A DNA stretch of 64,000 nt from Escherichia phage vB_EcoM_KAW3E185. The stretch lies in sequence record MK373782.1, one strand, 5' to 3'. The notes beneath the pieces were generated by a model that had not been told where the DNA came from, made no database searches, and saw only the letters and a list, made by a program, of their open reading frames with translations. Numbering within the stretch: position 1 is the stretch's first letter; every line of letters starts with the position of its first letter. Below, in pieces: positions 1 through 64,000 of this stretch. Made by a program: the position numbers and the translations under genes.

Positions 1-1563
1 GTCAAAACGATAATCAACATCTAATGGTTCGTCAACAGAAAGATTAGGATTATGCAATGCCTCTTTAATTATTTCACCATTACGTTGAGCTGCAAGCATA
101 TAACCTTTATGTTCTTTACGTTGATTAAAGACCTTAGTGATTTCAGTTGGAACTACACCATCACGGTCTTTATAATACATCATGCCGTTAGGAGAACAAC
201 TGTACACATCTGAAGGACGTTCAGCGATTGCGTTAATATAATCATGCAATGGAGCTACTTTAAACGTTCCTGCTATTGTTTCCGGGCTAATATTCACTTG
301 GCGAATAATACTTGGATACAGAGATGTAAGGTCGAAACTCATTACATATTTGTATCGATTTGGAATAGGTTCCTTAACAAAAGCGCCAGGATAAGGTTGA
401 ACCGGGTGAGAACGACCTTGTGGAATCACCTTGTTTTGTTCTTTAAGGCTATTAAAAATAATAGCATCCCAAGTTTTAATTGGACTGAACACAGATTGAA
501 TCTGAATTTTAGCATAATAACCCATGTCCAAACTCAAGTTGATGAACTGACGCTTAGCATCAATTTGCAATACACGATACACGTCGATAATGTTATAAGA
601 AATATATCGTTGGTGATTGCTTTCACGAAGCTTAGAAATAGGGCCGTCATATTTCAGTTTACCAACGTTCAATTCAAATTCTGAAATGTAATCCAGAGAA
701 TACGACGGTTGGTTCGTGAAAGAGAACTTTTTGTAAAGGTCAATGTAATCAAGAACAGAGATACCGAACAATGTAATGATTTCACGAGAACCATACATGT
801 TTTCGATAACTTTAACACGAGTTTTACGATGTGGTGATAAACGTTTCGCAGTAGATTCGCCAAAAATATTCTTGATTCGGTTATACACATATGGAATATC
901 AAATGACTCAACGTTCCATCCAGTCAAAATGACAGGAGTTTTCTGTTGCCAGAAGTTGAGATATTCCATCAACAATTCTTTTTCGTTATCGAACGGCATA
1001 TAAATGATTTTATCGATAATTTCGGATGGAACTTCATCACCACCTTGTTCTTGAAGCTTAGCCGCAATTTCGATAGACCATTCTTCTACATTACCATATG
1101 GAGAATTCAATAGATCAAATACGTAGAACCTGTCGTCAATTGAGTCATAATGGGTGATAGCATCAATCGGATGTTTTGCTTGTGACGGCTCAGGGAACCC
1201 ATCCGGAGATGTTACTTCGATGTCGAAGTTAGCCACACGAATTTTTGTATGGTCGTATTTGATTTCATAGTTATAAGTGTCAGACAAATACGCCAATTTG
1301 AAATCGTCCATGCCAAGTGCTTCAAGTCCGATATCTTCCATGCGTTTAATCCATTGGGAGGCATCACGCATATTAGCGAACAACTTACGAGTACACGGCT
1401 TACCGTAGATATCGAAATATTTCGTAGCCTGACTTTCTGGACAATGAGCAAACAGTGATGGTTTATATTCTACTTCACGAGTACGTTCACGGCCATTAGA
1501 ATCGATGTAACGTTCAAAAATTGAATCACCAATCTGTTCAACCGTTAAGTAAAATTCTTTCAT
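1..1563 (-). CDS. 43: DNA polymerase gp43, N-terminal 521 codons (gene runs off the window edge)
   Basis: ATG at 1563-1561; translation begins MKEFYLTVEQIGDSIFERYID, matching my recollection of T4 gp43 (MKEFYISIETVGNNIVERYID); in frame to position 1; lies downstream of regA as in T4. Confidence 0.9.
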   Translation of the reverse strand, partial: MKEFYLTVEQIGDSIFERYIDSNGRERTREVEYKPSLFAHCPESQATKYFDIYGKPCTRKLFANMRDASQWIKRMEDIGLEALGMDDFKLAYLSDTYNYEIKYDHTKIRVANFDIEVTSPDGFPEPSQAKHPIDAITHYDSIDDRFYVFDLLNSPYGNVEEWSIEIAAKLQEQGGDEVPSEIIDKIIYMPFDNEKELLMEYLNFWQQKTPVILTGWNVESFDIPYVYNRIKNIFGESTAKRLSPHRKTRVKVIENMYGSREIITLFGISVLDYIDLYKKFSFTNQPSYSLDYISEFELNVGKLKYDGPISKLRESNHQRYISYNIIDVYRVLQIDAKRQFINLSLDMGYYAKIQIQSVFSPIKTWDAIIFNSLKEQNKVIPQGRSHPVQPYPGAFVKEPIPNRYKYVMSFDLTSLYPSIIRQVNISPETIAGTFKVAPLHDYINAIAERPSDVYSCSPNGMMYYKDRDGVVPTEITKVFNQRKEHKGYMLAAQRNGEIIKEALHNPNLSVDEPLDVDYRFD

Positions 1564-1644
1564 TTAATTTCCTTTAGACGAGTTATTGTCTTTTGTTTGT
1601 TGATGAACTTATTATACTCCAAATGGGACCGAAGTCCCATTGCT

Positions 1645-2013
1645 TTAATTACCAATTGTATATTTTGCTTTCAAAGTCCAGTCATCTTTCTGTTTAAAAG
1701 AGATAACACGGAAGTTATTAGTCAGGCCAAACAGATCTTCACGAGCAGAGTCTTCAATAACAATCAATCCCCAGTCTTCAAGCAACTGGGCAATCGAATC
1801 ACGTCGCTGATAGTCTTCACCGTTAATATCAACCTGACGTCCATCCATACGCAACATTTCTTTAAAGTGGACGATGTAGTATTTACCTTGCTTTTGGAGG
1901 ATATGACAGGACTGATAAAGAACTTTATCCTTGTTATTAGCGATGCCCATACGGGTCAAAGTCTCTTTGACTTTCAGAAAATCTTCGGGGTTCTTCAATT
2001 TAATTTCAATCAT
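1645..2013 (-). CDS. regA: translational repressor RegA (122 aa)
   Basis: ORF 1645..2022; ATG at 2013 gives MIEIKLKNPEDFLKVKETLTRMGIANNKDKVLYQSCHILQ..., near-identical to recalled T4 RegA and of the same length. Confidence 0.9.
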   Translation of the reverse strand: MIEIKLKNPEDFLKVKETLTRMGIANNKDKVLYQSCHILQKQGKYYIVHFKEMLRMDGRQVDINGEDYQRRDSIAQLLEDWGLIVIEDSAREDLFGLTNNFRVISFKQKDDWTLKAKYTIGN

Positions 2014-2015
2014 TT

Positions 2016-2579
2016 TTACCATTCCAATGCTAATTTTTTAAATTGTTTTTGTTCTTTTACATTTTTTGTAACTTCTTTGAGAAACTCATCAGTGACCATG
2101 GCCTTCAGTTCTTTAAGGACTATTGGCAACTTGTTATTTTTTTCAAGGAGCCGCTTATACTCGGTAGCATCATTCATGTTGATTGTGTAACGTTTCATCA
2201 ACAGTTTGATAACTAGTAACTCTGAAGTGTCTTCGACTAGTTTAGCCCATTTAGAGAATCGACGACCACGTGGAATTGCCGCCATCATATAGTTGAAGTG
2301 CGCTTCATCACTTAATTCAGAACCGACTAAGTTCATCATGTAAACAGCTGGCATACATTCCGGGAACTGGGATAATGAGTTCTCAACCATAAATTTTGAG
2401 TAGTCGACCTGAGCAATTGACATAGATTTCTTTTCATTAATAGCATTAATGATTTTAAAGAATTCATTCTCAGGTTTTTCTTTAAACATGTCAGCACATT
2501 TTTGAATCGCATCAGCGTCATTAGACTTCCATGCAATTTGGTGCTCGTTAAGTTGGACGTCATCATCAAATAAGTTCAT
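2016..2579 (-). CDS. 62: clamp loader small subunit gp62 (187 aa)
   Basis: ATG start; length and position between regA and 44 match T4 gp62. Confidence 0.85.
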
Positions 2580-2580
2580 A

Positions 2581-3543
2581 TTATTTCCAAGACAGTTCGC
2601 AGGTCAGTTGAAGAAGCATATACATAACATGTAATTCAATATTACTTGCTAATCCATGAAACTTATTATTTTCGCCTGCAATTTCATAAAGCGAAATAAT
2701 ACTTTTACCTGGCGCAACTTTGTCATAACACTCAGAAACTAATTTATCGATGAACCATGAATAATCTGCGGCATATTTTGGAGCTAATGCACGAAGCTGT
2801 TTGATATCTTTGTTCTTCATTGCTTCGATAACATCATCTACCGTGCCACGATCATTGGTTACAATCGACAAAATACCTGCATCAAGAACACCTTTAGACG
2901 AGTACTGGTCTAATTGACCAATTGTACGTCGAAAGTCTGGGAAGTTCTTTTTAACCAGAGCTGCAACAACTTTCATATCAGCGATTTCGATATTTTCGTT
3001 CTTACAGATTTCAACCATGCGATGAATCATTTTCTTCATCATTGAGATTTTATCTTCTTCGGTTGGACGTCCGAATTCGATAACTCGACAACGACTACGT
3101 AACGGTTCGATAATTCCATCGATGTTGTTGGCAGTAATAATAATAGAACAGTTACTAGAGAATTCTTCCATGAATGTACGAAGGTGACGTTGTGATTCAG
3201 CGAGGCCACTACGGTCAAATTCATCAATAACAATAACTTTAGGCTTGCCTTCCATTGAGACTGAACGAGCGAATGCAGTTAATGGACCACGCACAAAATC
3301 AATCTTACAATCAGAACCGTTGACGAACATCATTTCGGCATTGATATCATTACATAATGCTTTTGCTACGGTTGTTTTACCGGTACCAGGAGATGGAGAG
3401 TGTAAAATAATATGAGGAAGTTTTCCTTTAGATACTAAAGACTTGAATGTTTCATGGTCATACGCAGGCAGAATACATTCGTCAATGGAAGAAGGACGAT
3501 ATTTCTGTTCTAGAATGTGTTCTTTGGAATTGATAGTAATCAT
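2581..3543 (-). CDS. 44: clamp loader ATPase gp44 (320 aa)
   Basis: Walker A motif [15 protein letters not shown]; AAA+ clamp-loader layout; directly upstream of 62 as in T4. Confidence 0.9.
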
Positions 3544-3618
3544 GTAATTTTCCTCATTATCATTAAACTGGAGGATTTCTCCTCCATAATCGTATCACAA
3601 TAAACGTAAAGCTTTGAC

Positions 3619-4305
3619 TTAGAAGTCGTGAGTAGAATCGGCTTCCATCGCAATAACATAACTTACTTGAGAGCTTTCAAACTTGGCTGCAACTTTATCA
3701 CCAGCTCCCCACAACATTACTTTATAGTTACCTGGCTGGATTTTCATATTAGCCATATTGATTACGAAGTTAAAGTTGTTAGAACCATCATAATCGGTAA
3801 GAGTCAAAGAATACTTAGGACGAGTTAGTCCGGAATCTTCAACTTTATTATAGCCATTGATAACAATTTTACCATCTTTATTTGTAATAGCAATTGTATC
3901 AATCTGAAGACCACGTGAAACTCGAAGCAATTGTTGAAGGTCTTCAGCTTTAATTTCAGTAATCACAGAAGCCACTGGGAATTGAATTGGCTTATTAGGA
4001 AAAACAATGGTGCTCTTGTCGGCAGCAGGCCAATAAACTGTGGAACGTGTATCTGCAATTTTAATATTGCCATCAGTATGCATTGAAATTTCGGCATCAT
4101 CAGACACTAGACTCAAAATGCTTAAGAAGCTATTCAAATCATAAAGTGCTACGTCAAAATCAATTTCATCAGAGATATTTGCTTCCGCATAAGTGGTGCC
4201 ATTAACTGCACGAGTCATAATAAATTTACCTTGACTCAGCAGAATGCCAGAGTTAATAGAGGCAAAGTTTTTCAGAATAGCGATAGTATCTTTAGACAGT
4301 TTCAT
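3619..4305 (-). CDS. 45: sliding clamp gp45 (228 aa)
   Basis: ATG at 4305 gives MKLSKDTIAILKNFASINSGI..., matching recalled T4 gp45 start and length; the ORF track extends 5 codons further upstream. Confidence 0.9.
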   Translation of the reverse strand: MKLSKDTIAILKNFASINSGILLSQGKFIMTRAVNGTTYAEANISDEIDFDVALYDLNSFLSILSLVSDDAEISMHTDGNIKIADTRSTVYWPAADKSTIVFPNKPIQFPVASVITEIKAEDLQQLLRVSRGLQIDTIAITNKDGKIVINGYNKVEDSGLTRPKYSLTLTDYDGSNNFNFVINMANMKIQPGNYKVMLWGAGDKVAAKFESSQVSYVIAMEADSTHDF

Positions 4306-4347
4306 TTTATTTCCTTTCAAGACAATTCAAAGTTTATAACAAATTTA

Positions 4348-4764
4348 TTATGCAGCAACCATCTGCTTTTTAATAGCTTCAGGCAGTGATTCAATATATT
4401 CTGGAATTTTAGAAGCAACAATTTCGCCAGCTGCAATTAGTTGTTCGTCGGCATCAACACAGTAAAAATCTTCAAGGCGTTCAGAACCGTCTTTATCAAG
4501 AACGATTTTAGCACCTGCTTCGATAGAATCTTTATAGTGCTTACGCATCAAATGAATCCACATATCAGACACATCGTTATCAATAAAACCATAAATCATA
4601 AAACGAGTTTCTTGTGGCAAAGATTGGAGTTTTTTAGCACTTGCGTCATCACAATGCAGGACCCATGCTTTACGAACACGATTATGGTTATGCGGGTTAG
4701 CGTCAGTACGGATAGAAGTAACTTTCAGATCAGCAGCGGTAAAACCTTTAGCAGTAGTAAACAT
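4348..4764 (-). CDS. rpbA: RNA polymerase-binding protein RpbA-like (138 aa)
   Basis: Assigned by position between 45 and 46 as in T4; ATG start; sequence identity not verified. Confidence 0.5.
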   Translation of the reverse strand: MFTTAKGFTAADLKVTSIRTDANPHNHNRVRKAWVLHCDDASAKKLQSLPQETRFMIYGFIDNDVSDMWIHLMRKHYKDSIEAGAKIVLDKDGSERLEDFYCVDADEQLIAAGEIVASKIPEYIESLPEAIKKQMVAA

Positions 4765-4776
4765 ATTATTTCTCTC

Positions 4777-4965
4777 TTATTCGTAGAAGTCGGTAACTGT
4801 CCATGCGGAATTGCGATTAGACATTATTTTATTATACTCATCTTTAAAAGCAGATTTGAGCATTTGTTCAGTGACAATATGTTCTTCACCTGAAAACGTA
4901 TTGGTCAAAACATATTTTTTAATTTCAGGGACAACGAGAAGATGTTGTCCAGTTGAATACTCCAT
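4777..4965 (-). CDS. hypothetical protein, 45.2 position (62 aa)
   Basis: ORF 4777..4977; internal ATG at 4965 with GGAGA upstream gives 62 aa, the size of T4 45.2. Confidence 0.45.
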   Translation of the reverse strand: MEYSTGQHLLVVPEIKKYVLTNTFSGEEHIVTEQMLKSAFKDEYNKIMSNRNSAWTVTDFYE

Positions 4966-5019
4966 GTTGTTCTCCATTTAATTTGATGTGGTCATTATAA
5001 CCACATCGTGTTAAAGCGT

Positions 5020-6708
5020 TTATGAAACAGTCATTACCGTAAATCGTCCAACTTTGCTCATTTGAAGATGTTGTCCATAAGCTTGTGGGTCATGGTCTCT
5101 GTGACTAATTATAAACACGTTTGCATCGGTTAGAGAGTTAAGAATTGTTGAAATGGCTTTAATACCTTCGGAATCAGTCGCGGAATCCATGACTTCGTCC
5201 ATAATTAATGTATTGATTCTAACACCAGAGACCTTTTCAGCAATATCTCGCCATGTAAACAACAATGCGATATCGATACGTGCCTTTTCACCTTGACTAA
5301 ATGAAGCATAACTGAACTCTTCACGACCGCGTGATTTTATAGATTCATTGAATTCTTCGTCAATAGAAAACACGTAATCAGCTTCCATGATTTTAAGATA
5401 ATGGTTAATCTGCTTGTTGAACAGAGGCACATATTTTTTAATGATAGCACCTTTAATACCAGAATCTTTTAACATATCTGTGATAATACCACGATGGTAT
5501 TTTTCAAGAACGATATCTGATTTTGTTTTAATGATTTTATCAAGTTCTTTTTGAAGCAAAGCTATCTCATCGGCATGGTCGATAAATTCTGCTGAGGCTT
5601 GCTCTATTGCAGCTTTAACTTTCTTAGCTTTATCAATAGTGGCAATCATTGCTTGTTTCTTGGTACGAATATCAGATGCAAGGTCCTGTTTAGTCTTAAC
5701 ATTAGCTCTATATTCATCAACTAGGACACTCAGATTATCTCTGTGACAGGTAAGTTGCTCGAATGAGTGATTACATTCATGAAGCTTATCGGTAATCTTA
5801 GAGACAATAGGGTCACCCTGGTGCAATTGTGATGCACAAGTAGGACATGTGCCACCGTCATGATACATCTTAATAACTTTGTTATATGAGTCGATTTTAG
5901 ATTTAATCAAGAATGCTTCTTGTCCTATCTTGTTGAATGCCTCAGTAGGGTCTTCATCAAGAACGATATTAAGTAGTCGCTCATTAGCTTCTTCGATTTC
6001 TGCTTTTAATGAACGAGCTTCTTTGGCTAGGTCGTCATACATATTCTGTAGACGCGCTACATTATCACCAGATAATTTCTTTTGACGTTCGATATTCTCA
6101 TTATAAATCTTAATTTGTTGGATAACACCATCTTTCTTGGCATCGAGAACTTGTCCCTGGGAATTAAGTTCTCGAACTTGAGACTTATTGATTTTATCCA
6201 TTTCAGCGAGTGTGCCGACTTCTAAAAGGTCTTCGACAAGTTTTCTACGAGCAGGGGTGCTAAGAGCCATGAAAGGGGTATACCCTGCCGTCCCAAGCAC
6301 AACGATCTGTTTAAAAGACGCGTATGACATTCCGATGCTACGTTCAAATTCTTCTTGGAAGTCACGACTGCTGGCAGATTCATCGAGACGAACACCGTCA
6401 ACGGAGATTTCGAAAATATTGGGCTTTTGGCCGCGTCTAATGAAGTATTTTTTATCATCGAATTCCATCCAAAGCTCAACTAAGAGCTCTTTCTTGTTCG
6501 TGCTATTAATGATTTGTCCTTTCTTAACATCACGAAATGGTTTACCGAAAAGTCCGAAAGTAATGGCTTCTAACATCGTAGATTTACCACCGCCATTTTT
6601 ACCAGTGATTAATGTCTTTTGGACTTTATCTAATTGGATATCAATAGGATTCCCACCTACCGACATGATGTTTTGATAACGAACACGATTTAATTTAAAT
6701 GATTTCAT
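5020..6708 (-). CDS. 46: recombination endonuclease subunit gp46 (SbcC/Rad50-like ATPase, 562 aa)
   Basis: N-terminal Walker A GKNGGGKST; long coiled-coil middle; central CPTC zinc hook; C-terminal ABC signature region; length matches T4 gp46. Confidence 0.9.
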   Translation of the reverse strand: MKSFKLNRVRYQNIMSVGGNPIDIQLDKVQKTLITGKNGGGKSTMLEAITFGLFGKPFRDVKKGQIINSTNKKELLVELWMEFDDKKYFIRRGQKPNIFEISVDGVRLDESASSRDFQEEFERSIGMSYASFKQIVVLGTAGYTPFMALSTPARRKLVEDLLEVGTLAEMDKINKSQVRELNSQGQVLDAKKDGVIQQIKIYNENIERQKKLSGDNVARLQNMYDDLAKEARSLKAEIEEANERLLNIVLDEDPTEAFNKIGQEAFLIKSKIDSYNKVIKMYHDGGTCPTCASQLHQGDPIVSKITDKLHECNHSFEQLTCHRDNLSVLVDEYRANVKTKQDLASDIRTKKQAMIATIDKAKKVKAAIEQASAEFIDHADEIALLQKELDKIIKTKSDIVLEKYHRGIITDMLKDSGIKGAIIKKYVPLFNKQINHYLKIMEADYVFSIDEEFNESIKSRGREEFSYASFSQGEKARIDIALLFTWRDIAEKVSGVRINTLIMDEVMDSATDSEGIKAISTILNSLTDANVFIISHRDHDPQAYGQHLQMSKVGRFTVMTVS

Positions 6709-6953
6709 ATGTATTCTCTTCGAATGAAGTCCTCTACATATTTTAACATGTCATCTCTATCAGCAAAATATTCATCTAGTTCCGCATACATAACAACACC
6801 TGGTGCATACTCGCAAGTAACATACATTGTTCCAAAGAAACGAGGAGTTGATTCCTCGTAATTCTCAGTCCATTCAACGATGCCAATATAACCGTCACCA
6901 ATACTAAATTCATGACGATGGATTTCATAATCAGTCTTCGTCATTATACGCAT
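6705..6953 (-). CDS. hypothetical protein, 46.1 position
   Basis: Small ORF between 47 and 46; ORF-track start is TTG, first ATG at 6953. Confidence 0.45.
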   Translation of the reverse strand: MRIMTKTDYEIHRHEFSIGDGYIGIVEWTENYEESTPRFFGTMYVTCEYAPGVVMYAELDEYFADRDDMLKYVEDFIRREYI

Positions 6954-7188
6954 CCTCAATACACGCTTCAGCCATTTTAAGAATAGAGCCGGGAGTATCG
7001 TTGTCCATTATATTAAAGCTAAATTCAATAGCCCAGTCGGTGCAGACATGAACTGCTTTAACTTCATTGCCTTCAACGCGTAATGGCTCAATCCAATACT
7101 TGATAGTGTTCTCGAATCCATCATCGTCTTTAACGTCCATTTCAACTTCAAGTCCAAGCCCAGCATTATTAAATTCATCTAAAGTCAT
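6931..7188 (-). CDS. hypothetical protein, 46.2 position (85 aa)
   Basis: ATG start; overlaps stop of gene 47 (ATGA-type junction). Confidence 0.5.
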   Translation of the reverse strand: MTLDEFNNAGLGLEVEMDVKDDDGFENTIKYWIEPLRVEGNEVKAVHVCTDWAIEFSFNIMDNDTPGSILKMAEACIEDAYNDED

Positions 7189-8204
7189 TGTGTTGCCTCA
7201 ATATAAAGTTCGTTGGAATATTTGACCAGCGCTTCTCTGTCTTCGTCTGAGATATCTGGAATCGCGTCAATATATTCTTTAATGATATCTTGAAGTGATT
7301 TAATCTCGATTTCCTGGTCATCATCAGATTCAACACTGTTATCAACTTTAGAAACCATACGAAGAGAGTGAACTACTTTTTCAAGTTCAGATTCAAACTT
7401 AGTCAACTCTGAATCAATTTCTGATACTATAACACGTACGGCTAGATTAGTATAATCAGAATAATTGATTTTGCCTTTAAACGGATAAGTGATTCGTCGA
7501 TGCCATGTTGTTTCATTAGGAATAAATTCCATACGTTCAACATCAGTGTCAAATACCCAGAATCCGCGCGGGTCGTTCTCATCGCCTGCAGTAAGGGTCC
7601 ATGGTGTCCCAATATATTTGACGTTAGCAGCTTCAGAGATTGTGTGGAAGTGGCCGGACCAGACTTGTTTATAGGTCTTTAAGAAATCAGGTTCAAGCCC
7701 ATGAGACTTCATTCCTTTATAGAAATAAAAGCCATTCAGTTCCCAGTGCCCAACACAATACGCTGCGGAAGAAGTCTTGATGTGCTCTAAGATTTCACCT
7801 GTATTTTCTTCACACATCCATGGAACGATATCAATCAGACATCCGTCAAAATCTACAGTAGTTGGATGTTCGTAAATAGTAAAGTTTTCAAATTGAGTTA
7901 ACAATTCAGAAACAGTGTTAGGTGTTATTGTATTCTTAAACGCCATGTCATGGTTTCCTATCGTGACATGAACGTGAATGCCTGCTTTAGAAATCATATC
8001 AACGATTTCACGATTGAATTCCATTGTACGATGTGTTATTGCTTTACGGACGTCAAACCAATCACCATACTGAATCCAAGTTTTAATCCCGTGTTTCTTA
8101 GAGTATTCAATTGCTTGACGAATACCATCACGTTGAATATCTTGAACCCATGGGTCGTCTTGTTTGACTCCGATATGGAAGTCGCCTAAGTGCAAAATTT
8201 TCAT
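7185..8204 (-). CDS. 47: recombination endonuclease subunit gp47 (SbcD/Mre11-like, 339 aa)
   Basis: Calcineurin-like phosphoesterase motifs (LHLGDFH near N-terminus, GNHD, GHWE, GHFH); length matches T4 gp47. Confidence 0.9.
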   Translation of the reverse strand: MKILHLGDFHIGVKQDDPWVQDIQRDGIRQAIEYSKKHGIKTWIQYGDWFDVRKAITHRTMEFNREIVDMISKAGIHVHVTIGNHDMAFKNTITPNTVSELLTQFENFTIYEHPTTVDFDGCLIDIVPWMCEENTGEILEHIKTSSAAYCVGHWELNGFYFYKGMKSHGLEPDFLKTYKQVWSGHFHTISEAANVKYIGTPWTLTAGDENDPRGFWVFDTDVERMEFIPNETTWHRRITYPFKGKINYSDYTNLAVRVIVSEIDSELTKFESELEKVVHSLRMVSKVDNSVESDDDQEIEIKSLQDIIKEYIDAIPDISDEDREALVKYSNELYIEATQ

Positions 8205-8250
8205 ATTATTTCCTCATTAGTTAATTCATTTTATCATCCGTTTATAAAGC

Positions 8251-8274
8251 AAAAAAGGAACTCCGAAGAGTTCC
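8251..8274 (-). terminator. rho-independent terminator (minus-strand RNA)
   Basis: Hairpin GGAACTC-ttcg-GAGTTCC followed on the minus-strand RNA by a run of six U (plus-strand A-run 8251-8256). Confidence 0.5.
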
Positions 8275-8447
8275 TATCCACATAGTACACCGTACAGAGG
8301 CTCATTTGAACTTTTAAATCGAATGGGCTTGTATGTAATAGTTCCTTCGGCTTTAGCTTTATCATAAGACTCTTTAAAACGTCTCATTCTTTCTGCTTTG
8401 CCTTTACGGATTTTATCGAAATTTTCAGAAGTCGGGATGTTCGTCAT
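8274..8447 (-). CDS. hypothetical protein (57 aa), 47.1 position
   Basis: ATG at 8447 preceded by GAGAGGTG; below the 60-aa ORF-track threshold; stop codon abuts the terminator hairpin. Confidence 0.4.
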   Translation of the reverse strand: MTNIPTSENFDKIRKGKAERMRRFKESYDKAKAEGTITYKPIRFKSSNEPLYGVLCG

Positions 8448-8486
8448 GCATAAGCACCTCTCAGAAAATGCCTAAATCAATTTCTC

Positions 8487-8693
8487 TCATCGTTTCCACC
8501 ATTTCTTAACTTGAAATGAATCGACCCACACGAGTTGTTTTGGGTCTGCCTTTACAATAGGCGGACAAATTTCTGTAATAGAACCGTCGTGATATTCCTT
8601 TTCAGAAATTTTAACACAAAGAGGACCTCCCAATTTAAGGGTGAACCCTGCGTTCAGCTTCAGACGTTTAAACTTTGTTTGAACTAGCGCCAT
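8487..8693 (-). CDS. hypothetical protein (68 aa)
   Basis: ORF 8487..8708 starts at TTG; first ATG at 8693. Confidence 0.4.
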   Translation of the reverse strand: MALVQTKFKRLKLNAGFTLKLGGPLCVKISEKEYHDGSITEICPPIVKADPKQLVWVDSFQVKKWWKR

Positions 8694-8991
8694 TAATGAT
8701 GTCCTCAATAGCCTGACGAGTAGTAACCCACTGGATTTTAATTAACTTGTCATTATATGGTTGTCGTAGAATATCCCGAGATTTCTTAATAGCATATTCG
8801 TAAGCTTCGAAGTTGTTTTGAATTGCTGCTTCTTGAGCATGAGCATAAAGGCGGTTTAGTTCAAAACGATTCTTTTTAAGAATCTTTTCGGATTTTTTAC
8901 GTGCTTCAGCTTCATTTTTCTTTTGGATTTCTTGTAGCATTTTAGCTACTGCATCTTCTGTTTCTTTATTTTCAATAATCTCGGTAGTCAT
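8668..8991 (-). CDS. hypothetical protein (107 aa), charged and helical
   Basis: ATG start; sits where T4 carries alpha-gt and its flanking small ORFs. Confidence 0.5.
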   Translation of the reverse strand: MTTEIIENKETEDAVAKMLQEIQKKNEAEARKKSEKILKKNRFELNRLYAHAQEAAIQNNFEAYEYAIKKSRDILRQPYNDKLIKIQWVTTRQAIEDIINGASSNKV

Positions 8992-8992
8992 A

Positions 8993-9208
8993 TTATCTCA
9001 TTAAATTAAAATAAAAACGTCCATCCTCTTCAATACAGAACTCATACTCAACCGGAGTCCCATTTATCGAAAATGACACGTCATGTGGGTTCAAAGGGTC
9101 GATGTCAAAATTAATTTTAAATTCACGACCCAACAGTTTTACTAAATAAGGGATTGCTTCGTCAAAAGGTTCTTCTAAGTAGTTAGAGATGTCAATTGTC
9201 ATCCTCAT
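8993..9208 (-). CDS. hypothetical protein (about 71 aa)
   Basis: ORF 8993..9286 overlaps the end of gene 55; internal ATG at 9208 chosen. Confidence 0.4.
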
Positions 9209-9749
9209 ATAAAAAATCCAAACTAGGCGAATCGCTAACAACTTCCTTCTTTTCAGCCCCAGGAGCTTTATAAGCGGATTCTTCATAATGCGTCATTTTA
9301 TCGTAGATGTCTTGAATAAACGTTTCATCTACCAACGCTACCATATCATCGTCATGACTGTCGTAGACATTATGAACGAAGTAACTATATTTCTTTGCAA
9401 CTTCCTTACGTTCTTTTTTGATACGTTGGACAAAAGCATTAAAACAAGCTCGAGTTATGTATGCATGTGGGTTATTGTACTTAGTTTCGTCGAAATTATG
9501 AAGTCCCTTAATAGAGGCTTCAATCCCATCTGCAATCATCTCCTGCTTCCAAGACTGGGTATATCCTGAAAAGTTGAAACGTTTAGACAGGCCTTCGGCA
9601 ATAAGCATAATTGCTAAACCGATGGTATCATTCTGACGAATAATTTTGTTTGGGTCTTTATTATTTAAGAGCTCCTTTTTCCACTCGATTATAGCGGCGA
9701 GAAGCTCTTTATTATTCACATAGTTATTTTTAGGTTTTTGTTCAGTCAT
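9192..9749 (-). CDS. 55: late-transcription sigma factor gp55 (185 aa)
   Basis: ATG at 9749 preceded by GAGG; translation [35 protein letters not shown]... matches recalled T4 gp55 and its length; ORF-track start at 9767 is TTG. Confidence 0.9.
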
Positions 9750-9821
9750 AAGTACCTCTTGGCTCAATTCATAGGTCTATTATATCATAATATTTAGAGA
9801 CCTATCTTAAAGCACGAGATA

Positions 9822-10091
9822 CTATCGGAGCAAACAATAAGCCTGAAACACCTTTTTCATTAAACGTTTGAACTCATAGATATCGATATAAAGCTCAGTA
9901 AGACCGGCGTTATAAAGAAAATCTAAAAAGTTCTCATGCGTTTCGTTATAGTCGCCTTCATTTAATTGAGATACATGAGTTTCCCAAAAACCAACACCTT
10001 TAACGAATGGAAAATACGTGACTTTCATGTATTCGTCAACATAAAATTCGCCCAGATTTTCTTCAGTTATACTGATTCGAGTTAATTTCAT
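9822..10091 (-). CDS. hypothetical protein (89 aa)
   Basis: ATG start; part of the small-ORF block between 55 and nrdH. Confidence 0.5.
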   Translation of the reverse strand: MKLTRISITEENLGEFYVDEYMKVTYFPFVKGVGFWETHVSQLNEGDYNETHENFLDFLYNAGLTELYIDIYEFKRLMKKVFQAYCLLR

Positions 10092-10315
10092 TCTAGTTCC
10101 TTTGCTGCTTCAAGAGCAGCATCCAGTGAATCAAATTGGTCAACGAAATCAATATTCAACGCATCGTCAGCCGTAGCATATAACCACCATTGTTTGAATT
10201 CGTATTCTAGGATAAATCCGGGCCCTTCAATCTGAGGAAGACCTAGGCTATTTGTACCAACTTCGTAACCAGCTAGACGCAGATCATTAATCAAAGTTTC
10301 TGTTAATACGCTCAT
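10088..10315 (-). CDS. hypothetical protein (75 aa), acidic
   Basis: ATG start; 4-nt overlap with the downstream gene. Confidence 0.5.
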   Translation of the reverse strand: MSVLTETLINDLRLAGYEVGTNSLGLPQIEGPGFILEYEFKQWWLYATADDALNIDFVDQFDSLDAALEAAKELE

Positions 10316-10644
10316 TTTACCGCCTTAACAATTTTTAAGTCAACGAATTTTTTCTTACGTTGATTTTTCATACGACGGATAGTCTTTTCAGAGATTTCAT
10401 GTTTCTGATAAGCTTTAGATTCAACACCAAATGCAGCAACGTCAAATTCAGAAAGAATATATTGTACTAGAATTTCACGAATAGAATTACGTCCAATTTT
10501 CTGGTCGTGTTTTTGCATGATTTCATAAAGACGGAATTCCAACGCATCAAGAACTTGAGGAGTAACAATATTGCCAGATTCCAGAAGAGCAACAACTTTA
10601 TCGAAAGCGAAAGAATTAACTACGTTTTTGATTTTAGTAGACAT
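10312..10644 (-). CDS. hypothetical protein (110 aa)
   Basis: ORF-track start at 10674 is TTG; ATG at 10644 is preceded by GAGGAA. Confidence 0.5.
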   Translation of the reverse strand: MSTKIKNVVNSFAFDKVVALLESGNIVTPQVLDALEFRLYEIMQKHDQKIGRNSIREILVQYILSEFDVAAFGVESKAYQKHEISEKTIRRMKNQRKKKFVDLKIVKAVK

Positions 10645-10675
10645 ATTATTTTCCTCGGTTATTTTATTATCCAAC

Positions 10676-10711
10676 GAGAGAATTATACTCTGCTCTCAAG
10701 AGTTTGTATAC
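10676..10711 (-). promoter_or_regulatory. sigma70-type early promoter (minus strand), -10 TATAAT
   Basis: Minus strand reads GTATAC-18nt-TATAAT; the 35-bp core is repeated at 39018..39052. Confidence 0.5.
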
Positions 10712-10950
10712 TATTTTTTAAGCATGAAAAGCAAGTAATTTGTATCGCGTGGAGTAATATCAACACCCATATCAAAGATGCCTTTATAGATTGGGTATTT
10801 GTTTTCGGTTGTATCGAAGCTGAAACTATTTCCATCACAACTAACAGTAATAGCATCTGTTAAAATGTCATACTCAATCCTAACAATTGAATCCCCAATT
10901 TTAACGTCGAGGTGTTTTTTGAATTTGATAAAATCTAATTCTTGGGCCAT
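10711..10950 (-). CDS. hypothetical protein (79 aa)
   Basis: ATG start. Confidence 0.5.
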   Translation of the reverse strand: MAQELDFIKFKKHLDVKIGDSIVRIEYDILTDAITVSCDGNSFSFDTTENKYPIYKGIFDMGVDITPRDTNYLLFMLKK

Positions 10951-10970
10951 GATATTTTCCTCATTTTAAG

Positions 10971-11010
10971 ACGATAGGAAGATAATAACATGTCTTCCTA
11001 TCGTTGTACA
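10971..11010 (-). promoter_or_regulatory. early promoter with 12-bp inverted repeat flanking the -10 (minus strand)
   Basis: Minus strand reads TGTACA-ACGATAGGAAGA-catgtTATTAT-TCTTCCTATCGT, then a Shine-Dalgarno sequence and ATG. Confidence 0.5.
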
Positions 11011-11013
11011 TTA

Positions 11014-11214
11014 TTAACCGAACTTTTTAGCGCCTTTCCAGCCTTCGTACATAACTGCACAAGTCAGTAGTACAGCGTGCTGGCATTCTTTGTATTTGTA
11101 AATCCAGAACCAGCGTAAGAAGTCTTCATCCTCAACGCCGTTGAGTTTCATATTGGCAAAGAATTCGGCACGTTCTTCACGAAGCTTTTGCGATAACATA
11201 GATTCAGGATTCAT
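11014..11214 (-). CDS. hypothetical protein (66 aa)
   Basis: ATG start. Confidence 0.5.
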   Translation of the reverse strand: MNPESMLSQKLREERAEFFANMKLNGVEDEDFLRWFWIYKYKECQHAVLLTCAVMYEGWKGAKKFG

Positions 11215-11345
11215 TTTGTGTTCCAGGCCCCATTTTCATCGATGAACTTAATCCAGTCATTTACAGACCATTTAGTTGTATCACCCTTTGGATTAACATT
11301 TAAAGTATATAATCCCTGCTTAAAAAGCATTCGTTTGATATTCAT
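11211..11345 (-). CDS. hypothetical small protein (about 44 aa; start uncertain)
   Basis: ORF 11211..11438 overlaps the upstream gene; ATG at 11345 follows GAGGAAA and the upstream stop. Confidence 0.3.
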   Translation of the reverse strand: MNIKRMLFKQGLYTLNVNPKGDTTKWSVNDWIKFIDENGAWNTK

Positions 11346-11352
11346 AATTTCC

Positions 11353-11646
11353 TCAACTGTAACGATAACATTCGTTAGCTTTACGTTTGGCTTCAGTATG
11401 AGAAGTATTATAATCATACTCTTCTTTACTGTAAACATCTTTTTTCAACTTACGAACTTCTTTGCGGAGTTGTCGATTCATTTCATTCTTGACTTCAGAA
11501 TCAACGCCTTTCATACGTTTCCATTTATCTGAGCGGAAGATGTTTTCAACCATGTCTTTGTGGCTAACACCGTCAGGAGCTTTACGCTTACCAAAATAGT
11601 CGTAATCGCGAACTTTCAAATCTTTACGACGATACGTTTTACCCAT
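11353..11646 (-). CDS. hypothetical basic protein (about 97 aa)
   Basis: ORF-track start is TTG; ATG at 11646; Lys/Arg-rich. Confidence 0.4.
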   Translation of the reverse strand: MGKTYRRKDLKVRDYDYFGKRKAPDGVSHKDMVENIFRSDKWKRMKGVDSEVKNEMNRQLRKEVRKLKKDVYSKEEYDYNTSHTEAKRKANECYRYS

Positions 11647-11653
11647 AAGTACC

Positions 11654-11902
11654 TCAGAGGTTGATTGATACAACGCGTTTGATAAAATTCACTTCACTTA
11701 CTGAAAGGTCTTTAAGACCGATTGATTCTAAACGCTGAGTAAGCGTCAACATCGGGATATAATCCCAATGAGTTTTAGTTGCTTGATAAGTACGAACTCC
11801 ATTAGCAATTTCAACGTTCAAATCGGAAATGGTAATGAATATCGGACGCTCGTCATTAACTTTAAGGGTTAGAACAACTTTCTTTGAATCTAAACTAATC
11901 AT
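11654..11902 (-). CDS. hypothetical protein (82 aa)
   Basis: ORF from the six-frame track, tiling with its neighbours. Confidence 0.45.
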   Translation of the reverse strand: MISLDSKKVVLTLKVNDERPIFITISDLNVEIANGVRTYQATKTHWDYIPMLTLTQRLESIGLKDLSVSEVNFIKRVVSINL

Positions 11903-12081
11903 GACTTAATTTCCTTCGCAATTGAACAGAAGATACCACGGTCACAAAGCATTTCACCAATTTCTGGATATTTGATTGAATGGTACCAAACATCCAGGCT
12001 TGAAACTCTGGTTATCTGTACTGCATTACCGTTGACAGAATAGTACTGGTCAACCTTAATTTCTTTATCTTCAATTGTCAT
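11899..12081 (-). CDS. hypothetical protein (60 aa)
   Basis: ORF 11899..12243 includes intergenic sequence; ATG at 12081 preceded by AGAGGAAAA; a GTTTAC-type promoter-like sequence lies upstream (about 12110..12143). Confidence 0.4.
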   Translation of the reverse strand: MTIEDKEIKVDQYYSVNGNAVQITRVSSLDVWYHSIKYPEIGEMLCDRGIFCSIAKEIKS

Positions 12082-12217
12082 TTTATTTTCCTCTATAGTA
12101 GATGGTTTAATCTTAACACATTTATTGAGGATGTAAACTGTTTTATGAAAATATTTTTTGATTTGAGAGGGGCACAAGGAGATAGTGAAGTGAAGATTCC
12201 AATGGATTATATTAGAA

Positions 12218-12249
12218 ATGAGATAAAGAAGACCAGGCGGCACCTGGTC
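12218..12249 (-). terminator. rho-independent terminator (minus strand)
   Basis: Hairpin GACCAGG-tgccg-CCTGGTC followed on the minus-strand RNA by a U-rich tract; overlaps the nrdH-like stop. Confidence 0.45.
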
Positions 12250-12571
12250 AATCTTCTATGATATCAGAGTCATATCCTAATGAAATCAAGGACTTTTTAA
12301 ACTCTGCAATATTCTTTTGTTTCTTATCATTTAAAAATATGACAGGATAACGAATATTAAGTGAAGTGAATCCTGCACGTTTAGCAAGAGATACGATTAA
12401 AGGACGGTCATATTCAATCTTACCATTATTAGTGAGGACTTTATAAAATGTATAAGGAGCATTGAGCTCCTTTAAAAGTTTTGTAACAGTATAACATCCT
12501 GGACAACGTCCAACTTCTTCAGGGATGCCATAAATTTCAATCTTGTTCTTTAAGTTCGAGTTTTGTTCCAC
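12248..12571 (-). CDS. nrdH: glutaredoxin/NrdH-like redoxin (about 107 aa)
   Basis: CPGC active-site motif (IYGIPEEVGRCPGCY); probable GTG start at 12571 with AAGGAA upstream; no in-frame ATG. Confidence 0.5.
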   Translation of the reverse strand: MEQNSNLKNKIEIYGIPEEVGRCPGCYTVTKLLKELNAPYTFYKVLTNNGKIEYDRPLIVSLAKRAGFTSLNIRYPVIFLNDKKQKNIAEFKKSLISLGYDSDIIED

Positions 12572-12854
12572 GAGAAATAATTCCTTGGTAAGCCCAATAA
12601 GGAGGATTAACAGAATCCTCACCAGAGTTTTCTTCAGGAAAATAAACCTGGATAACGAAGCCGGATTCATCAAAGGTAAAATAAACCGTAGGCAATTCAC
12701 CTAACAATTCGGCACGAGCATTAATTTCTTCTAGATCTCGTTCACGTCCAGCCCAAAAACTAGGATTTAGATTACATTCGTAAAAATAATAGTCATTACC
12801 GAACATATCAAAACCCTTCCAACTCTCTACCACATACCGCTCAAAACTAATCAT
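12537..12854 (-). CDS. hypothetical protein (105 aa)
   Basis: ATG start. Confidence 0.45.
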   Translation of the reverse strand: MISFERYVVESWKGFDMFGNDYYFYECNLNPSFWAGRERDLEEINARAELLGELPTVYFTFDESGFVIQVYFPEENSGEDSVNPPYWAYQGIISRGTKLELKEQD

Positions 12855-12856
12855 AA

Positions 12857-13072
12857 TTAAGCCTTTTTATCAAGAACAGAATTCAGTTTATTAGTAATTT
12901 TGTCCAAACGTTCATTGAATTCGCTGGAGGATAAACCCTTTTCTGGAGAAATTAAACTAATCACGAAAAATACACCAGTAAAAGGAATAAGAAAAATAGC
13001 TCCAACTGCCATAAACAGAAAGAATGTTACAGTTGTAAGAAAATCAGCTAAACCTTTACGAAATTTATACAT
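12857..13072 (-). CDS. hypothetical small membrane protein (71 aa)
   Basis: Hydrophobic stretch FLFMAVGAIFLIPFTGVFFVISLI; ATG start. Confidence 0.45.
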   Translation of the reverse strand: MYKFRKGLADFLTTVTFFLFMAVGAIFLIPFTGVFFVISLISPEKGLSSSEFNERLDKITNKLNSVLDKKA

Positions 13073-13190
13073 TTACATTTACCTTTAATTGATTAACCAA
13101 GCATTGATAATCATTAAACTATATTGCGAATAAAATTCTGGACCAAAACGAAAAATCATATCATTTATAGTATCCATAATGTAATTCAAT

Positions 13191-13661
13191 TTAATCATGT
13201 TTCCACACCCCATCGGTATTTGACCAAAGTCGCTGATTATCTGATCCTCGCCACAGCTTTTTAGTCGGAAGATTTTTCTCATACTTCCCATCAATAATAA
13301 CATCAACATATTTAAGCATTTCTAGTTGTTTAATATCTTCAAACTTATATCCTGTCCACAACCAAATGCTTTTATTGGGATAAAGATTTTTTACTGTTTG
13401 AGCAATGCGATGAATAACATCTCGGTTATCAGGATAGAGAGGGTCTCCTCCGGTTATAGTTAATCCTTCTATATAATCATTATTCAAACATTCAATCAAT
13501 TGTTCTAGTGTCTCTCCAGTGAATGGAATACCATTTCTAGCATTCCATGTTGATTTATTATAACACCCTTCACATTTATGCAAACAACCTGTAACGAAAA
13601 GAACGACCCTGCATCCAGGGCCATTCACAAAGCAGCACGGGTATATTCTGTCATAATTCAT
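13191..13661 (-). CDS. nrdG: anaerobic ribonucleotide reductase activating protein NrdG (156 aa)
   Basis: Radical-SAM-type cysteine cluster CLHKCEGC; ATG at 13661 gives MNYDRIYPCCFVNGPGCRVV and the T4 NrdG length; start overlaps the upstream stop (ATGA). Confidence 0.9.
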   Translation of the reverse strand: MNYDRIYPCCFVNGPGCRVVLFVTGCLHKCEGCYNKSTWNARNGIPFTGETLEQLIECLNNDYIEGLTITGGDPLYPDNRDVIHRIAQTVKNLYPNKSIWLWTGYKFEDIKQLEMLKYVDVIIDGKYEKNLPTKKLWRGSDNQRLWSNTDGVWKHD

Positions 13662-14488
13662 AATAATATCCAATTTTTCCAAGCTTCATCAGTAGAATTA
13701 CAGCGTTTTAGTATAAGATGTCTAGAAACTTTTATGGCATTTGAGCACTTTTTAATTGAATCATACTTAATACCGTCAACTGAAACGGTTTTGCTAGTTG
13801 GAGAAATTTTTCCATACATTGGATTTTTTGAACCAACTTGAAGTCCTTTTAAAGCTTTTGAAAGCTTTTGTCTAGATTCCAATGACATGGGAGAATTCTT
13901 TTTACCTTCAATAATTCGCTTGCGATGAAGTTCGCGTTCTTCTTCACTCAAAGAATTGTAATATTTTTTAACACCGTTTGATATAGATAATTTATCTTTC
14001 TCAGACCGCTCTCCAGCTAATTTACTTCTAACATCTTTTCGCTTCATAGCTATGCTTACGGCTTTATTTAAATTTGCTTGATGCTCTGGCGTACGTTTAT
14101 ATTTCTTTAAAGCACGTGAAATAGCTATTTTAGTTTCTTCTGTTCTCTTTTTACCTTTATTTGCTAAACTATTTTTGCGGCGATGTTCAAGTGTCTGTTC
14201 ATAGGCAGTTCCACCTTTTCCACCAGGTTTAATATTATATGTATTTTCTTTTAGACAATACTCTTCGGTTACGAGTTCAGCTTCTTTATCATACATTTGC
14301 TTTTCATTATCAAAAACATATAAAATTTCTTTATAAAAATTTTTTCTACCATATTTTAATAAAGCAGCACGAATCAATGTTCCTGATCCCATATAACCGT
14401 CATTTATGTTATCGGTGCTATGCGCACCGATATATTCCTTTGAATTAATTATATTTGTTATTTTATAAATTATATAATACCTATGCAT
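13658..14488 (-). CDS. free-standing GIY-YIG homing endonuclease (276 aa)
   Basis: N-terminal motif YYIIYKITNIINSKEYIGAHS (GIY...YIG); basic C-terminal repeats typical of Seg/I-TevI DNA-binding regions. Confidence 0.8.
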   Translation of the reverse strand: MHRYYIIYKITNIINSKEYIGAHSTDNINDGYMGSGTLIRAALLKYGRKNFYKEILYVFDNEKQMYDKEAELVTEEYCLKENTYNIKPGGKGGTAYEQTLEHRRKNSLANKGKKRTEETKIAISRALKKYKRTPEHQANLNKAVSIAMKRKDVRSKLAGERSEKDKLSISNGVKKYYNSLSEEERELHRKRIIEGKKNSPMSLESRQKLSKALKGLQVGSKNPMYGKISPTSKTVSVDGIKYDSIKKCSNAIKVSRHLILKRCNSTDEAWKNWILL

Positions 14489-15760
14489 GTTTTACTCGTT
14501 TTACCATTTCTTTCATTTTACCTAAATTCCATGGGACAACGCTAGGAGTTCCAAGATATCCGCATGTTCTTCTTATGGTATTCATCTTTTTAGGATCAGT
14601 TTCTCCACAAATAGAACAAACAAATCCGTTTTCAGTAGGAGTCATTTCATGGGTACTTCCACATGTAAAACATTTATCCACTGGCATATTAACACCAAAA
14701 TAATCTAAATGTTGTGCAGCATAATCCCAGACGGCCTCAAGCCCCTTTAAATTGTTTTTCATATCTGGAAGTTCAACATAAGAAATGTGACCGCCTGTCG
14801 CAATGAAATGATATGGGGCTTCGCGAGAAATCTTTTCAAACGGAGTGATATTTTCTTCTACTGAAACATGGAAACTGTTAGTGTACCATCCTTTATCGGT
14901 AACATCTTTTACACTTCCATATTTTTCAGTATCAAGTTTACAGAAGCGATAGCAAAGGTTTTCAGCAGGAGTAGAATACAAGCTAAAAGCAAAACCGGTT
15001 CTTTCGGTCCACTGCTTAAGACGAGCATTCATTTTAGTTAAAATTTCTTGTCCAATATCACGACCGACAAGAATATTCAATTCGTGAATACCGATGTATC
15101 CTAGGGACACTGAACTTCTACCGTTTTTAAATAACTCAATTATATCATCATCAGGTTTAAGACGGACCCCAAATGCACCTTCTTGGTAAAGAATAGGAGC
15201 AACAGTAGCTTTAACTCCTTTTAAGGAACTAATTCTACACATCAAGGCTTCAAAGCACAGATCCATTCGTTCATTAAATAACTCAACAAATTTCTGTTCA
15301 TTGAACTGTGTTCCAATATAAGAATCTAACGCGATGCGAGGAAGATTCAGTGTTACAACGCCAAGATTATTACGTCCATCAAGAATTTCATTACCAGTCG
15401 AATCTTTCCATACACTCAAGAAACTACGGCAGCCCATTGGAGAAACAGGAACTGAAGAACCGGTAATAGCTTTATTATTCTTAACCGAAATAATGTCAGG
15501 ATACATTCTTTTGCTTGCACATTCTAACGCAAGTTGTTTAATATCATAGTTCGGATCATCTTTATAAAGATTAACACCTTCTTCAACAAACATAACAAGT
15601 TTAGGAAAAATAGGAGTTATTCCATCACGACCAAGACCTTTAATGCGGTTTTTAAGAATTGCCTTCTGAATCATTCGTTCAGTCCAGTCAGTTCCCGTAC
15701 CAAATGTAATTGTTACAAAAGGCGTTTGTCCGTTTGAACTAAAGAGAGTATTTACTTCAT
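14481..15760 (-). CDS. nrdD: anaerobic ribonucleotide reductase NrdD, exon 2
   Basis: Encodes EVNTLFSSNGQ... to the C-terminal glycyl-radical motif RRTCGYLG; joining to exon 1 at the inferred splice sites gives 605 codons, the T4 NrdD length. Confidence 0.85.
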
Positions 15761-16805
15761 CATTATATTCAGCATGAGTCGCAAATTCATGCTCGTTTAT
15801 ATGAAACAACAAAATTTGGATAGTCCATAGATATGCAACGTTCTTTTATAGTGCTAGGATGAAAATTTAGCGCTTTAGCTGCTTCTATATAAGACGTATA
15901 CTTAATACCGTCAACAACCACATATTCAGGAACTTTATGAATAGTAGTCTTAATACTCAAAACAAGAGGATGAGTTTCGACTTCACTTTCAGTGCAATTT
16001 AAATATTCCGCTGCTTTTTTAAAACTTCTAAAAGTTTTATTTTTAAGCTTTATCGATACTTGTTTTTTACTTTTTCGACTATTGATATTATTTTGCACAT
16101 GTTCCTTAGATCTTCCGTTTTTAGCATAATATTCAGCTACAGAAGATTTTATATTGTTTTTATGAGATTCGGATAACACTTTACCCTTATGAGCATCTCT
16201 TAATTTTTGAATATGTTCTTCAGTATCCGGATGCTTATAAAACTTTTTACCGCCTATGGATTTATTTAAACATTTTTTGCTATAAAAATATTTACGTATG
16301 ACCTCTTCTTCATGTTTTAATGCATCTTTATAACTATCAAATGTTTTTAAAATTATCCATTTAGTAGGTGTATCAGTTTTTAAGCGTTCATTTATATACT
16401 TAGATGACGTTGTGTAAGTTTTCCAGTTTGTGGGCTTATTTTTAATTGTTCTAAATTTTTTATAACCGATATAAATGTCGCCATTAGAAAACTTAACTAA
16501 GTATGTAAATGCGTCTTTATCTTTTATTTTAGTACAACGTCTTTTTATCCATTTCATTGTTTCACCTCGTATTCATAAGATAATCTTATTTATACAAGAT
16601 GACTGCTGCATGTCGCCATGCAGATTAGACTATATCTTCATCTTTCGATGCCGGCCGTTTCGAATAGCATTAGCTTCTATTCTACACCGCTACATTCATC
16701 ACGGTTAGTCGTTAGGCATTTAGTTCAAAAGAACATTTAGCACGGGATTGTCTACTAGAGAGGTTCCCCGTTTAGACCGGTTTTACATGAGCCTGAATTA
16801 AATTA
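15761..16805 (-). mobile_element. group I self-splicing intron in nrdD (1045 bp)
   Basis: Minus-strand core CTAAACGGGGAACCTCTCTAGTAGACAATCCCGTGCTAAAT at 16735..16775, which I recall from T4 group I introns; 5' exon ends in U, intron ends in G; in-frame stop follows exon 1. Confidence 0.8.
15787..16557 (-). CDS. intron-encoded homing-endonuclease-like protein (256 aa)
   Basis: ATG start inside the intron's 3' extension; degenerate GIY-YIG-like N-terminus (FTYLVKFSNGDIYIGYKKF); Lys-rich with a helix-turn-helix-like C-terminus; no HNH cysteine pairs. Confidence 0.65.
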   Translation of the reverse strand: MKWIKRRCTKIKDKDAFTYLVKFSNGDIYIGYKKFRTIKNKPTNWKTYTTSSKYINERLKTDTPTKWIILKTFDSYKDALKHEEEVIRKYFYSKKCLNKSIGGKKFYKHPDTEEHIQKLRDAHKGKVLSESHKNNIKSSVAEYYAKNGRSKEHVQNNINSRKSKKQVSIKLKNKTFRSFKKAAEYLNCTESEVETHPLVLSIKTTIHKVPEYVVVDGIKYTSYIEAAKALNFHPSTIKERCISMDYPNFVVSYKRA

Positions 16806-17343
16806 ACTCATACGCCTGGAATGCGTCATAGACATCTTTTTCTGTTTTAGATTGAGCATAATTCAACGCATCAGCGATTTGCCATTTTTCTGCATCCTCA
16901 ATATGTTTTGCATAGGTGCGTTTAACATAAGGAGAAAGTACTTTATCTACATTAGCAAAAGTCGTTCCGCCGTATTGATGGGAAGCAACTTGTGCAGTAA
17001 TTTGTGCCATAATTGCAGTAGCAACACCAATAGATTTAGGCGTTTCAATTTGAGCATTGCCTAATTTAAATCCATTCTCAAGCATCCCCTTTAAATCGAC
17101 TAAACAGCAATTGGTAAACGGAAGAGCAGGAGAATAATCAATATCATGCATGTGAATGATTCCGCGTTCATGCGCATTCATAATAAAAGACGGGACCATA
17201 TTTTTGGCAATGTGTTTAGACACAATACCAGCCATAAGGTCCCGTTGAGTTGGAAAAACACGAGAATCTTTATTAGCATTCTCGTTCAAAAGATCTTTAT
17301 TAGTTTTATAAATTAATCCTTCAATTTCTTTTTCAATTTTCAT
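16806..17343 (-). CDS. nrdD: anaerobic ribonucleotide reductase NrdD, exon 1
   Basis: MKIEKEIEGLIYKTNKDLLNENANKDSRVFPTQRDLMAGIV... matches the recalled T4 NrdD N-terminus up to ...DAFQAYE. Confidence 0.85.
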
Positions 17344-17813
17344 TTTAAACTCTTTCTAAGCTGCTTTTTGAATGAAGCTATTAATTGTGTTTTAGTATCG
17401 GATTCATTATATTCAAATCCTCTTTGAAGCATCTCGGACATCATTTCCTCTTTACCTAGTCTTGAGAACTCTTTAGTTTTGTCTGGAACAAAATTAGGAT
17501 GGATATTATTATCAGAATAATCTTGTTTCAAATAAGCAAGAAGAGATTCAAGCCATTCGAGGTAATCAACGTTTTGACCTTTAAGACCAGAACGGTTGAA
17601 CTTATGCTTCATTTGACCTTCTGCTGTGTTGCACAGATTACAGAGTAACCCACGAACTCTACCGGCTTTTGGCCCGTTTAATTCGTGGTCGTGGTCAAGA
17701 TGGTTACCTTGAACATCAGGGTCTAATTCACGGTGGCAAATAGGACACTTACCGTTCTGTGCATCATAAAATTTTTGTTTTTCTTCTTTATATTTTGCGC
17801 CTGATAATAACAT
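17340..17813 (-). CDS. 49: endonuclease VII, Holliday-junction resolvase gp49 (157 aa)
   Basis: Zinc and catalytic motifs CPIC...HLDHDH...CNLCN; length matches T4 gp49. Confidence 0.9.
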   Translation of the reverse strand: MLLSGAKYKEEKQKFYDAQNGKCPICHRELDPDVQGNHLDHDHELNGPKAGRVRGLLCNLCNTAEGQMKHKFNRSGLKGQNVDYLEWLESLLAYLKQDYSDNNIHPNFVPDKTKEFSRLGKEEMMSEMLQRGFEYNESDTKTQLIASFKKQLRKSLK

Positions 17814-17848
17814 GATAAACCCTTACCTTAAATAGATAAGGGTATTTA

Positions 17849-18274
17849 TTAACTTAAACGTCTTTCTAAATATTCAATGTATTCTGCGGCTGCTTGCATC
17901 AGGTTACCTTCATAGCCGTCGTTATTTTCTTGTCCGGCTAATTTAGCTAATGCATAAGAAATTCGTTCACCTTCGAATTCGCCAAGTTTACTACCTAGCA
18001 CATCCGCAATATCAGCCGAATCAATTTCTTCGAGTTCATCTATTGAATGTGATTCCCAGAAGCACCAAAGAGAAGTATCACGGTCATAGATGCAAAGTTT
18101 CTCACCAGTGTTCAACATCACTTCAATAATGCCATGGTCGCCATAACCATCTTCGGTCGTAGTACCAATTACCTTGATGATTGTTCCTTTCTTTAATTCA
18201 GGAAACTTGACTTGTAGTTCTTCATCTTCTTTAACAATCTTGAACCATTTACCACGTGTGTCAGAAATATTCAT
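17849..18274 (-). CDS. hypothetical protein (141 aa), acidic
   Basis: ATG start. Confidence 0.5.
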   Translation of the reverse strand: MNISDTRGKWFKIVKEDEELQVKFPELKKGTIIKVIGTTTEDGYGDHGIIEVMLNTGEKLCIYDRDTSLWCFWESHSIDELEEIDSADIADVLGSKLGEFEGERISYALAKLAGQENNDGYEGNLMQAAAEYIEYLERRLS

Positions 18275-18275
18275 A

Positions 18276-18446
18276 TCAATATCCTCTATAAAAGTTGCGA
18301 TGCGTGCGTTTCGCTTTGCGAAGCTGACGTTTAGTTGGTCGAACCGTAAATGGTCGTCCGGAGAAAAAATTTGGTTCAGTTTTAATCAACACATACCAAT
18401 CGTGTTCGCCACTTTTTAATAAACGGTATAACAATTTAACTTGCAT
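18276..18446 (-). CDS. hypothetical basic protein (about 56 aa)
   Basis: ORF-track start is TTG; ATG at 18446 preceded by GGGAAGAG. Confidence 0.35.
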   Translation of the reverse strand: MQVKLLYRLLKSGEHDWYVLIKTEPNFFSGRPFTVRPTKRQLRKAKRTHRNFYRGY

Positions 18447-18574
18447 AATAATCTCTTCCCATTTCCAAATCAATCATATCGTTTACTGTAGGTTCATCAT
18501 AACACGTTTCTTCGTCGTTGTAAACTGTTTCGACGTCTGGCTCGACAGTTTCCCATCGAGCCGAATACCATGGC

Positions 18575-18931
18575 TTAACCCCGGAGTTTATTGAGCTCTT
18601 CATAATCAATCCAGGATTCTAGCCCTGACGGCAGGTCACATTCAATGTTCCACAGAAGCTCTTCAATGGCTTGCAGGCGATTATATTCTTCAACGGTAAT
18701 GGTAACCATTGGTGCAACCGGTTCTGCCTTTTTAACCATCATGTCGTTCATCAGGACGTAAAGGTCATCACGAACGACAGTGTCGTTCCAACCCCATGAT
18801 TTGGCTTCGTAAGCTAATGATGAAGGGAGCACATTTAAAACTTCAATAATAGTTGGAGCATCAGGACCAAGTTCATTGGCACAAACTTCGTATACATCTT
18901 GGAAATCTTTAAGATTTAATGAATATGTCAT
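18575..18931 (-). CDS. hypothetical protein (118 aa)
   Basis: ATG start overlapping the nrdC stop. Confidence 0.5.
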   Translation of the reverse strand: MTYSLNLKDFQDVYEVCANELGPDAPTIIEVLNVLPSSLAYEAKSWGWNDTVVRDDLYVLMNDMMVKKAEPVAPMVTITVEEYNRLQAIEELLWNIECDLPSGLESWIDYEELNKLRG

Positions 18932-19191
18932 TTAAAATATTCTCGCAGTTGGTCAAATCCACCAATATGACTTCCATCAGGAGCAAATACCTGAGGCATA
19001 GTCAATCCAACTTGTGATTCACGTCCTAGTTTATTCAGAAGCTCGTCAATTTTTTCTTCATCAAATACACCTTTCTCTGGCATCACGTTAATGAATTCGA
19101 ACGGCTGTTTCTTAACAGTCAGCAATCGTTTCGCATTATCACAATAAATGCATTTATGAATAGTAGAGTCATACCCGTACACTTTAAACAT
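18928..19191 (-). CDS. nrdC: phage thioredoxin/glutaredoxin NrdC (87 aa)
   Basis: ATG at 19191 gives MFKVYGYDSTIHKCIYCDNAKRLL...HIGGFDQLREYFK, near-identical to recalled T4 NrdC with its CxxC site. Confidence 0.9.
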   Translation of the reverse strand: MFKVYGYDSTIHKCIYCDNAKRLLTVKKQPFEFINVMPEKGVFDEEKIDELLNKLGRESQVGLTMPQVFAPDGSHIGGFDQLREYFK

Positions 19192-19597
19192 TATTTTTCC
19201 TTTCATCAATTAAATATGCAATGCCAAATACAATACATGTAATAAAACCTGTGATACAGATAGAAACCAACAACACTGTACCAAAGAACCAAATCAAGTT
19301 ATCTTTAGTAGTTTGTTTGATATCCATCTCACGAATTTCTATAGCTATCGTATCACCTTTATTCAGAAGCGTATAAAACGATGGCGATACACGCCTGTCA
19401 AAAACTCGTCCTTGCTCATCTTTATAGACTGCAATAAATTCTAATTTAGAATATTTTCCTGTAGATTGACCTGAGATTAGCTCTACTACCTCCACAGGAA
19501 TTACTTTAGTTTCCATGTAAGTATTTTGGCTGTTCCAAATGAATGGAATAATAGCAAAAACTAAAGCTGCGATAAAACAACGAAGGCTATATCTCAT
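19184..19597 (-). CDS. hypothetical membrane protein (137 aa)
   Basis: Hydrophobic segments at both ends; ATG start. Confidence 0.5.
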   Translation of the reverse strand: MRYSLRCFIAALVFAIIPFIWNSQNTYMETKVIPVEVVELISGQSTGKYSKLEFIAVYKDEQGRVFDRRVSPSFYTLLNKGDTIAIEIREMDIKQTTKDNLIWFFGTVLLVSICITGFITCIVFGIAYLIDERKNNV

Positions 19598-19902
19598 TAT
19601 AATGTTCTCTCAAATTTGTGGAAGCATTTACGGCATTTCAATTTCAAGTTATCAGTGGTCCAGTTAACCAGTTGGACTTGGATAGTTCCACATTCCGGGC
19701 ATGGATGTTTTGCTGCCGATTTGGCAGCATTTTCACGTCGTTCAACCATTTTCATTATTTCGTTCCATGCCGGAGGAACGAACTCTTCTTCACCGTGGAT
19801 TTTATCTCGCTGAACAAATTCAATCTTTGAACTATCGTCAATAAACTTAACCAAGCGGTGATTAGTGCTCATATCAATATCCTCTAAAAGGCGTAGTTTC
19901 AT
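19597..19902 (-). CDS. hypothetical zinc-ribbon protein (101 aa)
   Basis: CPECG...CRKC cysteine pairs near the C-terminus. Confidence 0.5.
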   Translation of the reverse strand: MKLRLLEDIDMSTNHRLVKFIDDSSKIEFVQRDKIHGEEEFVPPAWNEIMKMVERRENAAKSAAKHPCPECGTIQVQLVNWTTDNLKLKCRKCFHKFERTL

Positions 19903-20852
19903 TATAACACCTCAATGGCATTTCGTAAACCATCCGCTTTCGCATTCAGAGCTTTTAACGATTTAGTTTGTTCTGCAATCTGGGCTTCGACTTCTTTCAG
20001 ACGAGATTTGAGATATTCGCGTTCTTCTCTTAAGTTATCAACTTTTTCTGCTTTAGGCTCTTTAATAGACTTAGGCTTATACTCGTTAGGGTTCTTCAAC
20101 TTAATTTGAATGCGAGAACTGTATAACATTGAACCATTATCTTCGGTTTCATCATACATTTCTACCACGTCCATGATTCTTAACATCATGCGAAGTTTAT
20201 AAGACAGCGAACGAATGGTTTTATTGTGCTTCTTAATTTCTTCAACTTTCATGGTGCCGAGATTACGTGAGTAATAATAAGGAACCTGAATATCAATTGA
20301 TAATGATGCGGTACCATTACCGGTTGGTTTGAACACTGCAGTAACCCAATCTTTAGCATGAACTGTATTTGTACGATCATCGCCGCCTGTGAATAATTTA
20401 CGAGAATGTTTAAAAAGCATATTCACTTGGTTATTGAATTCACAAGCAAATTTATCAGCAAATTTAGTTTCAGGAATGGTAGTTAACCAATCAGCCAAAT
20501 GAGTCTTTTTAACATCATTAACAATAGTGAATTCAACCAAATCGGTTTTAGATGTCACAGATTTAATAAAGCTCGGCTTCATAAAGTTTTTAATGTTATC
20601 GCGAGCTACAGTAGAAGATAATAAACGAGAACGTTTGAACCATTGAAGCAGTGTCCCTAATGAATGAGAATATGCATTTTGAGTATCTTTACAGATATGA
20701 TTTTCTTGGCCTATGTATGTACCAAAATCTCGAAGAATACCACTTACTACATCTCGGTGTGGAACATCAAATCCTAGTACACCAGAAGCACGTTGGGCAT
20801 GAACGTTAGCGATAAGACCTGCAAAGTATTCAATGTAATGTGAACGTGTCAT
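19902..20852 (-). CDS. hypothetical protein with C-terminal coiled coil (316 aa)
   Basis: ATG start; heptad-like C-terminal 60 aa; promoter cassette immediately upstream. Confidence 0.55.
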   Translation of the reverse strand: MTRSHYIEYFAGLIANVHAQRASGVLGFDVPHRDVVSGILRDFGTYIGQENHICKDTQNAYSHSLGTLLQWFKRSRLLSSTVARDNIKNFMKPSFIKSVTSKTDLVEFTIVNDVKKTHLADWLTTIPETKFADKFACEFNNQVNMLFKHSRKLFTGGDDRTNTVHAKDWVTAVFKPTGNGTASLSIDIQVPYYYSRNLGTMKVEEIKKHNKTIRSLSYKLRMMLRIMDVVEMYDETEDNGSMLYSSRIQIKLKNPNEYKPKSIKEPKAEKVDNLREEREYLKSRLKEVEAQIAEQTKSLKALNAKADGLRNAIEVL

Positions 20853-20880
20853 AATATTTTCCTCTCGTTAAGATAAATTC

Positions 20881-20910
20881 ATTATACTCCAACCATCCTT
20901 GGTTGTAAAC
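20881..20910 (-). promoter_or_regulatory. early promoter cassette with spacer hairpin (minus strand)
   Basis: Minus strand reads GTTTAC-aCAACCAaggaTGGTTGgag-TATAAT; the 26-bp core is identical at 21901..21926. Confidence 0.55.
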
Positions 20911-20914
20911 TGAT

Positions 20915-21874
20915 TTATGATTTTAACGCATTCATTGCGTTAAAAAGTTTAGAATACTGCAACTGGAGATTCGTTACAACACTTTGAGCATCACGAAGCT
21001 TAGCTTGTGCTTTGTCAAGTTCAACAGACAGTTGGTCCATAGTGGCCTTGATTTGATTGTAATGGTAATCTTCGGCCGGAAGAAGGTCATTAGAAACATT
21101 TAGTTTTACTGCAGACAGTTTGCACACATTTGGCAAACCTTTAAACATTGATTTACCCGAAGTAGAATAAGCACTTAGGACTTCGGCCTGTTCAATTGGG
21201 GTCCCAGTAAGCGATGCTTCAAACAATGCATTTTCCTTTTTAAGATTTTGATAGTATTCAGAGTCTTTGTGCCACCATGGCGCAGGAACCTTTTTACCAA
21301 TAGATACACGAGCCTGGATAGCGATATTGCCCTTATTCTTGATAGGGTCGATAATATTAAGCTCACGAGAATAAATTGCTTTAATCTGGTGAATATTATC
21401 ACCTAACACTTCCAACGCTTGGTGGAATACACGAGCAACGTTATCATTCTTAGGTTTATACGTAAGAGTGAACTCGTTCTCACTGATAACCATGATTTCC
21501 AACTTATCGTAAGTATATTTCAAATGTTTCATGTTAATTGCTTGAGGACGAATACGAGAAGCAATGGCCATCAGATTGTTAAGGTTATTCCGGAACTGCT
21601 TAGCGAAATATTGTCCTTCACCGCCAATACAAAAATTACGAAGTTTCTGTTTGGCCAATAAACGGCTGAACTCGCCATTTTTAATGAACTCTTTAACGGG
21701 TGTGTTAGTAACGCATTCAAATTGAGTAAACTTACGAGAATTAATCCCATAATACGAACAGATTTCCTCAATCTCTTCAGGAGTCTTTACAGGCATACGG
21801 ATAGGATTAGGTCCTGGAGTATATGCGTTCGAGGTAAATTCTTTGATAAGTTCTCTACGTGTAATAAAAGCCAT
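20915..21874 (-). CDS. hypothetical protein with C-terminal coiled coil (319 aa)
   Basis: ATG start; same promoter cassette upstream. Confidence 0.55.
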   Translation of the reverse strand: MAFITRRELIKEFTSNAYTPGPNPIRMPVKTPEEIEEICSYYGINSRKFTQFECVTNTPVKEFIKNGEFSRLLAKQKLRNFCIGGEGQYFAKQFRNNLNNLMAIASRIRPQAINMKHLKYTYDKLEIMVISENEFTLTYKPKNDNVARVFHQALEVLGDNIHQIKAIYSRELNIIDPIKNKGNIAIQARVSIGKKVPAPWWHKDSEYYQNLKKENALFEASLTGTPIEQAEVLSAYSTSGKSMFKGLPNVCKLSAVKLNVSNDLLPAEDYHYNQIKATMDQLSVELDKAQAKLRDAQSVVTNLQLQYSKLFNAMNALKS

Positions 21875-21900
21875 TTTATATTCCTCATGTTGAAAAATTT

Positions 21901-21930
21901 ATTATACTCCAACCATCCTTGGTTGTACAT
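21901..21930 (-). promoter_or_regulatory. early promoter cassette with spacer hairpin (minus strand), second copy
   Basis: TGTACA-aCCAAGGATGGTTGgag-TATAAT; duplicate of the 20881 cassette. Confidence 0.55.
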
Positions 21931-22925
21931 CATTCCTTAAGAAGTTTTACTACTTGAATAAGATTAGCTCGTTCTGTTTTATTTTTACCGTTTAAGCCTG
22001 CTAATCGTGAGATTTCATCGTCAGTCTGTTGAATAGTTACATTAAGTTCGTTAATCAAAGCTTCAAAGTATTTGATTTGCTCAGCATGTTTTGATTCAAA
22101 TTTCTGAACCGGAATAACGTCTTGGTTCAGTTCATCAATAAGGTCTTTAAGAGCATCTTCTTGGTTGATATCATATTCAACTTCTTTTATTTCTTCAACG
22201 AGCTCGTCTTTATATCTAACGTCTTTTAGTCCTGGAGCTGGTCCTGAAATCTCTTCTTTAAGAGTACAAACATACCCAATACGGTATCCAACGCCGTCTC
22301 GCTTGATATCAACTTCGTCGATAAATCCACAATGTTTAAGTCCAGAGCCGATTATGTCAAAATATCCTTGACGTCGTCCTTCAAACGTTACACGAACTAC
22401 TAAGACGGTTTTGCCACCGACCTTTTGAAGCTCACATTTATAAAAGTTTGTTGAACCTGAATAACATGGATGAGTTTTAAAGTTCATCTGACGATCTAGG
22501 CCCATTTGTAAACGTGCTGTTACGGCCATAAAACGTGTTTGGTTCTCGTTAAGATGAGCAACAATCCATTTCAAAGGCATTTTACCCTGTTCACGGCCGA
22601 ACAAATCAGTACGTCCTAGATTACGCAGGATGTTGTTAGAGTTAATCATCGACAGAACGTTAAGTTTATTCAGCGCGCTGAAGATTCCATCAGCCATTGA
22701 TTTTCCATAACCTTTACACGCTTTAATAAGTGCTCGCGGCAGATTAGTATAGATTTCAGACGGCATATGAAAATCAAATTTACTAACCAGTAATTGATGA
22801 ACTTGGATAGCAATTTGTTCATAATTAAGTGCTCTGCGATCGTTATGGTCTTTAAACCACACTTTAATCTGTGAAGCACATAAACCGTTAATTTCATGTT
22901 TTACCGCATCAGATGTAATGCTCAT
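21930..22925 (-). CDS. hypothetical protein with C-terminal coiled coil (331 aa)
   Basis: ATG start; upstream carries a GCTTTA box 13 nt from TATAAT (middle-promoter-like, weak). Confidence 0.55.
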   Translation of the reverse strand: MSITSDAVKHEINGLCASQIKVWFKDHNDRRALNYEQIAIQVHQLLVSKFDFHMPSEIYTNLPRALIKACKGYGKSMADGIFSALNKLNVLSMINSNNILRNLGRTDLFGREQGKMPLKWIVAHLNENQTRFMAVTARLQMGLDRQMNFKTHPCYSGSTNFYKCELQKVGGKTVLVVRVTFEGRRQGYFDIIGSGLKHCGFIDEVDIKRDGVGYRIGYVCTLKEEISGPAPGLKDVRYKDELVEEIKEVEYDINQEDALKDLIDELNQDVIPVQKFESKHAEQIKYFEALINELNVTIQQTDDEISRLAGLNGKNKTERANLIQVVKLLKE

Positions 22926-22987
22926 AACTATTTCCTCAGATTGAATTGGAACTCAAAACCATTATAACCCGTCCTTGGGTAAAGCGT

Positions 22988-23515
22988 TTATGCGTGAACC
23001 GTCTTTAAACGTTCTTCAAATTTCCGAAGAGTACTAATACGTTCTGCTTTCTGTTTTGTATAGTTTGCAATACGTTCTGAAGTGAGAGCGTATCGTTCGT
23101 TTACTGATTCTTTCATGAAGTCAGGGATTTCACGAGAAGCTTTAATTTCATCAAACTTATCGAGTACTGCCTGGTCTTCAGCGATTAAATTTTCGTACAT
23201 CTCGATATCTTTCTTGATAAACTCGATATCTTCCTGGGTTACTTTGGATAAACGAGATGCTTTATCCTTTTTGTACTGCTCGTTAGTTTCACGAGACCAG
23301 AATAATGTACGTTTTTTGTTAGTGTTTTTGTAGACTTCCACAATTCCAACTGAATCGATGATAACAATCCAATTCCAGCGAGATTTGAAAATCTGACCTC
23401 CGTCCACGGTAATCTCGTTACCATAAGCAACGTCATTAAAGAACTTGCTTTGTGCTTCAGATTTAAATTTACCGTCGTTATAATTTACCAGGTTGAAAAT
23501 ATCTTTAGCGTTCAT
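22988..23515 (-). CDS. hypothetical protein (175 aa)
   Basis: ATG start; GGAGG upstream. Confidence 0.5.
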   Translation of the reverse strand: MNAKDIFNLVNYNDGKFKSEAQSKFFNDVAYGNEITVDGGQIFKSRWNWIVIIDSVGIVEVYKNTNKKRTLFWSRETNEQYKKDKASRLSKVTQEDIEFIKKDIEMYENLIAEDQAVLDKFDEIKASREIPDFMKESVNERYALTSERIANYTKQKAERISTLRKFEERLKTVHA

Positions 23516-23534
23516 GTTTTACCTCCAGTAGTTG

Positions 23535-23571
23535 ATAGGTCTATAATAACATAACCATAGACCTTGTAAAC
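23535..23571 (-). promoter_or_regulatory. early promoter with inverted repeat around the -10 (minus strand)
   Basis: GTTTAC-17nt-TATTAT flanked by AGGTCTAT...ATAGACCT. Confidence 0.5.
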
Positions 23572-23573
23572 AA

Positions 23574-23861
23574 CTAAAAGAAACTTTTTTCGGTATTTTT
23601 TCCACTGAACCAAACAGACTTCGGGATTTTTTGTAATTTTTCAGATTTAAGTTTCTCTTCCTGTTCTTTCTTATATACACCCTTGTCGTACTGGAGCACC
23701 TCTATGGCATTCTTTTGCAAACGATCTAAGGTAATTAAGGCTTTAGTTTTTCCTTTCAAGGAAGAGTCCTGGCGAACCTCCTCGCTATATTGCATTGTAG
23801 AACTAACCATACGATGAGCATACAGTTCTACTGCGGCTTTAATTTTTTGCATAAAATCCAT
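23574..23861 (-). CDS. hypothetical protein (95 aa)
   Basis: ATG start. Confidence 0.45.
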   Translation of the reverse strand: MDFMQKIKAAVELYAHRMVSSTMQYSEEVRQDSSLKGKTKALITLDRLQKNAIEVLQYDKGVYKKEQEEKLKSEKLQKIPKSVWFSGKNTEKSFF

Positions 23862-24000
23862 AACATATCCTCTTTGATTTGTACATCATTATTTTTAAAT
23901 ATTTCTATGCCCTCAGTAGGTTCCTGGTGTCCTTCTTTGAGGTAAGCCATATGATTATTCATCTTTATAGCTTTTGTTACCTCAGAACTTCCTATAAAGC

Positions 24001-24468
24001 TTATTTCAGTAAAGTAACTTCCGAGATTTCTTCCCAACCATCTTTATCAGTTGAAATAAAATCTGCTACATAAAGAGCCGTACGTAATGATACATTGCGA
24101 AGACGAGATACGTTAGCCTTCATCCAGGACAATGCTTTATACGTTTCTGCATCAGTCAGACCACGTTTCTGCATCATGTCAGTAGATAATATTACATCTT
24201 CAACTCGAACCATAATCTCTTCATTAGAGTGTACTCCAAGGTCGAGATACACTGAACGAGATACTAAAGCTTGAAGGTGTGGAGCAAGTTTAGAACCGCG
24301 TTCTAACTCTTTATCGATATCAACGTTTGTAATGAAAACGATAGTACCTTCAAACTCAAATTCTTTATCAATACCCTTATCCTCGAGATAAGATGACGCA
24401 GTGCTCCAACAAACTTTGCGTTTATCGCCGGTATCTAATGCTGCTTTAAGAAGGTTCAAGATGTCCAT
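24001..24468 (-). CDS. hypothetical protein (155 aa from first ATG; reading frame stays open upstream to 24573)
   Basis: ATG at 24468; same frame has no stop for 35 further codons upstream, and a 56-aa ATG ORF (24495..24665) in another frame overlaps that stretch. Confidence 0.4.
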   Translation of the reverse strand: MDILNLLKAALDTGDKRKVCWSTASSYLEDKGIDKEFEFEGTIVFITNVDIDKELERGSKLAPHLQALVSRSVYLDLGVHSNEEIMVRVEDVILSTDMMQKRGLTDAETYKALSWMKANVSRLRNVSLRTALYVADFISTDKDGWEEISEVTLLK

Positions 24469-24684
24469 ATCTGAGAATACGTCAACGTCGTCGATTAAGA
24501 GAACGCTGTCTGCATCACGGTTGAGCCAAAGTTGTTCGTAAAGGCCAATACCGGAGATTTTACCATACTCGCTTCAATAAGATTCACTATGCCGTTTACC
24601 ATGTTATAGGTAAACATCGGATAATTGTATTGTACTACAACATAAGCGATAAGCAAAAGTTTCATTTTGTTCTCCGTTCGTTTT

Positions 24685-24723
24685 GATAGGACTACTATAA
24701 TATAGTCCTACCAAGATGTAAAC
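24685..24723 (-). promoter_or_regulatory. early promoter with inverted repeat GATAGGACTA/TAGTCCTA around the -10 (minus strand)
   Basis: GTTTAC-18nt-TATAGT, then AAAAC, GGAG and ATG. Confidence 0.5.
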
Positions 24724-24956
24724 TACCGATTGTGTTTTAAATGTTGATAAAGTTCTTCAACTTGTTTAGGGTCCAAAACAATTAAGTCATTTTCTTGACG
24801 AAGATAAATCCATCCCTTATCCCCAGGGCCATTTTTACAAAACATCACCACCATATCATCATCTTCAGCGCTTTCAGGTAAAAGTTCAAGTACACCGTCT
24901 TCAGATTTTCCAGTATAATCGTAAAGCATAATGTCCTCACATAATCTCGTTAACAT
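24723..24956 (-). CDS. hypothetical protein (77 aa)
   Basis: ATG start. Confidence 0.45.
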   Translation of the reverse strand: MLTRLCEDIMLYDYTGKSEDGVLELLPESAEDDDMVVMFCKNGPGDKGWIYLRQENDLIVLDPKQVEELYQHLKHNR

Positions 24957-25116
24957 ACATTTGCAATTCGGTGTGGGCTTCGGCCATCTTTTTCATAGCT
25001 CTGTTAATGTCGATGTCTCCATCTTCGCAACCATGAGCATTTTCCCAATCGGATACCGCATTAGCGTACTCTTCAATCAAAAACATCAACTTAGAAATCT
25101 TTTCTTTACGTGACAT
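24937..25116 (-). CDS. hypothetical protein (about 59 aa)
   Basis: ORF 24937..25185; ATG at 25116 preceded by AGAGGAG. Confidence 0.35.
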   Translation of the reverse strand: MSRKEKISKLMFLIEEYANAVSDWENAHGCEDGDIDINRAMKKMAEAHTELQMYVNEIM

Positions 25117-25143
25117 AACGTTCTCCTCTAGTAAGTAAGGTTT

Positions 25144-25172
25144 ACTATAACACAACCTGAGGAGAAGTAAAC
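25144..25172 (-). promoter_or_regulatory. early promoter GTTTAC-17-TATAGT (minus strand)
   Basis: Spacer sequence closely resembles the regB promoter at 28780..28825. Confidence 0.5.
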
Positions 25173-25183
25173 TGATAGATGCC

Positions 25184-25211
25184 AAAAAGCCCCAACCTTT
25201 CGGAAGGGGCT
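25184..25211 (-). terminator. rho-independent terminator (minus strand)
   Basis: GCCCC...GGGGC hairpin followed by UUUUU on the minus-strand RNA; same module as at 39955 and 40498. Confidence 0.55.
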
Positions 25212-25217
25212 AGTAAA

Positions 25218-25520
25218 TTAGATAGATGTAGGCTCTAATTTTATTTTCATGAACTCGGCAAATTGTCTGGCAGTTTTTATGCCTTGTTCATGACATTCAA
25301 ATGCATCATCACAGGGACTATTTTTGTAATGCTTTGCCATATACTTATAGAATTTTTCAGAATTCTCGACATTTTGAATTTCAAACAAAGTATATACGTT
25401 TTTAATCCCTGATTCCATAAAGTTATCAAAATATGGGTCGATATGTGCAGTACCAACGATAGGAGTTGTTGCTGCAAAAAACCCCAGCATCGCTATGACA
25501 GCTATCGCTCTTAAGGCCAT
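25218..25520 (-). CDS. hypothetical secreted/periplasmic protein (100 aa)
   Basis: N-terminal signal-peptide-like segment MALRAIAVIAMLGFFAATTPIVGTA. Confidence 0.5.
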   Translation of the reverse strand: MALRAIAVIAMLGFFAATTPIVGTAHIDPYFDNFMESGIKNVYTLFEIQNVENSEKFYKYMAKHYKNSPCDDAFECHEQGIKTARQFAEFMKIKLEPTSI

Positions 25521-25532
25521 ATAGGCCTCCTG

Positions 25533-25745
25533 TTAATTTTGGCCAGTATTTATTTTTCGCCTTTGGACGGCCTTAACATCTGCGAGGTATTTTTCCAGCT
25601 TGCGCTTGCGTGTATAATCAGCTTTAGAACCAGTTTGACGGATATCCTCGTTTAAATGAGAAATAGAATGTCCTAATTCTCTTCGGATTTCATCCAATTG
25701 GGTTACAGTAAGATTACGAAGTTGTCTTTCGTTTAATTGCTGCAT
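25533..25745 (-). CDS. hypothetical protein (70 aa)
   Basis: ATG start. Confidence 0.45.
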
Positions 25746-25772
25746 ATATACCTCTTGGTTAGATATTAGTAT

Positions 25773-26354
25773 TTATAACAACCCTGTCAAATCATTCCAA
25801 TGCTTCCGGCATAATGACACGTATCTATCGGTATCACCAATTTCAATTTGACTGCCATCTGTAATTGGAAGTCCGTCTTCCGTGACTCTAGCTACCATTG
25901 TGGCCTTTTTACCACAATGACAGACACCTTTAAGTTCAACAAGCTTATCGGCAATAGCCATTAATGCTTGAGAACCTTCAAATAGATTACCTTTAAAATC
26001 TGTTCGTAGTCCATATGCCATTACCGGCACATTGTACACGTCAACAATACGACTAAGTTGATACACCTTTTCAGTAGTTAAGAACTGAGCTTCGTCAACA
26101 AATACGCAGTGAATATCCTTTTGTGCTGCAGCCCATTTATAAAATTCAAAGATATCCATGTCTTTTGTAATTATATTGGCGTCCTGACGAATACCAATAC
26201 GAGAGACTATTTCACCTTTTGAATCGCGAGTATCAATAGCCGGTTTAAGAACTAATACACCCATGCCACGTTCTTTATAGTTATGTGCGGCAGTAAGTAA
26301 TGAAGCAGACTTACCAGCGTTCATAGCGGCATAGGTAAAAATTAAACTAGCCAT
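25773..26354 (-). CDS. tk: thymidine kinase (193 aa)
   Basis: P-loop AAMNAGKSASLL; C-terminal zinc-ribbon cysteines; length matches T4 Tk. Confidence 0.9.
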   Translation of the reverse strand: MASLIFTYAAMNAGKSASLLTAAHNYKERGMGVLVLKPAIDTRDSKGEIVSRIGIRQDANIITKDMDIFEFYKWAAAQKDIHCVFVDEAQFLTTEKVYQLSRIVDVYNVPVMAYGLRTDFKGNLFEGSQALMAIADKLVELKGVCHCGKKATMVARVTEDGLPITDGSQIEIGDTDRYVSLCRKHWNDLTGLL

Positions 26355-26363
26355 AAGAGTCCC

Positions 26364-26546
26364 TTATAGTGAATTCACGTAGTCAATGAGTTCTTGTTCT
26401 TTCCTGTCAAATGATTCCAACAATGCTTGATATTCTTCGTCCGTCAAAGGAGCATATTCATCATACGCATTGGTGGCTGCTTGCTCATCCAATAGGTCAT
26501 GGATAAGTTCGAACAGTTTAGCTTTCTCTTCTTTAGTTAATTTCAT
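26364..26546 (-). CDS. hypothetical acidic protein (60 aa)
   Basis: ATG start. Confidence 0.4.
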   Translation of the reverse strand: MKLTKEEKAKLFELIHDLLDEQAATNAYDEYAPLTDEEYQALLESFDRKEQELIDYVNSL

Positions 26547-26749
26547 TTAGGTTCACCTTCTTTAACGAAATCTGGGTAAGGGTAAAATCCTGAGTAAAAC
26601 CCTTCACCTTTATGATTGCTACAACCTTTGTTCGAACAGTAACACCAATAATCAAAATCACAAGCCATTTCGTCATTGCATAAAGCAAAAACTACAGGCC
26701 ATTCGCATTTTTCGCATTTAGCACCTGTAAGAATTTTTGTTTGACTCAT
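26543..26749 (-). CDS. hypothetical Cys-rich small protein (about 68 aa)
   Basis: ATG at 26749 overlaps the upstream stop (ATGA); about 10 cysteines. Confidence 0.45.
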   Translation of the reverse strand: MSQTKILTGAKCEKCEWPVVFALCNDEMACDFDYWCYCSNKGCSNHKGEGFYSGFYPYPDFVKEGEPK

Positions 26750-26958
26750 AGCCATGTCACCTTTAAGCAATATTCTTCTACATGTTGTTTACGGCCTTTC
26801 TTATCAATAAAGGTATATTCAACGAATGTTCCGATGTAGTCTTTATCTACATCATGTGGACTATTAATTGGACATTTGGTACGGCAAATGCGTTCCCATT
26901 GACGAATAATTACTGCCTTATTCTTTGGGTCATATGGATGTGGATAATGTATATTCAT
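26746..26958 (-). CDS. hypothetical protein (about 70 aa)
   Basis: ATG at 26958 overlaps the upstream stop. Confidence 0.45.
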   Translation of the reverse strand: MNIHYPHPYDPKNKAVIIRQWERICRTKCPINSPHDVDKDYIGTFVEYTFIDKKGRKQHVEEYCLKVTWL

Positions 26959-27452
26959 AATAACGGTTCCCAATCAACAATCACAATTTCTAGTTTAGTA
27001 GAATACGTATCTAAAATCTCTTCGATGACATCCCAGTTTCCACCACCAATACCTGCACCAATTCTTGGCATATAAATTACAGGCTTTATTATCTTATTCT
27101 TTCCGAATTCATTTAATTCTATTATACAATTCATTAAAGCAGAGTACTCAAAATTAGGTCCCGGCTCAAACTGTGTATAAAGATTAAAGCAATAAGCTTT
27201 ATGGGTCTTAAAATATTTTTCATAAACCGAATAAGTCCCGAGTTTAGACTCGTCTCCGAATTCGGTTTGAAGTTTATCGGCTTCCAGAATTTTTGGATAA
27301 GCCTTTGCTAATTGGCCTGCTACACCGGCGCCCATTGTATGAAAACAATTACACCCATGAGCAATATTATTACCTTTAGAAAACAGGGCGACAATATCGC
27401 CCTTGATATAGTTTTTAATCACTTGCTGCAAGTCCTCTATTATAAGAGTCAA
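26955..27452 (-). CDS. macro-domain-like protein (putative ADP-ribose binding/hydrolase, 165 aa)
   Basis: IAHGCNCFHTMGAGVAGQL aligns with the macro NAAN...GGGV motif and PRIGAGIGGGNW with the second glycine-rich motif. Confidence 0.55.
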   Translation of the reverse strand: MTLIIEDLQQVIKNYIKGDIVALFSKGNNIAHGCNCFHTMGAGVAGQLAKAYPKILEADKLQTEFGDESKLGTYSVYEKYFKTHKAYCFNLYTQFEPGPNFEYSALMNCIIELNEFGKNKIIKPVIYMPRIGAGIGGGNWDVIEEILDTYSTKLEIVIVDWEPLL

Positions 27453-27762
27453 CTAGACGGTCCACCATAGAATTGCATGCTGCCTTATCTTTAGGTTCCG
27501 CCACCGAGCATTCTAATATTTGCCATTTTTTATAGTATCTTTTAATTAAGGTAGACGCCTTGAACCTACTAGACGCCCCGTCTTTTTCTCCGTCTTTATA
27601 CGCATATAACAATTTTTGTGAAAAATCTACTTTACACTCTTGACTTTTACCACAGTAATCAGACGCCGTTCTGTTTGTATACTCCGTTACATCAGTATAT
27701 GTAGTATTAGCAAGAGCGTTAAATGAAACCAAGCCAACTATTAAAGCCAACATTTTGGTCAT
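27415..27762 (-). CDS. hypothetical secreted Cys-containing protein (115 aa); positional candidate for T4 vs
   Basis: Signal-peptide-like N-terminus MTKMLALIVGLVSFNALA; sits in the vs position at the T4 vs length, but identity is unverified. Confidence 0.45.
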   Translation of the reverse strand: MTKMLALIVGLVSFNALANTTYTDVTEYTNRTASDYCGKSQECKVDFSQKLLYAYKDGEKDGASSRFKASTLIKRYYKKWQILECSVAEPKDKAACNSMVDRLVDSYNRGLAASD

Positions 27763-28301
27763 TCTTTTATTTCCAGTAGTTTATTTGATTTAAGGTAATT
27801 AGCCTTTTCTAGGACTTCAGAAGCATATTTACTTCCGGCACTTGTCTTCCATCCCGCATTATATGAGGATATAGCTTTTCTTATATCCCCGTTATGTATA
27901 TTTAACCAATAAGAAAATTCGATATAAGCCCATCTGGCTGAATTAGACCGCTTAGATAGCATTTTCTTAATTTGGGCATCAGTCATATTATAACCAAGCT
28001 GGTTAATTCTTGCCCTCATTGTCGGTAGATAATTTTGGAACATTCCATACGCATGGTGACCTTTCTTATCTTTAAGATTAATACCGGCAGATGATTCCTG
28101 CCATAGTATTGCGGCCATTATGTATCCAAGTCCTTTCTTATGCATATTTTCATGCGTTTTAAATTTTCCATCCTTAGAAAACTGTTCCCCAAACTGATAA
28201 GCATAATTCAAGTTATCGAGTTGGACATTACTAAAAGTATGCTCGGAGCTATGTGCTGATAACGAAAGAGCAAATAGACCAGCGAGTAGTGCTTTTCTCA
28301 T
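27759..28301 (-). CDS. secreted lytic-transglycosylase-like protein (SLT motif, 180 aa)
   Basis: Signal peptide MRKALLAGLFALSLSAHS; ILWQESSAG...YGMFQ resembles the SLT catalytic Glu-Ser and GLMQ motifs. Confidence 0.55.
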   Translation of the reverse strand: MRKALLAGLFALSLSAHSSEHTFSNVQLDNLNYAYQFGEQFSKDGKFKTHENMHKKGLGYIMAAILWQESSAGINLKDKKGHHAYGMFQNYLPTMRARINQLGYNMTDAQIKKMLSKRSNSARWAYIEFSYWLNIHNGDIRKAISSYNAGWKTSAGSKYASEVLEKANYLKSNKLLEIKE

Positions 28302-28309
28302 GTTTACCT

Positions 28310-28768
28310 CTAGATTTTAATCACTGCTTTAGAAGCTTTTCCTGGTAGTCGTTTACTGTTAATAATAGCCATTCTGCATTGAAGAGTCTTCATTTTGAAT
28401 GCTGGATTTTCGCGACAAACTGTAAGTCCTAACCAAAGATTTCCGTCAGTTATTTCTAAACGGCCTGGGCGATATTCGACACCTTCGACAAAATCTTCAT
28501 CAACATCTGGACGGGCCGGCATTGATAAAAATTCTGCAACTTCTTTAACATGATTTTTTACTTTATGAAATAATTCAAAAACGTAATTCTCATCTATTTC
28601 TCTCTGGATGGCACGATCTAAGAGATGTTGAGAATACTTGATATGAAAGCCTGGTAGTCCAAGAGACTTTGCAGCATCTTTTATACCGGCATTTATTTTG
28701 CGGAACTCCGTTTCAAAGATTCGACGGAGTTTATTACGGCGGATAAAAACGTCTGAATTGATAGTCAT
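28310..28768 (-). CDS. regB: endoribonuclease RegB (152 aa)
   Basis: MTINSDVFIRRNKLRR...QCRMAIINSKRLPGKASKAVIKI, near-identical to recalled T4 RegB. Confidence 0.9.
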   Translation of the reverse strand: MTINSDVFIRRNKLRRIFETEFRKINAGIKDAAKSLGLPGFHIKYSQHLLDRAIQREIDENYVFELFHKVKNHVKEVAEFLSMPARPDVDEDFVEGVEYRPGRLEITDGNLWLGLTVCRENPAFKMKTLQCRMAIINSKRLPGKASKAVIKI

Positions 28769-28779
28769 TTTGATTTCTC

Positions 28780-28825
28780 CTCTAGTTGACAGGTCTATAG
28801 TAACACAACTAGAGGAGAAGTAAAC
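28780..28825 (-). promoter_or_regulatory. early promoter of regB with 9-bp inverted repeat around the -10 (minus strand)
   Basis: GTTTAC-17nt-TACTAT flanked by CTCTAGTTG...CAACTAGAG. Confidence 0.5.
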
Positions 28826-28829
28826 TACT

Positions 28830-29045
28830 TTATTGATAAAATGGAGTTAAAGCCCAAGATTCTTTAGATACCATATTGGCGAAATGCCTCATCTCTTCGA
28901 TTTGGCGTCGACGCTGGTCAGCATAGTCTTCTTCGCCTTCTTCCTTACAATCTTCAAGGTCTTCTTCAAGATACTTTAAGTATTCACTACAAATTTTGTT
29001 GACCTTTTCTTGAAAGTCCAATAACCCAGTAATAGTAGAAGCCAT
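28830..29045 (-). CDS. hypothetical acidic protein (71 aa)
   Basis: ATG start; vs.3 position. Confidence 0.45.
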   Translation of the reverse strand: MASTITGLLDFQEKVNKICSEYLKYLEEDLEDCKEEGEEDYADQRRRQIEEMRHFANMVSKESWALTPFYQ

Positions 29046-29311
29046 TAGTATTTTTCCTCAGGTCGAAATACTGCACGACACGCCCACATGCTGGCTTCTT
29101 TTAGATGTTGCTTAGCATACTTAAGAGCCTGCACTGCATCCATATCTTCTTTGGTTTGTTGCTCTGTTTCATTTTCTTTCAAGATATATGCTTCTTCAAT
29201 CAGAGCATCAAACAACAATCCAAGACGGACTTCTGCATCTTTAATAGCGTTCACTTTACCGATTTTATCATCGGTATGCGGCTTGTAGCCTTTGATGTCT
29301 TCAATCGACAT
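29045..29311 (-). CDS. hypothetical protein (88 aa); positional candidate for vs.4 (Acb2 anti-CBASS sponge)
   Basis: ATG at 29311 preceded by GAGGAAA; size and position relative to regB fit T4 vs.4, but the sequence match is not verified. Confidence 0.4.
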   Translation of the reverse strand: MSIEDIKGYKPHTDDKIGKVNAIKDAEVRLGLLFDALIEEAYILKENETEQQTKEDMDAVQALKYAKQHLKEASMWACRAVFRPEEKY

Positions 29312-29525
29312 AAGGAATTTCCTCATCAGTGGCAAGGTCATATTCGACCAATTGGATAGGCTCATTAATACCATATCCACGTACAGTGATATCAGTTGTC
29401 GGATAGTTTCCGGTAATATCACCCATTCTAAATGCTTCAGTGAATGATTGCTCGCCTGAGCAACTAAACCAGGCGGCAAAACATTTTAAAACATCTTCAG
29501 ACCCTTCTATAATCAATTTAGCCAT
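29301..29525 (-). CDS. hypothetical protein (74 aa)
   Basis: ATG start. Confidence 0.4.
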   Translation of the reverse strand: MAKLIIEGSEDVLKCFAAWFSCSGEQSFTEAFRMGDITGNYPTTDITVRGYGINEPIQLVEYDLATDEEIPYVD

Positions 29526-29887
29526 TATAGACTCTCAGTAAAGGTGCGAGCGATAACGTCGCGCTGCTGTTCCGGAGTCAGGGAGTTAAAGCGAACTGCA
29601 TAACCAGATACACGGATGGTCAGCTGCGGATATTTTTCTGGATGCTTAACTGCATCTTCTAGAGTTTCACGACGCAGAACGTTAACGTTCAGATGTTGAC
29701 CACCTTCAATTTTAACTTTAGGGTAATGTTCAATTTCAATTTCACGGGCATGCAAACCGTAGAAAATTTCCGGGTCTACAATAGCGTCTTCTTTAAAAGT
29801 CTTAGAGACAATAATCCGGGCTTGAGTACCGTCTTCAAAATAAATAGTGCCTTTGTGTGTGCCTTCAAGAATTTGATATGCTTTCAT
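29525..29887 (-). CDS. autonomous glycyl-radical cofactor (GrcA/YfiD-like, 120 aa)
   Basis: C-terminal 60 aa ([60 protein letters not shown]) match what I recall of E. coli GrcA, including the RVSGY glycyl-radical motif. Confidence 0.85.
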
Positions 29888-29893
29888 ATAACC

Positions 29894-30202
29894 TCAATTA
29901 GAAAATAAATTTATCCAAGTTTTTTCTTTAATCAAAAATGGGTCGGAATTAAACGCCATTAAACTTTGAGTGATTAATCCCTTAAATGGCCCGTCAATAA
30001 ATTCCATTTTGAAATGTGGAATACTAGTCATCAACCGTGCATTAGGAGCAGTACAAAGAACCTGCTGCCCTGCGAACGGGCCTTTAGTCAAACGGTATCG
30101 TTTAGGTTTAAAATGGTAAATCTCGTAATTTTCTACAAGGGCCCTTTTATTGCATACTGGGCTGTTATAACAATATTCAAAAACTTCAATAGTGGTCATC
30201 AT
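29894..30202 (-). CDS. hypothetical protein (102 aa)
   Basis: ATG start. Confidence 0.45.
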   Translation of the reverse strand: MMTTIEVFEYCYNSPVCNKRALVENYEIYHFKPKRYRLTKGPFAGQQVLCTAPNARLMTSIPHFKMEFIDGPFKGLITQSLMAFNSDPFLIKEKTWINLFSN

Positions 30203-30738
30203 TGCATTCCAATCACAAAAAATTGAGGACGAGCATTACCGCCGATGCAATATTTGCTTTTGCAACAGTGTTGGACTGTTTTAATATGTACATTGTAAAT
30301 CTTATCCATATCAGGAGCTTTAATAGGCTCGTCAATTATATACAGAATACGAGAAAGCGTTAATCCACGGAATTTAGAACCTTCATTGCCAATAAAACTA
30401 CGAACAGAATCAGTAAATAAACGGAATCGAATATCGTCGCTAGAATAACGAGAAAATTCTTTTTCAATGTTGCCAGCAGAAATTTTAGCATAAGCTGAAG
30501 TATTAGAAAGAACAATAACCGTTCCACCATCATACAGCCAATTAGCAGCAAAGTTAGTCACAGCAATTGATTTACCTGATTGTCGGCCGCCGTCTAAACG
30601 AAGTGTACAGTACTGCTTGAGTACGTCTTCAAATGGTGGGACATAACCGTTCTTACAAATTTCTTCTACTCTAGCATCAGAATGGTGTGTAAAAGCATTC
30701 ATCAGGGATAGATAAGGTCCAGTTAAAAATGTTCTCAT
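30199..30738 (-). CDS. hypothetical P-loop protein (about 179 aa)
   Basis: Walker-A-like LDGGRQSGKSIA; ATG at 30738 preceded by AAGAGAAA; ORF track extends to 30774. Confidence 0.5.
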   Translation of the reverse strand: MRTFLTGPYLSLMNAFTHHSDARVEEICKNGYVPPFEDVLKQYCTLRLDGGRQSGKSIAVTNFAANWLYDGGTVIVLSNTSAYAKISAGNIEKEFSRYSSDDIRFRLFTDSVRSFIGNEGSKFRGLTLSRILYIIDEPIKAPDMDKIYNVHIKTVQHCCKSKYCIGGNARPQFFVIGMQ

Positions 30739-30914
30739 ATTATTTCTCTTAAGGTTTGGGCCATTCCGTGGCACATGTTAGGTCCTTCGACTCGCTATGT
30801 AAACCCATTACCGCATTGCGCTCGACCTTATTACAGGTTGGAAAAGGTACATCACTCAGAGGACTCGACGTTCATAAGGAGAGGTTGCGTTTCCCTTTAT
30901 TAGACAGGAATTAT

Positions 30915-31175
30915 TTAAGCTTTACCACCAGAAACAATTCCAAAGTTATCAAAATCGTATTCAATATCATCAACATCCACTTTAGGTCCCGCTACGATGT
31001 ATGCGATTTCGCGGCGCTTTGCATAGGTATTGATTTCTTTACCGTCACCACCTAAGAAAGAATATCCATTACGTTTTAATGAGCCAAAGTCTTCAGCATC
31101 ACCTGCGAATGCTTTAACTTTAAATTTAGGGCCTTTAACGACTGCTTCTGTGATAAATTCTTGATACGTTTTCAT
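30915..31175 (-). CDS. internal-protein-like gene with capsid-targeting leader (about 86 aa)
   Basis: Starts MKTYQEFITEA, the T4 internal-protein targeting sequence with the LxE-type prohead-protease site. Confidence 0.6.
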   Translation of the reverse strand: MKTYQEFITEAVVKGPKFKVKAFAGDAEDFGSLKRNGYSFLGGDGKEINTYAKRREIAYIVAGPKVDVDDIEYDFDNFGIVSGGKA

Positions 31176-31190
31176 TTTTATGTCCATTAG

Positions 31191-31604
31191 TTAGTAAATT
31201 GATTTGCCATAATATTTGTACCAAGACGGCCGTTGAGCAATTTTTTCATCTAAGCGTGCTTGACTTATCGCAATGGACGCTTCGGACGGGTCATAATTAT
31301 TACGAAATTCGGCAGGGATGTCGGAAATATCCTGGACTGTCGTGTCCTTGATTTTGAAACCACGTTTCAAGCATTCAGCGATTAGCTCGATTTGACGTAA
31401 ACGTAAAAATTCGAGTTTGTCGTAAAAGAATGTTACGTGACCTGTGCCTAAGATAAATGTTGGAGAGATTTTAAAATCCTTTACACGTTTACCGTTTTGA
31501 ACATGTTTACGGACTGCACCAAATACGCGTGGTAATTCACGATACTCAGCCATAAGATGTTGGTCGGCCAGTTCAGAAACAAGTGTTAAATTGATACGAG
31601 TCAT
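31191..31604 (-). CDS. denV: endonuclease V, pyrimidine-dimer DNA glycosylase DenV (137 aa)
   Basis: ATG at 31604 gives [34 protein letters not shown]..., near-identical to recalled T4 endonuclease V. Confidence 0.9.
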
Positions 31605-31624
31605 AATTTCCTCCAAGTAGTTGA

Positions 31625-31661
31625 TGAATGTATAGTATCAAAGTCCTTGGAGGAAGTAAAC
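31625..31661 (-). promoter_or_regulatory. early promoter of denV, GTTTAC-18-TACTAT (minus strand)
   Basis: Spacer contains the recurring CCAAGGA core; followed by GGAGG and the denV ATG. Confidence 0.5.
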
Positions 31662-31662
31662 A

Positions 31663-31944
31663 CTATTTTTCTGAAGCGCCTGAAATATATTTTTCAAGAC
31701 GTTGTTTCATTAGCGAGCCGTTCTTAGCGATTTCTTCCGGTTTATCGCACATACGTAACAAGGCTTCAAGCTTAGCGATATCGCTGGTACGTTCAAATTT
31801 GCGAGTATCTATCTTACTAGCAAGTTCAGAAATACGTGCTAATAGACTTTCGGCTTCAACCAAAGCTGCACCTAGCTTAGTTGCAAATGTGTCAGTAGCT
31901 TCGTTAAGAATAGATTCTGATAAAAATTCACTATATGTTTTCAT
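31663..31944 (-). CDS. internal-protein-like gene with capsid-targeting leader (about 93 aa)
   Basis: ATG at 31944 overlaps the e stop (ATGA); starts [11 protein letters not shown]. Confidence 0.6.
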
Positions 31945-32429
31945 ATATACGCTTTCCAAGTTCCTGTTTTAAATGTTGAGATTACGCGTTTCGCGCGATT
32001 AGGTGTCTGACGATACCATTTAGATTGGGCTAGATTTACTGCCGCTTCATCCCAACGTTTCTGTTGAAGCATACGAAGAGAATTAGTAAAACCGGCGACG
32101 CCTGATATACCCATTTGGAAGACCATATTGACCAATGCACACCGACGAACCGCATCTAAAGAATCATATACCGGTTTAAGTTTAGCATTACCCAAGATTC
32201 CGCGAACGGCTTTATCAACGTCTTCATTAAATAGCTTTTCAGCCTCATCAAGAGTAATTGTACCGTTGCATTTACGTCCGATCATTCTGTCAAGTTCAGC
32301 TTTAGCTACGGCTAAAGACGGGTTCTTTGTTACTAAATGGCCTATGCCAATAGTCCAAAAGCCTTCGGTGTCTTTGTATAAAGTCAGTCTAAGACCTTCG
32401 TCATTACGAAGCATTTCAAATATATTCAT
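31941..32429 (-). CDS. e: lysozyme (endolysin) e (162 aa)
   Basis: ATG at 32429 preceded by GGAGGTAT gives [31 protein letters not shown]..., matching recalled T4 lysozyme with the catalytic Glu-8x-Asp-5x-Thr triad; ORF-track start at 32441 is GTG. Confidence 0.95.
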
Positions 32430-32463
32430 AATACCTCCCACGTTTATAGGAGGTATTTATTAC

Positions 32464-32919
32464 TTATAGGAGTGTAGTGAGCACCTTATATAATGATTTG
32501 CCCATTACATATTCCCATTGAGAAGGTTTAATTAAAGCGAATGCATCAAATTCAGGAATCTGTCGTCCGTCTGGGAATGTATGATAGGAATTACAAACAC
32601 TGTTTCTGAATTGCTCGTGCTCTACAGGGATGGTATATAGGAACAGATGAATATTCTTATTGTCTGAGTAATGATGTTCACCTAGGTCTTTCAGGAAGGC
32701 AGGGTCATATTGTGTAAACCCAGTTTCTTCTTCGCATTCACGAATAGCGGCTTCAATAGGAGATTCACCCGGCTCGACACGTCCTTTAGGAATATCCCAC
32801 CGATGAGCTAAAGAACCTTTAGGACGAGAACCAGTTACACGCCCCATGAATAATTCTTTATCTTCGGTAAGGAAAATAATACCGGCTGATAGTTCTTTCA
32901 CTTTATTTTTCTTACTCAT
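32464..32919 (-). CDS. nudE: Nudix hydrolase NudE (151 aa)
   Basis: Nudix box GRVEPGESPIEAAIRECEEETG; immediately upstream of e as T4 e.1/nudE. Confidence 0.85.
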   Translation of the reverse strand: MSKKNKVKELSAGIIFLTEDKELFMGRVTGSRPKGSLAHRWDIPKGRVEPGESPIEAAIRECEEETGFTQYDPAFLKDLGEHHYSDNKNIHLFLYTIPVEHEQFRNSVCNSYHTFPDGRQIPEFDAFALIKPSQWEYVMGKSLYKVLTTLL

Positions 32920-33148
32920 CATCTCGGTCCCATGATTTGGCCATTAATCCGGACATAAATTCTTCAATGCGCGTTTCTTTAGATGGACTTTCACTATTAG
33001 AGACCGCAAGTTTGTAATCTGCAATAGGACAGAACATATCAAGGTCCATATTAAGGTCGTCTTTGATTTTTTCTTCTGACACATCTTTATCGTATGTGTA
33101 CAGATAACTATCACATGATTCTGATTTAATGTAAATTGCTATACTCAT
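32912..33148 (-). CDS. hypothetical protein (about 78 aa)
   Basis: ATG at 33148 preceded by AGGAA inside the recurring junction cassette. Confidence 0.45.
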   Translation of the reverse strand: MSIAIYIKSESCDSYLYTYDKDVSEEKIKDDLNMDLDMFCPIADYKLAVSNSESPSKETRIEEFMSGLMAKSWDRDDE

Positions 33149-33624
33149 CTCAAATTCCTGCATTCGGTAATAAAACGTTCAACTTCATTATTCTTGGCTT
33201 TTATCTTGTCTTTATGTTCTTGTAAACTACTTTTAATAAGATTAATAATGATAGCGACAGTGCCGCCGCCAATGATGCCACCAATAATACTTACGATAGT
33301 AGATGCTAATAAGATAGCAATAATATCAACAAAACCGAAAGAACTCACCTTAGTACTAAAAAACCATACCGATGGTACAAATATAATCCATCCTGCTATC
33401 CATTGGCACTTATTGAAAAACTTTTCAAGATCAGCTTGAGTTGTTCGTATTACTTCATCGATAGGTTGATAACCGTTAATGTATCTGTTCACGATAATAC
33501 CTGCTGGCTGGTCGATTTTAAATTCTTGGCAAATACGTTTAACTAAGTAGGATGGACATCCTGTCCAATCTACTGAATAGTATGAAATACCTTTATTGCC
33601 GTCGTCTATATTATTGTTAATCAT
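33145..33624 (-). CDS. hypothetical membrane protein (159 aa)
   Basis: Two or three hydrophobic segments; C-terminus ERFITECRNLR. Confidence 0.5.
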   Translation of the reverse strand: MINNNIDDGNKGISYYSVDWTGCPSYLVKRICQEFKIDQPAGIIVNRYINGYQPIDEVIRTTQADLEKFFNKCQWIAGWIIFVPSVWFFSTKVSSFGFVDIIAILLASTIVSIIGGIIGGGTVAIIINLIKSSLQEHKDKIKAKNNEVERFITECRNLR

Positions 33625-34310
33625 TACCAGCCTTCCATAGGGAATTCCAGATAAACTTGAGCGTTGACACGAATTTCATTGGTAATCTTTTTAACTCGGT
33701 CTGTATTACGAGATACACGTCCGAACCAACGCCATCCATTACTAATTGCACGAGAACCAGTGTGCCATGTTTGCCAATCAAACTGAAGAAGAGTACGGTC
33801 TGGAGCTTCCCATTTCTCTAGTTCACCTTTTTCAATTTTTTCGAGGACTTCTTTGTGCCACTGGCGATAGATAAGTTCGCCATCAGGAATCTGACTGAAC
33901 TCTGCAGTTCCTGTTGCAAAATGAGTAGGACACACATCAGCGTTAACAAGACCAAGAATATGTTCAGAATGGTAACGAGGGTTGTCATAGTCAGGTTGTC
34001 CTGCAGTAATAAAGTGTTGACCAACTGGAATATCAGGGCGAGGAACATCGTCATGGTGGTATCCAGGGATAGCAGGATACCACCCAGGCATCAGCATATG
34101 AACCCGAGAATCAAATACAACATGTTGATTAGTCCAATCAATTGGGAGATTGGCAATAAAGCTACGAGTGATTGAGCCACCATTATCCCAAGCAAAACCC
34201 AAATCACAATTAAAGAACATTGGTTCATTTTTGATTCGGTCATTTTGTACGTTATGTGCAAAACTACCAACTGCACGAGCTTGACTATTAAAAGTTTTAG
34301 AACTATTCAT
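33624..34310 (-). CDS. hypothetical protein (228 aa)
   Basis: ATG start; His/Asp/Trp-rich. Confidence 0.5.
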   Translation of the reverse strand: MNSSKTFNSQARAVGSFAHNVQNDRIKNEPMFFNCDLGFAWDNGGSITRSFIANLPIDWTNQHVVFDSRVHMLMPGWYPAIPGYHHDDVPRPDIPVGQHFITAGQPDYDNPRYHSEHILGLVNADVCPTHFATGTAEFSQIPDGELIYRQWHKEVLEKIEKGELEKWEAPDRTLLQFDWQTWHTGSRAISNGWRWFGRVSRNTDRVKKITNEIRVNAQVYLEFPMEGW

Positions 34311-34311
34311 A

Positions 34312-34617
34312 TTATTTTCCTCGACATTCTTTAATGAAATTTTCTAGATTGGTAGATTCAATAGCTTTTTTACGAGCTTCTGCGTGTTCTTCTTCAGACA
34401 ATTTACATTTATAATTGACCCAGACGTTATGGTCGAAACTAGTCGTGGCATATAATAACAATGCTCCAACGAATAGCAAAAACGGCGATAAGAATACAAA
34501 ACCAGGAACACCATCCATACTGTAAGCCTTTTGTAATACTGCAACAGAAAGAGCTGCGTAAAAAAGTGATACAAATATTGTTAAAAGACCAATTCGGTTG
34601 GTTTCGCCTAATTTCAT
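34312..34617 (-). CDS. hypothetical membrane protein (101 aa)
   Basis: Hydrophobic N-terminal half; C-terminus NLENFIKECRGK. Confidence 0.5.
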   Translation of the reverse strand: MKLGETNRIGLLTIFVSLFYAALSVAVLQKAYSMDGVPGFVFLSPFLLFVGALLLYATTSFDHNVWVNYKCKLSEEEHAEARKKAIESTNLENFIKECRGK

Positions 34618-34636
34618 AATATTCTCCTCATGTTTT

Positions 34637-34676
34637 AATAGGACTACTATAACATAGTCCTATCAGTTTGTACACT
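34637..34676 (-). promoter_or_regulatory. early promoter with inverted repeat TAGGACTA/TAGTCCTA around the -10 (minus strand)
   Basis: TGTACA-spacer-TATAGT, then AAAAC, GAGGAGAA and ATG. Confidence 0.5.
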
Positions 34677-34876
34677 TATTTTGACATTTCTTCGATGTCA
34701 CGACGATACCCATCACGAACTTCACGAAGAGCTTCAAGGCCACACATAGGCTCGATACCAGTAATGTGAACTTGATTAATCTGATACTCTACATCTTCTA
34801 ACTGAGCGAAAACATAACGACGTTCTGCTGCACAACCAGGTTTAGCTTTACCGAAACGTTTATTCAAAGTAGTCAT
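34676..34876 (-). CDS. hypothetical protein (about 66 aa)
   Basis: ORF-track start is GTG; ATG at 34876 preceded by GGAG. Confidence 0.45.
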   Translation of the reverse strand: MTTLNKRFGKAKPGCAAERRYVFAQLEDVEYQINQVHITGIEPMCGLEALREVRDGYRRDIEEMSK

Positions 34877-34904
34877 TTTTATATCTCCATTCACTCATTT
34901 GTTT

Positions 34905-34944
34905 TGATAGGTCTATAGTATCAACAACTACAGACCTTGTAAAC
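34905..34944 (-). promoter_or_regulatory. early promoter cassette with inverted repeat AGGTCT/AGACCT (minus strand)
   Basis: GTTTAC at 34944..34939 with TATAGA/TATAGT-like -10 inside the repeat. Confidence 0.45.
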
Positions 34945-34956
34945 TGTTTTGTGAAA

Positions 34957-35913
34957 TTATTTGAAAGGTTTTACCATATGAAAGTTTTGTTTGAAACGCT
35001 TGACGTAATCGTCGTGTCCTAAGCTTTGGTACATACTTACTACTTTGCTATAATTTTCCCAAGCGAACTCACGGAACCATCCTGATGTGATTGATGTACA
35101 GACCTTTTCAAGGGCCATCATAAAACTATCACGTGGATGGATTTCAAAGTTATTAGGAATCTGAGAACGTTCTAACGCTAGTACACATGATTCTTCGTAT
35201 ACGCCGGCCAATTTGACCATTTCTGGTAATGATTCGAACTTCTCGCGTGAGGTCATGACTTCAGAACCATCTTTCATATAAAATGTATACGCTGGACGGT
35301 CTGTTAGTGCAATGGCTTCGTGAATAGTATCATGATCGTATGTGTAGATGTCATCTTTAAAGAATGCGCTTTTAGAAGTGTCAAGAACCGGGTGAGCATA
35401 ATTCAAAGTTTCTTTCTGGCGTTTCAGCATAATTTCAGTAAGTTCATCGTTCAGTGTAACACCTTTACCACGAAGATACTGAATATGGTTCATAGTCTTT
35501 AAAAAGAATGGATTATTTTTCTTGAAACGATGAGACATCTTAATTGCAAGACATATCTCAGGAGTTGCCCAGTAAAACCCGTTCAAACGGTCTTTAGTCA
35601 AATTTTTCTTGGCGTATTTTAAAAGGTCATAAGAAGACGTGAAATCTTCAGGAGTGAGTTCACCGACTAATTCACGGACATTAGTGATTGCCGGAACAAT
35701 ATATGCTTCAAAATGAGTTTCGCGTCCATTATGGAAGCATTTGAAAACTTGGACATCAGGGTTATCTTGGTGAACATATACACCCATCATTTGATTTTTG
35801 AATGCATTCCAAGAACCTTGGTCCGCAATAAAGTCCCAATCACTATTTTTAATAGCGCTAGAATCAATAAGACCGTGATAGTGAAGTGCACGAGAACCAA
35901 TAACTAACATCAT
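34957..35913 (-). CDS. hypothetical protein (318 aa)
   Basis: ATG start; N-terminal IGSRALHYHG...SDWDF loosely resembles a GS...DxD nucleotidyltransferase motif (weak). Confidence 0.55.
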   Translation of the reverse strand: MMLVIGSRALHYHGLIDSSAIKNSDWDFIADQGSWNAFKNQMMGVYVHQDNPDVQVFKCFHNGRETHFEAYIVPAITNVRELVGELTPEDFTSSYDLLKYAKKNLTKDRLNGFYWATPEICLAIKMSHRFKKNNPFFLKTMNHIQYLRGKGVTLNDELTEIMLKRQKETLNYAHPVLDTSKSAFFKDDIYTYDHDTIHEAIALTDRPAYTFYMKDGSEVMTSREKFESLPEMVKLAGVYEESCVLALERSQIPNNFEIHPRDSFMMALEKVCTSITSGWFREFAWENYSKVVSMYQSLGHDDYVKRFKQNFHMVKPFK

Positions 35914-35941
35914 AATATTTTCCTCGGATTAATTCATTAAC

Positions 35942-36193
35942 TTAAATTTCACGACATGCGATATTATATTCATCCCAGAGGTCATCATGTGAAGCCTCTA
36001 CCAATGGAACGATTGTACCGTTTATGTCTTCATTATAAGGGCAAATTGTACAGTGCGCATCTTCGAATCGGATGCCTTTGTGTTCAGATTTTTTATAACG
36101 CATATCGAATATCTTTGCAAACTTTTCACGAGTAATGGTTTTAGCAACCACTTTAGTTCCGATACTTTCGTAATAAATCATTGTGGACTCCAT
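35942..36193 (-). CDS. hypothetical protein (83 aa)
   Basis: ATG start. Confidence 0.5.
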   Translation of the reverse strand: MESTMIYYESIGTKVVAKTITREKFAKIFDMRYKKSEHKGIRFEDAHCTICPYNEDINGTIVPLVEASHDDLWDEYNIACREI

Positions 36194-36200
36194 TTGTTTT

Positions 36201-36239
36201 GATAGGACTACTATAACATAGCCCTATCTTGTTGTAAAC
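36201..36239 (-). promoter_or_regulatory. early promoter with inverted repeat GATAGGACTA/TAGCCCTATC (minus strand)
   Basis: GTTTAC-spacer-TATAGT cassette of the same family as at 24685 and 43145. Confidence 0.5.
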
Positions 36240-36243
36240 TGTT

Positions 36244-36441
36244 TTAGCAAGAATAACTAGATGATACCCAGCCTTGAACAGTGATACTATTGTGGGATAA
36301 TGAGATCGCGTCCTGGAGATTCAGACCTGCGTTATCTTCAATCCATAATGTAACTTCTTCGCGTTCTTCTGTTGCAATTTGGAACAGGTTTTCCAGAGCA
36401 GCTACTGCCGTACGTACAGCACAATCTAATTCACGAGACAT
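36244..36441 (-). CDS. hypothetical protein with conserved C-terminal tail (65 aa)
   Basis: Ends ...ITVQGWVSSSYSC; one of three tandem genes sharing the tail. Confidence 0.5.
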   Translation of the reverse strand: MSRELDCAVRTAVAALENLFQIATEEREEVTLWIEDNAGLNLQDAISLSHNSITVQGWVSSSYSC

Positions 36442-36450
36442 ATTGTTTCC

Positions 36451-36723
36451 TTAGCAAGTGTGAGAAGATGCGACCCAACCACCGGTTTCGAGGCTCAGGT
36501 TGTAGTCGTATTGGTAAACGTCAGCCCATTCAGCATAGCCGTTTTTTGCACAACGTTCAAGATCGGCTTTAAGATGTCCGGGTGAATGATAGGTTCCACC
36601 CATACCATAAGCTGGGTACAAGTTGAATGTTGTGTTTTGTTTATCAGCAATTTCTTTGGCAGCCTCAATAGCTGCATAGATTTTTGCTACAGCTTCAGCC
36701 AGTTCGGTTTGTTCTTTAGACAT
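36451..36723 (-). CDS. hypothetical protein with conserved C-terminal tail (90 aa)
   Basis: Ends ...LETGGWVASSHTC. Confidence 0.5.
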   Translation of the reverse strand: MSKEQTELAEAVAKIYAAIEAAKEIADKQNTTFNLYPAYGMGGTYHSPGHLKADLERCAKNGYAEWADVYQYDYNLSLETGGWVASSHTC

Positions 36724-36732
36724 AATGATTCC

Positions 36733-37038
36733 TTAGCACAACGCAGAAGACGAAACCCAAGCACCTTCAGTAATAACGTATCCATTACCTTCACGCTTAA
36801 CATCGCCGCCATTATTTTCAATTTCATCTTTCATCCACTGGGATACGATTTCACCCTTAGGATAATAAGTACGACCGCTACCATAATCACCTACAGAAAA
36901 TGATACGGCATATTGGTCTGCGATCTTTGTTGCTTCTTCTTCGATACGTTCAGCTTGATTCAGAAGTTTATAAATTGCATCTGAAGCGGATTTGGCATCA
37001 TTAAACTCTGGTACTTTAATTTCAATAATCTTACTCAT
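36733..37038 (-). CDS. hypothetical protein with conserved C-terminal tail (101 aa)
   Basis: Ends ...ITEGAWVSSSALC. Confidence 0.5.
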   Translation of the reverse strand: MSKIIEIKVPEFNDAKSASDAIYKLLNQAERIEEEATKIADQYAVSFSVGDYGSGRTYYPKGEIVSQWMKDEIENNGGDVKREGNGYVITEGAWVSSSALC

Positions 37039-37394
37039 TTTCTACATTCCTTAATAAAGTTTTCGATTGTTTCATTTTCACGTTTAGCTAGAAGTTCATT
37101 ATAACTAATCATTTGAGAAGCGTAAATCTTTTTATTTTTCTTGTTATGGTTTATAAAATCGTAGTAAAAATAGACTACAGTACAAAATGATGCGATGGAT
37201 GCAAAGGCTTGGGTATACCGTAAGTCCTGCCATTGGTCTGTGAATCCACCAGTGTTCCCTATAAATCCTAACACAACGCCGTCAATAAGAAATCCAACTA
37301 ATCCAAAGGCAAATCCCATGCCAATACTCATAATAAAAATTAGAATGTTCTCACCAAGAGAAGGCCATACGGTTAAGAGTTGAGGCTTTTGCAT
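37035..37394 (-). CDS. hypothetical membrane protein (119 aa)
   Basis: Glycine-rich hydrophobic N-terminal half; C-terminus IENFIKECRK. Confidence 0.5.
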   Translation of the reverse strand: MQKPQLLTVWPSLGENILIFIMSIGMGFAFGLVGFLIDGVVLGFIGNTGGFTDQWQDLRYTQAFASIASFCTVVYFYYDFINHNKKNKKIYASQMISYNELLAKRENETIENFIKECRK

Positions 37395-37768
37395 CTTATT
37401 TCCTTAACGAATTCCATAGCTTCTTCATATTCATACTTTTTAACAGCCTCGTCATATTGGGCTCTTGCTTTTGCACATTGAATTTTCCATTCACGTACTC
37501 GAGCTCTATAATGACGTCCTTGGTACCAATATCCCACCCAATTAATAGGCATTAATAAAAATGGCACAATAAACGACCCGGCTATAATAAGTAAAAACAC
37601 TGCATCAGACGATATAACTTCACTAGAATCTAAAACAGCTCCTATAATCATAAAGATTAAAAATGCTAAAGCTAAAATAGGGCCAAATAGTACTTCATTT
37701 GGGATTAATTTACGCTTGTATTCATACGCCCAGGGCTTACTTGGTATGTATAGGGTTGGCTTTGACAT
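37373..37768 (-). CDS. hypothetical membrane protein (about 131 aa)
   Basis: ATG at 37768 within the junction cassette; two hydrophobic segments. Confidence 0.5.
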   Translation of the reverse strand: MSKPTLYIPSKPWAYEYKRKLIPNEVLFGPILALAFLIFMIIGAVLDSSEVISSDAVFLLIIAGSFIVPFLLMPINWVGYWYQGRHYRARVREWKIQCAKARAQYDEAVKKYEYEEAMEFVKEIRCKSLNS

Positions 37769-38339
37769 ATTCTCTACATTCCATAATAAATTGCTCAAGG
37801 ATTAAATTGTTAGTGAAATTAGGACTAACAACCATGGTTTCATAAAGCGCATCAATAGCACTTAAAGCATCAACTCTTTTAAGCAAAGGCTTGCCTTCAT
37901 ACATAGTTTCAGAATCGACGATTAACGTAAAGTAATATTTTTTATTATCGACTAGAACTTCTGTATCGATATAAAACATATTAGACCTCAGAAGCTTATC
38001 TCTAAAACCATAATAATCTTCTGAACGTTCACTGATATATTCCCATTCAGTGTTTAAACAACAAACAGACCATGTAGGAGCAACGAAATCAGTGAATCTA
38101 ATATCATGGTCTGCAACTAGTTTAGCAATAGCTCCGATATCATGAATCATAATACCTGGGGCTAATAAAGATTTTCTGCTATGGCTAGCCGTTTTCTCAG
38201 TAGTCTCATAAGAAGACGACCAGTACCATTTACGTCCGGTTGCAACATATCGTAATGAATCAACTAAAGACGTAGGTGGATTTACCTTATCTCGGAACTC
38301 TTCGAACATTGAGTCAATATCATTATTTTGGTTTCGCAT
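37737..38339 (-). CDS. hypothetical protein (about 200 aa)
   Basis: ORF-track start is TTG; ATG at 38339 preceded by GGAG. Confidence 0.5.
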   Translation of the reverse strand: MRNQNNDIDSMFEEFRDKVNPPTSLVDSLRYVATGRKWYWSSSYETTEKTASHSRKSLLAPGIMIHDIGAIAKLVADHDIRFTDFVAPTWSVCCLNTEWEYISERSEDYYGFRDKLLRSNMFYIDTEVLVDNKKYYFTLIVDSETMYEGKPLLKRVDALSAIDALYETMVVSPNFTNNLILEQFIMECREYVKANPIHTK

Positions 38340-38356
38340 GTTAACTCCTTTATTAT

Positions 38357-38380
38357 CCAAAAGGAGGACCGGAGTCCTCC
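38357..38380 (-). terminator. rho-independent terminator (minus strand)
   Basis: GGAGGAC...GTCCTCC hairpin followed by UUUUGG on the minus-strand RNA. Confidence 0.45.
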
Positions 38381-38388
38381 GTATTATT

Positions 38389-38982
38389 TTATTTCAAAGA
38401 GTTAATATATTCTTGTACATCAGCAGAAGTGGTTTCGACACCGGCTGGAGTGCCATTGAACGTTTCAACACGAGTCAGAGTGTCTTCGATATCAACCTTA
38501 GTCAGTGCAGCGATTTCAATTACATCATCAGCCGTAGAGATACCAAGGGCATTGGCTGCTCGAGTTTCACGAATGTATTCGAGTTTGATTGCCAGGTTCT
38601 GACGAGCATCGTCAAGTTCAACCACCTTACGAGCAATTTCAATTCGCATAGCGGCATACCCGTCAGCTTTTGTATTAAGTTGTTCGGCAGTTCGACGATA
38701 CAGAAGACCAAGCTTAGCATGCATGGTAACATCTTGTCCTTCGGCCAAGAGCTTACGAATTTCACGTTCCTTAGAAGCGGCTTGCTTATTCTTTTCAATA
38801 ACAAGTTCGCGAATACGTTTTTCTTCATTAATAGATTTAACAGAAGCCGTTTTTAGTTCTTTGATTTGGGTAATCAACTTATCTGCAGCTGCGTTATACT
38901 GTTCTTCGACAGTCAGATTTTTAGCCATAGCAGTACCCAGTTTAGTGCGGATGAATTCAACAAGTTTCTTCAGTGTGTTCAT
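38389..38982 (-). CDS. coiled-coil protein, PspA/IM30-like (about 197 aa)
   Basis: ATG at 38982; long amphipathic coiled-coil sequence throughout; family assignment from pattern only. Confidence 0.45.
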
Positions 38983-39017
38983 ATTATTACCTTTCAATTG
39001 GTGGTCTATTATCCAAT

Positions 39018-39052
39018 GAGAGCATTATACTCTGCTCTCAAGAGTTTGTAAA
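39018..39052 (-). promoter_or_regulatory. early promoter TTTACA-17-TATAAT (minus strand)
   Basis: Core TATACTCTGCTCTCAAGAGTTTGTA is identical to the copy at 10676..10711. Confidence 0.5.
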
Positions 39053-39280
39053 TTATTTTTTAATCAAATTGACATAAAACTCGGCGTCTTCTGGGTGCAT
39101 GCCTTCACAGTATTCTTCAACCATGAACTTCTTAACAGCTTCATAAGGACCACTCAGATTAAGCTCAGTTGTCCAGAACTTGGAATCTTGGACCGAATCG
39201 ATACGAACGTCAGGGTGACGGTTGCGAATAACTTCTTCAGTATATTCATAATCAACGACATCAATACTAACTTTAGCCAT
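39053..39280 (-). CDS. hypothetical acidic protein (75 aa)
   Basis: ATG start. Confidence 0.5.
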   Translation of the reverse strand: MAKVSIDVVDYEYTEEVIRNRHPDVRIDSVQDSKFWTTELNLSGPYEAVKKFMVEEYCEGMHPEDAEFYVNLIKK

Positions 39281-39308
39281 TTTGTTTTCCTCTTGATTTG
39301 ATGTGATT

Positions 39309-39338
39309 ACTATAACATAAACTTACTTAGATGTAAAT
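39309..39338 (-). promoter_or_regulatory. early-promoter-like sequence TTTACA-17-TATAGT (minus strand)
   Basis: Sequence pattern only. Confidence 0.35.
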
Positions 39339-39490
39339 TATTTCAACGTCACCTTTAGCGGCTTTATAACCTTCAGCCCAAGATACAACAGAGTTTTTAT
39401 CTGAGGATTCAAATTCAGGCATTGGACTTTCACCAATATTCACACAGTATGTTTCTTCATTTTCATCGAACCAAATAATTAAAGTAGTCA
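39326..39490 (-). CDS. hypothetical small protein (54 aa)
   Basis: ATG at 39490 preceded by GAGGAG; below the ORF-track threshold. Confidence 0.3.
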
Positions 39491-39510
39491 TTTTGTTTAC
39501 TCCTCTGTAG

Positions 39511-39550
39511 TTGATAAGTCTATAGTATCACCATCCTTGGTGCTTGTACA
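39511..39550 (-). promoter_or_regulatory. early promoter cassette with spacer hairpin CACCAaggaTGGTG (minus strand)
   Basis: TGTACA at the -35 position; same CCAAGGATGG core as the 20881 cassette. Confidence 0.45.
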
Positions 39551-39559
39551 TCATTATTT

Positions 39560-39865
39560 TTAATTTTTCCAACTTAACAACTTGTAGTGGCCTTCATTCA
39601 TACGTGGTTTATCCCAAGAAATACTAATATATGATTCACTGTCAATAGAAGTCGCCGGGTTTTTCTCTACCGTAAGACCTTCACTTTCCAGCCATTCAAT
39701 AGTATTTGCACATAAATCAGAAGAACACCTAATCGGAAACCGGCAAGATTTTTCACCTTTAGCTGCAGCGTTATACATCTTTTCTAAAATACGCTTTTGC
39801 ACGTTTTTAAAAATAGTTTCAGCAGATTCTTCGGATTTTTTATTCAGTTCAGTATAAAGACTCAT
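39560..39865 (-). CDS. hypothetical protein (101 aa)
   Basis: ATG start. Confidence 0.5.
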   Translation of the reverse strand: MSLYTELNKKSEESAETIFKNVQKRILEKMYNAAAKGEKSCRFPIRCSSDLCANTIEWLESEGLTVEKNPATSIDSESYISISWDKPRMNEGHYKLLSWKN

Positions 39866-39884
39866 AACATTTTCCTCTGCGGTT

Positions 39885-39922
39885 GATAAGTCTATAGTAT
39901 CATGTCCTTAGAAGAAGTAAAC
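39885..39922 (-). promoter_or_regulatory. early promoter GTTTAC-17-TACTAT (minus strand)
   Basis: Followed by GAGGAAAA and ATG. Confidence 0.5.
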
Positions 39923-39954
39923 ATCTTTATGAAATATTTTTATGCCCTAGATAC

Positions 39955-39982
39955 CAAAAAGCCCCAACCGTAAGGAAGGGGC
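39955..39982 (-). terminator. rho-independent terminator (minus strand)
   Basis: GCCCCttccttacggttGGGGC hairpin followed by UUUUU; near-identical to the copy at 40498. Confidence 0.55.
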
Positions 39983-39988
39983 ATTCTA

Positions 39989-40453
39989 TTATTTAATTTG
40001 TTTAGCAGACCAGATACGGTCTTTAATAAGTTTTTGGATATCTTCAACATACTCAAGGCTATGAGCGTGAGGATTATCTTTGAAACTACGTGCTCGTGCC
40101 AGTTTCTGGCCTTCTGTTTTGATTACTAAAAGCTCTTTAAGAATTGCTTCATACTTAGAAATAATTCCTTTAACGATATTTTTTTCTTGAGCTGTTTTAG
40201 GGTCAGTTTTTGGCGCAGGTGCTTTACCTGTAGCTTTCTGGAACAATTCACCTGATGCAGCTAGGCTTTTAAAAACTCGGCTAACAGTATTAGCATTAGT
40301 AAAACCTTCGGCTTTAAAATCTCTAATAAAACGGAAACGTTCTTCATCGGAGGCGTCTTTGTAAGAATATTTACCTGCTTGAATTGCTGCAATCGCAGCG
40401 GCTTTTACATCTGAACTAGATTGTTCAGTCAAAAATTCAGCGTATGATTTCAT
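39989..40453 (-). CDS. internal-protein-like gene with capsid-targeting-like leader (154 aa)
   Basis: Starts MKSYAEFLTEQ (variant of MKTYQEFI...E); Ala/Lys-rich. Confidence 0.5.
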   Translation of the reverse strand: MKSYAEFLTEQSSSDVKAAAIAAIQAGKYSYKDASDEERFRFIRDFKAEGFTNANTVSRVFKSLAASGELFQKATGKAPAPKTDPKTAQEKNIVKGIISKYEAILKELLVIKTEGQKLARARSFKDNPHAHSLEYVEDIQKLIKDRIWSAKQIK

Positions 40454-40497
40454 GTTGCTTTTCCTAAGTTAATTAACTTATCTATTTATTATTATGC

Positions 40498-40526
40498 CAA
40501 AAAGCCCCAACCGTAAGGAAGGGGCT
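40498..40526 (-). terminator. rho-independent terminator (minus strand)
   Basis: Same hairpin module followed by UUUUU; lies just downstream of the tRNA-like RNA. Confidence 0.55.
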
Positions 40527-40565
40527 AAGCCTTGCGGCAACCTTGTCGGGGTTCCACCTGCTAAG

Positions 40566-40722
40566 GCAAGTGTTTGTACGAAACGCCGGGATTCGAACCC
40601 GGTTATTAAGCAGTTGACGCTACTCAATATTTTTAAAAGGCCATATCTCGACCATATCCGAACGTTCCGTCAAAAACGCTACTCGGCTTACGGCAAAGAT
40701 ATTTCCTCGAATCGATAATTCG
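40566..40722 (-). ncRNA. tRNA-like structured RNA (about 155 nt; possibly a species-1/2-type stable RNA)
   Basis: Minus-strand RNA has 5' GAAACGGCG pairing with 3' CGGCGUUUCG (one mismatch) and a canonical T-arm CCGGGUUCGAAUCCCGG; boundaries approximate. Confidence 0.4.
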
Positions 40723-40832
40723 GTGCGCCGTTTCTGTTGTGATAGTAAAGAATCAGAACACAGTAAAACTGTGGGAGAAACTATACTCCAGGGAACATCA
40801 GTCCGACGACTTACCGGTAGCGACCCGGTTTC

Positions 40833-41177
40833 TCATTTTGGCATATCATCAATTTGCTCTCGACGCCGACGCCATAGATTAATCGCTTCATTAACACATT
40901 CGGCGTTTGGTATATGACGGCAATAATATAATGATTCGCGTTTCTGGAACCGATGTTGCAACGGGATTTCGTTTAAAAGATCTTTACGATCAAAGTATTC
41001 AAAACTAGTTAACCCTGAACGGTTTTTAATGAACTTCCAATGGCCGAATTCATTTTGAACATAGATGTAATCGGCATGCTGATAAAGTGAATTAATCAAT
41101 CGATGAGAAATAACTGTATCATATTCATTAAAATAAAACGTTAAATCATGAACTACCAAATAAATATTGCCTTTCAT
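40833..41177 (-). CDS. hypothetical protein (about 114 aa)
   Basis: ATG at 41177 preceded by GAGGA, just downstream of tRNA-Arg; the ORF track extends into the tRNA. Confidence 0.45.
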   Translation of the reverse strand: MKGNIYLVVHDLTFYFNEYDTVISHRLINSLYQHADYIYVQNEFGHWKFIKNRSGLTSFEYFDRKDLLNEIPLQHRFQKRESLYYCRHIPNAECVNEAINLWRRRREQIDDMPK

Positions 41178-41195
41178 ATTTTCCTCACTTATAAT

Positions 41196-41272
<77 letters not shown>

Positions 41273-41275
41273 GAT

Positions 41276-41352
41276 TGGTGACCCAGACCAGATTCGAACT
41301 GGTAACCTTTCCCTTATGAGGGGACTGCTGCTAACCGTTGAGCTACAGGGCC
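41276..41352 (-). tRNA. tRNA-Ile (anticodon CAU, Ile2-type)
   Basis: Minus-strand GGCCCTGTAGCTCAACGGTTAGCAGCAGTCCCCTCATAAGGG...TTCGAATC...CACCA; anticodon loop CUCAUAA; called Ile rather than Met from the T4 tRNA set. Confidence 0.75.
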
Positions 41353-41431
41353 TAAATAACTTTCTATTATGAAAGGCACTTTAGAGCACCTTTGGTAATA
41401 GAGGGTATGAATTAATAATAACACATAATTC

Positions 41432-41947
41432 TTAAAGCAAATCAATCATTTTAACAGTTGGCAAAACGATTTCTTCTTCAATATAAGCAAATTCAACACA
41501 TTCAACTACACACAAGAAATCATAATCATAATATTCAGAAGCATGTCCAAGAATACCAACGAGACCTTCTGATACTAAATATCCATTCTCACAGAACAGG
41601 TCGAATACACGCGATTCGTCTTCTTCAGATTTATTACCAAGGTCGACTTCAATATCAAAGACCTTTTTAATGAATTCTGGATAAAGATGGTCTGAGAACA
41701 GTCCTTCAACCAGATATTCGTAGATAATAAGCGAGCAATCACTGAATGGTGTATTACCACAGTAACGTTCAGCTTTAGTGCTAGAATGACGACTCTTAAA
41801 TTTCTTCAAGAGATATTTAAACTGTTGGAGCTCATGCTCTTCTACACCAAATAATGTTTTGGTTTTATAGTTGTCGCCGTCATTTTCCGAAGTAGTGACA
41901 TCAATTACGTAACCTTTAGGGATTGTACTGCCTAAACAAATATTCAT
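41432..41947 (-). CDS. hypothetical acidic protein (171 aa)
   Basis: ATG start. Confidence 0.5.
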   Translation of the reverse strand: MNICLGSTIPKGYVIDVTTSENDGDNYKTKTLFGVEEHELQQFKYLLKKFKSRHSSTKAERYCGNTPFSDCSLIIYEYLVEGLFSDHLYPEFIKKVFDIEVDLGNKSEEDESRVFDLFCENGYLVSEGLVGILGHASEYYDYDFLCVVECVEFAYIEEEIVLPTVKMIDLL

Positions 41948-41951
41948 TTAC

Positions 41952-42242
41952 TCACCGTACCATATTAATGTAATTATATTCAATGCAACGTAATTTCAAA
42001 GTGTTCTTGAAAATATCGTATTCAAGAGGGCCTGATTCAGTTTCAATAAAGAAATCAAAATTAACTGTGTTAAATTTATTGTCTTCACAGAGTAATTTAA
42101 CCTGTGAAGATGAACGGTCGATATAAACCTTTTCAACCTCAAAGTTAGTCAGAATACCGTAGTCATCGACTAGTGCTTTAGCTGCACGTTGGTCGCTTTC
42201 ATATCCATTCTCAACGGATTTTACCTTAGCATAAAGAATCAT
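41952..42242 (-). CDS. hypothetical protein (96 aa)
   Basis: ATG start. Confidence 0.5.
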   Translation of the reverse strand: MILYAKVKSVENGYESDQRAAKALVDDYGILTNFEVEKVYIDRSSSQVKLLCEDNKFNTVNFDFFIETESGPLEYDIFKNTLKLRCIEYNYINMVR

Positions 42243-42601
42243 GAATGTTCCACCACTTCAAAGGTATGAGCATCAACAATATGATACCAGTCAAAATTTT
42301 CTTCTGAGTTTTTATAAATTTCGCGAAGAGCTTCAACAGTTTTTCCTGTAGCAACAAGATCATCAATACCACCAAGAGGATAACAGTCATAACCAGCAAA
42401 CAGAAGGAAATTAATAGTTTCTGTAGGTTCTGGATGCAGAACACCGTTATCGTCTACCACTTCAAAGAAAGTGTAAGAAGGAGTACAAGTTTTAATCCAA
42501 GCCCAGGCTTGAGCTGCTGAATCAAATGGTCCGCGTATCAAACGACAATCAGGGTCTTTAGAAGGATTTGCTTCAAAATCTGCATATACATGATATTTCA
42601 T
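42239..42601 (-). CDS. hypothetical protein (about 120 aa)
   Basis: ORF-track start is TTG; ATG at 42601 preceded by AAAGGTGA. Confidence 0.5.
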   Translation of the reverse strand: MKYHVYADFEANPSKDPDCRLIRGPFDSAAQAWAWIKTCTPSYTFFEVVDDNGVLHPEPTETINFLLFAGYDCYPLGGIDDLVATGKTVEALREIYKNSEENFDWYHIVDAHTFEVVEHS

Positions 42602-42602
42602 T

Positions 42603-42788
42603 TTACTCACCTTTTGCAATTTTATCCATAACGATAGCGATTAAGCCGATTAGAAATGCTACTACCAATGAGATAGAATTTTCTGTTGTTGTCAGTAGTC
42701 CACAAATGAATCCTACAAACATCGAAAAACTAAAAGCCATTGAAGCAATTACTACAGCAACATTACGAATCAGTTCAGCGCGTTTCAT
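42603..42788 (-). CDS. hypothetical small membrane protein (about 61 aa)
   Basis: ATG at 42788 preceded by GGAG; single hydrophobic helix. Confidence 0.45.
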   Translation of the reverse strand: MKRAELIRNVAVVIASMAFSFSMFVGFICGLLTTTENSISLVVAFLIGLIAIVMDKIAKGE

Positions 42789-42814
42789 TTTATTTCTCCA
42801 TTTACTCATTTGTT

Positions 42815-42855
42815 TTGATAGGACTACTATATCATATCCCTATAGGCTTGTATAC
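42815..42855 (-). promoter_or_regulatory. early promoter cassette, GATAGGACTA family (minus strand)
   Basis: GTATAC-spacer-TATAG with TAGGACTA... repeat, then AAAAC. Confidence 0.45.
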
Positions 42856-42857
42856 CT

Positions 42858-43121
42858 TTATTTCAAATATATTGCGTATTTTTTATAGCCACCAGGCTCG
42901 TGTCGAAGACCTTTATCATTTGCAAAACGTTGAATGTTATTGAACTGATTTTCATCAAGTTCAGACGTGTCAAATATGAAAAAGTTTCGTTTGTTACCAA
43001 GCGTGATATGCGGAGTTAAGTCAATGTTATACAAATTAAGAATATCAACAATAACCTGATTGACCGCTTTGTTAATTTTCACACCAGACGATTCTGAGAT
43101 GAATTCGTTGAAAGTTTTCAT
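42858..43121 (-). CDS. internal-protein-like gene with capsid-targeting leader (about 87 aa)
   Basis: Starts MKTFNEFISES. Confidence 0.55.
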   Translation of the reverse strand: MKTFNEFISESSGVKINKAVNQVIVDILNLYNIDLTPHITLGNKRNFFIFDTSELDENQFNNIQRFANDKGLRHEPGGYKKYAIYLK

Positions 43122-43144
43122 TTTAGGTTCCATTTGGTTGTTTT

Positions 43145-43183
43145 GATAGGACTACTATAACATAGTCCTATCAGCATGTAAAC
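43145..43183 (-). promoter_or_regulatory. early promoter with inverted repeat GATAGGACTA/TAGTCCTATC around the -10 (minus strand)
   Basis: GTTTAC-18nt-TATAGT, then AAAAC. Confidence 0.5.
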
Positions 43184-43186
43184 TAC

Positions 43187-43474
43187 TTACAGAAGAGTTT
43201 TTGCAATAATTTTAAGCTGAGCTACAGAAATATGCTTAGCTTTAAACAGTGCAGTCTCTTCAGCCGGAGAGATAACAATAGTAGCGCCATCTTTCTTAGC
43301 AGACCATCCATCCCCTAAGTAAACAGTACCTTTTACTTCTTCACCATCAACCAGACTAATCATTGGTTTACCCTCACGTCCTTTATTTGTTTTAATAACT
43401 TCAGAAGTAAGGGATGCTTCGGTCAGAGTAGAAACGTTAGCAACAGGTGATATAAATTCTTTATAGGTTTTCAT
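43187..43474 (-). CDS. internal-protein-like gene with capsid-targeting leader (95 aa)
   Basis: Starts MKTYKEFIS...TE; ATG start; own promoter upstream. Confidence 0.55.
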   Translation of the reverse strand: MKTYKEFISPVANVSTLTEASLTSEVIKTNKGREGKPMISLVDGEEVKGTVYLGDGWSAKKDGATIVISPAEETALFKAKHISVAQLKIIAKTLL

Positions 43475-43501
43475 TTTATTTCCTTGAGGTTGTTTATTTG
43501 A

Positions 43502-43538
43502 TAGGATGATAGTAACACACCATCATCCTTATGTAAAC
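43502..43538 (-). promoter_or_regulatory. early promoter with 9-bp inverted repeat AGGATGATG/CATCATCCT around the -10 (minus strand)
   Basis: GTTTAC-18nt-TACTAT. Confidence 0.5.
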
Positions 43539-43551
43539 TGTTTTGTGAAAA

Positions 43552-44237
<686 letters not shown>

Positions 44238-44241
44238 TTTA

Positions 44242-44976
44242 TTACCTTAAGATTGTTTCAATTTTAGAATAAAGCTCTTCTAAAGAGCCGTCGTTTGTAA
44301 TAACTAAATCGCCTTCTTCAATAGGCAACCCAGCTTCTGTAATATGTTTATCGGTGGATTCCGTACCAGAGCGAACCACATGAATAACTGTAGCACCCAT
44401 CGCTCTAGCGGTTTCCATTTCATGGACTTGGCGTGTATCGGTCACAACATAGTAATCGAAATCACTTCCAATATAATCCGTATAGTTTAATGCAAAAAGT
44501 TTAACCCAATACATACGGTCAAATAAATTAACGACAACATCCGTACCGAGGGCTTGCATAAGACGGCGGATTGACCATGTGTCGTTGATATTATTTATAG
44601 CTTCACGCAGGGCTTCATATGGTTTAATATCTAGATACGAATATCCACCTTCTAACGATGATAATACTTTAACATTATTAATCGGTAAATATTGACTTTG
44701 CAAATAAATTAGCGCTTCTTCCAATAATTCAATAACATCCAACTTATTGAGATTTAATGGTGTTTCACGGTCGTATCCAATGCCTTCAAAGTATTCGTAT
44801 TTCAACTCTGTGAATACATCAGGATTTTCAGCATGCCTACGTCCCCAGGCTATTGCTAGAGCGTCTTTAATTGGATATGCTAATTGGTATTTTACGGATT
44901 TAAAGTTTGAATTGATGTAATCAGCAGTGGTGTCTTTACCACTACGTTTGATGCCACTTAAAAAGATTAGCTCCAT
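44242..44976 (-). CDS. 1: dNMP kinase gp1 (244 aa)
   Basis: MELIFLSGIKRSGKDTTADYI... and ...WSIRRLMQALGTD...MGATVIHVVR... match recalled T4 gp1. Confidence 0.9.
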   Translation of the reverse strand: MELIFLSGIKRSGKDTTADYINSNFKSVKYQLAYPIKDALAIAWGRRHAENPDVFTELKYEYFEGIGYDRETPLNLNKLDVIELLEEALIYLQSQYLPINNVKVLSSLEGGYSYLDIKPYEALREAINNINDTWSIRRLMQALGTDVVVNLFDRMYWVKLFALNYTDYIGSDFDYYVVTDTRQVHEMETARAMGATVIHVVRSGTESTDKHITEAGLPIEEGDLVITNDGSLEELYSKIETILR

Positions 44977-45029
44977 AGGTTTTCCTCATATAATTTATGA
45001 GTGATTATAACATACGGAGCTAGAAGCGA

Positions 45030-45614
45030 TTAACGCAAGGAAGGGTGTCTAGAAATGGATTTAGATTCGACTGCTTGACGTGGTTGTTGAGATACAATGA
45101 CTTCACCATCCTTTTCTATCGTCATGTACGCATAGTGAATAGTTGCTACGCACGTAACGGCAGGGTCAGAGTCTTCGGTGTAACTAAATTCAATTTCACT
45201 CAAATCAGAAATCCATGGTTTATAGAAATTCGCCGTCAAAACTACTTCAGTCTTATTGTTGTTTAAAATGTGCAAAGTAACAAACTCAGGACCATCGGAG
45301 TGGGCCGTATTATGTCCGGTTATATAGTTATTAGTGCTGAGCATCCATTTATACATGTTCATCCAGGACGTCATGTCTTCATCAACTATAAATCGTACAA
45401 CAAAAGGGTCGTATTCAAATGTGGTGCCTGCACGCATTGCACGTCCTAACCCCATCGTGCCTGTCACAGTTTCAACAACAGGAATTCTCACACCTGGCAA
45501 TGGAGCCGTTTGGGCATTGAGCACAAAACCTGAAGTTCGTGTACTATCTGGGATATCCACAACAAAGTTTGTTATATTTGTTTGGTTAAAAATCTGTCTC
45601 GTTGGACGAGTCAT
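45030..45614 (-). CDS. 3: tail completion/sheath stabilizer gp3 (about 194 aa)
   Basis: Position between genes 1 and 2; ATG at 45614 (ORF-track start at 45620 is GTG). Confidence 0.8.
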   Translation of the reverse strand: MTRPTRQIFNQTNITNFVVDIPDSTRTSGFVLNAQTAPLPGVRIPVVETVTGTMGLGRAMRAGTTFEYDPFVVRFIVDEDMTSWMNMYKWMLSTNNYITGHNTAHSDGPEFVTLHILNNNKTEVVLTANFYKPWISDLSEIEFSYTEDSDPAVTCVATIHYAYMTIEKDGEVIVSQQPRQAVESKSISRHPSLR

Positions 45615-45716
45615 AAGCACCTCAAAAACGCTTTAATAAAAATGCAGTATAATGGTTTTAGGTCTCTTCCATTAATCCGGTTCAACAGAATATCAGAAGA
45701 ACGGAAGAGAATAGAA

Positions 45717-46538
45717 TTAAGATTTCCAAACAGTATTCGCAGAGAAACGTTTTCCTTTTGACATAAACTGCTGAGTAGGTAACATGATTATGTTAGCCCA
45801 GTCTTTAGGAGCTATTTCTGTTATTGTTCCTCTAATGTGGCCTGGCAGGTATGCTTTAATCATTTTGTCAGCACCTTGAAATCCTTTCACCTTGCTCCAG
45901 TCTATCTTCAACTTTGTGTTATTAGTAATAGTAGTTGTGCTAGCATATTGCTTCAGCAATTCTTCAAGAAACTGTTGTCGTGCTTTAGGTGGGATATAGT
46001 GCAAGTTTAACCCGTACATCAAATTATGTTTACCTAATCCTAAATAAATAATCAAAGGATATCGGTCCCAGTATGGCAGAGTATCTTTATGTTTAGCATC
46101 ATACACGTAAGTATAAATTTTGCCTGGCGTAGGCTTGACTACTTTATGACCTTTTACACTTTTTTTAATTGTTTCAACAAACCACTTAGATGATTTGTTG
46201 TTTACTGCTGCGCCTTCATTTCTAATCTTTTCTCGTATTGAACTGCGAAACGAGTTTATCATCAGAAGTTGACGTTCTTGCTTATTGAGTTTATTTTTAG
46301 GTTTAGATTCAAGCGTTTCAATTTTCTGTGCAGTCTTAATAGATGATGCATATCTAGACATTGCAGATGTAAACGACGAGTATTTTATTCCTTTTGATTC
46401 TGCAAATGCTTTTGCAGTGATTCCTTTCTCTTTAGCTTTCTTGTATTCTAATCCTATCTCAATCCATTTTCTTTCATTCATAGACTGAGCAATCTTAGGG
46501 GCTTGTACGCCTTCAGATATAATTTGGAATATGCTCAT
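45717..46538 (-). CDS. 2: DNA end-protector protein gp2 (273 aa)
   Basis: Length and position match T4 gp2. Confidence 0.85.
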
Positions 46539-46540
46539 AA

Positions 46541-46990
46541 TTACCCCTTGTATCCGAGTTTTCTAAGACCATCTTCGGTTAGAACTCGAAATTTTATATT
46601 TCTCTTTTCAGCAACAGCTGAGGCAGCTTTCCATTTGTCGCAGTTCACAGACCAGGTATATATTTCATTCATATAACGTTTCTTAGCCGCAGTTGTAAGA
46701 TTCACCGGTTTAATAGGTGGCTGAGTTTCTTTCTTTGGTTTTATTTCTACAAAGAACTCTTGACCTGATGCATCTTTCATCCATATGTCCATGTAGTATC
46801 GACGTTTCTTGCCTTCAGCATTACAAAAATATGGAATTACTGCTGTTTCACTACCCCATGCAATAATTTCTGGATTTTTATCCAACCATTCGAAAAAGAA
46901 TTTTTCCCAGTTTGAACGATACGTTATTTTGGTATGGTCTCCACGGTATTTTTTTAAATTTTTTGGGACCCATTTACCAGAGTAGGCCAT
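46541..46990 (-). CDS. 4: head completion protein gp4 (149 aa)
   Basis: ATG at 46990 preceded by GGAGG gives [14 protein letters not shown]..., about the T4 gp4 length; ORF track extends 48 codons upstream. Confidence 0.8.
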
Positions 46991-47001
46991 GTTGTCCTCC
47001 T

Positions 47002-47009
47002 TATAAATA
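47002..47009 (+). promoter_or_regulatory. late promoter TATAAATA (plus strand) upstream of gene 53
   Basis: Exact T4 late-promoter consensus 43 nt upstream of the gene 53 start. Confidence 0.6.
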
Positions 47010-47016
47010 GTATTAT

Positions 47017-47024
47017 TATTTATA
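47017..47024 (-). promoter_or_regulatory. late promoter TATAAATA (minus strand) upstream of gene 4
   Basis: Plus-strand TATTTATA is the reverse complement of TATAAATA, about 30 nt upstream of the gene 4 ATG. Confidence 0.55.
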
Positions 47025-47051
47025 CCAATTTCATATTGGAAGGAGACTATC

Positions 47052-47627
47052 TTGTTATTTACATTCTTCGACCCAATAGGATATAGTGCTAAAACAGTTG
47101 ATAAGAATGCACCTACTATTCCTATGACAGACATATTTCGTAACTATAAAGAGTACTTTAAGCGTGTTGCTGCCAATTATAGATTACGTTCTTATTATAT
47201 TAAAGGCTCTCCGCGTCCTGAAGAACTAGCGAATATCATTTATGGCAACCCTCAATTATACTGGGTTCTTTTGATGTGTAATGACAACTACGACCCGTAT
47301 TATGGTTGGATTACATCTCAGGAAGCAGCGTATCAAGCTTCTATTCAGAAATATGCTAATGCAGGCGGCGACCAAATTCTTTATCATATTAACGAGAACC
47401 GTGAGAAATTTTACAATTTAGTTTCATATCCTGACGAGCCTTTAGTGTGGTACGATAAAGGTGATGAAGCTCGTAAGTATCCGCAATATAAAGGACCTTT
47501 AGCTGCAGTAGATATTTATGAAGCGGCTGTATTAGATAACGAAAAACTTCGTAAAATAAAAATTGTTGCAAAAGAAGATATAAACTCGTTTATTACTGAT
47601 TTGATTCGTGAGATGGAGATTGCATAA
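47052..47627 (+). CDS. 53: baseplate wedge protein gp53 (191 aa)
   Basis: TTG start 6 nt after AGGAG; MLFTFFDPIGYSAKTVDKNAPTIPMTDIFRNYKEYFKR... resembles recalled T4 gp53. Confidence 0.8.
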   Translation: MLFTFFDPIGYSAKTVDKNAPTIPMTDIFRNYKEYFKRVAANYRLRSYYIKGSPRPEELANIIYGNPQLYWVLLMCNDNYDPYYGWITSQEAAYQASIQKYANAGGDQILYHINENREKFYNLVSYPDEPLVWYDKGDEARKYPQYKGPLAAVDIYEAAVLDNEKLRKIKIVAKEDINSFITDLIREMEIA

Positions 47628-49360
47628 TGGAAATGATTAGCAGTAGCCTTAATTGGTTCGTGGGTGTTGTCGAGGACAGAATGGACCCATTAAAACAAGG
47701 GCGAGTTCGAGTTCGAGTCGTTGGTCTTCATCCAGCACAGAGAGCACAAGGTGATGTACAAGGTATTCCTACAGAAAAACTTCCATGGATGACTGTTATT
47801 CAACCTATTACGTCTGCATCAATGTCAGGTATTGGTGGTTCTGTTACAGGTCCTGTTGAAGGAACTCGAGTATATGGTCATTTCTTAGACAAATGGAAAA
47901 CAAACGGGATTGTACTTGGTACATACGGTGGAATCGTACGTGAAAAGCCTAATAGACTTGAAGGTTTTTCAGACCCGACAGGCCAGTATCCACGACGTTT
48001 AGGTAATGATACGAACGTATTAAACCAAGGTGGTGAAGCTGGTTATTATTCAAACTCTAACGTAATTCAAGATAACAACTTGGATTATGGTATAAACCCA
48101 GATGATACAGATTTAGCAAATATTCCAGAAGATGATGACCCTAATTTTACAATAACAGAAATGTTACGTCGTGACGAAGGTCTTCGTGATAAAGTGTATT
48201 GGGACCATCTCGGATATCCTACCGTAGGTATTGGACACCTTATCGTAATGGAAAAGACCCGAGATATGTCTCGAATTAATAAATTGTTATCCGATCAAGT
48301 AGGGCGTGAAGTAACAGGAAATCCGGGAACTATTACATTAGAAGAAGCAACAGCGTTATTTGAGAAAGACCTTGCTAAGATGCAGAAAGACATTCGTTCT
48401 AATTCTAAAGTAGGTCCTGTTTATGCTAAAATGAACAGGTCTCGTCAAATGGCATTAGAAAACATGTGTTTCCAAATGGGCGTTGGTGGTGTAGCAAAAT
48501 TCAATACTATGCTTAAAGCAATGGCCGCAGGCGATTGGAAAACTGCATACAAATCTGGACGCGATTCATTATGGTTCCAACAGACTAAAGGACGCGCTTC
48601 ACGTGTAACAACAATTATTTTAACCGGTAACATGGAATCATATGGTGTTCCTGTTAAAACGCCGCCTTCACCAGGAGTTGGTGCCGATTTAGTTACTAGA
48701 AATACCGATCCAGAAGACCCAGCTGGTCCTCCTGTTCCATTAGATTCACGCATCCTTTTTAAAGAACCGGAATCAAGTTATCGTGGTGAGTATCCATACG
48801 TTCATGCTATGGAAACAGAAAGCGGTCATATCCAAGAATTTGACGATACTCCAGGTAATGAACGTTATCGCTTAGTTCATCCAACAGGGTCATATGAGGA
48901 AGTTTCTCCGTCTGGGCGTCGTACTCGTAAAACTGTAGAAGACCTTTTTGACATCACTAATGGCGATGGGAACTTTTTGATTTCTGGCGATAAGCTTGTT
49001 AACGTTGGTGCTAATGAAATATATTATAACATGGCAGACCGCCTCCATCAAATAGACGGCAATGACACAATCTTTATTCGTGGTAATCAATCTAAAACTG
49101 TTGAAGGCGATGGAACTCTTTACGTTAAGGGTAATATCAAAATAGTTGTTGACGGAAATGCAGATATTCTTGTTAAAGGTGATGCAAAAACTCAGGTCGA
49201 AGGGAATCATGATTACACCGTCAACGGAAACGTTAAATGGACTGTTAATGGTAATGTTGATATGACTGTTGCCGGGGATTGGGCAGAAACAATGTCTACA
49301 ATGAGCTCAGTAGCTTCAGGACAATACACTGTTGACGGATCTCGTATTGATATTGGGTAA
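47627..49360 (+). CDS. 5: baseplate hub/tail lysozyme gp5 (577 aa)
   Basis: MEMISSSLNWFVGVVEDRMDP...; central lysozyme domain (...DEGLRDKVYWDHLGYPTVGIGHL...); C-terminal VxGxxxxx beta-helix repeats. Confidence 0.95.
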   Translation: MEMISSSLNWFVGVVEDRMDPLKQGRVRVRVVGLHPAQRAQGDVQGIPTEKLPWMTVIQPITSASMSGIGGSVTGPVEGTRVYGHFLDKWKTNGIVLGTYGGIVREKPNRLEGFSDPTGQYPRRLGNDTNVLNQGGEAGYYSNSNVIQDNNLDYGINPDDTDLANIPEDDDPNFTITEMLRRDEGLRDKVYWDHLGYPTVGIGHLIVMEKTRDMSRINKLLSDQVGREVTGNPGTITLEEATALFEKDLAKMQKDIRSNSKVGPVYAKMNRSRQMALENMCFQMGVGGVAKFNTMLKAMAAGDWKTAYKSGRDSLWFQQTKGRASRVTTIILTGNMESYGVPVKTPPSPGVGADLVTRNTDPEDPAGPPVPLDSRILFKEPESSYRGEYPYVHAMETESGHIQEFDDTPGNERYRLVHPTGSYEEVSPSGRRTRKTVEDLFDITNGDGNFLISGDKLVNVGANEIYYNMADRLHQIDGNDTIFIRGNQSKTVEGDGTLYVKGNIKIVVDGNADILVKGDAKTQVEGNHDYTVNGNVKWTVNGNVDMTVAGDWAETMSTMSSVASGQYTVDGSRIDIG

Positions 49361-49363
49361 TAT

Positions 49364-49879
49364 ATGGCACAAATACTTCCTTTAAATACCGACTTAGGAG
49401 AAGACATGGAAGGGGCGTCAATAGACGCCCTTTTTACTCCACAGTTAGAAACAACCGAAACTTTAGTGTCAATAAATATAACAGATTATGAACCGACACA
49501 AGGCATTACGGTAGATGGTAATCGTTTATATGGAACATATGAAAGTGTGTTTAGCTTTTCTTCGGACGCATTGAAATACCGATTAAATGATGATTTTGAA
49601 ACCGCATCTTCATGGGATGATTTACCAAAAGATGAGTCCACACAGTTATATTTGTGGAGAGCTCCTCAGAATCTTCGTAAAGTGTTTAGTTATACGGTTG
49701 AAATGATTTATAACTACCAAGAAGAAAGTTCATCAGGCGGTTCTAGAAGTGACTCTGGTACAGAACCTCCACCGGCTCCAGTACAAAAAACTCTTACTAA
49801 GGTTTATACAAAAACTATAGTAGGAAATTGGAGCAAATGGGCTCATCAATTACGAAACTATGTTTATGTGAGGCCGTGA
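49364..49879 (+). CDS. hypothetical protein, 5.1 position (171 aa)
   Basis: ATG start; between genes 5 and 5.4. Confidence 0.55.
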
Positions 49880-49881
49880 AA

Positions 49882-50175
49882 ATGTCTGGCTTAAGTTACG
49901 ACAAGTGCGTTACAACAGGTCATGAAGCATGGCCTCCTACTGTAATAAATGCTTCCCAATCTAAAGTGTTCACCGGCGGTATTCCTGTTCTTGTGGCAGG
50001 AGACCAAATAACACCTCATACAGAAATTAAAAAACCATACGAGACTCATGGAGGTGTTACTGAACCTCGTACATCTAAAGTATACGTCACCGGTAAAAAG
50101 GCCGTTCAAATGGCTGACCCAATTTCATGCGGGGATACTGTTTCTCAGGCCTCGTCAAAAGTCTTTATAAAATAG
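49882..50175 (+). CDS. 5.4: PAAR-repeat spike-tip protein gp5.4 (97 aa)
   Basis: ATG at 49882 gives 97 aa, the T4 gp5.4 length; PAAR-like sequence (...[15 protein letters not shown]...). Confidence 0.7.
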
Positions 50176-50183
50176 GAATTAAA

Positions 50184-52157
50184 ATGGCAAACACTCCTGT
50201 AAATTATCAATTAACCCGAACAGCGAATGCTATTCCCGAGATTTTTATCGGGGGCACATTTGCCGAAATCAAACAGAACATTATCGAATGGCTCAATGGA
50301 CAGAATGAATTTCTTGATTATGATTTTGAAGGTTCACGCTTAAACGTATTGTGCGACCTTTTAGCATATAACACTCTTTACATCCAACAGTTCAGTAATA
50401 GTGCAGTGTATGAAAGTTTTATGCGTACTGCAAACTTGCGTAGTTCTGTTGTACAAGCGGCTCAAGATAACGGATATCTGCCTTCATCTAAATCAGCAGC
50501 ACAAACAGAAATTATGCTCACATGTACAGATGCATTAAATAGAAACTATATCACCATTCCACGTGGCACTCGTTTCTTAGCATACGCTAAAGATACTTCT
50601 GTTAACCCGTATAACTTTGTTTCTACTGAAGATGTCATTGTAGTTAAAGACAAAAATAACCAATATTTTCCACGTCTTCGATTAGCTCAAGGACGTATTG
50701 TTCGCACTGAATTAACATTTGATAGATTAAAACCTATCATTATTCGTGATAAGAATATTGACCGTAATTTGGTTAAGTTGTATGTTGACGGAGCAGAATG
50801 GATTAACTGGACTCGTAAGTCGATGGTTCACGCTGGTTCTACGTCAACAATCTATTATATGCGTGAAACAGTTGATGGGAACACCGAATTTTATTTTGGT
50901 GAAGGCGAAATCTCTATTAACACGTCAGAAGGTGCGTTAACATCTAACTATATTGGTGGCCTTAAACCTGTTCAGGGTTCTAAAATCGTAATTGAGTATA
51001 TTTCTACTAATGGCGCAGATGCTAACGGTGCTGTAGGATTTTCTTATGCTGATACATTAGCTAATATCACGGTAATAGATATTAATGAGAACCCTAGCAA
51101 TAACCCAGACTTTGTTGGGGCCGACGGCGGTGGTGACCCTGAAGATATTGAACGTATCCGCGAATTAGGCACAATTAAACGCGAAACTCAACAACGTTGT
51201 GTAACCGCTTCCGACTATGACACATTCGTTTCTGAGCGGTTTGGTTCTATTATTCAGGCGGTTCAAACATTCACAGATTCATCTAAACCAGGGTACGCAT
51301 ATATTGCTGCTAAGCCTAAATCTGGATTGTATTTGACTTCTGTCCAACGTGATGATATCAAAAACTATTTGAATGATTATAACTTAGGGACTATTACACC
51401 TGTTGTTATTTCGCCTGATTATTTGTTTATCAAAATGAATATCAAAGTTACATACGCGTTGAATAAACTTCAAGAATCAGAGCAATATCTTGAAGGGCAA
51501 ATTATTAATAAAATTGACCGATATTATATTGAAGATGTAGAAATTTTTAACTCATCGTTTGCAAAATCTAAAATGCTAACTTATGTCGATGATGCAGATA
51601 TTTCTATTATTGGTTCTTCAGCTACTATTCAAATGGTTCGCGAAGTACAAAACTTCTATAAAACGCCTGAGGCCGGTATTAAATACAATAATCAGATTAA
51701 AGATAGATCGATGGAATCTAATATATTCTCGTTTGATTCGCACAGACCTAATCCAGAAAATGCAAACGAAACTATTAAATATGGTGTTCGCATAGTATCT
51801 TCTGACCGTAATGACCGTGGCATAGGTCAAGTTATTATTGGTCCATTTGCGGACGGTGATGTTGTTGAAAACGAAAATATACAACCTTATACAGGTAATG
51901 ATTTTAATAAACTTACTGTTACTGACGGACGAAACAAATACTATTCAATTGGTGAAGTGAATTATCCTGCCGATTCGATTTATTGGAACATTGCTAAAAT
52001 TGACCTCACTTCAGACCGTTTTGAAGTTCAAACAATTGAACTTTATTCCGACCCTGCAGATGATATTATTTTTACAAAGGATGGTTCTTTAATCGTATTC
52101 GAAAATGACTTACGTCCTCAGTACTTAACTATAGATTTGGAGCCTATTTCACAATGA
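50184..52157 (+). CDS. 6: baseplate wedge protein gp6 (657 aa)
   Basis: ATG at 50184 (MANTPVNYQLT...); stop overlaps the gene 7 start (ATGA). Confidence 0.9.
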   Translation: MANTPVNYQLTRTANAIPEIFIGGTFAEIKQNIIEWLNGQNEFLDYDFEGSRLNVLCDLLAYNTLYIQQFSNSAVYESFMRTANLRSSVVQAAQDNGYLPSSKSAAQTEIMLTCTDALNRNYITIPRGTRFLAYAKDTSVNPYNFVSTEDVIVVKDKNNQYFPRLRLAQGRIVRTELTFDRLKPIIIRDKNIDRNLVKLYVDGAEWINWTRKSMVHAGSTSTIYYMRETVDGNTEFYFGEGEISINTSEGALTSNYIGGLKPVQGSKIVIEYISTNGADANGAVGFSYADTLANITVIDINENPSNNPDFVGADGGGDPEDIERIRELGTIKRETQQRCVTASDYDTFVSERFGSIIQAVQTFTDSSKPGYAYIAAKPKSGLYLTSVQRDDIKNYLNDYNLGTITPVVISPDYLFIKMNIKVTYALNKLQESEQYLEGQIINKIDRYYIEDVEIFNSSFAKSKMLTYVDDADISIIGSSATIQMVREVQNFYKTPEAGIKYNNQIKDRSMESNIFSFDSHRPNPENANETIKYGVRIVSSDRNDRGIGQVIIGPFADGDVVENENIQPYTGNDFNKLTVTDGRNKYYSIGEVNYPADSIYWNIAKIDLTSDRFEVQTIELYSDPADDIIFTKDGSLIVFENDLRPQYLTIDLEPISQ

Positions 52158-55100
52158 CAGTAAAAGCGCCAGCAGTCACAAGTCTCAGAATATCCAAGTT
52201 GTCCGCTAACCAAGTTCAAATACGCTGGGATGACGTTGGTGCTAATTTCTACTATTTCGTAGAAATCGCTGAGACTAAAACGGCAGACGGGGAAATAATT
52301 CCCCCTGCCAGCTACAGATGGATAAATTTAGGATATACTCCTAATAGCAACTGGTTCGAAAGTAGCTTAGACCCATTAACTTCTTATATTATTCGTGTAT
52401 CAACTGCCGCCGAAGGCTTCGAGAGATCTGATTGGGTATATACCGAAATATTTGAATCATTTCAGACTAACGCGTATACATTTCAACATATGATTGAAAT
52501 GCAATTGGCTAACACTTTTATTAGAGAAAAATTTACAAATAACAACATGTCTTATGTCGATTTTAATAACGACACTATAATGGCAGCTCTAATGAATGAA
52601 TCGTTCCAATTTAGCCCTGCTTATGCGGATATTTCATCTATTAAAAATTTCATTATTGGCGAAAATGAGTATCATGAAATTCAAGGTTCGATTCAACAGG
52701 TGTGTCATGATATAAACCGTGTTTATTTGATGGAATCCGAAGGAATTCTTTATTTGTTTGAACGATATCAGCCTGTGGTTAAAGTCTCTAATGATAAGGG
52801 ACAAACCTGGAAATCGGTTAAATTGTTTAATGACCGTGTAGGGTACCCTGTATCAAGAACAGTGTATTACCAGACAGGTTATACCACGTATGTTCTTGGG
52901 TATGATAAATTATTTTACGGCCGTAAATCAACTGACGTTCGTTGGTCTGCTGATGATGTGAGATTTAGTTCTCAAGATATAACATTTGCTAAAATTGGTG
53001 ACCAGTTAAATTTAGGATTTGATGTAGAAATATTTGGTAACTACGCATCATTACCTGCTAACGTATCACGTATTGCAGAAGCTATCGTTTGCAACGACGA
53101 TTATGTATACGTTGCTGCTCGAGATAAAGTTCGTTTTATTAAAACTAGTAATGCCCCTATTGATTCAGACCCGTTATCTCCGACATATTCCGAACGTTTG
53201 TTTGAACAAGAAACATTTAACATCACAGGTAACCCTAAGGCAGTTTGCTATAAAATGGATTCTGTTGGCGGTAAAATATTTGCACTGATTATCGGCGAAG
53301 TTGTTAATCTTAATGACGACCCGAGGACCACTCCTATTGTTGATTCTGCTGATAAGGGCGTTTACGTTCTAGACCATGATGCTGGCACATTTAAACGTGT
53401 GTTTGGTAATACTGAAGAAGAACGCCGTCGTATTGAACCTGGGTACACCAGTATGTCTACTGATGGTGTTGAGTTATCTATTTCATCTAGTAATTTTAAA
53501 TTTCTAGAATCGGATATTGTTGATGACCCAAAAACACAAATCAAGTACGGTTTAATCGGTGCTGTTAAATATGAGTATCCTCGCGAATGGTTGGCTGATA
53601 AACATTATCATATGATGGCATTTATTTCAACTGAAGACTCTCAATGGGAATCGTTCACTCCTCAACCGATGGAATACTATGCTGAGCCATTCTTTAGTTA
53701 TTCTAGAAAGTCCGGTACTCGATGTTGGATTAATAACTCAGACAAGGCTGTTGTAATTTATTCTGATTTACTTTACACTAAGGTTATTGAGAATCATCCA
53801 CTTAGTTCTTCAGACCGTGAAGTTCATGAATATTGGAAGGACGGTGACTGTACAATAGTGATGCCTAACGTAGATTTCACCGGATTTAAAAAATATGCAT
53901 CCGGCATGATTTTCTATAAATCATCAGGTGAGATTATTTCTTATTATGATTTTAGTTATCGTGTTAGAGATAATGTTTCTATAATTTGGAAGCCTACTAA
54001 TATATTCTTAACAGCATCGTTACAAAACCAAGAAAAAGATACCACATGGACTCCTGTAGAAGAGAATGGTATTGCAGACCCAGATTTACGACCATTGCTC
54101 ACTACAATGATGCCGGAGTCTTATCTTTTAGATAATACAAACTTCGAAGCATTCTGCGAGGCTTATATTCAGTATCTTTCTGACGGTTATGGGACCCATT
54201 ATAACAACCTTTTGAATCTTATTAAAAATCAATATCCGCGCGAAGAACATGCGTGGGAATACTTATGGTCTGAGATTTATAAACGAAACATTTACTTAAA
54301 CGCCGAAAAACGCGATTTAGTGTCTCGTTTCTTTGAATCAAGAAGTTATGACTTCTATTCAACTAAAGGAACTGAAGCGTCATATAAATTCTTGTTTAAA
54401 GTGCTTTATAACGAAGATGTTGAAATTGAAATTGAATCTAGTTCCGGGACAGAATATGATATCATCATTGAATCTGATTCGTTGACAGAAGATTTGGTCG
54501 GACAAACCATATACACCGCTACAGGACGTTGTAATGTGACGTATATCGAGAGAAGTTACTCTAAAGGTAAATTACAATGGACTGTAACAATTCACAACCT
54601 CTTAGGTCGTTTAATCCAAGGACAGGAAGTTAAAGCTGAAAGACTCCCTGGGTTTGAAGGTGAAATTGTTCGTGGTATTAAAGGTAAAGAGCTTTCTCAG
54701 AACAACATCGATTACATAAATCGTGGTAGAGCATACTACGTAATGAAGATTAAATCTAAACTTCCATCATCTCGTTGGAAATCAGACGTATTACGTTTTG
54801 TTCATCCGGTTGGATTTGGATTTATCGCAATTACCCTTCTCACAATGTTTATTAACACCGGATTAACACTTAAACATGTTGAAACCATTATTAATAAATA
54901 TAAAAACTATAAGTGGGATTCTGGATTACCGACTAAATATGCAGACCGAGTGGCTAAATTAGACCCACAAGGAAATGTTGAGTTTGACCCTATTACAGAT
55001 AAAGCGATATATGAAATAGGCCCTATGGCTGGTCAAGATTATCCATTGCCTGAAGATTATAACGCTGAAAACAATAACTCCATATTTCAAGGTCAACTTC

Positions 55101-55252
55101 CATCGGAACGACGTAAACTGATGAGCCCATTATTTGATGCGTCCGGAACAACATTCTCTAGATTTAGAGATTTGGTTGAACAACGGTTAATCGATAATGT
55201 AGGAAATCCAAGAGACCCCGTGAATCCACCACAGGTTAAATTAGATGAATGA
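52154..55252 (+). CDS. 7: baseplate wedge protein gp7 (1032 aa)
   Basis: Length identical to T4 gp7; located between 6 and 8. Confidence 0.9.
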   Translation: MTVKAPAVTSLRISKLSANQVQIRWDDVGANFYYFVEIAETKTADGEIIPPASYRWINLGYTPNSNWFESSLDPLTSYIIRVSTAAEGFERSDWVYTEIFESFQTNAYTFQHMIEMQLANTFIREKFTNNNMSYVDFNNDTIMAALMNESFQFSPAYADISSIKNFIIGENEYHEIQGSIQQVCHDINRVYLMESEGILYLFERYQPVVKVSNDKGQTWKSVKLFNDRVGYPVSRTVYYQTGYTTYVLGYDKLFYGRKSTDVRWSADDVRFSSQDITFAKIGDQLNLGFDVEIFGNYASLPANVSRIAEAIVCNDDYVYVAARDKVRFIKTSNAPIDSDPLSPTYSERLFEQETFNITGNPKAVCYKMDSVGGKIFALIIGEVVNLNDDPRTTPIVDSADKGVYVLDHDAGTFKRVFGNTEEERRRIEPGYTSMSTDGVELSISSSNFKFLESDIVDDPKTQIKYGLIGAVKYEYPREWLADKHYHMMAFISTEDSQWESFTPQPMEYYAEPFFSYSRKSGTRCWINNSDKAVVIYSDLLYTKVIENHPLSSSDREVHEYWKDGDCTIVMPNVDFTGFKKYASGMIFYKSSGEIISYYDFSYRVRDNVSIIWKPTNIFLTASLQNQEKDTTWTPVEENGIADPDLRPLLTTMMPESYLLDNTNFEAFCEAYIQYLSDGYGTHYNNLLNLIKNQYPREEHAWEYLWSEIYKRNIYLNAEKRDLVSRFFESRSYDFYSTKGTEASYKFLFKVLYNEDVEIEIESSSGTEYDIIIESDSLTEDLVGQTIYTATGRCNVTYIERSYSKGKLQWTVTIHNLLGRLIQGQEVKAERLPGFEGEIVRGIKGKELSQNNIDYINRGRAYYVMKIKSKLPSSRWKSDVLRFVHPVGFGFIAITLLTMFINTGLTLKHVETIINKYKNYKWDSGLPTKYADRVAKLDPQGNVEFDPITDKAIYEIGPMAGQDYPLPEDYNAENNNSIFQGQLPSERRKLMSPLFDASGTTFSRFRDLVEQRLIDNVGNPRDPVNPPQVKLDE

Positions 55253-56249
55253 TTCAAGTGTTATCTATCGTGCAATAGTTACATCAAAATTTAGAACAGA
55301 GAAAATGCTGAATTTTTATAATTCAGTTGGGGATGGAGACGATAAGAACTCCATTTATATTACGTTTGGACGTTCAGAGCCTTGGGCGTCAAATGAAAAT
55401 GAGGTGGGCTTCGCCCCACCTTATCCTACAGATTCTGTTCTTGGTGTTACTGATATGTGGACCCATATGATGGGTACCGTTAAAGTTTTACCTTCAATGT
55501 TAGATTCTGTTATTCCTAGACGTGATTGGGGAGATGTGAGATATCCAGACCCTTACACGTTTAGAATTAACGATATAGTCGCATGTAATACTGCTCCGTA
55601 CAACGCGACAGAAGTTGGAGCTGGTTGGTTAATTTACCGTTGTTTAGATGTCCCTGACGTAGGGCTCTGTTCAATAGAATCTTTAGATAATAAAGATGAA
55701 TGTCTTAAATTGGGTGGTAAATGGACTCCGTCTGTTCGTTCTATGTCTCCTCCTGAAGGCAGAGGCGATGCTAATGGGATTATCGAAACCGGTGATGGAT
55801 ATATTTGGGAATATCTTTATGAGATTCCTGCCGATGTGTCAATTAACCGTTGCACTAACGAATATCTTGTAGTTCCATGGCCGGAAGAAATTAAAGAAGA
55901 CCCCACCCGTTGGGGATATGAAAATAACTTAACTTGGCAACAAGATGACTACGGTTTGATTTACCGTGTTAAAGCTAATACGATGCGGTTTAAAGCATAT
56001 TTTGATTCTGTTTATTTCCCTGAGGCAGCTTTGCCTGGTAACAAGGGTTTTAGACAGATATCAATTATCGCAAACCCGTTAGAAGCTAAGAAAAATCCAA
56101 ATGACCCTAATGTTAAAGCAGAAAAGGATTATTACGACCCTAGAGACCTGCAACGTCATTCTGGTGAAATGATTTATATGGAAAACCGCCCACCTGTTAT
56201 TATGGCAATGGACCAAACAGAAGAAATTAACATTTTGTTTATGTTTTAA
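55245..56249 (+). CDS. 8: baseplate wedge protein gp8 (334 aa)
   Basis: MNDSSVIYRAIVTSKFRTEKMLNFYNS... matches recalled T4 gp8. Confidence 0.95.
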   Translation: MNDSSVIYRAIVTSKFRTEKMLNFYNSVGDGDDKNSIYITFGRSEPWASNENEVGFAPPYPTDSVLGVTDMWTHMMGTVKVLPSMLDSVIPRRDWGDVRYPDPYTFRINDIVACNTAPYNATEVGAGWLIYRCLDVPDVGLCSIESLDNKDECLKLGGKWTPSVRSMSPPEGRGDANGIIETGDGYIWEYLYEIPADVSINRCTNEYLVVPWPEEIKEDPTRWGYENNLTWQQDDYGLIYRVKANTMRFKAYFDSVYFPEAALPGNKGFRQISIIANPLEAKKNPNDPNVKAEKDYYDPRDLQRHSGEMIYMENRPPVIMAMDQTEEINILFMF

Positions 56250-56252
56250 TTA

Positions 56253-56277
56253 GGGAGCCTTCGGGCTCCCATTTTTG
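56253..56277 (+). terminator. rho-independent terminator (plus strand) after gene 8
   Basis: GGGAGCC-ttcg-GGCTCCC hairpin followed by ATTTTTG. Confidence 0.6.
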
Positions 56278-56281
56278 TATC

Positions 56282-56289
56282 TATAAATA
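56282..56289 (+). promoter_or_regulatory. late promoter TATAAATA upstream of gene 9
   Basis: Exact consensus 33 nt upstream of the gene 9 ATG. Confidence 0.6.
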
Positions 56290-56321
56290 GAATATAATAT
56301 CGGACAACAAAAGGCAGAATT

Positions 56322-57194
56322 ATGGCATTTTTTAAGCAAACTCCTAAACAATTAATCGATACCGGCGAAATTGGTAATGCCTCAACAGGTGATATCTTAT
56401 TCGACGGTGGTAATAAAATAAATGACGATATCAACGCTATTTACAATGCATTTGGCGATCAACGTAAAATGGCCGTAGCAGATGGAACCGGACCTACAGG
56501 TCAAACTATTCATGCCACAGGTTATTATCAAAAAGGAAAGGCGATCGATTATCAAACTCCTATTAAACCCGGCACCATGCATGATATTGATGCTTCTGAT
56601 GGCGGTGTGATTGTTATTATTGACCGTCCTGAATTAGGTGATTCTGTAGAATTCATAAACTCTAATGGGTCTATTTCTGTTAACAATCCTTTAAGTATCC
56701 AAGTAACCGATGGTTCAATTAAAGGTGTTCTTAATAATCTTGTTATTTCCACCCCTTATACCCATGTTGTTCTTCGTTGTGTTGAACTTAACGGGCCAAC
56801 TTCAGTATGGAATTATTCTACTGATAGCATGTTTGGGCAGAAAGAATCTCCTGTCGATGGGACTTGGAGTCTTACAGGAAACTCAGTTTCTATTCCTCTG
56901 TTTTATCGCACAGATTATAACATGGCTAAATTGCTTGTTACATGCCAATCCGCCGACGGTAGAAAAATAAAAACATGCGAAATAAATATTCTAATAGATA
57001 CAATTAACTCAGAAGTTCTTTCTACCGAATTTGCAGTAATGCGAGTTGGTAATGTAGATGAAACCGACGAGATTGCTAATATTAGCTTTAGTATTATTAA
57101 CAACTTTGCTACTATGACGATTACATCCGATATTATTGGATTACGTTCAGCAGTTAAAATTATCTCAACTCAGAAAATTGGGGTCGCTCAATAA
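56322..57194 (+). CDS. 9: baseplate protein gp9, long-tail-fiber socket (290 aa)
   Basis: Length and position match T4 gp9. Confidence 0.9.
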   Translation: MAFFKQTPKQLIDTGEIGNASTGDILFDGGNKINDDINAIYNAFGDQRKMAVADGTGPTGQTIHATGYYQKGKAIDYQTPIKPGTMHDIDASDGGVIVIIDRPELGDSVEFINSNGSISVNNPLSIQVTDGSIKGVLNNLVISTPYTHVVLRCVELNGPTSVWNYSTDSMFGQKESPVDGTWSLTGNSVSIPLFYRTDYNMAKLLVTCQSADGRKIKTCEINILIDTINSEVLSTEFAVMRVGNVDETDEIANISFSIINNFATMTITSDIIGLRSAVKIISTQKIGVAQ

Positions 57195-58999
57195 TGAAAC
57201 AAAATATTAAAATTGGTAACGTCGTTGATGACGGACAAGGCGATTACCTTCGTCGAGGTGGTGAAAAAATAAATGAGAACTTTGACGAAATCTATTATGA
57301 ATTAGGTGATGGTGAAGTTCCTTATGCCGCTGGCGCATGGAAGACTTATGATGCGGCTGATGGTCTTAATCTTAAGGCTGCTTGGGGTAAATCTTATGCA
57401 ATTAATACTACTTCTGGACGAGTTTCGGTAAATCTTCCTAAAGGGACAATTGCAGACTATAATAAAGTTATTCGTGCTCGTGACGTATTTGCAACTTGGA
57501 ACATTAACCCTGTTACTTTAATTCCGGCAAACGGGGACACGATTAAAGGTTCTTCATCTCCGGTAGAAATTAACGTTCAGTTCTCTGATTTAGAATTAGT
57601 TTATTGTGCTCCTGGACGTTGGGAATACATCAAGAACAAACAAATTGATAAAATAGTTAGCTCTGACATTAGTAATGTTGCTCGTAGAGAATATCTGGTT
57701 GAAACCCAAGGTCAGACCGATTTCATGGATGTTTTTAACGGGACCTCTTATAACGTTAACAACATTCGCGTAAAACATCGTGGCAACGAATTGTATTATG
57801 GTGATGTATTCAGTGATAATAGTGATTTTGGTTCTCCAGGCGCTAATCCTGGTGAACTGGTTGCACTTGATGGATTTAATATTAGATTACGCCAACCATG
57901 TAATGTTGGGGACACTGTACAAATTGAGACATTCCTAGACGGTGTTTCTCAGTGGCGTAGTTCATATACTCGTCGCCAAGTTCGCATTTTAGATAGTAAA
58001 TTAACTGCTAAAAAGTCTATTGATGGAAGTATTTACGTTACTGATTTGAGTACATTCAGGTCTATTCCATTTACAGCATTTGGTATTAATCCTACAGAAC
58101 CACCTAACCCGAATTCATTAGAAGTTCGCTTCAATGGTATTCTCCAAGAATTAGCTGGTACTGTTGGAACTCCTATTTTCCGTTGTGAAGGTGTGGATGC
58201 TGATTCTGAAGAGTCATGCGCTAATCTCGGTGGGACATGGACTCAATCGTATACAGATTATGCGATTGAATATACTGATAATATCCCTAGCGCAATTCTG
58301 TTTGACCGTCAATTTGAAGACCAAGACATTATTACCATCACATGGTTTAATAACGATTTAGGAACTCTTCTTGAAATGGAAGAAATTCTTGATGTCGCTG
58401 ATGAGAAATATGTTTCTCAAGGGTCTAACATTGAAATTACTGGTGACGTTGCATTAACCGATTTCGATAAAATTGGATGGCCTAATGTAGAACCTGTTCC
58501 TAAGTATGAACGTGAATTCTCGACTATCTCAGCAATATTTGATACAATTTATCCTGTCGGGACTATTTACGAAAATGCGGTTAACCCTAATAATCCGGCC
58601 ACTTATTTAGGTTTTGGTTCATGGAAAATTTGGGGACAAGGCAAAGTATTAGCAGGTTGGAATGACGACGCGTCGGATCCTAATTTTGCATTAAATAATA
58701 ATGACCTTGACGTCAATGGTAACCCTACTCATACTGCAGGTGGTACCGTTGGTGTAACAACCATCACATTAGAAAATGCTGATTTACCAGCTACACAAAC
58801 CGATGAAAAGGTTCTTATTTCTGATGATAATGGTACAGTAATTATAGGCGGTTGCCAATACGACCCGGATGAAGAAGGTCCTATTTACACTAAATATCGT
58901 GAAGACCATGCAAAGACTAATGAATCTCATGTTCCAGCGCGTTCTATAACTAATATTCAGCCATCTATAACTGTATACCGTTGGGTAAGGATTGCATAA
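57194..58999 (+). CDS. 10: baseplate wedge/short-tail-fiber attachment protein gp10 (601 aa)
   Basis: Length and position match T4 gp10. Confidence 0.9.
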
Positions 59000-59658
59000 T
59001 GACTGTACTTAATACAAAGGCGGGAGTTATTTCCCGCCATGCTGATTTTTTGAATTACAGAAAAAATCCAGCTCAAATTGATGTTTTAAACAACCAAGCT
59101 GTAGGTTCCGTGACTATTTCTCAGTTAGCTCGCGGTTTTTATGATGCTAACGTAGAATCTGCAATAAATGATGTCCATAATATGGCACGAGCTGATATTG
59201 GTACTGTTGTCACAAACACTTCAGGCATATCGCCTGAAGGTACAGCACAAGTTGATTATTGGACTTTTTCTGGTGATGTTCTCGACGATACTTTGGCCCC
59301 TGGAACGCCGGTCGTTATTAACGTATTTGGACTTGCTGTTAAAGCAACAATTGGTATGACTGATAACGAATTAACGGCACAAGTTCGTATAGCTTTACAA
59401 GAAGCCATTGCTAATCAAATCGCTATTTCTTCTTATAAAGACCATCCGTCTGAAGGTAATAAACTTCAGGTGACATATTTAGATAACCAACGTCATGTGT
59501 TGCCAACATATGCTTCGTTTGGTGTAACAATTTCGCAAGAAATTTTGTCTGAAGCAAAATCCGGATACGGAACATGGAATTTATTGGGTGCCCAAACGGT
59601 TACTCTTGATAACCATGATACTCCTACCGTTTTCTACCACTTTGTGAGAGCCTCATGA
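58999..59658 (+). CDS. 11: baseplate wedge protein gp11 (219 aa)
   Basis: ATG at 58999 overlapping the gp10 stop (TAATG); [18 protein letters not shown]... matches recalled T4 gp11 and its length. Confidence 0.9.
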
Positions 59659-61238
59659 GTAATAACAATACATACCAACACGTTTCAAATGAATCTATTT
59701 ACGTTGAATTCGACCCTACGGGGTCGAATTTTCCAGACACAGTCACTAATGTCCAAGCCGCATTAGCTGCCATTTCTCCTTCAGGTGTTAATGGCGTACC
59801 GGAAGCAACAACTACTACACCTGGAATTATTCAAATAGCTACTCCACAAGAAGTTATTGATGGATTAGATAATAGTAAAGCTGTTACTCCGGCAACACTG
59901 AATGCTCGTCTACAATATCCTAATGCAACCGAAACTCAATATGGCTTAACTCGTTATGCTACTGAAGATGAAGCAGTAACAGGAACTATTGACGATGCAT
60001 CAATTACTCCGCTTAAATTGAATCAAAAAATAGACAATGTATTTCAGACAAAAGTGTCAACAGAAGCAACAAATGGTGTAATTAAAATTTCAACTTCTGC
60101 TGCGGCATTAGCTGGTTCTGACGATACAACGGCAATGACCCCGTTAAAAACACAACAATTAGCAATTAAACTTATTTCACAAATTGCTCCAAATAATGGT
60201 GACGCCACCGAATCTATTACCGGTGTTGTTCGTTTGGCTACAGTTGCTCAAGCACAACAAGGCACCCTGCGTGAAGGCTATGCAATTTCACCTTATACCT
60301 TTATGAATTCAGTAGCATCAGAAACTAATAAAGGTGTCGTTAAACTAGGGACACAGACTGAAGTAAATAGTAACAACTCTTCGGTTGTAGTGACCGGCGC
60401 AACATTAAACGGGCGTGGTGCTACAACTTCTTTACGTGGAGTTGTTCGTTTAACTACACAAGCGGGTAGCCAATCAGGTGGTGATGGTTCTTCTGCCCTT
60501 GCTTGGAATGCTGATGTTATCCACCAACGAGGCGGACAAACTATTAATGGCACACTTCGCATTAATAATACGTTGACGGTTGGTTCTGGTGGCGCTAATA
60601 TAACGGGTAATGTCAATATGACCGGCGGTTATATTCAAGGCAATCGTATTGTGACTCAAAATGAATTAGACCGAATTCTTCCAGTTGGCGCTATTACAAT
60701 GTGGGCTGCAGATAGTTTACCGAGTTCTGACTGGCGCTTCTGCCACGGTGGGACCGTTTCTGCTTCAGAATGTCCGGTATATGCTTCCAGAATTGGGACA
60801 CGATATGGTGGTAGTTCTTCTAACCCAGGCTTGCCTGATATGCGTGGATTATTTGTTCGCGGCTCAGGTCGTGGTAACCATTTAACTAACCCTAATGTTA
60901 ATGGTAATGACCAATTCGGTAAGCCTCGTCTGGCGGTAGGTTGTACCGGTGGATATGTCGGTGAAGTGCAAAAACAACAGATGTCGTATCATAAGCATGC
61001 TGGTGGTTTTGGCGAACATGACGATTCCGGTGCATTTGGTAATACTCGTCGTTCAAACTTTGTTGGTACTCGTAAAGGACTTGACTGGGATAACCGTTCA
61101 TATTTTACTAACGAAGGATATGAAATTGATCCAGCGTCTCAGCGTAACTCTAAATATACCATGAATCGCCCAGAATTAATTGGAAATGAAACTCGTCCAT
61201 GGAATATTTCTTTAAACTATATCATTAAGGTAAAATAA
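59655..61238 (+). CDS. 12: short tail fiber protein gp12 (527 aa)
   Basis: Length identical to T4 gp12; Gly/Thr-rich repeats and a C-terminal receptor-binding region. Confidence 0.9.
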
Positions 61239-62686
61239 TGGCTGATATAACTCTGGTAGATTTACCATATGTTGACGGCCCGCCAGACGCGGGTCAGAGT
61301 CGTATTGAATGGATTAAAAACGATGAAGAAATAACAGGTGCTGACACAAAATACGGTTCTGAAGGTGTAATGAACCGTCCTATTGTTGAAGTTCAACGTA
61401 ACGTAGAAGCGTTAGATGTTAATATTAAAACTATAGCATCTTCTTTGAATACGGCCAATGAAGATATCAAAGTTATTCAAGGTATTTTAGATGTTTCTGG
61501 GGATGTTGATGCTCTTGCACAGATAGGCCAGAACACCCAAGATATCGATGTCATTAAAGTCACAGTTCAAACCCATGCTAGTGAATTGAATGATTTGAAT
61601 GAACATATTGATGCGAATACTGATGATATTGGTGTTTATAATCAGGAAACAGATTCAGTTTATAGAACGGTTCGTAATGACCTGCTTTGGATTAAAAATG
61701 AATTAGGACAATATACTGGTCAAGATATTAATGGGGTTCCTACTCCAGGAAATGATAGCACTGGTATGAAACGCCGTATTATGACTAATAGCTCCGTAAT
61801 TGTTGACCATGGTGTTCGATTAACTGATTTAGAAACTAAATTTGCTGATTCTGACGTCGGCTCTTTAACTATTGAAGTCGAACACTTGCGCGAAGAAATG
61901 GGGCCTCGTACTTCTTTCACTACTCCAGTGTTTAGTCGTCTTTCCGGTATTGATTTAACTTTGTCGCGTCAAAATGCTGACTTGGATGGCATTAAACAGT
62001 CTATTGGGTATCCTAATACGACTTCTATTATTACTACCACTAATGCAAATAGTTCAGCAATAAATGACATTAATCTTGAGCTCAATCAATCAGGTGGTAT
62101 TAAACCTCGTTTGACTACGGTAGAAACTGCCATTGGCGCTGATGATTTGCCTACTACAATCCAAGGACGTATTAAACTCAATACTGATGCTATCGGAGCA
62201 TTGAACACTGTTGTCGGCTCTGATTCTTCGTCAGGACTGCGTTTTAATGTGTCATGGTTAAATAACGTAGTCGGTGTTGACGCTTCAGGTGGGAAACCGG
62301 AACCAGACGGCTCTTTGCTTTATCGTACTCGAGAGCTTGAAGGAACTATCGGTGGGATGAGTAATGACATTCAGAACATTCAAACTGATGTTGGGACTAA
62401 TTCCACAGGAATTAAGGGTTCTGTAAACACATTAAATACTCTTATAAATGGCACCAACCCAAATGGTTCGACTGTTGAAGAACGCGGTATATTGCCTACA
62501 GTTAAAAGTCATGATATGACAATTAATGGTTTAACTTCTAGAATTGCTACTCTTGAAACTGATTTGGCCGCTGCAGAAGCTGAAATCCAAACTCTTAAGG
62601 ACGCTGGATATATTGAAGATGCTCCTTCAGACGGTAAATTCTATGTTCGCAAAGATGGCGCATGGGTTGAACTTCCTACAGCTTAA
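61238..62686 (+). CDS. wac: fibritin, neck whiskers (482 aa)
   Basis: Long segmented coiled coil; C-terminal foldon-like sequence GYIEDAPSDGKFYVRKDGAWVELPTA. Confidence 0.9.
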   Translation: MADITLVDLPYVDGPPDAGQSRIEWIKNDEEITGADTKYGSEGVMNRPIVEVQRNVEALDVNIKTIASSLNTANEDIKVIQGILDVSGDVDALAQIGQNTQDIDVIKVTVQTHASELNDLNEHIDANTDDIGVYNQETDSVYRTVRNDLLWIKNELGQYTGQDINGVPTPGNDSTGMKRRIMTNSSVIVDHGVRLTDLETKFADSDVGSLTIEVEHLREEMGPRTSFTTPVFSRLSGIDLTLSRQNADLDGIKQSIGYPNTTSIITTTNANSSAINDINLELNQSGGIKPRLTTVETAIGADDLPTTIQGRIKLNTDAIGALNTVVGSDSSSGLRFNVSWLNNVVGVDASGGKPEPDGSLLYRTRELEGTIGGMSNDIQNIQTDVGTNSTGIKGSVNTLNTLINGTNPNGSTVEERGILPTVKSHDMTINGLTSRIATLETDLAAAEAEIQTLKDAGYIEDAPSDGKFYVRKDGAWVELPTA

Positions 62687-62691
62687 TGAAA

Positions 62692-62712
62692 AGGGCCTTC
62701 GGGCCCTAAAGG
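62692..62712 (+). terminator. possible terminator/RNA hairpin after wac (weak)
   Basis: AGGGCC-ttcg-GGCCCT hairpin; downstream tract is only moderately T-rich. Confidence 0.3.
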
Positions 62713-62718
62713 ATTTAT

Positions 62719-64000
<1,282 letters not shown>

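Follow-up and report, generated by a model that had tools for sequence, protein, structure and literature searches.

Alignment with host grcA shows that the vs.6 gene in the window (the 64,000-nucleotide stretch of DNA analysed here) is a mosaic, in which a phage 5′ half and a phage tail of about 22 nt enclose 163 nt that appear to come from an Escherichia grcA. The gene itself is already known, being one more copy of vs.6/Y06I; the new point is the DNA mosaic with its host-copied half, not the gene or its function. We did not find the mosaic described in the literature searched, T4-genomics papers included; that coverage was partial and an earlier notice is possible. We consider it very probable that the window gene encodes a phage GrcA/YfiD, orthologous to T4 Y06I and acting as a spare part for pyruvate formate-lyase (PFL), whose mosaic structure arose by recombination with host grcA. 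In our judgement, host-to-phage gene conversion probably has a standing hot spot in the 3′ half of vs.6 that has operated independently in Tequatrovirus/Mosigvirus and in Jiaodavirus.

The gene and its product

An earlier note on this DNA had placed a host-like gene of the GrcA/YfiD type at 29525-29887, and an open reading frame of 120 codons lies exactly there (Table 1). The product matches Pfam Gly_radical (PF01228, 1.2e-18), with residues 57-101 corresponding to profile positions 62-106 of 106. Against NCBIfam TIGR04365, the GrcA equivalog, it scores 157.7 bits, which is under the trusted cut-off of 170 because the N-terminal half is divergent and the protein is seven residues shorter than GrcA; despite this shortfall, GrcA is by far the top-scoring family. 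The small stand-alone architecture, an N-terminal region of ~60 residues followed by a C-terminal glycyl-radical domain, fits GrcA/YfiD (IPR011140).

In HMMER searches against the PDB, residues 21-120 align with residues 27-127 of E. coli GrcA (YfiD, 6owr; E=4.8e-42). The C-terminal 60 residues, described in the earlier note as nearly identical to GrcA, are in fact completely so (61-120 with GrcA 68-127), and residue 60 is I where GrcA has V. The N-terminal half is divergent, as had been claimed; it has 17 of 50 aligned residues identical to GrcA (~34%), and its homology is seen in the motifs ARxIVxK, ED and RE. The RVSGY motif is present at residues 92-96 and is invariant in 17/17 aligned sequences, phage and bacterial. 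The radical glycine is conserved in the alignments with GrcA and with the C-terminus of PflB, G95 pairing with GrcA G102 and PflB G734. Residues 56-120 resemble PflB 695-759 (PDB 1h16 and others, E = 2.6e-26) and have the same 13-residue loop; the vs.6 product, in contrast, stands outside any catalytic barrel.

The T4 protein Vs.6 (Y06I) is of equal length and 113 of its 120 residues are identical (94%); the two genes also have the same vs.7 and vs.5 neighbours and the same mosaic DNA. All substitutions but one lie in the N-terminal half, where there are six (window to T4: T21I, A35S, I36F, H54P, Y55Q and K57T). The T4 vs.6 group, phrog_1209, matches residues 1-120 (3.1e-62), and the DNA is 99.8% identical to a gene of Shigella phage JK45, named GrcA in RefSeq. 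The 5′ allele of the window gene is common to Mosigvirus phages. Judged by these alignments, the window gene is a phage GrcA, the ortholog of T4 vs.6/Y06I. Intact homologs are found in 1,588 phage records. Near-identical DNA is present in 793, of which 638 cover at least 80% of the 801-nt query. An open reading frame on the opposite strand (29693-29908, +, 71 aa) was dismissed as spurious, since the gene within which it lies has strong homology.

Table 1. Positions in the window of vs.6, its parts and neighbours, and of the anaerobic ribonucleotide reductase genes
Feature	Position	Strand	Basis or detail
vs.6/GrcA-like coding sequence, 120 aa	29525..29887	-	ATG 29887-29885, TAA 29527-29525; ORF list
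Phage-type 5′ half of vs.6	29710..29887	-	identity to E. coli grcA: 49% nt, 34% aa, 30% third position
Host-derived tract (from alignment), 163 nt, E61 to about R113, structured glycyl-radical domain	29547..29709	-	
Phage-type 3′ tail, last 22 nt	29525..29546	-	CAC CTT TAC TGA GAG TCT ATA A, gene orientation
RVSGY glycyl-radical motif, codons 92-96	29600..29614	-	G95 codon 29603-29605
Shine-Dalgarno GAGG, 4 nt 5′ of ATG	29892..29895	-	read directly; overlaps vs.7 TGA (29896-29894)
vs.7 homolog, directly upstream of vs.6	29894..30202	-	ORF; phrog_2049; Vs.7 in T2, T4, mar007P3
vs.5 homolog, start codon overlaps vs.6 stop	29301..29525	-	ORF; phrog_1986; Vs.5 in related phages
nrdG, radical-SAM activase of anaerobic ribonucleotide reductase	13191..13682	-	Pfam Fer4_12 2.1e-48, Radical_SAM 5.6e-8
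nrdD, adjacent to nrdG, two coding parts (16798-17343 and 14481-15812)	14481..17343	-	Pfam
GIY-YIG/NUMOD1 endonuclease ORF between nrdD parts	15787-16557		Pfam SegE_GIY-YIG, NUMOD1

The locus

The order vs.7-vs.6-vs.5 is kept with T4 and belongs to the tk-vs-regB-denV early region, with RegB, Vs, Tk, DenV and e nearby. The phage gene sits in a translationally coupled cluster, whereas host grcA is a monocistron between ung and eamB. The 3′ tail of vs.6 contains a run, GAGAG, that resembles a Shine-Dalgarno sequence, and the TAATG in which its stop overlaps the vs.5 start. Four of the ten differences from E. coli grcA fall in this tail, which also differs from that of T4. Its final GAG AGT CTA TAA is found in Slopekvirus 05F as well, other tails are common within phage genera, and in Klebsiella phage pKp20 the annotated ribosome-binding site of the downstream gene lies within the vs.6 tail. 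A consensus scan for a promoter or terminator belonging to vs.6 gave nothing above shuffle expectation (promoter-like sites: 6 against 6.7 in shuffled sequence), so the gene is probably transcribed from an upstream promoter within the vs cluster.

The earlier note had also placed nrdD and nrdG in the window, and Pfam matches to both bear this out. The two parts of nrdD cover NRDD profile positions 1-141 and 145-562, and the second part has in addition a Gly_radical match (5.7e-25); Rfam gave no match to a group I intron in the nrdD gap at the gathering threshold. The note had counted three glycyl-radical functions. Two of them stand as glycyl-radical proteins, the vs.6 product and NrdD; NrdG is a radical-SAM activase, and the phage therefore has two such proteins and one activase. 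Adaptation to anaerobic growth, to which the note had linked these genes, can reasonably be inferred.

Mosaic structure of the gene

The 5′ half of vs.6 is phage-type. Its third-position identity to grcA (Table 1) is at about chance level, its GC is 0.37, and comparison with pKp20 gives dN 0.216 and dS 1.88 (dN/dS ~0.11); this half is conserved among phages under purifying selection. At codon 60/61 the relationship to grcA changes sharply, identity rising from 49% before the breakpoint to 95% after it. In a maximum chi-square comparison of the phage gene with grcA, chi2 reaches 91 at aligned nt 151, a value that none of 2,000 permutations attained. The tract that follows has five mismatches to E. 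coli grcA (96.9% identity), all of them synonymous and four of the five being G/C to A/T; over residues 61-120 as a whole, all nine DNA differences are synonymous. The earlier note had taken the C-terminal identity as a likeness between proteins; it is a near-identity of DNA to the host gene, and this shifts its evolutionary reading from simple conservation to host-derived sequence.

BLAST matched the tract at 95.1% over 185 nt to all 5,426 E. coli genomes, none of which is closer, and in a megablast of the 64 kb window against E. coli the tract was the sole match. A bacterial donor with the private variants of the window tract was not found among the 5,426 E. coli genomes and one non-coli Escherichia. 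An exact 41-nt pattern gave a single match in the JGI metagenomes, in phage context.

Origin of the tract

We compared a core of 147 nt (tract positions 4-150) with E. coli grcA. T2 and OES_C-2 are identical to it (100%), T4 is 99.3% and the window 96.6% identical, and the best non-Escherichia bacterium reaches only 90-92%. In the sister genus Jiaodavirus, a tract of K. pneumoniae type stands behind a homologous phage-type 5′ half, and that of pKp20 is 98.0% identical to K. pneumoniae grcA. At 22 sites that are informative between E. coli and K. pneumoniae, the coliphages agree with E. coli at 21-22, and pKp20 agrees with Klebsiella at 18, in one contiguous run. Reciprocal BLAST searches gave the same division: the E. 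coli tract retrieved 638 phage records at ≥95%, and the K. pneumoniae tract 106 phage records at 95-99%, all Klebsiella phages among the matches listed at ≥95%. A search with the Salmonella tract gave no phage match above 90%. Isolates propagated on Yersinia or Citrobacter still have the E. coli tract.

In Jiaodavirus the two segments of the gene are clearly discordant in their divergence, as independent events would make them. Klebsiella phages pKp20 and pzk-kv6-1 differ at 1/177 positions in the 5′ part against 12/186 in the 3′ part (p = 0.003); for the pzk-kv6-1 tract no donor was identified, the best match being 91-92%. Within the window's own allele family the pattern is only suggestive: two of three comparisons give the tract ~3x the divergence of the flanking 615 nt (p ~0.02), and the third (JK42) shows no significant difference. 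With five core mismatches, the window tract has diverged further than any other coliphage tract sampled, and it may stem from an Escherichia relative outside the sample or from an old event.

The direction of transfer and the identity of the donor gene were considered separately. In host grcA, dS of the 5′ and 3′ halves is concordant between host species; this makes the host allele native and the phage the recipient, and rules out transfer in the reverse direction. The donor is grcA and not pflB, because the window is 95% identical to the former and 77% to the 3′ end of the latter at the DNA level. As a donor, tdcE was rejected at only ~74% identity. From these comparisons, gene conversion of the radical domain from host to phage appears to have recurred, separately in E. 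coli and Klebsiella phages. Phages of the T4 type break down host DNA and have modified cytosine, which should restrict such exchange without abolishing it.

The pattern might instead be explained by a single ancient capture of grcA followed by vertical descent, the 3′ identity being kept up by extreme constraint on protein and codon usage. Purifying selection on the C-terminal domain is indeed very strong, with many columns unchanged from phages to bacteria, the codon set of E. coli grcA is biased, and the genes of T5-like phages, Aeromonas phages and Karamvirus, which lack host-like DNA, indicate that long vertical descent does occur. We nevertheless regard this explanation as improbable. 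Twelve bacterial species and Cronobacter phage leB have an identical C-terminal protein, yet the DNA of the 11 species outside Escherichia is just 84-92% identical to that of E. coli and that of leB 83.9%, as against 97-99.5% in T2, T4 and OES_C-2. Capture before the split of E. coli and Klebsiella would need a phage-host dS of at least 0.58, the E. coli-Klebsiella distance, and the observed values are 0.05-0.27. Each of the two sister genera has, at synonymous sites, the states specific to its own host species, two Jiaodaviruses whose 5′ halves are 99.4% identical differ at 6.5% of the tract, and phage tracts nest inside individual host species, none of which fits a single line of descent. 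An artefact, through contamination or through chimeric assembly of phage and E. coli reads, has one point in its favour: contig OCHD01000040.1 fuses phage and E. coli sequence inside the tract, and the repeat can thus mislead assemblers. However, the tract lies inside an intact open reading frame with phage sequence on both sides, it is present at ≥95% in 638 independently sequenced phage genomes, the T4 reference included, and the window copy has five private synonymous differences from every one of the E. coli genomes searched. The number of independent genomes effectively refutes this reading, whose probability we take as negligible.

Function and proposed mechanism

According to Wagner et al. 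(2001, BBRC 285:456), as summarised in PMC8683613, Y06I and YfiD get a glycyl radical from the PFL-activating enzyme and reactivate PFL that has been cleaved by O2. The statement in the earlier note, that a T4 homolog serves as a spare glycyl-radical domain able to rescue O2-damaged PFL, agrees with this report. YfiD 61-127 shares its fold with PFL 693-759, and YfiD needs its residues 1-60 to bind cleaved PFL and to be activated efficiently (PMC8683613). By inference from T4 Y06I, the window protein would likewise have its radical installed by the PFL-activating enzyme and would rescue PFL; PflA and O2-cleaved PflB are presumably partners that it shares with GrcA.

We suggest that in an infected cell that is fermenting or micro-oxic, host PflA would abstract hydrogen from phage Gly95, and that the C-terminal domain (residues about 61-120) would take the place of the PflB radical domain cut off by O2 at Gly734. 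Conversion of pyruvate to acetyl-CoA and formate would thereby be restored after the phage has silenced host gene expression, which leaves the host unable to resupply GrcA or PflB. The formate could also serve as reductant for the phage's own NrdD; formate is the reductant of class III ribonucleotide reductases (RNR), and T4 NrdD is discussed in PMC4493059. At the DNA level, constraint on the protein would hold the segment near host grcA, near enough for homologous recombination with chromosomal fragments, which would overwrite the vs.6 segment with the host allele. Each conversion would reset the divergence and ease the next. The tract would not spread leftward because homology stops at codon 60/61; rightward it would be held back by the end of homology at the stop codon and by the tail, in which the signals for starting translation of vs.5 lie. 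Some 150-180 nt may in this way be repeatedly overwritten by the grcA allele of the current host through the phage recombination machinery, so keeping the spare part matched, synonymous sites included, to the host with whose PflB and PflA it has to work.

Two other roles for the protein have to be weighed against the rescue of PFL. It might serve the phage's anaerobic RNR, either by lending NrdD a spare radical domain or by acting as a NrdG substrate. On the strength of the shared Gly_radical domain, Nolan et al. (2006, PMC1524935) suggested that it functions in nucleotide metabolism, nrdD and nrdG are within the window, and in Aeromonas phage PX29 vs.6 overlaps nrdG, with nrdC and nrdH adjoining. 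We think this role quite improbable, since the radical domain matches host GrcA completely and the PflB C-terminus at 80%, rather than NrdD, its tract is copied from host grcA itself, Y06I of T4 is reported to work with PFL and its activating enzyme (PMC8683613), and in the window vs.6 is about 12 kb away from nrdD/nrdG. A link to NrdD by way of formate supply is compatible with the rescue of PFL. Alternatively, the protein could be a decoy or modulator that competes with GrcA or PflB for the activase, or that occupies PFL and so redirects pyruvate flux. The N-terminal half is where such a role might reside: in YfiD it governs binding to cleaved PFL and activation efficiency (PMC8683613), the phage version is conserved among phages despite its low identity to the host's, and its phage-specific MKAYQ start is common to T5-like homologs. 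This seems highly improbable to us, however, as the T4 ortholog is reported to reconstitute catalytic activity, and as the radical glycine and the entire catalytic loop are kept as in the host protein, for which a pure inhibitor would have no use. We therefore favour the rescue of PFL as the role of the vs.6 product.

Comparison with other host-type genes and significance

T4 vs.6/Y06I is, to our knowledge, one of the two spare-part proteins validated to date. As an exchange between phage and host the gene invites comparison with psbA and psbD of cyanophages, which, according to Sullivan et al. (2006, PMC1484495), are host-type metabolic genes of T4-like phages, mosaic in host and phage segments, that sustain a damage-prone host enzyme during infection. 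Compared with these genes, vs.6 differs in that the exchange is limited to the part encoding the inserted domain, and in that it takes place in coliphages that contain hmC and destroy host DNA, with a tract up to 100% identical to the host's.

A strictly lytic, cytosine-modifying, chromosome-shredding phage still carries ~160 nt that are 97-100% identical to a host gene, and related phages of another host genus carry the version of their own host. This makes vs.6 a tractable case in which to ask how often virulent phages recombine with the host chromosome and how little homology is needed, and whether the exchange is adaptive, keeping the phage part compatible with its host partners, or a neutral side effect. 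If the 3′ half is indeed a hot spot, vs.6 would be a natural and easily assayed reporter of recombination between virulent phages and the chromosome, and would also record the long-term host of a phage lineage; the tract is a potential marker of the reservoir host for T-even-type phages.

The tract is also long and exact enough to give rise to phage/host hybrid contigs in metagenome assemblies. In OCHD01000040.1 the phage and E. coli sequences are joined exactly within the tract; this contig is compatible with marker transfer from host grcA to the phage and may be an assembly artefact.

Identity of the vs.6 gene

The ORF lies in the T4 tk-vs-regB-vs.x-denV-ipII/III-e cluster, and its 120 codons were found exactly where the earlier note had placed them. 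As read from the sequence, a GAGG Shine-Dalgarno stands 4 nt upstream of the ATG and overlaps the preceding gene's TGA stop; at the other end, the TAA stop and the ATG of the next gene form a TAATG overlap. Shigella phage JK45 is 99.8% identical over 801 nt around the ORF, and of the 793 phage records that match, 638 span at least 80% of this query; from these matches and the gene cluster we conclude that the window comes from a T-even-type coliphage. The protein has 113 of its 120 residues in common with T4 vs.6 (alias Y06I), of which the ORF is, on sequence comparison, the ortholog. Some of the 793 records use the label vs.6, and the RefSeq name is 'autonomous glycyl radical cofactor GrcA'. 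GenBank names for the homologs are inconsistent (pyruvate formate-lyase, acetyltransferase-related or hypothetical), and PHROGs labels the biochemically characterised family, phrog_1209, 'unknown function'.

Coordinates of features in the window and in comparison loci (locus handles in brackets)
Sequence	Feature	Position	Strand	Remark
Window	vs.6/GrcA-like ORF, 120 codons	29525-29887	-	from the ORF list
Window	phage-type 5' half of vs.6	29710-29887	-	
Window	host-derived 3' segment (tract)	29547-29709	-	core (147 nt), tract positions 4-150
Window	vs.5-vs.6-vs.7 allele	29300-30100		
Window	nrdG	13191-13682	-	
Window	nrdD, two coding parts	16798-17343 + 14481-15812	-	split by endonuclease ORF
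Window	GIY-YIG (SegE-like) + NUMOD1 ORF	15787-16557		between the nrdD parts
Window	putative second homing-endonuclease ORF, 276 aa	13658-14488	-	NUMOD3 3.3e-8; weak I-TevI DNA-binding domain match
TB34 (L089), KFS-EC (L096)	vs.6 homolog CDS	292-708		138 aa
pork29, Sepoy, KPP2018 (L091-L093)	GrcA homolog CDS	301-669		
PX29 (L094)	vs.6 homolog	301-678		
K. aerogenes NCTC10006, LR134122.1 (L099)	grcA	200-590		annotated truncated, 324 nt
OCHD01000040.1 (L104)	metagenome contig end	161258-170927		
L104	vs.6	7577-7939		
L104	eamB	7995-8582		

The protein matches Pfam Gly_radical (1.2e-18). In PDB it aligns best with E. coli GrcA (6owr; residues 21-120 to 27-127, E=4.8e-42) and next best with the C-terminus of PflB (residues 56-120 to 695-759, E=2.6e-26). 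The radical-glycine motif is conserved in both alignments, which the earlier note had proposed as a check. Residues 61-120 are identical to GrcA 68-127, and RVSGY occupies residues 92-96, its Gly95 lining up with the radical glycine; across 17 phage and bacterial sequences these columns do not vary. The N-terminal half is divergent (17/50 aligned residues identical), yet homologous to GrcA, and because of this divergence the NCBIfam GrcA equivalog score (157.7) falls below the cut-off of 170; every other sequence feature fits membership of the GrcA family. The earlier note, which from sequence alone had called a host-like GrcA/YfiD-type gene with a near-identical C-terminus and a divergent N-terminus in a phage that also carries nrdD and nrdG, is thus confirmed in all respects and its interpretation is correct. 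Because its ortholog in T4 has been characterised biochemically, neither the gene nor its function is new.

The vs.5-vs.6-vs.7 allele of the window is 98% identical in the Mosigvirus phages JK42, mar007P3 and moskry (L109-L111). JK45, the nearest whole-region match, is a Tequatrovirus by NCBI, and T4 and T2 differ by 11% in the 5' half of vs.6; the segment seems to have moved between genera.

A mosaic gene with a host-derived 3' segment

In the nucleotide alignment of the window's vs.6 with E. coli grcA, identity switches abruptly at codon 60/61. Upstream it is 49%, and only 30% at third positions, so synonymous sites are saturated in the 5' half; downstream it is 95%, and all differences in residues 61-120 are synonymous. 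The maximum chi-square test places the breakpoint at aligned nt 151 (chi2 = 91, reached by 0 of 2,000 permutations). By BLAST, every one of the 5,426 complete E. coli genomes has a match to a 185-nt segment, the highest identity being 95.1%. As a control, the whole 64 kb window was searched in three pieces against the same genomes: 29517-29709 was the sole match, with the same 10,839 matching places as the 185-nt tract alone, and nrdD and nrdG, though they have host homologs, gave no DNA-level match there.

The C-terminal 61 residues are identical to those of E. coli in 12 sampled bacterial species, 11 of them outside Escherichia. We reject constraint on the protein as the explanation of the DNA identity, since the non-Escherichia species among these controls reach just 84-92% DNA identity to E. 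coli there, and Cronobacter phage leB, with the identical C-terminal protein, 83.9%. Over the same 186 nt the window stands at 94.6%, T4 at 97.8% and T2 at 97.3%, and OES_C-2 reaches 99.5% by BLAST; over the 147-nt core T2 and OES_C-2 are at 100%, T4 at 99.3% and the window at 96.6%, against 90-92% for the best non-Escherichia bacterium. Co-divergence from a capture that predates the E. coli/Klebsiella split is likewise excluded, because the phage-host distance could then not be below the host-host distance: dS in the segment is 0.23 between the window and E. coli, but 0.39, 0.58 and 0.98 between E. coli and Citrobacter, K. pneumoniae and Salmonella, respectively. The two halves of bacterial grcA show concordant divergence between species; the bacterial allele is therefore native, and transfer was from host to phage.

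The tract follows the host lineage

The 5' half of vs.6 in Klebsiella phage pKp20, of the sister genus Jiaodavirus within the Tevenvirinae, is homologous to that of the window (71% nucleotide identity, dN 0.22, dS saturated, neighbours alike). Its tract matches K. pneumoniae grcA at 96.0% (BLAST; 98.0% in the core), K. aerogenes at 92% and E. coli at 87%. E. coli and K. pneumoniae grcA differ at 22 positions in the segment, at which pKp20 has the Klebsiella state 18 times, in a single uninterrupted run that reverts at both ends, and five coliphage genes have the E. coli state at 21-22. The E. coli tract as query retrieves 638 phage records at 95% or more, with Klebsiella phages at 86-88%; the K. 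pneumoniae tract retrieves 106 at 95-99%, with coliphages at 85-88%, and among the matches listed all those of at least 95% are Klebsiella phages. The Salmonella tract found no match above 90% in the phage collection. The GrcA domains of E. coli and Klebsiella differ by two residues, and the phages match those of their host. T-even-type isolates from Yersinia or Citrobacter propagation still have the E. coli tract, which therefore records lineage history and not isolation host.

The T5-like phages pork29, Sepoy and KPP2018 (Demerecviridae) carry a GrcA homolog right after a tRNA-Met gene, with the phage-type MKAYQ N-terminus of T4-like phages and no host-like DNA (70-74% identity), which suggests that the gene belongs to a lineage common to these phages, here with no recent conversion from a host. 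Among the bacterial records, the truncated grcA of K. aerogenes NCTC10006, whose translation runs out of frame inside the radical domain, is probably not a true pseudogene but the product of a sequencing indel in the assembly, and several grcA-carrying 'plasmid' records in PLSDB are chromosome-sized.

Probable repeated conversion

The Jiaodaviruses pKp20 and pzk-kv6-1 differ at 1/177 positions in the 5' part and 12/186 in the 3' part (p = 0.003). The two tracts point to different donors; a donor was sought for that of pzk-kv6-1 and none was identified. The window's 5' allele is common to JK45 and the three Mosigvirus phages, whose 5' halves are 1-4/177 nt off the window, and their tracts each have synonymous non-E. 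coli states at a few positions, which vary between them (17, 50, 71, 104, 128 and 164 in the window and JK45; 17, 50, 71 and 137 in JK42; 29, 71, 87 and 149 in mar007P3; 29, 95 and 137 in moskry). Compared with the window, the tract of two of the three Mosigvirus phages, but not of the third, is about 3x more diverged than the 615 nt flanking it (p ~0.02), which is suggestive of patchy tract turnover in this allele family. Four of the five core differences between the window and E. coli are G/C to A/T, a bias compatible with an older conversion and later drift toward the base composition of the phage; a donor in unsampled Escherichia is just as possible.

In the Krischvirus phages TB34 (Escherichia) and KFS-EC, the homologs have a 10-residue insertion near the N-terminus. 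Their N-terminal parts are identical and their C-terminal domains strongly different, that of TB34 having a protein sequence much closer to the host's; a conversion that was partial, or happened longer ago, may account for this. In the JGI metagenomes, the only contig with the window's private variants, OCHD01000040.1 (170,927 bp), runs as phage through vs.7 and most of vs.6, passes inside the shared tract into E. coli grcA and ends with the terminator of that gene and eamB. It has the tract states of JK42, which places the join within about 38 identical nt; it is a chimera of assembly through the repeat or else a captured real recombinant.

Tract edges and a proposed mechanism

All Tevenvirinae examined share the left edge of the tract, which lies just past an ATT (Ile) codon that is GTT in bacteria. 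There an invariant 11-residue sequence starts, and hence DNA homology begins. The right edge lies 10-22 nt before the stop; past it each phage group has its own tail, which holds the vs.5 Shine-Dalgarno and overlapping start (in pKp20 the annotation places its ribosome-binding site there). In extent, the converted segment nearly coincides with the structured YfiD domain that inserts into PFL. We suggest a self-reinforcing process in which selection on the domain would preserve homology, the T4-type recombination system, which is very active, would take host chromosomal fragments as donors, and each conversion would restore near-identity.

This host-tracking mosaic resembles the intragenic host/phage recombination of cyanophage psbA, as described in PMC1484495. 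In the full-text literature searched, T4 genomics included, no account of such a mosaic in vs.6 came up; an earlier notice may exist in older papers. An already-known gene carries a moderately interesting, readily testable evolutionary twist.

Function and the anaerobic reductase genes

PMC8683613 credits Knappe's group with the finding that E. coli YfiD and T4 Y06I, the only two validated spare-part proteins, get a glycyl radical from PFL-activating enzyme and reactivate PFL cleaved by O2 at Gly734, in agreement with the spare-domain role that the earlier note had given for the T4 homolog. By the same source, YfiD residues 61-127 bear the radical and fold like PFL 693-759, and the disordered residues 1-60 are required for cleaved-PFL binding and efficient activation. 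By orthology with Y06I, the predicted PFL spare-part function of the window protein is well founded. The gene is conserved in 6/6 T4-like genomes (Nolan et al. 2006, PMC1524935), and tblastn finds homologs in 1,588 phage records, including T4-like, T5-like and Aeromonas phages. Because host gene expression is shut off by the phage, a phage-borne copy would be needed. Formate made by PFL would also supply the phage NrdD, since formate is the reductant in characterised class III reductases (PMC4493059). In the distant T4-like Aeromonas phage PX29, the homolog lies not in the vs region but inside an anaerobic nucleotide-reduction cluster, overlapping the nrdG end and followed by nrdC and nrdH; this order hints at a functional link between vs.6 and NrdD, possibly via formate, in line with such a supply.

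The split nrdD of the window (14481-17343 (-)) is reminiscent of T4, in which an intron with a homing endonuclease interrupts nrdD, and no group I intron was matched in the nrdD region at the Rfam gathering threshold. The putative second homing-endonuclease ORF sits between nrdD and nrdG, with a 25-nt overlap with the nrdG start.

Follow-up and report, generated by a model that had tools for sequence, protein, structure and literature searches.

The stretch of DNA analyzed here (the window) is a 64,000-nt segment of the genome of Escherichia phage vB_EcoM_KAW3E185, a Mosigvirus (RB69-like T-even phage), and it is 95 to 97% identical to complete Mosigvirus (Tevenvirinae) genomes. In a six-frame scan of the window, the leader MK[TS][YF]x[ED]F[ILVM] was matched exactly in five ORFs, all on the minus strand and each time at the ORF start. 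By chance, none of 200 first-order Markov resamples gave a match, the analytic expectation being 0.0018, and looser patterns yielded no extra ORF of at least 40 aa starting with MK in the 64 kb. These data confirmed a sequence-only reading of this DNA, which had reported five small genes with the T4 internal-protein (IP) leader: all five are present on the minus strand at the positions it gave. The genes, named here IP_A to IP_E, are the following.

30915..31175, minus strand: IP_A, internal protein precursor (RB69 ORF125c), 86 aa; leader MKTYQEFITE then A, starting at 31175 (ORF end, 30915); predicted mature form, 76 aa
31663..31944, minus strand: IP_B, internal protein precursor (RB69 ORF127c), 93 aa; 10-residue leader then S, starting at 31944 (ORF end, 31663); predicted mature form, 83 aa
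39989..40453, minus strand: IP_C, CTS-bearing protein, 154 aa; leader MKSYAEFLTE then Q, starting at 40453 (ORF end, 39989); predicted mature form, 144 aa, pI 9.7
42858..43121, minus strand: IP_D, internal protein precursor, 87 aa; leader MKTFNEFISE then S, starting at 43121 (ORF end, 42858); predicted mature form, 77 aa, pI 9.0
43187..43474, minus strand: IP_E, orthologue of T4 internal protein I, 95 aa; begins MKTYKEFISPV at 43474 (ORF end, 43187); 19-residue propeptide MKTYKEFISPVANVSTLTE then A; predicted mature form (IPI*), 76 aa

In the T4 capsid-targeting sequence (CTS), MKTYQEFIAE, positions 4 (aromatic) and 7 (Phe) serve targeting, and positions 8 ([L/I]) and 10 (Glu) serve processing by gp21, according to the work of Mullaney & Black (1996) as summarised in PMC9026906. 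The targeting residues are found in all five proteins, with Y, Y, Y, F, and Y at position 4 of IP_A to IP_E and F at position 7 in 5/5. The gp21 site [L/I]-x-E is located at positions 8 to 10 in IP_A to IP_D (ITE, LSE, LTE, and ISE, respectively) and at positions 17 to 19 in IP_E (LTE); T4 IPI has ITE, and the pattern is shared with T4 IPI, IPII, and IPIII. Judging by T4 gene order, the genes for the prohead protease gp21 and the scaffolding-core protein gp22, on both of which the leader depends, would fall outside the window. The leader-coding DNA is 64 to 72% identical among four of the five genes (repeat family D2). IP_A and IP_D carry an additional in-frame ATG four codons upstream (MDIK-MKTY... 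and MEPK-MKTF..., respectively), and both choices of start codon occur in public records; if the upstream ATG is used, the leader would be internal.

When the leaders were stripped, no pair among the five bodies scored better than an E value of ~0.05 (BLASTP, 14-sequence database), and the five genes belong to five different PHROG families, which bears out the earlier claim that the bodies are mutually unrelated. BLASTP revealed no similarity of the T4 IPII and IPIII bodies to any of the five, and neither ipII nor ipIII is present in the 64-kb window. IP_C, IP_D, and IP_E are basic (pI 9.0 to 9.7), as are T4 IPI to IPIII, whereas IP_A (pI 6.5) and IP_B (pI 6.3) are near neutral, unlike the basic T4 proteins. 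Profile searches, in which non-injected families might have surfaced, placed four of the five in phage protein families that carry an internal head or internal virion protein annotation, and these four (IP_A, IP_B, IP_D, and IP_E) lie in the classical variable IP loci (denV-e or trna.4-57B). The fifth, IP_C (39989-40453), falls in phrog_2280, 'unknown function', and is the sole member of the set without an internal-protein label in the public databases examined.

IP_A and IP_B flank denV. IP_A matched phrog_2667 ('internal head protein') with an E value of 9e-22 as a full protein and 6.3e-13 without its leader, and its identity to the RB69 product, labelled internal head protein by RefSeq, is 84%. 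The same family contains Ip7 of the close relative Shf125875 (E 4e-42). Pairwise BLASTP of the IP_A and Shf125875 Ip7 bodies (31% identity over 48 aa, E 0.1) was not significant, so the kinship is remote, and by its profile match the IP_A body appears to be a remote Ip7-family member. The gene directly adjoins the stop codon of denV and lacks a separate promoter. IP_B matched phrog_3499 (E 2.1e-46) and is 47.6% identical to Ip5 of T2 and RB32 over residues 1 to 84; its sequence identifies it as an Ip5-family member. The start codon of IP_B and the stop codon of the lysozyme gene e share bases (ATGA), and IP_B is therefore probably translationally coupled to e. The gene order is IP / denV / IP / e here and denV / ipII / ipIII / e in T4. 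The earlier remark that the surroundings of denV differ from the T4 order was correct, although the order found here is normal for RB69/Mosigvirus. In Shf125875, an extra ipII cassette adjoins IP_A; its ipII gene lies in a 439-nt segment, in place of which the window has 135 nt.

The other classical locus contains IP_D and IP_E, which sit beside gene 57B, the ipI locus, as the sequence-only reading had stated. The features surrounding them are listed below.

43552-44007, minus strand: gene 57B = Acb1 (anti-CBASS); Pfam PF23474 Acb1, E 1.6e-58
43490..43554, minus strand: early-promoter/stem-loop cassette upstream of IP_E; GTTTACAT ... TACTAT, -10 box inside the hairpin (repeat family D1)
43135..43199, minus strand: early-promoter/stem-loop cassette upstream of IP_D; GTTTACAT ... 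TATAGT inside a 9-bp stem
42807..42871, minus strand: third cassette copy, following IP_D and preceding trna.4; limits the exchangeable IP_D body on the 3' side

IP_E matched Pfam PF11634 (IPI_T4) over profile positions 1 to 76 of 76 (E 2.6e-49; 165.5 bits, cutoff 25) and PDB 2JUB (E 7.4e-41). Its identity to T4 IPI is 86% over the whole protein and 92% over the mature part, where 6/76 residues differ. The two proteins have the same length (95 aa), a 19-residue propeptide ending in (I/L)-T-E and followed by A, and a gene site adjoining 57B. By sequence, IP_E is IPI itself. They differ in the host phage: the phage encoding IP_E is RB69-like, and RB69 DNA carries arabinosyl-hmC rather than glucosyl-hmC (PMC6024577).

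IP_D matched phrog_7673 (E 2.6e-48 over residues 1 to 87) and is ~70% identical to RB15 Ip9 (Q38376) at 100% coverage, which makes it a member of the Ip9 family by sequence. In Shf125875, Ip7 occupies the IP_D slot; homology to the window breaks at 42799 and resumes at 43085, near IP_D codon 13, as well as in the promoter cassette. Structure prediction, which had been suggested earlier, was carried out for IP_C and IP_D. AlphaFold predicted a small alpha/beta fold for IP_D (pLDDT 82, pTM 0.70), with residues 1 to 12 disordered, and a pair of helical domains with a Pro/Lys linker between them for IP_C (pLDDT 71); fold and sequence searches with the two proteins yielded no hint of function.

A leaderless version of the Ip9 body exists as a small stand-alone gene in Kagunavirus and Seuratvirus siphophages, where it lies amid small unannotated genes and outside any annotated head-gene context. 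These phages are not known to have glucosyl- or arabinosyl-hmC DNA. The leaderless occurrence suggests a target of Ip9 that is not restricted to sugar-modified hmC DNA.

The cassettes at the ipI locus are 3 of 7 copies of a ~65-nt early-promoter/hairpin element that border small variable ORFs within 14.5 kb (30 to 44.5 kb), and T4 ipI, ipII, and ipIII have a matching early-promoter cassette architecture upstream. The genes at 42858 and 43187 had been credited with promoter cassettes of their own; both cassettes are present, but the element is of a published, PeSL-like kind and not specific to IP genes. It resembles the PeSL mobile cassettes of T4-type phages (Arbiol et al. 2010; Comeau et al. 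2014) in being a repeated promoter/stem-loop around variable ORFs. The IP-associated elements of T-even phages are analogues, not homologues, of the RB49/phi1 PeSLs, being built on T4 early promoters and having weaker, AT-rich stems (PMC2839356).

IP_C has the rnaC terminator on one side and the e.8-side genes on the other, outside both classical IP loci (denV-e and trna.4-57B). It is accompanied by three features.

40494..40525, minus strand: 32-nt terminator hairpin, upstream copy, which ends the tRNA/rnaD/rnaC unit (repeat family D7)
40483..40490, minus strand: AATAAATA, putative late promoter of IP_C; 7/8 match to the T4 late promoter TATAAATA
39951..39982, minus strand: 32-nt terminator hairpin, downstream copy, directly after the IP_C stop codon

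The two hairpins are 97% identical and bracket the IP_C cassette, and T4 represents the empty site, with one terminator copy after rnaC and no IP_C gene. The putative late promoter AATAAATA ends 30 nt before the IP_C start codon. Equivalent sites read TATAAATA in AR1 and KpV477, CATAAATA in L008, and GATAAATA in L010, such that an xATAAATA box upstream of IP_C is conserved in five lineages. IP_C matched phrog_2280 with an E value of 8.5e-53. Homologues were found in 511 phage records, all 'hypothetical' among the matches listed; in three protein clusters (299 sequences in total), the named members listed are all 'hypothetical' or 'uncharacterized', and an internal-protein annotation was absent from every record examined. 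The leader is retained in homologues of 48, 36, and 33% identity, with positions 4, 7, 8, and 10 kept. By sequence, IP_C is evidence that phrog_2280, a widespread 'hypothetical' family, joins the CTS internal-protein class at a third locus.

Much is known about the class to which these genes belong. The only thing common to all T-even IPs is the CTS; the proteins are otherwise variable and lie behind early-promoter/stem-loop cassettes, and >30 variants have been counted (Comeau et al. 2007, as cited in PMC2839356). About 1,000 IP molecules are embedded in the DNA of the T4 head, and IPI* blocks GmrSD (PMC3012670). RB69 IPI protects RB69 against GmrSD (PMC6024577), IPIII is required on ECOR17 and is still active without its CTS when expressed in the host cytoplasm (PMC9391042), and T4 Ip1, Ip2, and Ip3 each inhibit one different GmrSD subtype (PMC12373910). 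Since ip4-10 of T4-like phages did not reproducibly inhibit any of eight active GmrSD systems (PMC12373910), a GmrSD-only model is unproven for IPs beyond T4 Ip1-3. The T4 proteins IPII and IPIII, which inhibit GmrSD-ECOR21/BrxU and GmrSD-ECOR17 (Silas et al. 2025), share the leader, the denV-e locus, and the presumed delivery route with the genes described here, whereas their bodies are unlike all five. Further parallels are the polymorphic proteins Ip4-Ip13 (Repoila et al. 1994): like them, IP_A, IP_B, and IP_D carry the CTS on unrelated bodies that vary between close phages, in the classical loci with cassettes flanking. The likeness ranges from 70% identity (IP_D to RB15 Ip9) through 48% (IP_B to T2 Ip5) to profile level only (IP_A to Ip7), and here the Ip5- and Ip7-like genes flank denV rather than lying at the ipI locus. 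A literature search for virion proteomics of KAW3E185 or any close relative found none.

We consider it quite probable that the five genes are the IP genes of this Mosigvirus phage, whose products are loaded by the CTS, cut by gp21, and injected to neutralise first-line defences. The analysis shows their sequence features, family memberships, and cassette boundaries; that IP_A to IP_D are packaged, cleaved, injected, and active against host defences is inferred. The N-terminal CTS (10 residues; 19 in IPI) would bind the scaffolding core of the assembling prohead, and the prohead protease gp21 would cleave after the Glu of [L/I]-x-E. The mature proteins of 8 to 16 kDa would remain in the head with the DNA and be ejected into the next host before any phage gene expression, where they would neutralise its first-line defences. 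As IPI, IP_E would inhibit the CT596-type GmrSD, a Type IV restriction enzyme cutting sugar-modified hmC DNA; T4 IPI is known to inhibit it, and the same is reported for RB69 IPI (PMC6024577). IP_A to IP_D would be diverged cargo modules (of the Ip7-like, Ip5, Ip9, and phrog_2280 families) that most likely inhibit other fast-acting, strain-specific nucleases. Cargo bodies may be swapped between phages by recombination in the leader-coding DNA and in the repeated early-promoter/stem-loop cassettes; for IP_C, the duplicated terminators would provide the flanks for exchange.

It is very unlikely that the packaged proteins are instead structural, aiding charge neutralisation, condensation, or ejection of the DNA, with their diversity reflecting weak constraint and not an arms race. 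The basic pI of IP_C, IP_D, and IP_E, the abundance of IPs within T4 head DNA, and the lack of anti-GmrSD activity in ip4-10 fit such a role. Yet all three T4 IPs have specific anti-restriction targets (PMC12373910), IPIII works in the host cytoplasm without its CTS (PMC9391042), IP_A and IP_B are not basic, and the Ip9 body stands free of a leader in siphophages, away from annotated head genes. Little more probable is that some of the five, chiefly IP_C or IP_A, are unpackaged, carrying a leader left over from recombination and acting solely once they are expressed in the infected cell. IP_C is in neither of the two classical loci and was never annotated as an IP, IP_A follows denV directly without its own promoter, IP_D and IP_E stand behind early-type promoters, and the leaderless Ip9 module is evidently functional in other phages. 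However, retention of IP_C positions 4, 7, 8, and 10 while the bodies diverge to 33 to 48% is unexpected for a vestige, the late-promoter-like box before IP_C in five lineages fits expression during head assembly, and T4 ipI to ipIII are packaged despite the same early-promoter cassettes (PMC3012670).

A further question is what the injected proteins would act on. That the non-IPI proteins are injected factors against targets other than GmrSD (other nucleases, BREX-associated factors, or abortive-infection sensors) is possible, if on the doubtful side. The negative results of ip4-10 on the tested GmrSD variants and the leaderless Ip9 homologues in Kagunavirus/Seuratvirus point this way, as does acb1, an anti-CBASS gene that adjoins the ipI locus and gives it a neighbourhood beyond anti-restriction functions. 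Against it, all three characterised IPs act on GmrSD enzymes, and only 8 active GmrSD systems from a very diverse family were tried. For IP_C, we tentatively propose, at somewhat short of even chances, an unrecognised third IP locus in >500 T-even-like phages, encoding a late-expressed, CTS-tagged, two-domain protein injected against a defence distinct from the GmrSD subtypes of Ip1-3.

The reading of the five genes as injected anti-defence proteins had been put forward before as a set of candidates. It is upheld in that four are in internal-protein families and one of them is IPI; as a novelty it does not stand, since the biology has long been known. The anti-defence reading of T-even IPs is the published consensus, and the five belong to known biology and a variable family. 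With the general principle and three targets already established, the window adds little and reveals no new kind of system. What it contributes is a catalogue of five IPs from one Mosigvirus, an improvement in annotation, and evidence for the class membership of IP_C and phrog_2280 at a third locus. Since injected proteins act ahead of phage gene expression, they contribute to setting the range of wild strains open to a therapeutic T-even phage. The function of Ip9 should be easier to test, as the leaderless module is a stand-alone gene in siphophages.

A six-frame scan of the window with the pattern MK[TS][YF].[ED]F[ILVM], written for the N-terminal leader of internal proteins (IPs), the capsid targeting sequence (CTS), returned exactly five matches, all on the minus strand (31175, 31944, 40453, 43121, and 43474), and each match starts an ORF of 86 to 154 codons. 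The pattern had no match in 200 Markov resamples, its analytic expectation being 0.0018, and looser leader patterns yielded no additional MK-initiated ORF in the window. The scan thus bore out the coordinates and leaders of the five genes in the sequence-only reading. These genes and their neighbors are as follows.

30915-31175, minus strand: internal protein gene IP_A
31191-31616: denV (Pyr_excise in Pfam)
31663-31944, minus strand: internal protein gene IP_B
31941-32441: lysozyme gene e (Pfam)
39989-40453, minus strand: putative internal protein gene IP_C
42858-43121, minus strand: internal protein gene IP_D
43187-43474, minus strand: internal protein gene IP_E
43552-44007: 57B, i.e., Acb1, an anti-CBASS phosphodiesterase (Pfam PF23474, E value of 1.6e-58)
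44007-44237: 57A (Pfam)

The bodies behind the leaders had been described as unrelated to one another, and this also held: BLASTP found no similarity among the five bodies without their leaders, and the five proteins belong to five separate PHROG families. In T4 IPIII, targeting acts mainly via residues 4 and 7 and processing by the prohead protease gp21 via residues 8 and 10, according to the summary of Mullaney and Black (1996) in PMC9026906. Position 4 is Tyr or Phe and position 7 is Phe in all five leaders, and I/L-x-E occupies positions 8 to 10 in IP_A, IP_B, IP_C, and IP_D; IP_E has Pro at position 10 and L-T-E at positions 17 to 19, as does T4 IPI. The predicted mature lengths of IP_A to IP_E are 76, 83, 144, 77, and 76 residues (mature T4 IPI, or IPI*, has 76; PMC3012670), with predicted pI values of 6.5, 6.3, 9.7, 9.0, and 9.0. 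We infer that IP_A to IP_D are packaged and processed. In IP_A (31176-31187, MDIK...) and IP_D (43122-43133, MEPK...), whose annotated starts vary among public records, the MKT start has an in-frame ATG four codons before it; the ATGGA(C/A) at that place may instead act as a weak ribosome-binding site for initiation at MKT.

A 105-amino-acid (aa) ORF at 12537-12854 (minus strand), with the N terminus MISFERYVVES, was one match of a very loose pattern. Its resemblance to a CTS is faint (aromatic position 4, Tyr 7, Val 8, and Glu 10) and probably due to chance, and the ORF was set aside because it lacks an MK start and lies outside any IP locus.

As judged by homology, IP_E is IPI: it matched the entire Pfam IPI_T4 domain (E value of 2.6e-49) and PDB entry 2JUB (E value of 7e-41), and its identity to T4 IPI* over the mature part is 92%. 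IP_D is a member of phrog_7673 with about 70% identity to RB15 Ip9; IP_B falls in phrog_3499 and shares about 48% identity with Ip5 of T2 and RB32. IP_A corresponds to RB69 ORF125c, labeled internal head protein in RefSeq, and its body alone matches phrog_2667, the Ip7 family (E value of 6e-13). Searches of Pfam and of PDB sequences with IP_A, IP_B, IP_C, and IP_D gave no match. IP_C, a member of phrog_2280 ("unknown function"), is the only one of the five without an IP annotation in the records examined. The IP_C protein is identical to QBQ78696.1 of vB_EcoM_KAW3E185. Its homologues occur in 511 phage records, being hypothetical in every row among the matches listed, and every named member among those listed from three protein clusters totaling 299 sequences is also labeled hypothetical or uncharacterized.

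Diverse IPs having only the CTS in common have been described as injected antirestriction proteins (PMC3012670, citing Repoila 1994), and more than 30 IP variants and two variable IP loci are cited in PMC2839356. RB69 IPI protects against the type IV restriction enzyme GmrSD (PMC6024577), infection of ECOR17 requires IPIII, which is active in trans without its CTS (PMC9391042), and Ip1, Ip2, and Ip3 of T4 each block a different GmrSD system; ip4 to ip10 gave no reproducible inhibition of other GmrSD variants (PMC12373910). The proposal that the five genes encode candidate injected antidefense proteins is thus supported, as current consensus rather than a new hypothesis. No relevant virion proteome of an RB69-like phage turned up in a literature search. 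What is added here is the placement of the IP_C family in the IP class at a third locus, together with leaderless Ip9 homologues. IP_C may be among the "more than 30 variants" already counted (Comeau et al. 2007).

Orthologues of T4 rnaD and rnaC, which are small stable RNAs, directly precede the IP_C gene, which is flanked by two copies (97% identical) of a 32-nucleotide (nt) terminator hairpin, at 40494-40525 and 39951-39982. T4 has a single hairpin copy after rnaC, followed by sequence matching that past the distal copy here, and lacks the IP_C gene. T4 is an empty site, and the arrangement looks like the insertion or deletion of a gene cassette between terminator repeats. The canonical late promoter TATAAATA is absent within 160 nt upstream of all five IP genes, and only IP_C has a 7/8 match, AATAAATA at 40483-40490, between the proximal hairpin and its ribosome-binding site. 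A perfect TATAAATA is present at the equivalent place in the IP_C homologues of AR1 (Tequatrovirus) and KpV477 (Jiaodavirus), and two metagenomic T4-like contigs carry CATAAATA and GATAAATA there. When the IP_C family was run as a profile against 1.84 billion representative proteins, only 11 matched, none of them annotated; the two whose contigs were examined are T4-like. Full-length homologues with 48, 36, and 33% identity have the N termini MLKFNEFLAE, MLEYSEFLKE, and MISFNEFVDGNLITE, keeping an aromatic residue at position 4, Phe at position 7, and a nearby [LIV]-x-E while their bodies diverge. These comparisons are good evidence, though not proof, for a working IP_C leader and for late expression of the gene, which would suit a head-packaged protein.

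The rnaD and rnaC orthologues (40578-40836, minus strand) lie between a 130-aa ORF (40833-41225) and IP_C, and over the compared parts they align with T4 almost base for base. Neither RNA has an Rfam family, and Rfam reported only the two tRNAs, at 41196-41352.

A 12.6-kb region is 95 to 97% identical to the complete genomes of the RB69-like T-even phages (Mosigvirus) mobillu, APCEc01, Shf125875, and SHSML-52-1. By the annotation of Shf125875, the gene order is vs.8, ORF125c, denV, ORF127c, e, nudE ... tRNAs, trna.2-4, IP gene, Ip1, 57B, 57A, and gene 1. Alignment with Shf125875 revealed that collinearity is broken at two places. At one of them, 135 nt (30778-30912) stand in place of a 439-nt Shf125875 segment (1060-1498 of the compared stretch) carrying ipII, which sits between vs.8 and ORF125c and is 93% identical to T4 IPII; therefore, genomes sharing about 95% identity do not carry the same IP repertoire. 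At the other, the IP_D body (42800-43084) takes the place of the Ip7 body, and homology resumes at 43085 (about IP_D codon 13) and extends across the leader and promoter cassette. Leader-coding DNA is 64 to 72% identical among four of the IP genes (repeat family D2). The conserved leader and promoter cassette are thus the shared flanks through which cargo bodies are swapped, in agreement with the published model.

Homologues of the IP_D body were also found without a leader. In Kagunavirus JSSK01, a 72-aa protein (2507-2725 of the compared stretch), 58% identical to the IP_D body, begins at the position of IP_D residue 16. Its gene heads a rightward series of small genes and has in-frame stop codons upstream, and about ten siphophage records are similar. 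Seuratvirus KS_A3 encodes a leaderless homologue of 74 aa (1483-1707), so that the stand-alone form is present in two siphophage genera, and the Ip9 module is also the C-terminal domain of an Ackermannviridae protein of about 970 aa (YX22, 1-1734; phrog_3867, function not assigned). The Ip9 cargo is thus an autonomous module to which T-even phages have added a delivery tag.

Structure prediction, which the sequence-only reading had suggested as a check, produced models for IP_C and IP_D, but neither had a significant match in the PDB. AlphaFold modeled IP_C (pLDDT 71) as an all-helical protein whose two domains are joined by a Pro/Lys linker, and Foldseek found no PDB match below an E value of 2.7 and no structural relative. 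For IP_D (pLDDT 82, pTM 0.70), a disordered leader precedes an alpha-beta-beta-alpha-beta-beta fold; its PDB search gave no match below an E value of 0.02, with all TM scores under 0.5, and among the viral models of BFVD only uncharacterized proteins were retrieved.

Upstream of both IP_D and IP_E lies GTTTACAT-N-TA(T/C)(A/T)(G/A)T, whose -10 box falls within a hairpin, a design also found upstream of T4 ipI, ipII, and ipIII. The claim that each gene of the ipI locus has its own promoter cassette therefore stands, but the cassette is not specific to IP genes. A repeat search found seven copies of this early-promoter/stem-loop cassette of about 65 nt (34627-34691, 34896-34960, 36191-36255, 39290-39354, 42807-42871, 43135-43199, and 43490-43554), 62 to 100% identical to the reference copy and each before a small variable-region ORF; only two precede IP genes, and four of the seven precede non-IP ORFs. 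The cassette matches the PeSL-like elements tied to the two IP loci (PMC2839356). IP_A follows denV without a promoter of its own, and the IP_B start codon overlaps the e stop codon (ATGA).

Three tandem small ORFs of 65, 90, and 101 aa at 36244-37038 (minus strand) end in similar motifs (GWVSSSYSC, GGWVASSHTC, and GAWVSSSALC) and have a common repeated junction sequence (family D5), and so they apparently make up a family of tandem paralogues. Finally, since 57B is Acb1, the IPI/Ip9 pair (IP_E and IP_D) adjoins another known antidefense gene.

Follow-up and report, generated by a model that had tools for sequence, protein, structure and literature searches.

A conserved C-terminal peptide recurs on dissimilar small proteins of the nudE-e.6 cluster of T4-like phages and overlaps the ribosome-binding site of the next gene

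Background

Why should several small genes of a T4-like phage end in almost the same peptide, at the very place where the next gene begins? The question is raised by a 64,000-nt stretch of Escherichia phage vB_EcoM_KAW3E185 (MK373782.1), analysed as a whole and called the window below, which comes from a T4-like (RB69-type) phage of the genus Mosigvirus. The genes concerned are neighbouring small genes of the nudE-e.6 accessory cluster, and the e.2-e.8 region of T4-type phages is among the least understood blocks of these genomes. A first-pass annotation, made from the sequence alone, had traced the shared ends to one and the same 25-nt junction encoding the upstream C-terminus, the Shine-Dalgarno sequence and the downstream ATG, which might allow modules to be swapped or be recognised by a translational repressor or an endoribonuclease.

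Motif copies and their carriers

A six-frame scan of the 64 kb with the pattern F[IV]xE[CI]R gave five matches, all on the minus strand between 33.1 and 37.8 kb and all placed 1-11 residues ahead of the stops of the e.5, e.4, e.3, RB69ORF133c (hereafter ORF133c) and e.2 homologues. The first in reading direction is FIMECR (37773-37790, minus strand, as are the other copies and their genes), 11 aa ahead of the stop of the e.5 homologue (37737..38339), a soluble protein of 200 aa (phrog_2607) with the C-terminus ...LEQFIMECREYVKANPIHTK. It is followed by FVKEIR (37394-37411), 6 aa ahead of the stop of the e.4 homologue (37373..37768, its start corrected to 37768; 131 aa with two hydrophobic segments, C-terminus ...EAMEFVKEIRCKSLNS), and by FIKECR (37041-37058), 1 aa ahead of the stop of the e.3 homologue (37035..37394), a membrane protein of 119 aa ending in ...ENFIKECRK. 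FIKECR is found again at 34321-34338, 2 aa ahead of the stop of the ORF133c homologue (34312..34617; 101 aa, two hydrophobic segments, C-terminus ...ENFIKECRGK), and FITECR at 33157-33174, 3 aa ahead of the stop of the e.2 homologue (33145..33624), a membrane protein of 159 aa ending in ...ERFITECRNLR. At the nucleotide level the e.5 and e.2 copies belong to repeat family D3 (22 nt, 77-91% identity). The first-pass annotation had reported the terminal peptide at four genes; its recurrence is real, but the count was incomplete, FVKEIR in e.4 having been passed over.

All five carrier proteins are named 'hypothetical' in public sources, where a protein identical to the e.5 product is found under that name. 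Pfam and NCBIfam searches of the five proteins gave nothing meaningful, and literature searches with gene names and motif strings found no mention of the motif. In UniRef, e.4 bears the name 'Sulfurtransferase', an automatic label that is unsupported, and a rhodanese reading of the 'CR' residues was discarded, no rhodanese domain being present. A homologue search with e.5 returned only 4 clusters, which accounts for a poor AlphaFold2 model (mean pLDDT 59); Foldseek gave no meaningful fold match to this model (TM ~0.2), and a sequence search of the PDB with e.5 gave nothing.

Comparison with chance expectation

Short purine-rich Shine-Dalgarno strings are common, and AAGGAA-type repeats occur at other junctions as well (families D4 and D5), both of which would favour a mere chance likeness of AT-rich Shine-Dalgarno regions. 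The counts are nevertheless far from such an expectation: Markov-1 simulated 64-kb sequences contained a mean of 0.7 matches to F[IV]xE[CI]R, against 5 observed in the window, and the codon-degenerate DNA pattern of the motif gave 4 hits against 0.36 expected. A six-frame reading of the whole T4 genome shows only 3 instances of F[IV]..CR, which belong to the e.2 remnant, e.3 and e.5. The mean best 18-nt identity of the five initiation regions was 13.4, against 10.3 +/- 1.3 for about 95 other such regions in the window; since the five are more alike than these, the outcome that the first-pass annotation had named as its own refutation, a similarity no better than that of AT-rich Shine-Dalgarno regions at large, did not occur. 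In 80 related IMG/VR loci, 82 occurrences of the motif fell among the final 22 residues of plus-strand ORFs, as against 8 at internal sites and 8 on the opposite strand, a C-terminal enrichment of about 50-fold, and the motif was missing in the loci devoid of e.2-e.5 (L016 and L022). The motif is confined to the nudE-e.6 cluster and strongly tied to C-termini; chance is refuted by these enrichment statistics and keeps practically no probability as an explanation.

Junction layout and regulatory signals

Each of the five copies is followed by the next ATG at a distance of -1 to +10 nt, and the upstream stop overlaps or abuts the downstream start. At the e.5/e.4 junction the e.4 ATG (37766-37768) stands 4 nt past the Arg codon, within a 32-nt out-of-frame overlap; at e.4/e.3, the Shine-Dalgarno AAGGAA (37400-37405) precedes the e.3 ATG (37392-37394) in a 22-nt out-of-frame overlap. 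The e.3/ORF139c-like junction has AAGGAA as its Shine-Dalgarno at 37047-37052 and an ATGA stop/start overlap at 37035-37038. Between ORF133c and ORF132c, the Shine-Dalgarno GAGGAAAA (34315-34322) lies in and past the Arg codon, and the ATG (34308-34310) follows the stop after a 1-nt gap (TAAT-ATG, 34308-34314), while at e.2/ORF130c-like the Arg-Asn codons supply the Shine-Dalgarno AGGAA (33155-33159) and the ATGA overlap covers 33145-33148. As a result of this tight packing with stop/start overlaps, the motif and the codons that follow it double as the Shine-Dalgarno of the next gene, and the overlap with its Shine-Dalgarno and ATG described in the first-pass annotation is thus confirmed. The Shine-Dalgarno falls within the motif only if the ATG is at most 5 nt from the Arg codon, and it is mainly at this short spacing that purine-rich codons (K-E, K-G, M-E) fill the two variable motif positions. 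Protein and ribosome-binding constraints on the motif codons overlap, and are not fully separable by sequence comparison.

Translational coupling through stop/start (ATGA) overlaps is well established in phage and bacterial operons. The present junctions resemble it in having the Shine-Dalgarno inside the upstream ORF in all five cases, with ATGA at e.2 and e.3; such overlaps are, however, generic to T4-like genomes and leave the conserved F..CR peptide unexplained.

The purine-rich nature of the sites, and the presence of regB nearby in relatives, might suggest that the RegB endoribonuclease acts on the GGA-rich site or that a translational repressor such as RegA binds there. GGAG is nevertheless absent from the minus strand at 33145-33175, 34308-34340, 37035-37060, 37390-37412 and 37765-37792, and appears instead as the Shine-Dalgarno of promoter-proximal genes (e.5, ORF133c, ORF135c and the ORF at 34676-34876). 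No site was found at the five junctions with a RegA SELEX-type consensus, Rfam gave no match at the junctions, and 100-nt folds around each of them were not significant (z = -1.15 to +1.95). A regulatory target of either kind is accordingly highly improbable. Unstructured initiation regions give no reason to expect strict translational dependence. None of the five junctions coincides with a promoter-like site, the closest such sites (37126-37098 and 33135-33107) lying outside the repeat, and no terminator-like site was found at them.

Recombination at the junction repeat

In T4-type phages, short repeats called PeSLs are found at gene boundaries in hyperplastic regions; each closes with the Shine-Dalgarno and start codon of the gene that follows, and they are homologous crossover sites for the gain and loss of accessory genes (PMC2839356, PMC4122927). 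The junction repeat described here is like a PeSL in standing at gene boundaries, in having the downstream Shine-Dalgarno and start codon at its 3' end, and in being a crossover site at e.2; unlike a PeSL, it lies inside coding sequence, has neither promoter nor stem-loop, and is kept as a peptide and not as DNA. True PeSL-like elements occur elsewhere in the same region (families D1 and D15).

Of 494 Tequatrovirus records, 187 lack e.2, with the gap bounded exactly by two junction copies, and the crossover of this indel falls inside TGCAGGAAA of the junction repeat. About 150-164 Mosigvirus records were searched for hybrid junctions (e.3->ORF130c and e.3->ORF132c), and no such junction turned up. 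Other deletions in the cluster, such as AV115 and phiE142 e.3, do not use the motif. The module swapping proposed in the first-pass annotation is thus partly supported, by the e.2 breakpoint, but not as general shuffling, and recombination at the repeat, again unlike that at PeSLs, is documented for one gene in one genus only (e.2, Tequatrovirus).

Conservation of the peptide and of its coding sequence

Conservation was assessed on 27 motif copies from six T4-like genera. F was kept in 25 of 27 copies, I, V or L in all 27, C in 21 and R in 25, counts that overstate the number of independent events because the instances are phylogenetically related. Positions -3, 0, +1 and +4 were hydrophobic in 25-27 of the copies, and the flanking positions charged. 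Codon use varied (TTT 15 and TTC 10, TGT 13 and TGC 8, Arg by all six codons): the same residue was encoded by the same codon in 0.43-0.52 of pairs, about as in random draws, at positions where amino-acid identity was 72%. In ortholog alignments of e.2, e.3, e.4, e.5 and a 92-95 aa family, which are 15-48% identical, the motif residues are among the few invariant columns. At the DNA level, the 24-mer junction quoted in the first-pass annotation matched only itself at <=3 mismatches, and motif-anchored 24-mers shared 10-20 of 24 nucleotides pairwise. Among e.5 orthologues, the distance from motif to ATG ranged from 4 to 31 nt and the Shine-Dalgarno lay past the motif.

Since synonymous sites are randomised and the Shine-Dalgarno shifts relative to the motif, the recurrence is at the peptide level and not that of a shared DNA cassette. 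As judged from these alignments, the C-terminal peptide is evidently maintained by selection on the protein and not on the nucleotide sequence. The converse would be a portable nucleotide cassette (C-terminal codons, Shine-Dalgarno and ATG) selected for translational coupling, with the peptide as its by-product. Such a cassette would agree with the close spacing of all five copies to the next ATG, the ATGA overlaps at e.2 and e.3, the D3 repeats, initiation regions more alike than background, x3-x4 codons that are Shine-Dalgarno-like when the ATG is close, and the e.2 indel at the junction. It is nevertheless decidedly unlikely in view of the unique 24-mer, the synonymous sites with all six Arg codons in use, the variable spacing in e.5 orthologues, the lack of RNA structure, and the about 95 other junctions of the window and the rest of T4, which are devoid of the motif. 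The 'same 25-nt junction' as the cause of the shared ends has to be abandoned.

Relationship of the carriers

With the tails removed, BLAST sorted the carriers into many unlinked clusters, three soluble types among them, and the profile-profile likeness (hhalign) of the e.2, e.3 and e.4 families was restricted to the last 18-35 residues. The motif is carried on at least 5-6 unrelated protein bodies, membrane and soluble, and in other genera also on soluble families of 92-116 aa; when the tail profile was used in a word-indexed protein search, most of the hits were fragments of the carrier families themselves. Whole-protein homology among the carriers was not found, with the partial exception of ORF133c, which matches the C-terminal half of the e.2 family (phrog_2203, E = 1.2e-4) and is a partial paralogue of e.2, so that the genes cannot all be called unrelated as they had been.

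This match could also be taken as a sign of plain paralogy, the carriers being tandem duplicates and the tail an inherited relic without a role of its own; the weak full-length alignment of T4 e.3 with e.4, the tandem e.2 pairs in Marfavirus and in L042, and the alike N-termini of e.3 and e.4 (MQKPQL and MSKPTL) point the same way. A relic should decay, yet the motif columns are the most conserved ones at 15-35% identity, and the soluble e.5, 92-99 aa and 109-116 aa families have only the tail in common. Paralogy as the whole explanation is therefore unlikely.

Other readings of the peptide were also considered. Sites of the T4 prohead protease (gp21) have the form (L/I)-x-E, and 'FIKE|CR' was rejected as such a site: T4 e.3 reads V-I-D, the E is replaced by N, Q, G, S, H or Y in distant copies, and the carriers are early membrane or cytoplasmic proteins. 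A CaaX-like reading was rejected on the distance from Cys to stop, which varies from 2 to 16 residues.

Proposed role of the peptide

The most probable explanation, held with fair confidence, is that the recurring element is a conserved C-terminal peptide, approximately h-x-x-[F/W]-[I/V]-x-x-C-R, on dissimilar small early proteins, which doubles as a ribosome-binding site and occasional crossover site and would act as a shared docking or assembly element. The peptide, borne by e.2, e.3, e.4, e.5, ORF133c and, in other genera, the soluble 92-116 aa families, would form the end of an amphipathic helix. This helix may bring membrane and soluble carriers to one partner or to each other, a role suggested by its conservation and position; two hallmarks of short linear motifs, purifying selection at the protein level and a C-terminal position on unrelated bodies, are present. 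Its coding string of about 20 nt, repeated in the same orientation at successive gene ends, would occasionally serve as a homologous crossover site, by which a whole gene could be removed or added in frame, as with e.2 in Tequatrovirus.

Shared docking peptides are known from the hydrophobic C-terminal clamp-binding tails of T4 gp43, gp33 and gp55 and from the MIM helices of ESCRT-III. The present peptide would be analogous as a short amphipathic C-terminal motif on unrelated proteins of one system; it differs in sequence. PspB/PspC-type small membrane proteins bind PspA via a cytoplasmic amphipathic helix, and the small carriers with 1-2 transmembrane segments and a charged C-terminal helix, presumably cytoplasmic, may be compared with them. 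The product of the adjacent gene e.6 is predicted to form a long helical hairpin, for which the best Foldseek hits were Vipp1/PspA/ESCRT-III.

A bolder possibility, which we regard as doubtful, is that the F-[I/V]-x-x-C-R helix serves as a C-terminal address tag peculiar to phages. It would gather several unrelated membrane and soluble accessory proteins encoded in the nudE-e.6 cluster into a single membrane-associated complex, or bring them to a common hub, which could be e.6 or host PspA, with the conserved Cys in the helix interface. As the coding sequence of the tag holds the next ribosome-binding site and start, genes recombined in at the tag would gain both the tag and correct expression; if true, the tag would parallel PeSL shuffling in an in-frame, exon-like manner.

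No major concept is altered as the evidence stands. The junctions illustrate dual coding clearly, the same bases specifying a peptide motif and a ribosome-binding site, and indicate that in T-even genomes genes can be gained and lost in frame at conserved coding repeats as well as at intergenic PeSLs. A tail common to five or six unrelated proteins provides the first thread linking the e.2-e.8 region, and a peptide of 12-25 residues gives a concrete handle on it, as a bait or by mutation.

Genomic setting and motif carriers

The window derives from an RB69-type phage of the T4 family, a Mosigvirus, and the 5.4-kb region considered here (98.7% identity to phage NicPhage, 97.9% to phage mobillu) carries every gene on the minus strand. 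Of five proteins looked up, e.2, e.4 and e.5 have accessions from Escherichia phage vB_EcoM_KAW3E185. Gene names follow the annotations of RB69 and T4, with which the region was compared. The first-pass annotation had noticed a common C-terminal peptide in e.2 (33145-33624), the RB69ORF133c homologue (34312-34617), e.3 (37035-37394) and e.5 (37737-38339); a fifth carrier is e.4 (37373-37768, minus strand like the others), whose C-terminal end is EAMEFVKEIRCKSLNS. The five proteins are called "hypothetical" in public records. Automatic UniRef names are "Sulfurtransferase" for e.4, copied into some GenBank records, and "Dolichol-phosphate mannosyltransferase subunit 3" for ORF133c; no domain evidence was found for either.

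Two other features lie among these genes on the minus strand. The ORF132c homologue (33624-34310) encodes a very conserved protein of 228 aa, annotated in one record as a 2OG-Fe(II) oxygenase; many unrelated phage contigs hold a version at 50-95% identity, and phages of Mycobacterium and Gordonia have one at about 30%. ORF132c has the look of an accessory gene that is exchanged widely. At 36244-37038 there is a second tandem family, made up of small proteins of 65-101 aa (RB69ORF136c-139c type, phrog_899); it is also present in the related loci L011 (7691-8936), L013 (4903-5969), L014 (6763-7532) and L015 (5535-6585). These proteins end in G-x-W-V-S-S-S-x-x-C right at the stop, followed by TAAGGAAAnnnnATG, and the conserved C-terminal Cys tail with its junction repeat (repeat families D2, D5 and D6) occurs in all six genera compared.

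Recurrence of the motif

Six-frame translation of the 64-kb window gave 5 matches to F[IV]xE[CI]R, against a mean of 0.7 in simulated sequences; all fall on the minus strand, at 33.1-37.8 kb, 1-11 residues ahead of the stop of ORFs of 101-200 aa. A codon-degenerate DNA pattern gave 4 matches (0.36 expected). Over the whole T4 genome in six frames, F[IV]..CR was found three times, in e.3, e.5 and a 45-codon e.2 remnant before nudE, the T4 e.4 version being FVKESR. The initiation regions at the five junctions, where the motif codons meet the start of the next gene, share 13.4 best matches in 18 nt, versus 10.3 +/- 1.3 for about 95 others in the window, and a repeat search grouped 3 of the five junctions into a 22-nt family (D3) at 77-91% identity. 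The reported recurrence therefore stands, the motif counts and initiation-region similarity showing that AT-rich Shine-Dalgarno regions do not account for it.

Conservation at the peptide and DNA levels

The recurrence had been ascribed to one 25-nt DNA junction. The 24-mer quoted for it has no match besides itself at up to 3 mismatches, and aligned motif-anchored 24-mers have 10-20 of 24 bases in common. For codon comparisons, 27 motif copies were taken from six genera: Mosigvirus (the window), Tequatrovirus (T4 and L007), Dhakavirus (L011), Kanagawavirus (L013), Moonvirus (L014) and Marfavirus (L015). The first position is F in 25/27 copies and W in 2/27, the second I, V or L in all 27, the Cys position C in 21/27 (otherwise M, V, I or S) and the last R in 25/27 and K in 2/27. 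Phe is encoded by TTT (15) or TTC (10), Cys by TGT (13) or TGC (8), and Arg by AGA (11), CGT (5), AGG (4), CGA (3), CGG (1) or CGC (1). Where the residue was the same, the codon was also the same in 0.43 of between-genome and 0.52 of within-genome pairs, about as in random draws from pooled codon frequencies; taken over all pairs, the F, I/V, C and R positions are 72% identical in amino acid. The ortholog alignments of each family (15-48% identity) have very few invariant columns, and motif residues are among them: F113 and C117 in e.3, F120 and R125 in e.4, C155 and R156 in e.2, F184, C188 and R189 (three of six invariant columns) in e.5, and F, I, C and R in a 92-95 aa family. A single DNA junction is thus rejected as the cause, codons varying freely while residues are kept, and what recurs is the peptide rather than a cassette of DNA.

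Distribution among phages

In profile-profile comparison, similarity between the e.2, e.3 and e.4 families is confined to the last 18-35 residues. A strict motif, [FW][IVL]xxC[RK], was searched in 1.27 Mb from 80 IMG/VR loci that surround ORF132c homologues; no more than 22 residues from the C-terminus of plus-strand ORFs it occurs 82 times, in the other ~320,000 residues 8 times and on the opposite strand 8 times. Motif-bearing loci (23 of the 80) are all T4-like enterobacterial phages and hold 2-4 copies apiece, never a single one. Once the tails are stripped, the carriers split into many unlinked BLAST clusters, comprising three soluble types (e.5-like, 92-99 aa and 109-116 aa) and several membrane types. 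The motif was not found in two phages without e.2-e.5, Muldoonvirus L016 and Aeromonas phage 31.

Overlap with the downstream start

Over the 27 copies, the Arg codon ends at -1 to +31 nt from the ATG of the next gene. At distances of up to 5 nt, the best Shine-Dalgarno match begins within the two variable codons (AAG-GAA, AAA-GGA, ATG-GAG), and position 4 has a G-initial codon in 13/15 copies. With the ATG farther away, the Shine-Dalgarno sequence falls in the Cys-Arg codons or downstream of the motif, positions 3-4 are varied (T-E, I-D, D-Q, Q-M, N-L, N-S, K-H, K-Y) and G-initial codons are seen in 5/12. Given this placement, and positions 3-4 tracking the ATG distance, the "K-E" of FIKECR was plausibly shaped by the ribosome binding site, and F, I/V, C and R were not; overlaps with Shine-Dalgarno sequences and ATGA also constrain what follows the Arg (K, GK, NLR, KIK...). 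The first-pass annotation was right that one set of bases serves two purposes, the Shine-Dalgarno sequence lying in or after the motif codons, and wrong about the direction of causation, from junction to peptide. Consensus scans found promoter-like and terminator-like sites that set out two apparent polycistronic units, e.5-e.4-e.3-ORF139c... and ORF133c-ORF132c-e.2-ORF130c-nudE, within which translational coupling is possible.

RNA-level signals at the junctions

Folds of 100 nt at each junction were no more stable than shuffles (z -1.15 to +1.95), and the junctions gave no Rfam match at E <= 1 and no match to a consensus of the type bound by the translational repressor RegA, which argues against the suggested repressor target. 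Cleavage by the endoribonuclease RegB, also suggested, is not supported, GGAG being absent from all five junctions. GGAG Shine-Dalgarno sites are found instead on the minus strand at first genes behind promoters: before e.5 (38345-38348), before ORF133c (34624-34627), and at 34885-34888 and 36188-36191. RegB-cleavable sites of this type mark the first gene past each promoter or terminator, and internal overlapping junctions have AAGGAA or AGGAA without GGAG.

Gene gain, loss and recombination

In IMG/VR locus L008, nudE is directly joined to e.3, with flanks overlapping by ~21 nt and a hybrid tail made of e.3 FVIDCR and e.2 KLK, which places the crossover within TGCAGGAAA, common to the e.3 and e.2 junctions. 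A 100-nt query over this hybrid junction was fully covered in 187/494 Tequatrovirus-type records, including RB32, RB33, PP01 and PST; two motif copies are thus the exact bounds of e.2 presence or absence. In T4, e.2 is disrupted and an NNFITECRKLK remnant is kept before nudE. The truncated T4 e.2 has 102 aa (162 aa in other Tequatroviruses), the unannotated 45-codon C-terminal remnant adjoins nudE at L004 1085-1252 (T4 67484-67651), and in mobillu e.2 is broken up into two CDS (L001 2646-3138); decay of e.2 seems to be under way in several lineages. Marfavirus has tandem e.2-like pairs with junctions identical over 17-18 nt.

The proposal that the junctions allow modules to be swapped gains partial support from this e.2 indel. 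Against general shuffling, no e.3-ORF130c or e.3-ORF132c hybrid was found among ~150-164 Mosigvirus records. Some rearrangements of the cluster bypass the motif: in AV115 (L021 2501-3109) the ORF132c N-terminus is fused to nudE, and in phiE142 (L006 8378-8492) e.3 has an internal deletion with its tail retained. Phage OLB35 (P0011) has a chimeric e.3/e.4 ORF.

The nearest described phenomenon is modular shuffling mediated by promoter-early stem-loops (PeSLs) (PMC2839356). Both repeats end with a Shine-Dalgarno sequence and start and serve as crossover sites, a role documented for one gene, e.2, in the present case; unlike PeSLs, the present repeats lack a promoter and a stem-loop, are part of coding sequence and owe their conservation to the peptide. 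Genuine PeSL-like elements occur nearby (families D1 and D15), at 34620-34681, 34896-34950 and 36191-36245 on the minus strand, preceding ORF133c, a 66-aa ORF and ORF135c, respectively. In each, a stem-loop (TAGGACTA...TAGTCCTA) covers the -10 of early-promoter-like -35/-10 boxes, and a GGAG Shine-Dalgarno sequence and a start follow.

Possible role of the peptide

Hydrophobic residues occupy -3, 0, +1 and +4 in 25-27 of the 27 copies, with mostly charged neighbours, a spacing that is, from sequence, the pattern of an amphipathic helix. In a low-confidence predicted structure of e.5, a helix spanning residues 179-194 contains the motif. In membrane carriers the motif ends a lysine/glutamate-rich stretch past the last hydrophobic segment, which should be cytoplasmic by the positive-inside rule. 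Because unrelated proteins of one cluster share the tail, always with at least two carriers per genome, we infer that the simplest explanation is a common role in docking or assembly.

One lead to a candidate partner is e.6, the next gene upstream of e.5 in all motif-bearing genera examined and in 26/27 motif-positive loci tested. Its AlphaFold model (pLDDT 76) has an N-terminal helix and a long helical hairpin, 9 of its ten best Foldseek matches are Vipp1 or ESCRT-III, and a profile search gave a weak colinear match to Vipp1.

No paper mentioning the motif was found. The feature is real, previously unremarked and modest, a variant of two kinds already known, the C-terminal linear motif and the junction-repeat recombination site.

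Follow-up and report, generated by a model that had tools for sequence, protein, structure and literature searches.

A conserved C-terminal tail in small phage proteins encoded upstream of a Pol-beta-fold nucleotidyltransferase

Three adjacent small genes of a T-even phage encode proteins that end in the same short tail, and the association of such genes with a nucleotidyltransferase gene points to an unstudied module that combines an enzyme with small partner proteins. The three genes are diverged paralogs, at least two of them clearly so, within an extensive family of small acidic proteins that is restricted to phages. Through this family, anonymous accessory ORFs of T-even phages give access to a module of two components, found in hundreds of sequenced phages that represent at least seven lineages and infect hosts from several phyla.

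The tail genes and their family

The window analyzed here, a 64,000-nucleotide stretch of Escherichia phage vB_EcoM_KAW3E185 (MK373782.1), belongs to a Mosigvirus, an RB69-like T-even phage; phages mobillu and APCEc01 are 99.5% identical to it over positions 35900-37450. The three genes are located between the lysozyme/nudix genes and the tRNA cluster, which corresponds to the 'e.x' accessory region of T4. The relevant features, all on the minus strand, are as follows.

37035..37394 (-), e.3-like membrane protein gene (ORF; annotated as e.3 in RB69)
36733..37038 (-), tail-family gene 1, 101 aa, 'GDYGSGRTYYP' subfamily (phrog_899; equivalent of RB69 ORF138c/139c)
36733..36759 (-), tail motif of gene 1, W-V-S-S-S-A-L-C and stop (regex scan, DNA alignment)
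36451..36723 (-), tail-family gene 2, 90 aa, 'AYGMGGTY' subfamily (phrog_899; equivalent of RB69 ORF137c)
36451..36477 (-), tail motif of gene 2, W-V-A-S-S-H-T-C and stop (regex scan, DNA alignment)
36244..36441 (-), tail-family gene 3, 65 aa, minimal 'MSRELDCA' subfamily (phrog_4882; equivalent of RB69 ORF136c)
36244..36270 (-), tail motif of gene 3, W-V-S-S-S-Y-S-C and stop (regex scan, DNA alignment)
36210..36238 (-), match to a sigma-70-like promoter, TTTACA-17-TATAGT with a TG extension, between gene 3 and the 83-aa ORF (consensus match only)
35942..36193 (-), 83-aa ORF lacking the tail motif (phrog_3723; equivalent of RB69 ORF135c)
34957..35913 (-), 318-aa Pol-beta-fold nucleotidyltransferase (Pfam DUF7277, residues 2-101, and DUF7275, residues 120-305)

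The ORF translations agree with the sequence-only reading in that the three adjacent minus-strand ORFs end in a shared tail directly before the stop codon: gene 1 terminates in ...EGAWVSSSALC, gene 2 in ...GGWVASSHTC and gene 3 in ...QGWVSSSYSC, each followed by TAA. Both internal junctions have the form 'TGC TAA GGA A.. ... ATG' with a 9-nt spacer, and the stop codon of gene 2 overlaps the Shine-Dalgarno-like TAAGGAA of gene 3; the likeness of the junctions is compatible with tandem duplication and translational coupling. The e.3-like gene lies directly upstream of gene 1, with its stop overlapping the gene 1 start (ATGA), and is context only, being outside the conserved module in other phages.

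The tail is neither a chance occurrence nor a repeated stretch of DNA. In a six-frame scan of the 64-kb window, the pattern W[VIL][SAT][ST][ST]..C-stop is found in three places only, which are the three tail genes, and the complete T4 genome, scanned in the same way, has no occurrence, which rules out chance. The DNA alignment shows that the tail codons vary at synonymous sites (GTA/GTC/GTT, TCA/GCA/TCG and AGT/TCT/TCT), so the conservation is at the peptide level, as had been proposed, and a repeated-DNA artifact is ruled out. The homologs in related phages are not tail-less either: orthologs of gene 1 are present in Dhaka-, Karam- and Aeromonas phages, and those of gene 3, the subfamily of which (phrog_4882) comprises 251 phage records, retain the tail (SWVSSSYEC, GWQSSSLDC).

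The description of the three products as different proteins with unrelated N-terminal regions holds for only one of them. The 90- and 101-aa proteins, both assigned to phrog_899, align with each other over 73 residues (BLASTP E = 2e-6). When a family profile, from which the tail columns had been cut and the sequences more than 40% identical to the window proteins removed, was scored against all ORFs of the window, the tail-less bodies of the 101- and 90-aa proteins were recovered with E-values of 2.2e-21 and 1.5e-18, respectively; judged by these sequence comparisons, the two proteins, and hence at least two of the three, are clear paralogs of one family. The tail-less body of the 65-aa protein has no detectable relation to the family profile (E = 5.9), and profile-profile comparison of the tail-less 65-aa subfamily with the family (hhalign) reached only P = 0.018, so that attaching this body to the family without its tail failed. 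The 65-aa protein belongs to the family by its tail, size, charge and position only, and is either a minimized, highly diverged member or a protein that has the tail alone in common with the others. In the hhalign comparison, a helix followed by a strand is aligned in the equivalent position.

A profile search over 1.84 billion representative proteins (E<=1e-3, clustering at 50% identity) delineates a family of at least 174 clusters, nearly all 65-120 aa long. The members are small (about 88 aa) and acidic (median pI of about 4.5, mean net charge of -7.7), with 1-6 paralogs per phage or locus, and all three window ORFs conform to the family rule, namely, a length of about 60-120 aa, acidic composition and W-x-[SAP]-S-S-x-x-C followed by a stop. 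Among the 146 representatives listed, 133 have Cys as the last residue and 123 match W.[SAT][ST].{2,3}C$; a few family members carry one extra residue beyond the Cys. Among the 127 representatives that were picked by this very motif, W, S(-4), S(-3) and the terminal C are conserved at 97-100%, with S(-3) kept in 124; position -5 is occupied by S, A or P, position -6 by V, I, L, M, Q or R, and the Trp is usually preceded by two Gly. Outside the tail, the mean column identity in the family alignment is 17-29%. One subfamily contains two motifs, an internal D-W-[LQ]-S-S-x-C-Y-G-E-G and a terminal W-x-x-S-S-C, and another has the form 'GFW[FY]SSSM'. The invariant eight-residue tail provides a simple sequence rule for annotation of the family and, in addition, a testable handle.

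Searches of the small proteins against Pfam, NCBIfam and PADLOC yield nothing above noise, and the family profile retrieves from the PDB, by sequence, only coiled-coil and designed-helix noise. No T4 counterpart of the tail genes was found, with nrdC.3, nrdC.11, e.2-e.8 and tk.1 considered. The long family hits contain no known domains, so that no function-revealing fusion emerges; one apparent fusion, P0240 (953 aa), is a spurious match that arises from helicase-associated HA repeats.

The family has a common layout: an N-terminal amphipathic helix, a 'YGMGGTYYP' beta-hairpin, a variable acidic segment, and a last strand that leads into G-W-[VILM]-[SA]-S-S-x-x-C-COOH. The AF2 model of the 90-aa protein (pLDDT 88.5) contains a helix at residues 3-29, a hairpin at 32-46, helices at 48-60 and 65-73, and a strand at 81-84 that consists of GWVA. 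Because the model places G-W-V in this third and last beta-strand, part of the tail conservation is predicted to be structural. The SSxxC end has the lowest confidence in the model (pLDDT 74-78), which is consistent with an exposed functional tip, and the invariant Ser-Ser...Cys is more likely to be a functional surface. No lipidation signal was detected in the proteins, neither a CaaX box with the Cys at -4 nor a signal peptide followed by a lipobox (L-x-x-C). The Cys closes the sequence, no signal peptide is present, and the proteins are acidic and predicted to be soluble.

The linked nucleotidyltransferase

The enzyme gene is separated from the tail genes of the window by gaps of 331-820 nt, the 65-aa gene being located 331 nt upstream of it; the intervening 83-aa ORF is lineage-specific filler. 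Tail genes are upstream of, and co-directional with, a DUF7277+DUF7275 gene in all 26 loci, and in none of these are they found downstream of it or on the opposite strand. The linkage is recovered from either end. Six distant phages that were reached via tail-protein matches (IME08, PG7, a Klebsiella phage, two Aeromonas phages and Klebsiella FKP3) each encode DUF7277+DUF7275 just downstream, and for five tail proteins chosen regardless of context, the DUF7275 (PF23940) gene lies less than 1 kb downstream in every case. One of these phages, Klebsiella FKP3, is not a member of Straboviridae. Starting from the enzyme, tail ORFs are located upstream on the same strand in 21 of 21 loci, which span Mosig-, Dhaka-, Karam-, Teguna- and Lazarusvirus, Aeromonas phages, Phapecocta-/Justusliebigvirus, Pseudomonas Otagovirus, Ralstonia RSP15, Munch, and marine and MAG contigs; the enzyme-first cases include three metagenome contigs, a Tegunavirus, five MAG contigs, SKA64, Pseudomonas PN09, Ralstonia RSP15, jumbo phage Munch and Acinetobacter Lazarus. 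The T4 genome encodes neither the tail genes nor the enzyme. The nucleotidyltransferase is the sole recurrent partner, and its gene lies outside the coordinates on which the sequence-only reading was made.

The enzyme scores 97.2 bits with DUF7277 and 265.6 bits with DUF7275 (cut-off 27), and these are its only Pfam matches at E<=1, with neither DUF1814 (PF08843) nor PF10127 among them; there is no real match in PADLOC or NCBIfam, and none in the PDB by sequence. The alignment of its homologs shows that G6-S7...D25-x-D27 and E69 are conserved in nearly all of them, and this is the Pol-beta nucleotidyltransferase signature that defines the superfamily, hG[GS]-x(9-20)-D-h-[DE]-h with a third carboxylate on an adjacent strand of the alpha/beta NTase fold. 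Other invariant residues are K125-x-x-H128, H194-D195-x-x-H198, E240-E241, E248-R249 and the 'KVCTSITSGWFRE' block. The structure model has the MenT-like bi-lobed fold with the catalytic Lys helix, and its best matches are MenT1, ANT(2'') and MenT3. With its catalytic residues intact, the enzyme is apparently active, and structurally it is of the MenT/AbiEii/ANT type.

The enzyme family comprises 734 phage records and 2242 protein clusters. Only five loci were detected in 185,579 species genomes, all of them in phage-like MAG contigs, and therefore the enzyme is a phage gene rather than part of a cellular TA module. In some phages, its gene is adjacent to genes for the Rnl2 RNA ligase, PNKP, a metallophosphoesterase, YqeY or Sir2; such neighbors, which are not constant, hint at an RNA or tRNA-end context. 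Two specific identities were rejected. The enzyme is not RlaP, given the lack of a PF10127 match and the presence of Rnl2 next to it in only 2 of about 32 loci, nor is it the nucleotidyltransferase of the RB69 arabinosyl-DNA pathway, for which the gene is gp52:53.

No tail gene is found close to six remote homologs of the enzyme (DSS3_PM1, Streptomyces Wakanda, Gordonia Cucurbita, Vibrio K460 and VH7D, and Alteromonas PT11-V22). These homologs retain the catalytic and core residues except E69, which is kept in one of the six, and R129, R165, H174, C272, S277 and R281 are replaced in five or six of them. All 26 tail-linked enzymes preserve these six residues, save for K129 in one locus (L015) and S174 in another (L022), and R129 adjoins the helix of the catalytic K125 and H128. 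These correlated residues are suggestive of a docking site for the tail, a comparison that is confounded by phylogenetic distance. Cys243 was discarded as a candidate partner for the tail Cys, since its conservation does not extend to every tail-linked locus.

Possible roles of the tail

The proposal that the tail is a shared recognition or modification element is partly upheld: the conservation of W, S(-4), S(-3) and C and the strict linkage to the enzyme speak for it, whereas the G-W-V part appears to be structural. The small proteins are very probably functional partners of the enzyme. Whether the tail itself engages the enzyme is an evenly balanced question, and the complete explanation, in which the small proteins form the enzyme's set of cognate partners and engage it with the tail close to the active site, is favored only slightly. 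We infer a physical interaction, the part of the tail in it and a biochemical outcome along the following lines. The structural G-W-V strand would hold out the exposed S-S-x-x-C end for engagement of the enzyme close to the active site. There, the tail would serve either as a pseudo-substrate by which the enzyme is gated, in the way that MenA1 obstructs MenT1, or as a genuine acceptor, with a Ser or the Cys nucleotidylated by analogy with MNT-HEPN, GlnD-PII and the hydroxyl-directed ANT/Lnu fold matches. The variable bodies of the 1-6 paralogs in each phage could confer a different specificity on each of them, and the multiplicity of paralogs with variable bodies is easier to reconcile with the acceptor branch, or with a function as adaptors, than with a simple antitoxin.

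Covalent modification of the tail by the enzyme is, overall, unlikely. Its extension into phage-wide post-translational tagging also has a low probability; here, a nucleotide or short nucleotide chain would be placed on a tail Ser or the terminal Cys, the paralog bodies would target different host components, and the tail, in its nucleotidylated form, would serve as the active warhead or decoy. Examples of such targets would be tRNA-directed defense toxins or RNA-repair steps. If the tail is modified, this would be a new kind of protein nucleotidylation, and if the tagging scheme is true, the tail family would be the first in phages to supply a Pol-beta nucleotidyltransferase with dedicated protein substrates.

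Several alternatives have to be weighed against engagement of the enzyme by the tail. It is improbable that the tail is conserved for intrinsic structure only, with a Ser/Cys cap stabilizing the strand or the terminal Cys mediating dimerization or metal binding, and with the small proteins acting in the same pathway as the enzyme without any tail contact. Such a shared pathway could, for example, involve binding of the small proteins and the enzyme to the same RNA or host target. The pairing of the GWVA strand with the hairpin in the AF2 model, together with the invariance of the Trp, as expected of a core residue, is compatible with a structural role, and with a single Cys present in 71 of the 127 motif-selected members, only an intermolecular disulfide or a metal site would be possible in these. 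However, the near-complete conservation of S(-4), S(-3) and C(0), set against the divergence of the rest of the sequence, would not usually be seen in a solvent-exposed cap; the 65-aa subfamily retains the tail although its body is unrecognizable; the two-motif subfamily repeats W-x-S-S-x-C at an internal, linker-like position; and the model confidence is lowest precisely in the tail.

It is still less probable that the tail is a signal for a host machine or another phage machine, be it a degron or adaptor tag, a targeting signal or a mimic of a host C-terminus, and that the synteny reflects co-regulation only. Known C-terminal degrons rely on a free carboxylate at the extreme C-terminus, which is where the tail is found in the 133 Cys-terminal representatives of the 146 listed, and the presence of one tag on several paralogs with different bodies would also be in line with this possibility. 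Yet the motif is unchanged across phages of enterobacteria, Acinetobacter, Pseudomonas, Ralstonia, Aeromonas and marine hosts, its sole constant companion is the phage's own enzyme, and the extra residue after the Cys in a few members argues against strict carboxylate recognition; to our knowledge, there is no host motif that matches the tail. Finally, the small proteins are most improbable as RiPP-like precursors with a Ser/Cys tail that is converted into a lanthionine-, thiazoline- or microcin-C-like peptide-nucleotide product: Ser-Ser-Ser-x-x-Cys is chemically able to give a Dha/Cys ring, the combination of a conserved recognition part and a variable part resembles precursor logic, and a nucleotide-transferring enzyme is adjacent, but the 26 loci contain no recurrent LanB/LanM, YcaO, radical-SAM, protease or exporter genes, the proteins are predicted by AF2 with high confidence to be folded domains, the enzyme has the Pol-beta fold and is not of the ThiF/MccB adenylating type, and the context is that of a lytic phage.

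Comparison with known systems

No account of the tail family or its linkage to the enzyme was found in the full-text literature searched, which covers only a minority of subscription journals. RlaP (PF10127) resembles the window enzyme in being a phage-borne Pol-beta nucleotidyltransferase of RNA-repair systems (PMC7824862, PMC12776372), and the DUF7275 gene is sometimes found beside RNA-repair genes. This adjacency, as far as the RNA ligase is concerned, is occasional for the window enzyme family (two loci). RlaP has no tail-bearing partner family. The fold matches ANT(2'') and LnuA use small-molecule substrates and have no partner proteins, and the window enzyme differs from them by its additional conserved C-terminal domain. 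In the biosynthesis of microcin C, the MccA heptapeptide is adenylated at its C-terminus by MccB, so that the site of nucleotide attachment is the C-terminal residue of a ribosomal product, as it would be in the acceptor branch; unlike the present case, MccB is a ThiF/E1-like protein, MccA consists of only 7 aa, and genes for export and immunity are present, none of which is found here.

For the acceptor branch, the models are the HEPN-MNT (type VII) system, in which MntA poly-AMPylates a Tyr of HepT, and GlnD, which uridylylates PII. In both, a Pol-beta enzyme nucleotidylates a hydroxyl of a small cognate protein that is encoded adjacently or in the same regulon. However, the acceptors in these systems are Tyr residues in folded loops rather than a C-terminal Ser/Cys tail, the tail proteins are related neither to HepT nor to PII in sequence or fold, and modification of the tail is putative.

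MenT-type nucleotidyltransferases are bacterial toxins, encoded on chromosomes or plasmids, that disable tRNA acceptor ends through growth-inhibiting nucleotidylation of the tRNA 3' end. The pair of MenA1 and MenT1 appears to be the closest known arrangement, although, by sequence, the phage proteins do not belong to the MenAT family and the window enzyme is not a DUF1814 protein. In Mycobacterium tuberculosis, the gene for the 68-aa helical protein MenA1 lies upstream of that for MenT1; MenA1 blocks the active site of MenT1, and the MenA1 C-terminus is disordered in the complex (PMC10435456). Compared with MenT1, the window enzyme is 100-130 aa longer, with a conserved extra C-terminal helical domain (H194-D195-H198, E240-E241, KVCTSITSGWFRE), has the canonical DxD in place of the auto-phosphorylatable S/T-x-D, and belongs to a family that is essentially phage-only. 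The partners differ as well: where MenA1 consists of two helices, the phage proteins come as sets of 1-6 paralogs with an alpha/beta organization and the invariant W-x-S-S-S-x-x-C that is absent in MenA1. A phage-owned relative of MenT with tail-tagged partners would bear on the ways in which phages control or counter tRNA-directed immunity. It differs from MenA1-MenT1 in the invariant tail, the sets of paralogs, the additional domain at the C-terminus of the enzyme and the restriction to phages.

Genes recurring beside the DUF7275 enzyme

In unrelated phages, genes associated with RNA repair and NAD recur within a few kilobases of the DUF7275 nucleotidyltransferase gene, namely, those for Rnl2 ligase, PNKP, metallophosphoesterase, YqeY, Sir2 and NAMPT. 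They lie in the following compared phage loci and contigs:

L016 4006-5028; L019 830-1810; L014 1-283; L023 552-1478; L008 4195-4974
further, L017 4646-5389; L022 501-926; L025 7706-8357; L036 1008-2663

These recurring neighbors suggest that the enzyme has an RNA/tRNA-end context or one of NAD conflict. The labels of its homologs in sequence records vary: the homolog in Acinetobacter phage phi1_092060 (PQ885451.1 92656-93225, hit H164) is named 'DefenseFinder protein', and that of Lazarus/Konradin 'putative nucleotidyltransferase'; the Lazarus copy matched none of the PADLOC models.

Small ORFs next to the enzyme

Directly downstream of tail-less distant enzyme homologs in Streptomyces, Gordonia and Roseobacter phages, there is a small ORF that contains the segment 'GWY.SY.GG / GYYDSWEGG':

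L020 3594-3893
L021 3887-4357 (and 3600-3890)
L019 4217-4609

The product of these ORFs may be an analogous partner whose Trp/Tyr-Ser motif is related to the tail. In the window, an 83-aa ORF similar to RB69 ORF135c separates the tail genes from the enzyme gene:

35942-36193, minus strand, 83-aa ORF (phrog_3723)

Its product contains three Cys residues but lacks the tail motif. The ORF is kept in Mosigvirus and Dhakavirus; the module of Aeromonas, Pseudomonas and other phages lacks it. The ortholog of the 101-aa tail gene in the RB69 reference genome is split into ORF138c/ORF139c (AY303349.1 69737-70040; hit H43, protein P0002), with two tblastn pieces and a 71-aa product, which is a frameshift or sequencing error of that record.

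Tail-like motifs and the e.x region

The metagenomic protein P0240 (953 aa) matches the tail-family profile with an E-value of 1.7e-4 but is probably a false positive: this helicase carries Helicase-associated (HA, PF03457) repeats, five in number, and the match stems from the resemblance of 'KTNNGKDYD.NG.INLG.W' to 'GDYGSGRTYYP...G.W'.

Three further features lie in the e.x region of the window:

37373-37798, minus strand, e.4-like predicted membrane protein gene
37737-38360, minus strand, e.6-like gene (207 aa)
38363-38380, both strands, perfect GC-rich 7-bp hairpin GGAGGAC-CGGA-GTCCTCC

The hairpin, which separates the e.6-like gene from the 202-aa gene, is followed on the minus strand by a T-rich sequence and looks like a terminator. 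In JK36 (locus L001 7474-7848), the e.4-like protein is labeled 'sulfurtransferase', a label that looks spurious because Pfam offers no support for it (best match, E-value 0.12, to an unrelated family). The e.6-like protein contains, internally at residues about 40-55, GRKWYWSSSYETTEK, which is similar to the W-x-S-S-S tail motif; e.6 is found too in T4, a phage without the tail family.
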